Positions 1-20,000 of a DNA stretch of 20,000 nucleotides are shown here, piece after piece (positions within the stretch are counted from its first letter, which is position 1; each line of letters starts with the position of its first letter). The position numbers were made by a program, and so were the translations under genes. The stretch is from Cladosporium halotolerans (taxonomy: Eukaryota). The stretch lies in contig NW_027191463.1 of assembly GCF_011745625.1 (NCBI RefSeq), positions 605,265-625,264 on the forward strand. The letters run 5' to 3'. The notes beneath the pieces are model-generated. The model saw only the letters and a list, made by a program, of their open reading frames with translations, was not told the DNA's origin and ran no database searches.

Positions 1-138
1 ACCTGGACGAACGTCACCACGACCGCGCCGCAGCGCAACCACCGGAGACGCAGGGCTTGGCGCGCCGCTCTTTATCCAAGGTCGCGGACCTTCTTGATCT
101 TCCGCCCGAACACACCACTTACACTTACAGACAAACAG

Positions 139-241
139 GTAAGTTACGCACCTTGCATGCTCACTGAGACTATGCTTCTCTGCCGCGACATGCTGCAGTC
201 TCGAACAGGTCTATGTGCACACGAGCTAACCAGGCGCATAG
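139..241 (+). other. Probable 5'-UTR intron of the SUMO gene
   Basis: CAG|GTAAGT donor at 139, GCTAAC branch site at 225-230 and TAG acceptor at 239-241, all upstream of the SUMO ATG at 413. Confidence 0.6.
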
Positions 242-412
242 GCAAGAACCCGGTTTCAAGACAGCCTTTGGTCTCACCTGCACACGTCGCGCGCGCCTCT
301 TTCGCCAGCAAGCGAGCAATCCTTCACGAGCCTGAACACCAAATTTCTGCTCTTCCTTTTCTGTCGTGTACGAAACCGCAACTCCCTAACTCCCTCGTCA
401 AACCAAGTCACC

Positions 413-764
413 ATGTCCAACCAGCCTTCCCCGTCCCCCGGCAACCAGGAAGAGGCACCGCCTCAGTCTGAGCACTTGAACATCAAGGTCACCGACAACA
501 ACAACGAGGTCTTCTTCAAAATCAAGCGCACTACTCAACTCAAGAAGCTCATGGACGCCTTCTGCGACCGCCAGGGAAAGCAGTTCCACAGCGTGCGCTT
601 CCTCTTCGACGGCACTCGCGTGAACCCTACGGACAACCCTGAGATGGTGAGTCACACGCGCGCACACATTAGCTTCATGTGAATTAATGCTAACAATGGA
701 TTAGCTCGATATGCAAGACGGCGACACGCTTGAGGTGCACCAGGAACAGATCGGTGGATGCTGA
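413..764 (+). CDS. SMT3: SUMO (small ubiquitin-like modifier) precursor, 97 aa; exons 413-646 and 705-764
   Basis: EHLNIKVTDNNNEVFFKIKRTTQLKKLMDAFCDRQGK...VRFLFDGTRV is typical SUMO. Intron 647-704 has GTGAGT, GCTAAC and TTAG. Exon 2 gives LDMQDGDTLEVHQEQIGGC*, including the di-glycine motif. Confidence 0.97.
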
Positions 765-1382
765 AGCAATCCGAAGCCTTTCAGCCTGTTGGACTCCCAG
801 CAGTTGCACGATACTCACGAGAATGATTACGCGCACAAAAAGATGACTGGCTGCGCTTGCAGAAAGGAGGACAACTTTTTCGAGGTAGATGGCTCGGGAA
901 ACTCTCGAGCAGAGATGTGGATATGCCTTGATGACATGCCGGGACAGCTTCTGGTTCAAGTTTATGCTCAGTCTCCGGTTTGTACTCGAGCCTGCGGACC
1001 CTGGCACGCAAGGCGGATGGTGTGTTCTCGTATATGCTCCTATGGGCTTAGCTCTGGCGTCTCAAACGGTGTCTTTCCTGTCTGCAGTTTTTGCGGCGGC
1101 ACAAAAATAAACATATTTCCTTCCCCAGCACTCTTTCTGTTTTCCTGAATGCTACTCTCATGTGCTCTTCTAGGTACCGTCAGTCCCGAGTTTGAGGCTA
1201 TCGATGTATCACCAGAATGTCTCGCTAGGATCCTGCCGGTTCACATCTTGCGAACAGGTGCAAGTGTCGTGCTGACAACTTCTCTGGTATGCAGGAAATT
1301 TGCATTGGACGATGCCTGATACTTGACATCTACATCATCTGGCCCTTCTGCGCCTCTCATTGCATGAAAACACACCGCTCAT

Positions 1383-2767
1383 TCAAAGCCTCGCCGCGCC
1401 GTCCAGCTGCTTACTCTTTCGCTGGTAGTTCTTCACCAGCTGCCGAATCATGAGATCCAGCATAACGTCCTCGGAGCCACCACTGTACCGTCACATTAGC
1501 CTACGATCGTCAACATTCTCCAGCCTTTGCCGAGTGTCACTTACGGGATCCTGATTCCATTCACCTCCCGCCACATCCTCTCCGCAATCTCGCCCTGCCC
1601 CGTCCTCGTATACCCATTCCCGCCATGCAGCAGCACGCTACAATCCGCACACTCCTTCAGCACAATACCCGAATGCGCCTTCGCCGCCGCCGTCAACCCG
1701 CCCAGTTCGGCGTCCGCCTCCTCCTTCCGCATTTGCGTCATCTGGTACACGAATTGCTCGATCCACGCCCAGTGGCTCTCCAGCAGCGTCCCGCACTTCG
1801 CCAACCGGTGCCGCACCACCGGCTGCTCCATCAGCGTCTTGCCGAACGCCTCACGCTTCAGGCAGTACTCGAACGCCGCTGCCAGCGCCACGCGCGACTG
1901 CCGGCACGTCCCGATCGCGATCGTCAGCCGCTCGTGATTGAAGTTCGTCATGATGTACCGCATCCCCTGCCCTTCGACGCCAACCAGGTTCTCGGCCGGC
2001 ACTTCGACGTCGTCGAGCTCGATGAACGTCGTTCCGGCGCTGATTTGGCCGGAGACTTTCAGCCGCCGCATTGATACGCCTGGGTGGCCTTTGAGCGGCA
2101 CCATGAGCAGTGAGAGGCCGGTTGGCCCGGGCCCGCCGGTGCGGACGGCCATGCAGGCGTTGTCGGACCAGATGCCGTTCGTGATCCATTTCTTCGTGCC
2201 GTTGACGATGTACTTCGAGCCGTCTTTGGATTTGACCGCCGTCGTTTTGATGTTGGCCACGTCGCTGCCGGCGTCGGGCTCCGTGATGGCGATGCACGTC
2301 CTCTTCCGGCCCCAGAAGAGATCGGGCAGGAAGCGGTCTTGCAGTTGCTTGTTGCCGAACTTGATTATGGGCGGGACTCCAAAAGCCATGCCTGTCGTCA
2401 TGCTGGCTGGCGGGCCCGCGAGGCCGGACCGGTGCATTTCGTCGATGTAGATCATTGTGTGGAAGTAGGTGAAGTCTTCGACTTTGACGACGCCCAGAAT
2501 GTCGTGGATGCCGTTTGCTTTGAGTTGTTGGACGGGGAGGGGTGAGGGGAGGGTTGGGATGAGCATGTTGTGTTTTGCGAAGGTCTGGAAGAGGTGTTCC
2601 GGGACGGTTTCCTCGCGCTCCCAGTCGAAGGCGTGGGGTGTCAGGTGCTCTGAGACGAAGGCCCGGCATGCTTGCTGCCATTTCTTGTGTTCTGCGGTGT
2701 AGTATGGCGATGGCAGGCCATTGAGCCAGGGTGGCTCGCTGAAGGGAATGGATGGAGCTTCTGGCAT
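1383..2767 (-). CDS. Acyl-CoA dehydrogenase, predicted peroxisomal; exons 2767-1545 and 1482-1383
   Basis: ACAD motifs CIAITEPDAGSD, NGTKKWITNG, FNHERL and HGGNGY. Intron 1544-1483 (GTAAGT, GCTAAT, CAG) restores IPGGSEDVMLDL. The spliced protein ends -ARL, a PTS1 signal. Confidence 0.95.
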
Positions 2768-2907
2768 GTTGGGCTATGTGAGAGATTGAAGGAATGCAGA
2801 CGTAATTTACAAATCAGTTGATTCTATACACGAATATTCAAAGACGAGCCATCTGATAGCCCTTTCATGGGAGTGAGGCTGCTCCACGGGTACCTCGTGA
2901 CAATGTT

Positions 2908-2927
2908 GCGGGGGGACTGAGCCGAGG
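2908..2927. promoter_or_regulatory. Possible CreA site (GCGGGG, SYGGRG) next to a FarA/FarB-type site (CCGAGG) upstream of the acyl-CoA dehydrogenase
   Basis: GCGGGG at 2908-2913 and CCGAGG at 2922-2927, about 140-160 bp upstream of the ATG of a fatty-acid catabolic gene. Both are short motifs and could occur by chance. Confidence 0.35.
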
Positions 2928-3214
2928 CACACAAGAGGTCGTGCAAGCGGTGGAGCCAGGGCCAGGGCTGTTTACCGAGTTTATCGACCAAGGTACCCTG
3001 AGCGGCAGCCGGGAGATCTTCAGCAATGTTTGAGTGAAGATCAGTAGGAGAGTTTTGTTGATCAATAAATGCTCATAAATCAATTTTACTGCTGGTGTAA
3101 GACCAGTGAAGGGTGCGACGCTATAAACGCTTTGGTCCGTTCGCCAGGTATCTCAGTCTGTACAGTCATTATATCCCATCTCTACGCGTCATCCACCTCG
3201 TGTTCCATCAAGGT

Positions 3215-3894
3215 TTATAGGGGAATCTGTTCCAATAGCCGAAGGACTGCGCGCGCAAGGAATGGCTAGCATTGAAGTCAGCTTTGTTTTCGCAAATGGT
3301 ACATCGATCCGCATCTCAACTTACCGGCTGTGCTCCTCTCGCTCCAGCGCCAGGCGTAGCCACAGTCTGACCTCCGTCGAGAACAAAGCCACCACTTGTC
3401 TGCAGGTTGTCGTCGCCGCTGCCTGTAGCAGCTGTGCCCGTCGTGCTCGCGCTGACCAAGAGTCCCGAGCTCGCGCCTGAGGACGTCGCAGCCGCAAATC
3501 CGCCATCACTGCCCGTCGATCCAGCTGTGGCCGCGCCTCCAATCGTGCCTGTGCAAGCAGCACCTTGCGGGCAGCAAGCGACGTGTCCCGCCATGTCCGC
3601 ACTGCATCTTGCGCTCGGCGAGCAGCAGAGGTCTGGAGCCCCGATGTTCCCGCAGCTGTTGTAACCTGATGGGCAGGTGTCGCTGTCTTGTCGGCGGAAA
3701 ATGTTTTCAGGGTTCTGTTGTGGCTCGGGCAGGTATGCTTGGTTTTGCTCCGGTGAGATCTCGTGGCCTGGGGTTGGTGGTATGTAGTCGGCTATCGAGA
3801 TTGGGAGGGCGGCGAAGAAGGGTTGGAGGTTGGGGAGCTGGAGGGCAGAAGCCAACACTGCCGAAAAGGCGATGAGGTGTATCGGTTGGCGCAT
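3215..3894 (-). CDS. Secreted/cell-surface protein with an 8-cysteine domain and a Gly/Ser/Thr/Ala-rich tail; exons 3894-3325 and 3265-3215
   Basis: Signal-peptide-like MRQPIHLIAFSAVLASA, a dibasic RR site before QDSDTC, and the pattern C-x6-C-x8-CC-x5-C-x9-CC-x5-C. Intron 3324-3266 has GTAAGT, GCTGAC and CTAG. Exon 2 reads PFLARAVLRLLEQIPL*. Confidence 0.8.
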
Positions 3895-4844
3895 GTTGGT
3901 CCGCGAGGATGTTGTCCAATCTCGGGGAGATGTTCGCTCGTCGGATCTTTCGCGGCAAGACCGAAGTGTGAGCCCGGTTGGGCTGCAGTCGATGTGAGCC
4001 CTGATAGTCCGATCGATGATGCTGTGCGACCCAAGCACTGCCAGCGTGTAGGAATTCACCAGATAAGTTATGTACAAAGAGCTTGTAAGAAGGGACAGCG
4101 CACAAGGTCCAAATCTGTTCAGAGCACGCAGCCCAAGGTGCGAGCTGGTGGCAGGGTATGAGCTCACACTGCGGAGAGCCGTTGCCAAATTCGGCATTGT
4201 GTTGTCGCGCCAGTCGCGCGCGTTTGGCAGAGCAACGGCCAACTTTAACCCTTGAATTGACCGCAACCATACCCTTGCTCCTGTCAAAGGACGACGTCGT
4301 CACTGCACGCAGTTCTCAGGCATCATGGTTGTATGACCGGGCACTTTTATTATCATTCGCTTTCGACCAAGCATGCTCGGTCAAATATTGTCTATCAAAG
4401 CCATCAGCGACTGCCTCACCAGACCGCTCGTCAATGGACAACCGGTTGATCGTCATACGCGCCTTCTCTGGCCCCCGCCCTGATGGGAACAAAGATTTCG
4501 TGCGGTCAAGAAATGTAATCGTGACTTGCAGACGCGCTTTTGGCCTGTCGGTTTCTGATGAAGAAAGCGCTTGCCTGGATCTACCTACTCTGAGCATACC
4601 TTCCGAGCTCACGCTCACCTGCGCCTTCTCACGCAGATCTCGGTATACCATGTAAGATCAAGTAGGTACGCACCGCAATGCGATGCCTTCCAACGCTCGC
4701 TGGACTCATGTTTTGTTTCCCAACTCTTCTCCGCCGCCTCCTCTCCATCATCACGCCACTACCAAAGACATCCCTCAGTTGTCTACCACAGAGAGCAAAC
4801 TTCCCAAGAATCTCACATCAGCTGTTGCAATAGGAAGAGCGGAT

Positions 4845-6119
4845 ATGCTGCTGCTCCCGCTCCTCCTTGCGGCGAAAGCCCTAGCTCAAGGGACCACCCA
4901 TACCATCACCATCCTGGACGATGAACCCGATCAACGCACGTTGAATACTGTCACCTCTACTGGTCCCGGGGATGTCTTCACTACCTTTACCCTCAAGCCC
5001 TCTGGGGTTGATGAAAACAGCCAGACGAGATGGGTCGAGCATACCGGCCGCACCGCCAAAACCACAGTGACAAGCGAGCTCTCCATTCCGCCAGGGACTT
5101 CGACGTCGACCAAACCTTCAGGCACAGCGACTCAATCACTCTCGTGGGTCGCAGGTCCTCACCTGGAAGTAGTCACTTTTGTTGATCCGGACGGCAAGAG
5201 TCGTACCGTCACTCGGGCGGATCTTCAGAGCACGCATGTCACTCTCTCGCCTTCGACCAAGTCCGACGGAACCACTGTCCTTGTGCCTCAGTCTTCAACG
5301 GCGCCGGATGATACTGAGATTTTCACTGTCACCAGGGTCCACACCTCTGGGGAGGATGGTGTTGTCGGTGTGTCCACTGCCAGCAAATTCCACACATCTG
5401 CCGCAGATGGTGCGGGTATTCTGACTGTCACCAAGTTCCACACGTCGCAGCAACAGAAGGCTGCTGTCGAATCTGCGGCTGGAGGCGCCAAATCCAAATC
5501 AAAGTCGAAATCGAAACCGAAACCAAAACACAAACCCAAAGGCAACTTCTTCGCATACCTGCAAGCACTGCGGGTTCAGCGTCAACGAAGTTTCATCTTC
5601 CTGCTGCTTGCCATAGCCACTGCCACACTCGTCTTGCTAGTATTGTTTTTCTGCTGCTGCGCCTGGATGTTCCGCAAACGCCAGAAAAAGACCCGCGATC
5701 GCAACGGTAAAGAGGTGGCTGAGGTCACTGATGCGGCTGGCAACGTTGTGACAACAACGGCAGGATCTGGCGGAGGAGCTGGCGGAGCGGGCAGTGGTTC
5801 CAACGTCGTCACCTCATCCGGCGGAGGGAGTGGAGCAGGAGGTTCCGGCACCGCGACCCAAGTCGTCCCCGTCACGGACTCATCAGGCACTGCCACTACA
5901 GCCACCGGTACCGAAGCCAGCCGCGCCGGCACCATGCGCCGCGCCGCTGAAGAAGGCCGCGCTCCCCAGCGTGTCCGCTTCGGCGAGCAACCTAACGAGA
6001 CCGTCACGACGACCACGACGCAAGTCGACGGCAGCACCGAGATGCGCACTGGCAGCGAGATCTTCGACGTCGGCTCCATGCGCGGCCGCAAGCGCAACCG
6101 CGGCGATGAGCCCCTCTAG
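4845..6119 (+). CDS. Mucin-like type I membrane protein (signal peptide, Thr/Ser-rich ectodomain, single TM helix, low-complexity cytoplasmic tail)
   Basis: A start at the in-frame ATG 4845 gives the signal peptide MLLLPLLLAAKALA-Q. It is followed by a Thr/Ser-rich region, the TM segment FIFLLLAIATATLVLLVLFFCCCAWMF, a basic stop-transfer RKRQKK and a Gly/Ser/Thr tail. The upstream ATG at 4683 is less likely. Confidence 0.75.
   Translation: MLLLPLLLAAKALAQGTTHTITILDDEPDQRTLNTVTSTGPGDVFTTFTLKPSGVDENSQTRWVEHTGRTAKTTVTSELSIPPGTSTSTKPSGTATQSLSWVAGPHLEVVTFVDPDGKSRTVTRADLQSTHVTLSPSTKSDGTTVLVPQSSTAPDDTEIFTVTRVHTSGEDGVVGVSTASKFHTSAADGAGILTVTKFHTSQQQKAAVESAAGGAKSKSKSKSKPKPKHKPKGNFFAYLQALRVQRQRSFIFLLLAIATATLVLLVLFFCCCAWMFRKRQKKTRDRNGKEVAEVTDAAGNVVTTTAGSGGGAGGAGSGSNVVTSSGGGSGAGGSGTATQVVPVTDSSGTATTATGTEASRAGTMRRAAEEGRAPQRVRFGEQPNETVTTTTTQVDGSTEMRTGSEIFDVGSMRGRKRNRGDEPL
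5490..5540 (+). repeat. Degenerate 6-bp tandem repeat encoding the KS/KP dipeptide run (KSKSKSKSKPKPKHKPK)
   Basis: aaatcc aaatca aagtcg aaatcg aaaccg aaacca aaacac aaaccc aaa, read directly from the sequence. Confidence 0.8.
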
Positions 6120-6540
6120 GCGCCCGACTCGTCCACGCAGGACGATGATCGGGGCAGGCTGGCCAGGTGGGGGCTGTTTCCTGGCAAGTCCAGGTTTGTC
6201 AGGGGTCACTGAAGTGCCAGAGTCATATGGATCAGCCTTTCGACTTTACGTCTCGCCCCTAATGATGTTCGTCTTTTGTTCTGGTGTTTGTGTTCGAAAT
6301 ATTAATTGGACTGACCCGATTCGCTCTTTTGGCTTTTTGATTTCACGTTACGCACGACAATGAGCTGGGCATGGTTAGCGCAGGTTTTGGATAGAAGACA
6401 GATCCATGAATGCAAATAATGTGTATTGCGATGCTGCACAGTCCATTTCCGTCGATCAACACGTCACCCTGCGAAAGTATCTGTTGATCCTAGCACGGGA
6501 CGTTTGAAATTTGGACCTACACATTCATTGCACCAGGTGG

Positions 6541-6723
6541 TGTCACAGTCTGGCCAGATATATCTGAGCAACTAATAACAACTTATTAGACATCCTCAAG
6601 CATTGTATTGAGCTGCAAAACCACCCTTGCCAGCCTCGGCGGTCCGGGCTTCAGGTTTTTTTTGGCAGCCTTGCCTGCCCGAACCAAGCCCCCCGCCACC
6701 CAAGTGCCATCGGGCTTGTGATA
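6541..6723 (-). mobile_element. Putative solo LTR (~183 bp) of an LTR retrotransposon
   Basis: The ends TGTCACA (6541) and TGTGATA (6717-6723) are inverted repeats with one mismatch, a CpA>TpA change of the RIP type. The minus strand ends ...CAATACAA...CTGGCCAGACTGTGACA, an LTR-like terminus. The element is non-coding and the flanks show no target-site duplication. Confidence 0.5.
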
Positions 6724-6746
6724 TCCAAACTCACAGCCGCAAAGAT

Positions 6747-7790
6747 TCACAACTCGGCCTCCTTCGTGTCCGTCGAAAAGTCGGTACTACATGACAAATC
6801 TTTGAAGTCGTCTAGAGACTTGAGCATAGCTCGGCATTTTGCTTGCACGGTCTTGAAGCAATCCGATCCAAGAAAGATCCGGAATGGAATGTCAGACCTG
6901 TGTTTGAAGTGACCCTCACGTCTTGCTAAATCCGCGATACATTCGGCGGCCAAATGCGGATCGCCAGGCTGCTTTCCATCCGCGTTCTTTAGCCTGTCGC
7001 TGTACGCGTTGATGATAGAGGCGTACTCGGACGACACATTGGCGCTGTCGAGCTTGCGTCGGTCCGCACTTAGCACGCCAGTCCTGAACATGCCCATGAC
7101 AATGAGATGTGTCTCTATGTTGAATTGGCTGATTTCGAGTTGGAGGCACTCCGCCGCTCCTATCAACTGGTTAGTGACAGGAGCCTACTGATGACTTGAG
7201 AGAGGTCTCTGCGTGCACACCAATCATACCTTCCAGGGCAAACTTCGAGGCACTGTAAGGCCCACCGGCAGCCACACCGGCCCAGCCGGCGACACTGCTG
7301 ATGAAAATAACCTTACCACTACCTTGTTGCCTCATGAATGGTAGCACTGATCGCGTAAGTCTCAACGGGCCAAGGACGTTTGTCTCGAGTTGATGGCAGA
7401 CATCCTCATGGCTAGAAAGCTCCGTTAGCTGACGTCGGACGTGTAAGCGAATGTTGGAATGAACAGTAAGCAGTGGAAAACGTACCCGACCTGCTCCCAC
7501 ACGCCGGATTGCACGTAGCCGGCATTATTGACCAGAACGTCTATCCGGCCGAAATGCGAAATAGCTTCCGATGCCTTCTCATCTAGATCTGCTTGCGACG
7601 CCGCGACATCTAGTGCCAGAGCCCTGCAGTTGTCGCTCTGTATCAAGGTATTATCAGGCGACTCCAACTTTCGCGCTGTGACAACCACTCTGTCCCCACG
7701 AGCCAGTGCCGCTTTGGCCAAGAGTAGGCCGAGGCCCGATGAGCACCCAGTCACGAGCCAGACTCTCGAGGTAATGCTTGTATCGACCAT
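6747..7790 (-). CDS. Classical short-chain dehydrogenase/reductase; exons 7790-7486, 7411-7230, 7159-6747
   Basis: WLVTGCSSGLG (TGxxxGxG), DVLVNNAG, ISS and catalytic YSASK. Introns 7485-7412 (GTACGT, GCTAAC, TAG) and 7229-7160 (GTATGA, ACTAAC, TAG) join three ORF-track fragments in frame. Confidence 0.92.
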
Positions 7791-8382
7791 GGTCCTTTGC
7801 TTTTTCTTTTGAGTGAGATTTTCCTGTATTGGCCCTACAAACAATTATGAACAATTTGTTCAGTAATGAGGCAGGCGTCATCTGGATGCTTCGTTGTGAT
7901 ACTGATTCATGTGCTTTCAAATGACACTTAGTCATGTTCAAGGGCTCGGTGCCAAGGGCAGCTGAACCCACTTCTTCGGGAGGCCACTTCGCAACAAATC
8001 CGATGGGCTGATCAATTAATGATCACAACAGCTCTACGGATGGTCAAAACATTGAGGGCAGGTGTCATGAGATCAGATAGAAATTACAGAACTGCTTGGC
8101 TGGGCTACTTTCGAAGAAGGACATGTACGAAGGTGCGAACATGACCAAGCATACAAAGTTGTCGCGATTAACGACAAAGTGCAGCATTCCAACTGTGGCG
8201 TTTCATGACTCGATCTTCATACGATGGAAGCGGCGAACTTGAAATGCATGAGCCAACCCTAATCAACGCGATTCTTGCAGTGATCTCGGCACAATTCATT
8301 GCATAATCATCGATTGTCTCATTCGCTACGTGAGCCTAGGACCAAAGTGAGCACAACGACTTCCTGAACATTCAGGACTTAG

Positions 8383-9483
8383 TTAAGCCCGTGCTGTTAT
8401 CTTAAGGTATTCTCTACTGAAGGGATAATCTACGTATCCAATTGGATCCTTTGGCGTGTAGAAAGTCGACCGGTCGTAATCATTGAGCGGCAAACCTTCA
8501 GAAATACGAAACGGGAGGTCTGGATTCGCCAGGAAAGACCGCCCGAACGCAAAGGCGACGGAAGAATTCCCATAGCTTCTTGATCGGTCTTGTGCGCTCT
8601 TTGGCGTGAAGCCGCCCGCTAAAATGACTGTTCCGTGGGTTGTCCACACGTTCACCAGTAGATCTGTCTGATCTGAAGAGGCCTCAATCGTTTGGGAGCC
8701 GGAGACGCGAGGTTCGACGACGTGAAGATATGCCAGTCCCAAGGGTTTCAGCTTATCAGCTAGATCCAGGAATTGCGGCAACGGATCGTTCATCCTCATT
8801 CCTTGGAAGGGGCTCCATGGACTCACTCGATAGCCAACCCTCTGCGGGCCAACTGCGGCAGCGACTGCAGCGGCCACTTCTGCTCCGAAACGGGATCTGT
8901 TACCAACACTGCCGCCCCAACCATCGTTTCGGCGATTACATGTGTCCTGGAGAAATTGATCGGGAAGATATCCATTAGCCCCGTGAACTTCGACACCATC
9001 GAATCCGGCCTCTATCGCGTTCTTCGCAGCCATGGCGTAATCCTCGATGAACGCACGGATGCCCTTTTCAGTCAGCGGAAGAGGCACTGGCGAGTCAGGC
9101 AATGGAACATCTGAGCTGGACACCAAGCCATGCCCGCTGGCTTCCAGAACCTTCGCATCAGCAGCGCGACCAAGCGCCCACAGCTGGCAGAAGATATAAC
9201 AGCCCTTGGCATGCACGGCTTCGGTTACATTGCGCCATGATTTGATCTGCTCATCGGTATAAATGCCAGGGACGTTCAGCCTGCCTCCCGCTCGGTGCGA
9301 GATGAAGGTCCCTTCGGTGATCAGCAGCGTGCCAGGGACAGAAGCTCTTTGCGAATAGTATTCGGTAACAATGTCGAGGGGTACGCCATTGTCGTCTGCT
9401 CGGACCCTAGTTAGGGGCGCGAGAACAATTCTGTGCTTGAGATCGATGCCGCCGATGCTGATAGGGTCGAACAAGGATGACAT
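8383..9483 (-). CDS. Old Yellow Enzyme family NADH:flavin oxidoreductase (ene-reductase), 366 aa, intronless
   Basis: LAPLTRVRA, YYSQRA, CQLWALGR, AGFDGVEVHGANGYL (His/Asn/Tyr active site), FGRSFLANPDL and C-terminal TFY...GYVDYP. Confidence 0.95.
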   Translation of the reverse strand: MSSLFDPISIGGIDLKHRIVLAPLTRVRADDNGVPLDIVTEYYSQRASVPGTLLITEGTFISHRAGGRLNVPGIYTDEQIKSWRNVTEAVHAKGCYIFCQLWALGRAADAKVLEASGHGLVSSSDVPLPDSPVPLPLTEKGIRAFIEDYAMAAKNAIEAGFDGVEVHGANGYLPDQFLQDTCNRRNDGWGGSVGNRSRFGAEVAAAVAAAVGPQRVGYRVSPWSPFQGMRMNDPLPQFLDLADKLKPLGLAYLHVVEPRVSGSQTIEASSDQTDLLVNVWTTHGTVILAGGFTPKSAQDRSRSYGNSSVAFAFGRSFLANPDLPFRISEGLPLNDYDRSTFYTPKDPIGYVDYPFSREYLKITARA

Positions 9484-9805
9484 TGCGCGATGAATTTGTT
9501 GGCGCTACAATGGTAAAGTTGTATGAATGATCGTCGGAGTGCAATGATCAACAGGTCAAGATGGTCCACGTCTCACAGCCAACAGCACCTGAGAGAGCTC
9601 TTATAGTCGTCTCGTCACTACCGTGTTTGTAATCAGATCTGATCGCCGCGCCCAGATCCCGTCGGCACCATGAATCATGTGCGGTTGGATACAAGGAGAG
9701 GGATTCCAATTTTACATCCTATACGGACGCCTGAGCAGCAGCGCTTACCAATGTCCCAATGAGTCATGTTACGTTGGCACTCCCTTTCACGGAATTGCAG
9801 GCCCC

Positions 9806-11522
9806 TTACAACTTTGACGATGGCGCCATGCGCCACACTCGGCCCGACTGCGGTTTGCGCGCGCGCAATTGTCGCCGTAGAATCTTGCCGGCTGCGCTCT
9901 TAGGAATCGTGTCAACTACTTCCACCTCCGCCAGCCACTTCGCCCGAGCTTTTCTCTCCGAAACATACTGCATGATCGACTGTGCCGTCTGCTGTGAGTT
10001 GCTCGTTCCCACTTGCAGAACCACAAAGGCTTTGGGCCGTTCTCCCGAGCGCTCGTCCGATATGCCACACACTGCAATATCGCTCACCGCCGGGTGGGAC
10101 AGCAGGAGCTGCTCTATCTCTGCAGGAGCGACGCCGATACCCTTCACCTTGATCATTTCTTTCGCTCGGTCTGTGATGTGCAGCATGCCCTCACTGTCCA
10201 TCATGCCTATATCGCCTGTGTGCAAAAAGCCATCTGCGTCAAACGCTTCCGCTGTGGCCGTTGCGTTGTTCAGATACCCCATGGCAATTTGCGGGCCGCG
10301 AGCCCAGATCTCTCCTTCCTCGCCGACGCCCATCTCCTTGCAGCTTTCCATGTTAACAATCTTCAGCTCGGTAGACGCGACCAACATCCCAACCTTGTCC
10401 GCATTACGGTACGCGTACTTGGACGGGGGATGAGATGTGATGGCCGAGCACGACTCTGAGAGACCATATCCTTGCTTGAATCCGCTTCCGGGGAAGTGGG
10501 ACTCCAATTCTTCCAATATGGCTTTCGGCAGCGGTGCAGCACCGGATGAGAACCGCTTGATGTGCGACAGGTCGTATCTGGACAATACTTCCCTTTCCCG
10601 TACCATGCGGAGAAGGATCGGTGGAACAACAAGCAGTTCACGGACCCGGTACTTGGATGCCGTCTCCAGGAACGTGTCAAGCGTGTATTTCGACAAGACG
10701 TAAACGTTCGCGTTCAGGGCGATTGGAAGAGCGAATTGGTGAATGAGGCCCGTGACATGGTAGTAAGGCAGACCACCCATGACTTTGTCGTGATCGCTGG
10801 GCGTTATCTGTTGAACTTGCAAGCACTGGGCAATGACATTTGCGTGCGAGATCTGCACAGCTTTGGGCAAACCAGTGGTACCGCTGCTGAAACACAAGAA
10901 TGCACACAACCGGGTGTTTGATCTGCCTGGTGTAATGCGAAAGGTTTGCGCTTCAGACTTCTCCCCAGCCGCTTTGCCTGCAGAGATGAGGTTGTCGAAT
11001 CCATGCGTTCCGACCACATCCGCGTCGAAAAGTACAACATGGGACGCTTCCATGCCGCAGTTCTTCGCAGCGATCTGTGCCGCCTCGAGTTTGTCCTGCG
11101 TCGTGAAAATGCACTTTGCTTGGCTCAGCTCGAGGCAGTGCGAGAGCTCTTCCGAAGAGTAGTCTGGTGAGACACCACATGCCACCACGCCGAGCCGGAG
11201 TGCTGCGAGCATGGCCACCGGGTATTGAATCGCATTGCGACTGTACACCAGAGCGACATCCCCTTCGCGGAGTGTTAAGACCCTTTGCAAGGCTGTGGAG
11301 AGATACTTGGCCCTTAATGACACATCTTGGTAGCTGCAATGCTGCTCCGTGAGTGCATCAGTGAGTCCTTTGGTAGCGCTGTTCGTGAGCTTTGGATTGT
11401 CGAAGAGCCAAGACCAGAGCGTGACGTCTTGGGGCACTGTTATCCTCATCAGTGCTTGAACATCTAAATCAATCAATGACTATCTGACCTTCAATGTCGG
11501 GGTGAATCGATTTGAACAACAT
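9806..11522 (-). CDS. Peroxisomal acyl-CoA ligase (4-coumarate-CoA ligase / phenylacetyl-CoA ligase-like); exons 11522-11489 and 11436-9806
   Basis: AMP-binding motifs FSSGTTGLPK, GYGLSE, HTGD and PKSAAGKILRR, with C-terminal SKL. A 52-nt intron 11488-11437 (GTCAGA...CTGAT...CAG) gives the N-terminus MLFKSIHPDIEVPQDVTLWSWLF, replacing the non-ATG start in the ORF track. Confidence 0.93.
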
Positions 11523-11860
11523 CGTACAAGACTATGAGATAGACTGAAGGTTGTGTGGAGTGCTGGCGTGAGATCTTTGATACAATCGTATCGTTGTCGT
11601 ATTCTCAAATAGAAGTCGAAGAGCTGGGGATGAGGTGAGGCCACTAAATGCAGGATGGATAGCAGCGTCCGCCGGCCAGCAATCAGGTACGCCAAGCTCA
11701 AGGGTCGTTGGCAAGGAGAGTCATGCTTGACACCACTGCTCTGCCATGACTCAGTCTAGATATCTTCCAACTGGATGGGGTGTTATAACGAGGCATGCCC
11801 TTCAGGTCATGAAGCGGCTCACAACTTAGACTTGGAACTGAACTTTCAACAGCATACGAA
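11523..11860. promoter_or_regulatory. 338-bp divergent intergenic region, likely bidirectional promoter for the CoA ligase and the phosphotransferase
   Basis: Head-to-head ATGs at 11522 (-) and 11861 (+). Confidence 0.6.
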
Positions 11861-13178
11861 ATGTCGATGGACGTAAGGCAACCCATCGACACTGCAGCCC
11901 TGGAAAGCTACCTCCATTGCAACACGCCGTCAATTTTAGGACCTCTTGATGTGAAGCAGGTTAGTGGCGATTTCGCAAAAAGTCCCAAACCCCCAAGAAC
12001 CACCATCACATAGGCAGCGCGATAGCGAGTTGAGGTGTAGTCTTGACTGACGAAAATGCGGATGTAGTTCAGCAATGGTCAATCCAATCCAACATATCTC
12101 CTAACCTCGCAACAGAAACAGCGATATGTTCTGCGAAAGAAGCCTCCTGCGGCCTCAGGAAATAGTAACAGCCATCAGATCGAGAGGGAATATCAGATAC
12201 TCGCCGCTTTGCAACCGTCCAACGTCCCAGTTCCACGAATTTTTGGTCTGTGCCAAGACGCATCGATAATTGGGACGCCATTTTACATCATGGAATTTTT
12301 AGATGGCCGAATCTTTGATAATCCCTGGTTACCGACTCTGCAGCCGAAGGAGAGAAGCTTGATGTAAGGGGAACCCCGCCTCAAGATGCTCATTACAAGA
12401 GCTCGAGAGAGTACTAACCGCATCCTTAATCAGATGGAAAGAGGCATTGGAGACGCTGGCGAAACTGCACTCCATCGATCTGAGTGCCATTGGGTTACAG
12501 CATTGGAAGAAGGAAGCCAGCTTCTACAACCGTCAGATTTCTGCGTTCAATCGCATTAGTGCTGCTCAGGCTGAGGCAAAGTTTACCACGAGGCAGCAGC
12601 TAGTCGGACAGATTCCCTACTTCGAAGAGCTGAGTAGATTTTTCTCTTGGGCGAACATGCAGCCGACAGAACGGAAAACGCTCGTCCACGGAGACTTCAA
12701 GATCGATAATCTGATCTTCCACAGATCCGAGCCGCGTGTAATCGGCGTTCTGGATTGGGAACTGGCCACAGAGGGCCACCCGCTTGGGGACCTGGCAAAC
12801 TTATTGTCACCTATGTTAAGCTCGGCGGAAGACATGACCTGGCTGGCAGAGCAGACACTCACGGCCGACTTGGCGATGTCCCGAAAGATGATGCGCTCTG
12901 AAATAACTGCAGGGGTACCAAGCATCCCGGAATGCCTCAGTTGGTACGCTAGGCTGAGTGGATGGGAAGTTTCGGGAGACGATATGCTCTGGGCGGCTGC
13001 GTTCAACAGCTTCCGCACGGCGGTCATCATGCAGGGTATTGCGGCCAGACTGGCAAGAGGCCAGACAAACAGCGCTCAAGCGGTGCCATTTGCCCTGCAA
13101 ACATTTCCGTACGCCGTCTTGGCATATGCCCGTGTCCAGCAGATCAAAGACAGCTCGGGTCTGAAGGGTAGACTCTAG
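11861..13178 (+). CDS. APH-family phosphotransferase homologous to the ACAD10/ACAD11 kinase domain (LvaA-like); exons 11861-11959, 12068-12363, 12434-13178
   Basis: The spliced product contains VRQPID, QFSNGQSNPTY, YVLRKKPP, HQIEREY, GTPFYIMEFLDGRIF, HGDFKIDNL and GVLDWELAT.GHPLGD. Introns 11960-12067 and 12364-12433 have canonical signals. The protein ends -GRL (PTS1-like). Confidence 0.92.
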
Positions 13179-13885
13179 GGTTGATCAGACTGAGTCAGGC
13201 AATCATCCGTGATTATTCTCTTGTCCGCAGATTCCATATCCCCATCGCAAGTCACCGGTTTTGAAATCGTGCGAGCACCACCTTTAGCCGTCGGACCTGT
13301 CGTTTCCCTTGCCTTCCCCATTGCCTCATCTCTCGCTCATCTCCGTCCTATCAAGATGGTGACTTGCGTGATCCAACGATTGCCTTGAGCTTCCAGATGA
13401 CTCGTTATCGTGACCCACACGAAATATGCGTCATTCCAAAGCAATGCGATATATGTTTCCCGTGGCGTCGAGATCTAAGCCGCTGGCCCGGCGGGAGTAA
13501 CGTCACGGCAAGCCCGCAACTCGCCCACGCGGAAGCGGGTCAAACTGCAGCGACCCGGAGCAGATTGCAATGACTCATTTGCCAATGCTTGCCGGAAGCT
13601 CCAGGCTTCAGACTAGCCTATGTGAATTTTGCTGTCGCACCGGTCCCTTGTTCTCCGCCTTGTGTTTCCAGGCCAGGTGCCGATGCACCCGCAGTCGAAC
13701 ATGACACGGGTAATGTTTGTGCTGTTGATCGGGAGATGTGTGCTGCTGAGCGTCCACGTCGCCAGTCAGCCGGTTTGCCACACATATACGGGAGTCTGTC
13801 TCAAGGAGCACAGCAATCATGCAATAGTGTCTGAATCGATTCTCTTCCACACGCAAACATCACCGCAGCGTTGCAACTCTTTACC

Positions 13886-15235
13886 ATGCAGGCAGTCGTA
13901 TTCAAGGGAGTGAGGGATGTAGCCGTGGAAGAGAGGCCTAAGCCCAGCTTGCAAGATTCGAGTGACATAATAGTGAAGGTGCGCTACACTGCATTGTGCG
14001 GCAGGTGAGTCAGATAACTATATGTCCGTCATCGTTCATTCACACCTCCATGGTCTTTTTGAAGTACTTTGGAAATCGCTGACCCGATATGCCGAATATT
14101 ATAGCGAGCTGCATGTCTTTCGCGGTCACCAGCCTTCTGGCACTGGGTTTATCATGGGCCATGAGTTCACTGGAACAGTAGAGGAGATTGGCAGCGACGT
14201 TCACACTGTGCAGAAAGGTGACATGGTTGTGGCACCTTTTACTGTCAGCTGTGGGGAATGCTTCTTCTGCAAGAACGGATTTTCTTCTCGGTGCCAACAA
14301 AGTCGCCTATTCGGAACCGCTGCTCTGGATGGCGGTCAGGCTGAGTACGTGCTTGTGCCTCTGGCAGACTCCACAGTCGTCAAAGCCCCCGACAACATTG
14401 AGGAGTTGAAACTCTGTTTGATGGCCGACATCTTCCCTACCGGCTATTTCGCCGCGTCAAACGCTTTCAAGGATGCCACCAAGGAGCAGATTCAAGACAG
14501 CGTAGTCGTCCTATTCGGCTGCGGGCCGGTAGGCCTTTGTGCGCTCGTCTCGGCTTTAATGTATAAGCCTAGAGCTCTACTTGCAGTCGACGGTGTTGAA
14601 AGTCGTCTCACGACTGCAGAACAGCTCGGTGCAGAACCATGGAACTATCAGGCTCCTGAAGCGTTGACTGCCCGAGTTAATGAGTTGACTAATGGACGCG
14701 GTGCCGACATGGTCATCGAGGTGGTGGGTCACAGCTCCGCTCTTGACTTGGGGTTCAAGCTACTGCGCTCTTGGGGCAGAATGTCTAGCGTTGGAGTCCA
14801 CAATGGTGAAATCCCTTGGACCGGAAACCAAGCCTATGGCAAGAACCTTACCATACAGATGGGGAGATGTCCTGTGAAGAGTGAGCCTTCATCCCTTCCG
14901 CTATCACTAAGTTGCACTAAATCCTCACATGACGATGGTTTCCCTACATTGCCAAAATCACACATCTAGCTTCGACGATAAAGCCGAGAACTGACAAAAG
15001 ATATCAGGTATTTTCAAAGAGGCGCTCAAAGCTTTGGAAAAGCAACAAGAACTGCTCGGGTACGTCAGTGGCTGTCTTTTCGGAAAATGATACAACCCAC
15101 TTTTGGATTCAGCTAACTGTTGCTTTCGCCAGTTTCATGACCGAAACTGTGATGCCTTTAAGTCAGGCTGTCGAAGGCTATGAGATTTTTGACAAAATGA
15201 GGGCTCAGAAGGTGATTTTTGATGCCACGAAGTGA
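13886..15235 (+). CDS. Zinc-dependent medium-chain alcohol dehydrogenase (formaldehyde-dehydrogenase-like); exons 13886-14004, 14105-14880, 15008-15059, 15133-15235
   Basis: ALCGSELH (spans intron 1), GHEFTG, structural Zn site CGECFFC...SRC, ADIFPTG and GCGPVG. Three introns with canonical donor, branch and acceptor sites give an unbroken frame ending KVIFDATK*. Confidence 0.93.
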
Positions 15236-15653
15236 ACAACAGCAGACTCTTTCGACTGCCAACTTGCGTCTGACAAGAGAAAGGAGCGAGGGCCAAGTTG
15301 GCCCAAGGCATTCATGATTCGTTGTACTTCATCGCGTAGTGTTGCTTGTAGATCTGCGCACACATCATTTGCACTGCACCGATTTCCTATTAGGCGTAGA
15401 TGTCTTGAGAACGTGGTTCGCCCAGGACATGCGATTCAGCATCATCCGTTATTGATGCCATGGCTTTCTGATGCCGATTGAATACATCATCTTTACTAGC
15501 GGAAAGGAATCAGTGAATGTTTACAAGTTTCTCCACTTACGCCAGAGCGAAAATTGGATGGACTGAAGAGGCAACCGTTGTGCAAAATGATGTGTAGCGT
15601 CTTGTGTTAAGCAAGATGTTTCTTATGGAACATGGTTTCTGCCTTTCTACCGT

Positions 15654-17249
15654 CTATAGATTCCCAATGGTCACAGACTTCACATTTTGATACTCCTGTA
15701 TCCCCAGAAGACTGCCCTCGCGACCGCAACCACTTTCCTTGACTCCACCAAACGGTGTCTCGGCGGCGCTTATGAGACCGGTGTTTACGCCCACCATACC
15801 ACACTGGAGTTGGCGTACAACCCGCATAACGCGACTGATATCTCTGCTGAAAAAGTAACCAGCGAGCCCGTATTCAGTGTCGTTTGAGAGCCTTATCGCC
15901 TCTGATTCGTCGGAAAAAGCAAAAATGGCTGCAAGGGGTCCAAATGTCTCTTCGTAGGCGACTTGCATGGCAGAAGTCGCTCCCGTCAGCACCGTGGGCT
16001 GGTAGAAGAATCCTTTCCCATCCGCAGGCGCTTGGCCACCAGTAAGCAGACGGGCTCCTTTGGCGATTGCGTCCTGGACATGTGCTTCCATCTTCGAAAC
16101 TGCTGCGCGGTTGATCAAAGGACCTTGAGTAGTATCGGTATCGAGCCCAGCCCCGAGTCTGAGCTGCTCCACACGAGAGACTAGTTTGGCGGCAAACTCA
16201 TCAACGATGCTCTCGTGCACCAGCAGGCGGTTCGCGCAAACGCATGTCTGTCCGGCGCAGCGAAATTTGCAGGCCATGGCGCCGTCTACGGCTTTGTCGA
16301 TATCGGCGTCCTCGAACACCACGAAAGGCGCGTTACCTCCAAGCTCCATGCTGATACGCTTCATCGTTCCCATGGCGGTGGCGGCTAGCATTTTGCCCAC
16401 CTTGGTCGATCCAGTGAAGCTGAGTTTCTTCACGTCGGGGTTCCTAGCAAGTTCCATTGATGCCTCACGGTCTTTGGTAGGAATGACGTGTATTACATCA
16501 GCTGGAATGCCCGCATCGAGAGCCAGTTTAGCCAGGGCCAACGCAGTCAGTGGCGTTTCGCTTGGTGGTTATAACCACCGAACAACCGGCTGCGATTGCT
16601 GGCGCCACCTTACGCGTAATCATAGCCGCGGGAAAATTCCAAGGAGTGATGATACCGCAGACACCAACCGGCTCCCGGTATGTAGACACCATGGTGTTGG
16701 GTTGCGATGATGCGATAGTATCACCGTAAGCCCTGGTCGCTTCTTCTGAAAACCAGGAAATGAACGAGGCGGCATAATTGACCTCGCTCTTCGCCTCAGC
16801 AATCGTCTTGCCGTTCTCCAGGGACAAGATGATAGCAACTATTCCGATTTCGTTAGCAAATACTGTTCACTCTAGCGTTCGATGTCGTCCATGCTCGAGA
16901 AATCCGACTTGGAAGAAGGATTTTAGGAATGAGCAGAAGCCAGGAGGTGAAACTACCCACGGTCAAGATGGTTTGCCATGACAAGGTCGTGCCATCGTCT
17001 TAAGAGTGAGCCTCTCTGCTTCGCTGTGGTTTGTTCGAAGAATACTTTGGTGCCGGATTTCGCACTCCCAATTGCGTCTATGAATGCTGACCTATCCAGA
17101 TCTGCGCATCGAAGGAGCACGCCCCCTGTTGCCGGATTGATGACAGGAAAAGTGTTGTTGCCTTTCGCTTGTTTCCATTTTCCGGCGATCAAGCCTTCAG
17201 AGATCACAAGAGACTGATCTTGTAATTTCAAGAAGCTGTCGATCGCCAT
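15654..17249 (-). pseudogene. Succinate-semialdehyde dehydrogenase-like NAD(P)+ aldehyde dehydrogenase with a frameshift near 16569; exons 17249-16961 and 16838-15654
   Basis: ALDH motifs [41 protein letters not shown] and EETFGP. Intron 16960-16839 has GTGGGT, GCTAAC and TAG. The conserved VIKPPSETP reads GTT ATA A CCA CCA AGC GAA, 2 nt short, so this is either a pseudogene or an assembly indel. Confidence 0.85.
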
Positions 17250-17995
17250 TATTCTAAGATCACAAGAGTCGATGCTGATAAAAGATGACGGAAATTACCG
17301 ACAATGTAAGCTGTGTGAGGAAGGCCTTGTGAGTCTCCACGAATGTCTCCTCAGTATATGTTTAATGGTGGTTGGAACATCACATTGAAGACACCAAATA
17401 TATTGCGTATTGGAACCGCTGTTCCGCTCATCCGATTAAGGCTCTCATATTTGCAGCTAGAACATGACGCAGATTTTATCAGACTGCCGGAGCAAAAGCG
17501 TCGACAATGATTCATGCCCCTGTCGGAGAGTGAAGCTCCGAATGGGCCCGATAGATGTTCGCTCGACCTGCGCAGACACCCAGTAGAGCCTCGGTTGATC
17601 AGTCTCTGATTGTCTTGCCAAGTCAGGCTTTTTCGTATTCGCATGTAAGGGTCCATGTGCTTTTATCCGCCTTCGCTCGGCTTCAAAGTCGCTGTTACTG
17701 CATCTAGAATGCTCCAGACGCATGATAACAATAAATCAATCAATGCGATCGGTACAATACATTGAAGTCTCGGCGCCTGACGTTCATATTGATAGGGTGT
17801 CGAGGTACTCATTGATGGGAAGACGGCTAGCAGACGTGACTTTCTTGGACTGTGGAAAGCTGGCCAGTCTTGGGAACATGAGCGATTCGCAACTAGAGAG
17901 GGTCTACGAACATGATACATGCGGAGCCAATGCATCTTATATACTGTTTTTACTTTTGGAAGTGCCATCGAGGAATAGGACCGCAACCTTTTCAC

Positions 17996-19420
17996 TCAAA
18001 TCCGCCCACGCTCGTAGAACTTGGTAGGGATGTCGACGTGCTTGCACCGAAGATACTCGGCAAGGTTCTTACCCAGGACATCATATGTAGAGCTTGAGGC
18101 AACACCTCGGTCCAAATGATCCTTGAGAAGGAAGTGTACAGCTGGAGTGAAATTGTCAATATCAGTAAAGTCTCAGCGCAGGCTCCAGTTGAAGAGGGGC
18201 TACTCACCCCAGATGTTGGGCAGCTCGAAGCGATGGATGGCTCCCCCAGAGTCATCGTCTGCCAGAAGCTCCCTGATCTTCGTTGTCGACAAGAGCGAGC
18301 GCAGCCAATCCCATTCATCCGCACTTCGCACAAAGAATCCAACGTTGGCATCCGACCCTTTGTCTCCCGACCTCGCATGGACGATGTGTCCAAGCGGAGC
18401 TCTGACAGTCGGACCCAGCGTGTCAAGTTGGACAGGCTTGTCGGTCTCGTAGCTCGGCTGCTCCGACAGGAAATCAAGGGTATCAGTTGGGTGAGGGATG
18501 TCGATCCGGAGGTGCTTACTAGGCACGACGGCCACGTGCTTGACATCCGATTGTGGAAGGAGCGTAACGAAGTATTCATAATACGGCTTTGGAACGCCCT
18601 GCCGAGTATCAACCGCAAAGGTTGCGCCTGGATAGCTTTCCATGATAATATCCGTGACAGGCCGAAGGAAATTTTGCGGCAGCAATGCCTTCTCATCGCG
18701 CGACTGCGCAAAGATGCGGAAGTCCACTGTTGCAGAGTCTTGATTGGTGGGCTCCTCTGGACATCGGCCGTTCGTGCGGAATTTGAGTGTATGGTACTTG
18801 TTTGTATCGAGCATGGCTCTGATCTGCTTTTCGGCCATGGCCGCTTTTTCTGCAATGTCGAGGCCACACATGAAGTAATGCACTTCTGCCTGATATCCGC
18901 CACGTGCAGTCAGGCCAACTTTTGTCGTCGGCGGGGGCTTGATGTATCCCACGTTAGAGATGCGACTGCTTCTCGTCAGCTTGGCTCGGGATGTTGACGA
19001 ATGTGGAATACAAACACTCGATTGTCGCTGACTTCCTTGATCTCAACGTTTGAAAGCTCAGCAACAACGTCGGAATTATAGTATAGCGGGCCTTGAATTT
19101 CGTAGAGGAATTGTGCTTTGCACGTGTCGACAGTCACCATCCCTCCCCGGTCTCCCTGCTTCGTGATGACGAAGGTACCATCCGCAGCAATTTCAGCAAT
19201 AGGGTACCCAATGCGAGAGACGTCCCCAGGCAGGCTTTTGAAACCTGAAAAGTTGCCGCCGGTCACGTAGGTGGAGCACTCAAGGAAGTGCCCCGCGACG
19301 AACGAATGCGCTAACTCAGACAACATGTCTCTACTCCATCCATGGAAGTAAGCGGCACAAGCCATGGTAGGTGACGCGTCCGCGACTCTTCCACACACCA
19401 CAATGTCAGCGCCATTCTGG
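17996..19420 (-). pseudogene. AtuA (acyclic terpene utilization, DUF1446) family gene, 3' portion only, interrupted by a hAT transposon; exons ~19420-19016, 18965-18208, 18141-17996
   Basis: GADIVVCGRVADAS, AGHFLECSTYVTGGNF, GYPIAEI, YEIQGPLYYNSDV, PPPTTKVG, ARSGDKGSDANVG and DVLGKNLAEYLR. Introns 19015-18966 and 18207-18142 restore the frame, which ends -GRI. The N-terminal part is missing and transposon sequence sits in its place. Confidence 0.88.
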
Positions 19421-19432
19421 CAGACTTCTGCA

Positions 19433-19547
19433 CAATCAATCAAGCTCAAGCGGGAACTATATGCTTGATTGATTGACTGACTGGGCTTGCTTGATTGCTT
19501 GAGCTTGAGAGTAGCAAGCGCTTGATTGATCGCTTGATTACGCTTGA
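19433..19547. repeat. Subterminal repeat array of the hAT element
   Basis: A perfect 13-bp inverted repeat CAATCAATCAAGC (19433-19445) / GCTTGATTGATTG (19463-19475). GCTTGA occurs at 19463, 19489, 19497, 19503, 19520, 19532 and 19542, and inverted TCAAGC at 19440 and 19446. Confidence 0.85.
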
Positions 19548-19568
19548 GTCTGATGACTAACGCGTCGA

Positions 19569-20000
19569 CTATACACTCGATCCTGGCATTTTGTCCTCCA
19601 CTACCGCGCTAGCTTCTATGGCACGCTCGAAGAGGCTTTTGTCAATCGTGATGATACCTGAACGCTGCCAACTCTTCAAGCACATGAGAGAAGCAACCGT
19701 GTCGTCACTCAAACGTCGTCGCCGAGGCGAGATTGCATCGCCGGCCTGACTGAACAAGCGCTCCGGCTCGTCGGCCATAGCAGGCACAGCATATATGTCA
19801 AGCGCCATTGCCGCAAGCTGTGGCCACATCTTTCGTCTGGCTAGCCAGTACTTGATCGGAGAGTCCGCGGAGCTATACGACCGATCCGGCTGCTCGCTGA
19901 GATACTGCTCGAGTTGATCGAGCCCCGAGTCCTCCCCATCAGACCACTCGTCCGCGACGTGTTTGACGCTCTTTTCTCCATTATCGCTATCTGTCCCAGC
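19569..20000 (-). CDS. hAT transposase, C-terminal dimerization region (partial, 5' end outside the window)
   Basis: The frame is open from 20000 to the stop at 19569: DQLEQYLSE...PIKYWLARRKMWPQLAAMALDIYAVPAMADEPERLFSQAG...RRRRLSDDTVASLMCLKSW. This matches the hAT dimerization signature. Confidence 0.92.
   Translation of the reverse strand, partial: AGTDSDNGEKSVKHVADEWSDGEDSGLDQLEQYLSEQPDRSYSSADSPIKYWLARRKMWPQLAAMALDIYAVPAMADEPERLFSQAGDAISPRRRRLSDDTVASLMCLKSWQRSGIITIDKSLFERAIEASAVVEDKMPGSSV

Follow-up and report, generated by a model that had tools for sequence, protein, structure and literature searches.

The region between positions 6747 and 19420 of the Cladosporium halotolerans DNA analysed here (a stretch of 20,000 nucleotides, hereafter the window) carries seven adjoining enzyme genes which, in the reading that we lean towards, form a conserved fungal catabolic cluster for a hydroxy acid or a lactone that would operate in the peroxisome and is decaying in the sequenced strain. 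Its core consists of an AtuA (DUF1446) protein, an acyl-CoA ligase of the 4CL type and a kinase of the LvaA or ACAD10/11 type that stands alone, and this trio is kept together in other fungi and in some bacteria. Pfam searches, a six-frame reading and the ORFs beginning with ATG place all seven families where the original prediction had put them, and the features of the window are as follows.

1383-2767, minus strand: acyl-CoA dehydrogenase (ACAD) gene of two exons (Pfam Acyl-CoA_dh_N/M/1); C-terminus ARL, PTS1-like.
6747-7790, minus strand: SDR gene of three exons, frame open, ATG at 7790; adh_short at 1.3e-16 and 1.1e-15 on two exons.
8383-9483, minus strand: OYE (FMN ene-reductase) gene, a single intact exon; Oxidored_FMN at 2.8e-84 over the whole profile.
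9806-11449, minus strand: 4CL/luciferase-type acyl-CoA ligase gene, a single exon, 547 aa; AMP-binding at 9e-72 plus AMP-binding_C; C-terminus SKL.
11450-11860, no strand: intergenic region of 411 bp between the divergent start codons of ligase and kinase.
11861-13178, plus strand: APH-family kinase gene with exons 11861-11959, 12068-12363 and 12434-13178 (splice scan), 379 aa; C-terminus GRL.
13886-15235, plus strand: Zn-dependent medium-chain ADH gene of four exons, the third read by eye; ADH_N at 8.8e-20, ADH_zinc_N at 1e-16.
15654-17249, minus strand: SSADH-type ALDH gene, broken; Aldedh at 4.7e-112, 7e-30 and 1.2e-07 on three pieces, NCBIfam TIGR01780 (SSADH) at 1.9e-129.
17992-19420, minus strand: AtuA/DUF1446 gene remnant; AtuA at 2.6e-70 and 9e-38, AtuA_ferredoxin at 4e-07.
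19421-20000, minus strand: end of a hAT transposon, which continues beyond the window; Dimer_Tnp_hAT at 6.1e-16, transposase C-terminal ORF at 19569-20000.

The best-matching solved structures are an ancestral luciferase for the ligase (1.3e-77) and 5yln for the Zn-ADH (7e-45), whose exons match P0362. The gap between ligase and kinase is presumably a shared promoter. The ACAD gene at 1383-2767 lies outside the cluster, from which two unrelated genes separate it, and may be associated with it; its top PDB matches are generic ACADs (2pg0, 9e-42), and ACAD11 is absent among the best 60 matches listed. Two Ser/Thr-rich proteins for which Pfam gives no match are also encoded in the 6.7 kb to the left of the cluster.

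By our estimate, a fungal genome would contain a few such runs of seven enzyme genes by chance. Adjacency in itself says little, and it is conserved linkage that lifts the cluster above chance, for four of the seven genes, those for AtuA, kinase, ligase and ADH. In Verruconis gallopava, AtuA, kinase and ligase bear the consecutive locus tags PV09_08679, PV09_08680 and PV09_08681, and in Dendryphion nanum the same three proteins bear the consecutive accessions KAH7109893, KAH7109894 and KAH7109895, with no gene interposed in either species. Members of the trio lie at most seven accession numbers apart in ten further species, although these counts are biased upward, as species were picked for the accession look-up where contigs already agreed in size. 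Thus, kinase, ligase and AtuA are ORY69031, ORY69032 and ORY69037 in P. vexata and KAH6632887, KAH6632888 and KAH6632893 in B. exigua; ligase and AtuA are 5-7 accession numbers apart in three species of Ilyonectria and two of Plectosphaerella, and they adjoin each other in two species of Dactylonectria. Five small contigs of 6.8-13.5 kb carry both kinase and ligase, co-location being judged from equal size. The ADH joins this group through Stagonosporopsis vannaccii, where a merged kinase and ADH gene model has an ADH half that is 70% identical over 269 aa to the window ADH. Ligase orthologues adjoining a kinase in other fungi share 55-61% identity with the window ligase. The ligase is a conserved divergent neighbour of the kinase, and the window kinase groups with 8 cluster-linked fungal kinases in one clade (SH-aLRT 97). 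One fungal metagenome locus contains a second, paralogous pair of kinase and AtuA, its members within about 4 kb of each other and spanning 7 kb together.

This linkage has exceptions. Kinase adjoins ligase in T. olida, but the best AtuA match is on another contig there, and the corresponding tags are about 950 apart in Exophiala bonariae and 15 apart in F. nematophilum. Furthermore, none of the cluster families was found in seven further long loci from fungi that hold kinases of the general group, nor was an AtuA gene found in any of roughly 50 metagenome bacterial kinase loci, so that the coupling of kinase and AtuA is limited to sub-lineages.

Among 80 bacterial loci surveyed around AtuA homologues, nine contain a kinase of the window type within 10 kb and two more contain another APH kinase, whereas a ligase occurs within 10 kb in 26 and a family III CoA-transferase is near AtuA in at least 23 (directly beside it in 21, within about 5 kb in 2). 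Runs of ligase, kinase and AtuA are also present in Saccharopolyspora and Streptomyces. In one locus (L096) the order is ECH, ACAD, SMP-30 lactonase, ligase, kinase and AtuA, in another (L113) ligase, kinase, AtuA and a TetR regulator, and in L085 and L086 kinase and ligase converge on AtuA. In Comamonadaceae, kinase and AtuA are accompanied by an LvaC-type dehydrogenase: locus L111 contains a lactonase, the kinase, an ACAD with the HCMR motif and AtuA, and L088 and L112 resemble it; in these two, about 5 kb separate kinase and AtuA, and no SMP-30 lactonase was detected. In the kinase tree, the AtuA-linked kinases fall into at least three separate positions. The earlier suggestion of gamma-lactones and 4-hydroxy acids as substrates fits the lactonase genes adjoining these bacterial counterparts.

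Mammalian ACAD10 and ACAD11 consist of a 4-hydroxyacyl-CoA kinase fused to a phosphate-eliminating ACAD, and ACAD11 is peroxisomal. The predicted ACAD10/11 character of the kinase is borne out by PDB matches to 3dxp (1e-24) and mouse ACAD11 (8v3v, 9e-21), in which the catalytic motifs HGD...N and DWE align, and by Pfam matches to APH (2e-19 and 2.4e-21). In contrast to the mammalian proteins, the fungal kinase stands alone, with 379 aa (longer relatives lay outside the search), and the cluster contains no ACAD domain of the ACAD10/11 type. Fungal ACAD11-like dehydrogenases devoid of an APH domain are described in the accessible part of one report (PMC2761260).

In the lva pathway, according to the available sections of two reports, CoA activation is followed by phosphorylation of the hydroxyl group (PMC12440821, PMC11342911). 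The lvaABCDE cluster of Pseudomonas putida, which serves for levulinate and 4-hydroxyvalerate, likewise combines genes for an SDR, an acyl-CoA ligase and an APH kinase of the LvaA type, a likeness at the level of families. The window differs from it in being eukaryotic, in encoding proteins with peroxisomal-type ends, in having as conserved partner AtuA, which is not part of lva, and in lacking an LvaC-type dehydrogenase, as a six-frame scan of the window gave 0 matches to its HCMR motif. With atuABCDEFGH of Pseudomonas the window shares a protein of the AtuA family, in both cases made up of two Pfam domains that are the same, the function of which is given as unknown in the consulted portion of a Verticillium study (PMC13399572); geranyl-CoA carboxylase, equivalents of AtuD and AtuE, and AtuR are missing, and the window has a kinase and a ligase of the 4CL type instead. 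Given that both LvaC-type dehydrogenase and geranyl-CoA carboxylase are absent from the window, the region cannot be called an lva cluster or an atu cluster, and the hybrid of the two that had been proposed finds no support.

Among solved structures AtuA has a single relative, the citramalate lyase 9evf_A, known to us from the title of its entry as a complex with ADP and pyruvate. A profile search gave no match between the two at the sequence level (E>1), but Foldseek recovers it at an E of 2.1e-19, and the two folds agree over the full length of the AtuA domain (VIA Z 29.2, 17% identity, rmsd 3.4 A with 406 of 456 residues aligned). The 456-residue chain has no counterpart of the C-terminal ferredoxin-like domain, and the lyase takes a free acid as its substrate, whereas CoA ligases or CoA-transferases adjoin the AtuA genes of this study. 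The 9evf protein is presumably Cml, which is mentioned in the available part of a preprint (10.64898/2026.01.16.699985).

The pathway that we infer, with its substrates and sequence of steps, a role for AtuA and the membership of SDR, OYE and ALDH, is as follows. An oxygenated carboxylic acid, such as a 4-hydroxy or 4-oxo acid or an acid freed from a lactone or ester, would enter the pathway, where needed after its formation from an alcohol or enal by Zn-ADH, SSADH-type ALDH, OYE and SDR. The ligase would convert the acid to its CoA thioester, the kinase would phosphorylate the hydroxyl group in the manner of LvaA and ACAD10/11, and AtuA, a structural relative of a citramalate lyase, is proposed to act on the CoA-bound intermediate in a step of the lyase type, the product of which would enter β-oxidation. 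AtuA is the only candidate in the window for the LvaC step; as AtuA co-occurs with an LvaC-type ACAD in Comamonadaceae, it need not replace such an enzyme. The cluster is probably peroxisomal, judging from C-termini: among 97 full-length relatives of the ligase, 42 end in AKL, 21 in ARL and 11 in SKL, [GSA][KR]L is the ending of the kinase relatives in fungi, and those of AtuA have a conserved G-[RK]-[IL] end. It counts against this reading that the kinase of the window ends in GRL and its AtuA in GRI, both non-canonical PTS1 tripeptides.

Two lesions mark the cluster as decaying in the sequenced strain. The ALDH gene has suffered a 2-base deletion between 16570 and 16571, which causes a frameshift followed by an in-frame stop; run X1 has the window sequence at this site, while runs X2 and X3 have two extra bases. 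The AtuA remnant corresponds to residues ~167-604 of its orthologue (Pfam AtuA positions 141-437 and the ferredoxin-like domain only), and the N-terminal ~165 residues are missing here (tblastn with P0263; alignment A2). At the junction 19420/19421, which is exactly where the originally predicted cluster ended, AtuA is interrupted by a multi-copy hAT element: contigs from X1 end at 19418-19450, where depth climbs from 35 to 215-524, and in contigs from X2 and X3 the open frame of AtuA runs on beyond 19420. These two near-identical relatives are thus free of both lesions.

A narrower explanation, to which we assign perhaps one chance in four, is that the trio, with or without ADH, is the functional unit and that SDR, OYE, ALDH and the upstream ACAD are unrelated metabolic neighbours in this species. 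Conserved linkage extends to just AtuA, kinase, ligase and ADH, the trio is uninterrupted in V. gallopava and D. nanum, and by our reading of the translations OYE, SDR, ADH and ALDH have no PTS1-like ends. Neighbours also differ between species, as the ligase is merged with a metallo-β-lactamase-fold protein in Ilyonectria robusta and AtuA with a carboxylesterase in Aspergillus arachidicola. However, ligase and AtuA are separated by exactly four gene models in six species (P. vexata, B. exigua, three Ilyonectria species and P. plurivora), which together with the trio gives seven as in the window, an agreement in the number of gene models. Redox enzymes that yield an acid from an alcohol or enal suit the logic of the pathway, and the decay of ALDH and AtuA in the same strain is expected if their use was lost together.

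Utilisation of acyclic terpenes (citronellol, geraniol) by a cluster of the Pseudomonas atu kind is improbable. An AtuA-family gene is present, OYE, ADH and ALDH could handle citral-type enals according to established enzymology, and some bacterial AtuA genes are situated beside carboxyltransferase and biotin carboxylase genes (L157, L158) or, in seven loci, beside MpaB/Lcp-like oxygenases. However, Pfam detects no geranyl-CoA carboxylase, carboxylase subunit, hydratase or other atu gene among the 33 ORFs scanned. AtuA also does not serve as a terpene marker, its fixed partners here being kinase and ligase, which the atu pathway does not need; in the part of the Verticillium study available (PMC13399572), deletion of AtuA3 caused no growth defect on citronellol and the atu homologues are unclustered. 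Equally doubtful is a role of these genes in tailoring a secondary metabolite, in a cluster with its core synthase outside the window: the sequence covered is positions 1 to 20000 only, tailoring is a common task of OYE, SDR, ADH and CoA ligases, the nearest solved OYE is the ergot-alkaloid enzyme chanoclavine-I aldehyde reductase (4qnw, 8.8e-111) and a ketosynthase adjoins AtuA in one bacterial locus (L093), but, as originally stated, no PKS, NRPS or terpene synthase matches among the 33 ORFs, Pfam finds no transporter, transcription factor or core synthase in the left 6.7 kb, bacterial counterparts are accompanied by lactonases, by regulators of the TetR or LysR type and by genes of β-oxidation (ECH, ACAD, thiolase), and the C-terminal ends of the fungal ligase, kinase and AtuA relatives speak against it.

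The genes are thus, as predicted, a real and conserved cluster of catabolic type, with linkage seen for AtuA, kinase, ligase and ADH. The guess that such a cluster had not been described in fungi holds as far as our literature search reached, which found no description of one, and the linkage of the trio points to a previously undescribed route for the breakdown of hydroxy acids or lactones.

Gene models for the window were based on Pfam searches of stop-to-stop ORFs, a six-frame reading and lists of ORFs starting with ATG. [quoted passage not shown]

Features of the window (coordinates, strand, description)
about 240-680, +, piece of a SUMO-like gene (Rad60-SLD 3e-14, ubiquitin 7e-06)
1383-2767, -, ACAD with C-terminus ARL
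3316-4197, -, Ser/Thr-rich protein without Pfam match
4683-6119, +, Ser/Thr-rich protein without Pfam match
6747-7790, -, SDR
8383-9483, -, OYE
9806-11449, -, 4CL/luciferase-type CoA ligase with C-terminus SKL
11861-13178, +, APH kinase
13886-15235, +, Zn-ADH
15654-17249, -, SSADH-type ALDH
17992-19420, -, AtuA/DUF1446
19421-20000, -, end of a hAT transposon, continuing beyond the window

The seven enzyme genes from SDR to AtuA had been called correctly, coordinates included, in the original prediction, and the 33 window ORFs scanned with Pfam indeed comprise no PKS, NRPS, or terpene synthase. Among PDB entries, the OYE is matched best by chanoclavine aldehyde reductase; the ligase most resembles luciferase/4CL enzymes, and bacterial Zn-ADHs are nearest to the ADH. 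Between the ACAD and the cluster stands the pair of Ser/Thr/Gly-rich proteins, one with a signal-peptide-like start and the other with a single hydrophobic segment. CCTCGG, a core site of a fatty-acid regulator, occurs 7 times in the window against 10.2 expected and is not enriched.

Seven enzyme genes in a row are weak evidence for a cluster when taken alone. Linkage elsewhere was examined by protein searches with the kinase, the ligase, and AtuA (for AtuA, longer proteins), followed by comparison of locus tags, contig sizes, and accession numbers. Homologs of AtuA, kinase, and ligase are linked in 12 species belonging to the Dothideomycetes and Sordariomycetes and that of the ADH in one species, counts to be read in the light of the fact that the species compared by accession had been chosen for already matching contig sizes; for these four genes the idea that homologs are linked in other fungi therefore holds. 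Consecutive numbers are found in Verruconis gallopava (AtuA PV09_08679, kinase 08680, ligase 08681) and Dendryphion nanum (AtuA KAH7109893, kinase 894, ligase 895), and close ones in Pseudomassariella vexata (kinase ORY69031, ligase 69032, AtuA 69037) and Boeremia exigua (kinase KAH6632887, ligase 888, AtuA 893). AtuA adjoins the ligase in Dactylonectria estremocensis and D. macrodidyma, and the distance from ligase to AtuA is 5 in Ilyonectria sp., I. robusta (two assemblies), I. destructans, and Plectosphaerella plurivora, and 7 in P. cucumerina. In four genera, ligase and AtuA are separated by exactly four gene models, and with the kinase the total is again seven. In Stagonosporopsis vannaccii, the ligase adjoins a merged kinase and ADH model, the ADH half of which is 70% identical to the window ADH over 269 residues. 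Five small contigs, paired by equal size (6789, 11265, 12521, 13172, and 13529 bp), are common to the kinase and ligase matches, and adjacency to the ligase was found for 5 of the 8 named kinases nearest to the window kinase, the other three being impossible to judge. Counter-examples exist as well: in Thelonectria olida the kinase adjoins the ligase and the best AtuA match is on another contig, a wide gap separates the locus tags in Exophiala bonariae, and the gap is 15 in Fusarium nematophilum. SDR, OYE, and ALDH are candidate members of the cluster. P0311, a merged AtuA and ADH model from Paramyrothecium, was rejected as a case of ADH linkage, its ADH half being 25% identical to the window ADH. 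In two further gene models, a metallo-beta-lactamase-fold protein is merged with the cluster ligase (P0368, Ilyonectria robusta) and a carboxylesterase with an AtuA (P0272, Aspergillus arachidicola), which indicates that hydrolase genes directly adjoin the module in these fungi.

The kinase carries PF01636 on two exons, and its gene model of 379 amino acids ends at a stop; named relatives have 360-380. Its assignment as an ACAD10/11-type kinase is borne out by matches to the kinase-only structure 3dxp (1e-24) and to mouse ACAD11 (9e-21), in which the catalytic motifs align. A quick tree unites the fungal kinases in a single clade (SH-aLRT 96), inside which the window kinase belongs to a cluster-linked subclade of nine rows (97); the placement of the kinases from the bacterial loci L104 and L128, both on long branches, is unreliable. 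Bacterial kinases linked to AtuA occupy at least three separate positions, so that the association of kinase and AtuA does not stem from one recent transfer.

Scanning prokaryote genomes with AtuA yielded 80 loci (L numbers) with full-length homologs of 32-40% identity. Within 10 kb of AtuA, tblastn with pieces of the window detected the kinase at 9, a ligase at 26, and an ACAD at 31 of the 80 loci, and two more loci encode a different APH kinase with a DUF6285 domain. The order is ECH, ACAD, SMP-30 lactonase, ligase, kinase, AtuA in Saccharopolyspora elongata (L096) and ligase, kinase, AtuA, TetR in Saccharopolyspora soli (L113), and in Streptomyces (L085, L086) kinase and ligase converge on AtuA. 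In Comamonadaceae (L088, L111, L112), AtuA adjoins an ACAD bearing GPGRIHHCMR, the motif of LvaC and ACAD10/11, with the kinase nearby; at L111 a lactonase is also present. These kinase-AtuA loci represent about three independent lineages. L084 and L104 were set aside as linkage cases, since unrelated genes occupy the 4-5 kb that separate kinase and AtuA there and the proximity may be due to chance. Distinct from the kinase context, and commoner, is a family III CoA-transferase gene following AtuA, mostly in actinobacteria and often with a LysR regulator upstream of AtuA, at no fewer than 23 of the 80 loci (21 + 2: L090, L095, L100, L101, L103, L104, L108, L111, L116-L119, L122, L128, L133, L137, L139, L140, L142-L144, L151, L152). 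From this neighbor, CoA-linked compounds seem likely as the substrates of AtuA proteins. At seven loci (L108, L132, L137, L139, L148, L150, L152), an MpaB/Lcp-like gene of the rubber-oxygenase family stands beside AtuA, and in Desulfobacterales (L157, L158) a carboxyltransferase or biotin carboxylase adjoins it; these are the contexts that would fit isoprenoid breakdown.

A metagenome scan with the kinase covered the general fungal kinase group (up to 45% identity) and bacterial loci, closer relatives (51-76%, from the protein search) being absent from that collection. On one 88-kb fungal contig, L011, an ACAD and a kinase paralog (44% identity) are divergently oriented, and the gene for a BBE oxidase comes next, followed, still within about 4 kb, by an AtuA paralog. 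This BBE/FAD-linked oxidase (12243-13846 of L011) lies between kinase and AtuA, and a GH11 xylanase is encoded downstream. The ACAD of L011 was rejected as an LvaC equivalent, as it is of generic type and has no HCMR motif. None of the cluster families was found at seven other long fungal loci of the same kinase group, nor was AtuA at about 50 bacterial metagenome kinase loci, many of which have an ACAD beside the kinase.

Originally, the cluster was predicted to combine lva-like and atu-like functions. [quoted passage not shown] According to two reports, LvaA and the kinase domains of ACAD10/11 phosphorylate 4-hydroxyacyl-CoAs, and the phosphate is then eliminated by LvaC or the ACAD domains through residues of the HCMR motif (PMC12440821, PMC11342911), LvaC-type ACADs being marked, in the former, by this motif and a catalytic Asp (PMC12440821). 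The pattern H[HQ]C[ML]R has no match in any of the six frames of the window, and the same scan detects the motif in bacterial loci. The upstream ACAD at 1383-2767 was rejected as an LvaC equivalent, as it does not carry the HCMR motif and is best matched by generic ACADs. With the Pseudomonas atu cluster for acyclic terpenes, the window shares AtuA (PF07287 and PF23544), the gene being cut at 19420 by the hAT element; neither geranyl-CoA carboxylase subunits (carboxyltransferase, biotin carboxylase) nor the AtuE hydratase were found among the 33 window ORFs scanned. The combined lva-like and atu-like assignment is therefore not upheld, and because a sought defining component of each system is absent from the window, we do not count the cluster as a member of either. 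A terpene substrate is further weakened by the report that Verticillium AtuA3 is dispensable for growth on citronellol; the same report describes AtuA proteins as previously known only from bacteria and as unclustered in V. dahliae (PMC13399572). ACAD10 and ACAD11 combine kinase and ACAD in one polypeptide, whereas the window kinase stands alone.

AtuA proteins are widely distributed among bacteria and fungi alike, and for one fungal homolog a role as virulence factor and drug target has been reported. To our knowledge, AtuA (DUF1446) has remained without an assigned function ever since the description of the atu cluster. Its sequence profile found nothing below E 0.05 in the PDB. For the predicted structure of the V. 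gallopava ortholog P0263 (pLDDT 81.3), used in place of the truncated window protein, one entry ranks far above the rest, 9evf, 'Citramalate lyase - ADP - pyruvate complex' (Foldseek E 2e-19; VIA Z 29.2, 406 residues aligned), and judged by this model AtuA shares the fold of citramalate lyase over the catalytic domain. Enterobacteria are also noted to carry a DUF1446 gene within the methylaspartate gene cluster (PMC4682846). In the window, ligase and ACAD end in the canonical PTS1 tripeptides SKL and ARL, kinase and AtuA in the non-canonical GRL and GRI. Full-length relatives end mostly in GKL, SKL, AKL, or GRL (72 kinases), mostly in AKL, ARL, or SKL (97 ligases), and in GRI (54), GKI (15), or GKL (11) among 97 AtuA proteins, which points to a predicted peroxisomal location. 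The generic ACAD with its canonical PTS1, 4 kb to the left of the cluster, may serve the same peroxisomal pathway.

In this strain, the cluster is damaged at two sites. The ALDH frame shifts between 16571 and 16570 and then meets an in-frame stop, and AtuA retains only positions 141-437 of the Pfam AtuA domain, with a hAT transposase C-terminal dimerisation domain (6e-16) directly upstream in the same orientation. Logan contigs from four sequencing runs were compared with window positions 6000-20000. Those of run X1 have a word share of 1.00 and match the window at both lesions; X1 is probably the source sample of the window, and its agreement does not count as independent support, since run and assembly may be identical data. 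Runs X2 and X3, from two near-identical relatives, show 34 and 32 letter differences from the window, respectively, within their long pieces of 11.2 and 9.5 kb, and 40 differing places are listed for them over the whole 6000-20000 stretch. Both have two additional bases after 16570, by which the ALDH frame stays open, and past 19420 their contigs enter sequence that is not in the window and extends the AtuA reading frame. As X2 and X3 have neither lesion, the lesions are specific to the lineage of the window. X1 contigs stop at 19418-19450, and from 35 in the flanking single-copy DNA the depth there climbs to 215-524. This shows a multi-copy hAT element with an end at 19421, and the depth suggests about 15 copies in the X1 genome. 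X2 and X3 contain short matches to the hAT end, none of them at the AtuA site. Within the kinase gene, 44 bases (12275-12318) that match X2 and X3 contigs at a depth of 470-640 were discounted, as with 5 mismatches and AT-rich flanks the match is probably due to chance or organellar DNA. Broken alleles in this strain and intact ones in near-identical relatives offer a ready-made natural comparison.

The best-supported reading is that of a conserved catabolic cluster with ligase, LvaA-type kinase, and AtuA as its core. Gene content, linkage, family membership, and lesions are observed. For substrates, order of steps, and role of AtuA, we infer that a hydroxy or oxo acid would enter β-oxidation via its CoA ester and a phosphorylated intermediate, that the redox enzymes would make this acid from alcohols or enals, and that AtuA would carry out a lyase-type step. 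The acid may come from a lactone or ester, because lactonase, metallo-beta-lactamase-fold, and esterase genes occur as neighbors. A more far-reaching proposal, which we advance tentatively and consider rather unlikely, is that AtuA is a dedicated partner of LvaA-type acyl-CoA kinases in a ligase-kinase-AtuA module conserved from actinobacteria to filamentous fungi. AtuA would then be a flavin-independent lyase acting on a phosphorylated or hydroxylated acyl-CoA that replaces, in fungi, the LvaC or ACAD10/11 dehydrogenase and opens a new peroxisomal entry into β-oxidation for lactone-derived and 4-hydroxy acids.

An incomplete literature search retrieved no paper tying AtuA/DUF1446 to a phosphotransferase or kinase and no description of an lva-like cluster in fungi. 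We know of no role for either fungal stand-alone ACAD11-like kinases or AtuA/DUF1446 proteins, and their coupling with a CoA ligase across kingdoms provides a concrete, testable biochemical hypothesis for each family. We regard the cluster as a variation on the phospho-acyl-CoA route for 4-hydroxy acids, which until now has been described for the lva operon and for ACAD10/11 of mammals and of which a third form is suggested here. If true, this would bear on the fungal clearance of lipid-peroxidation products, of lactones from plants, and of levulinate or gamma-valerolactone derived from biomass.
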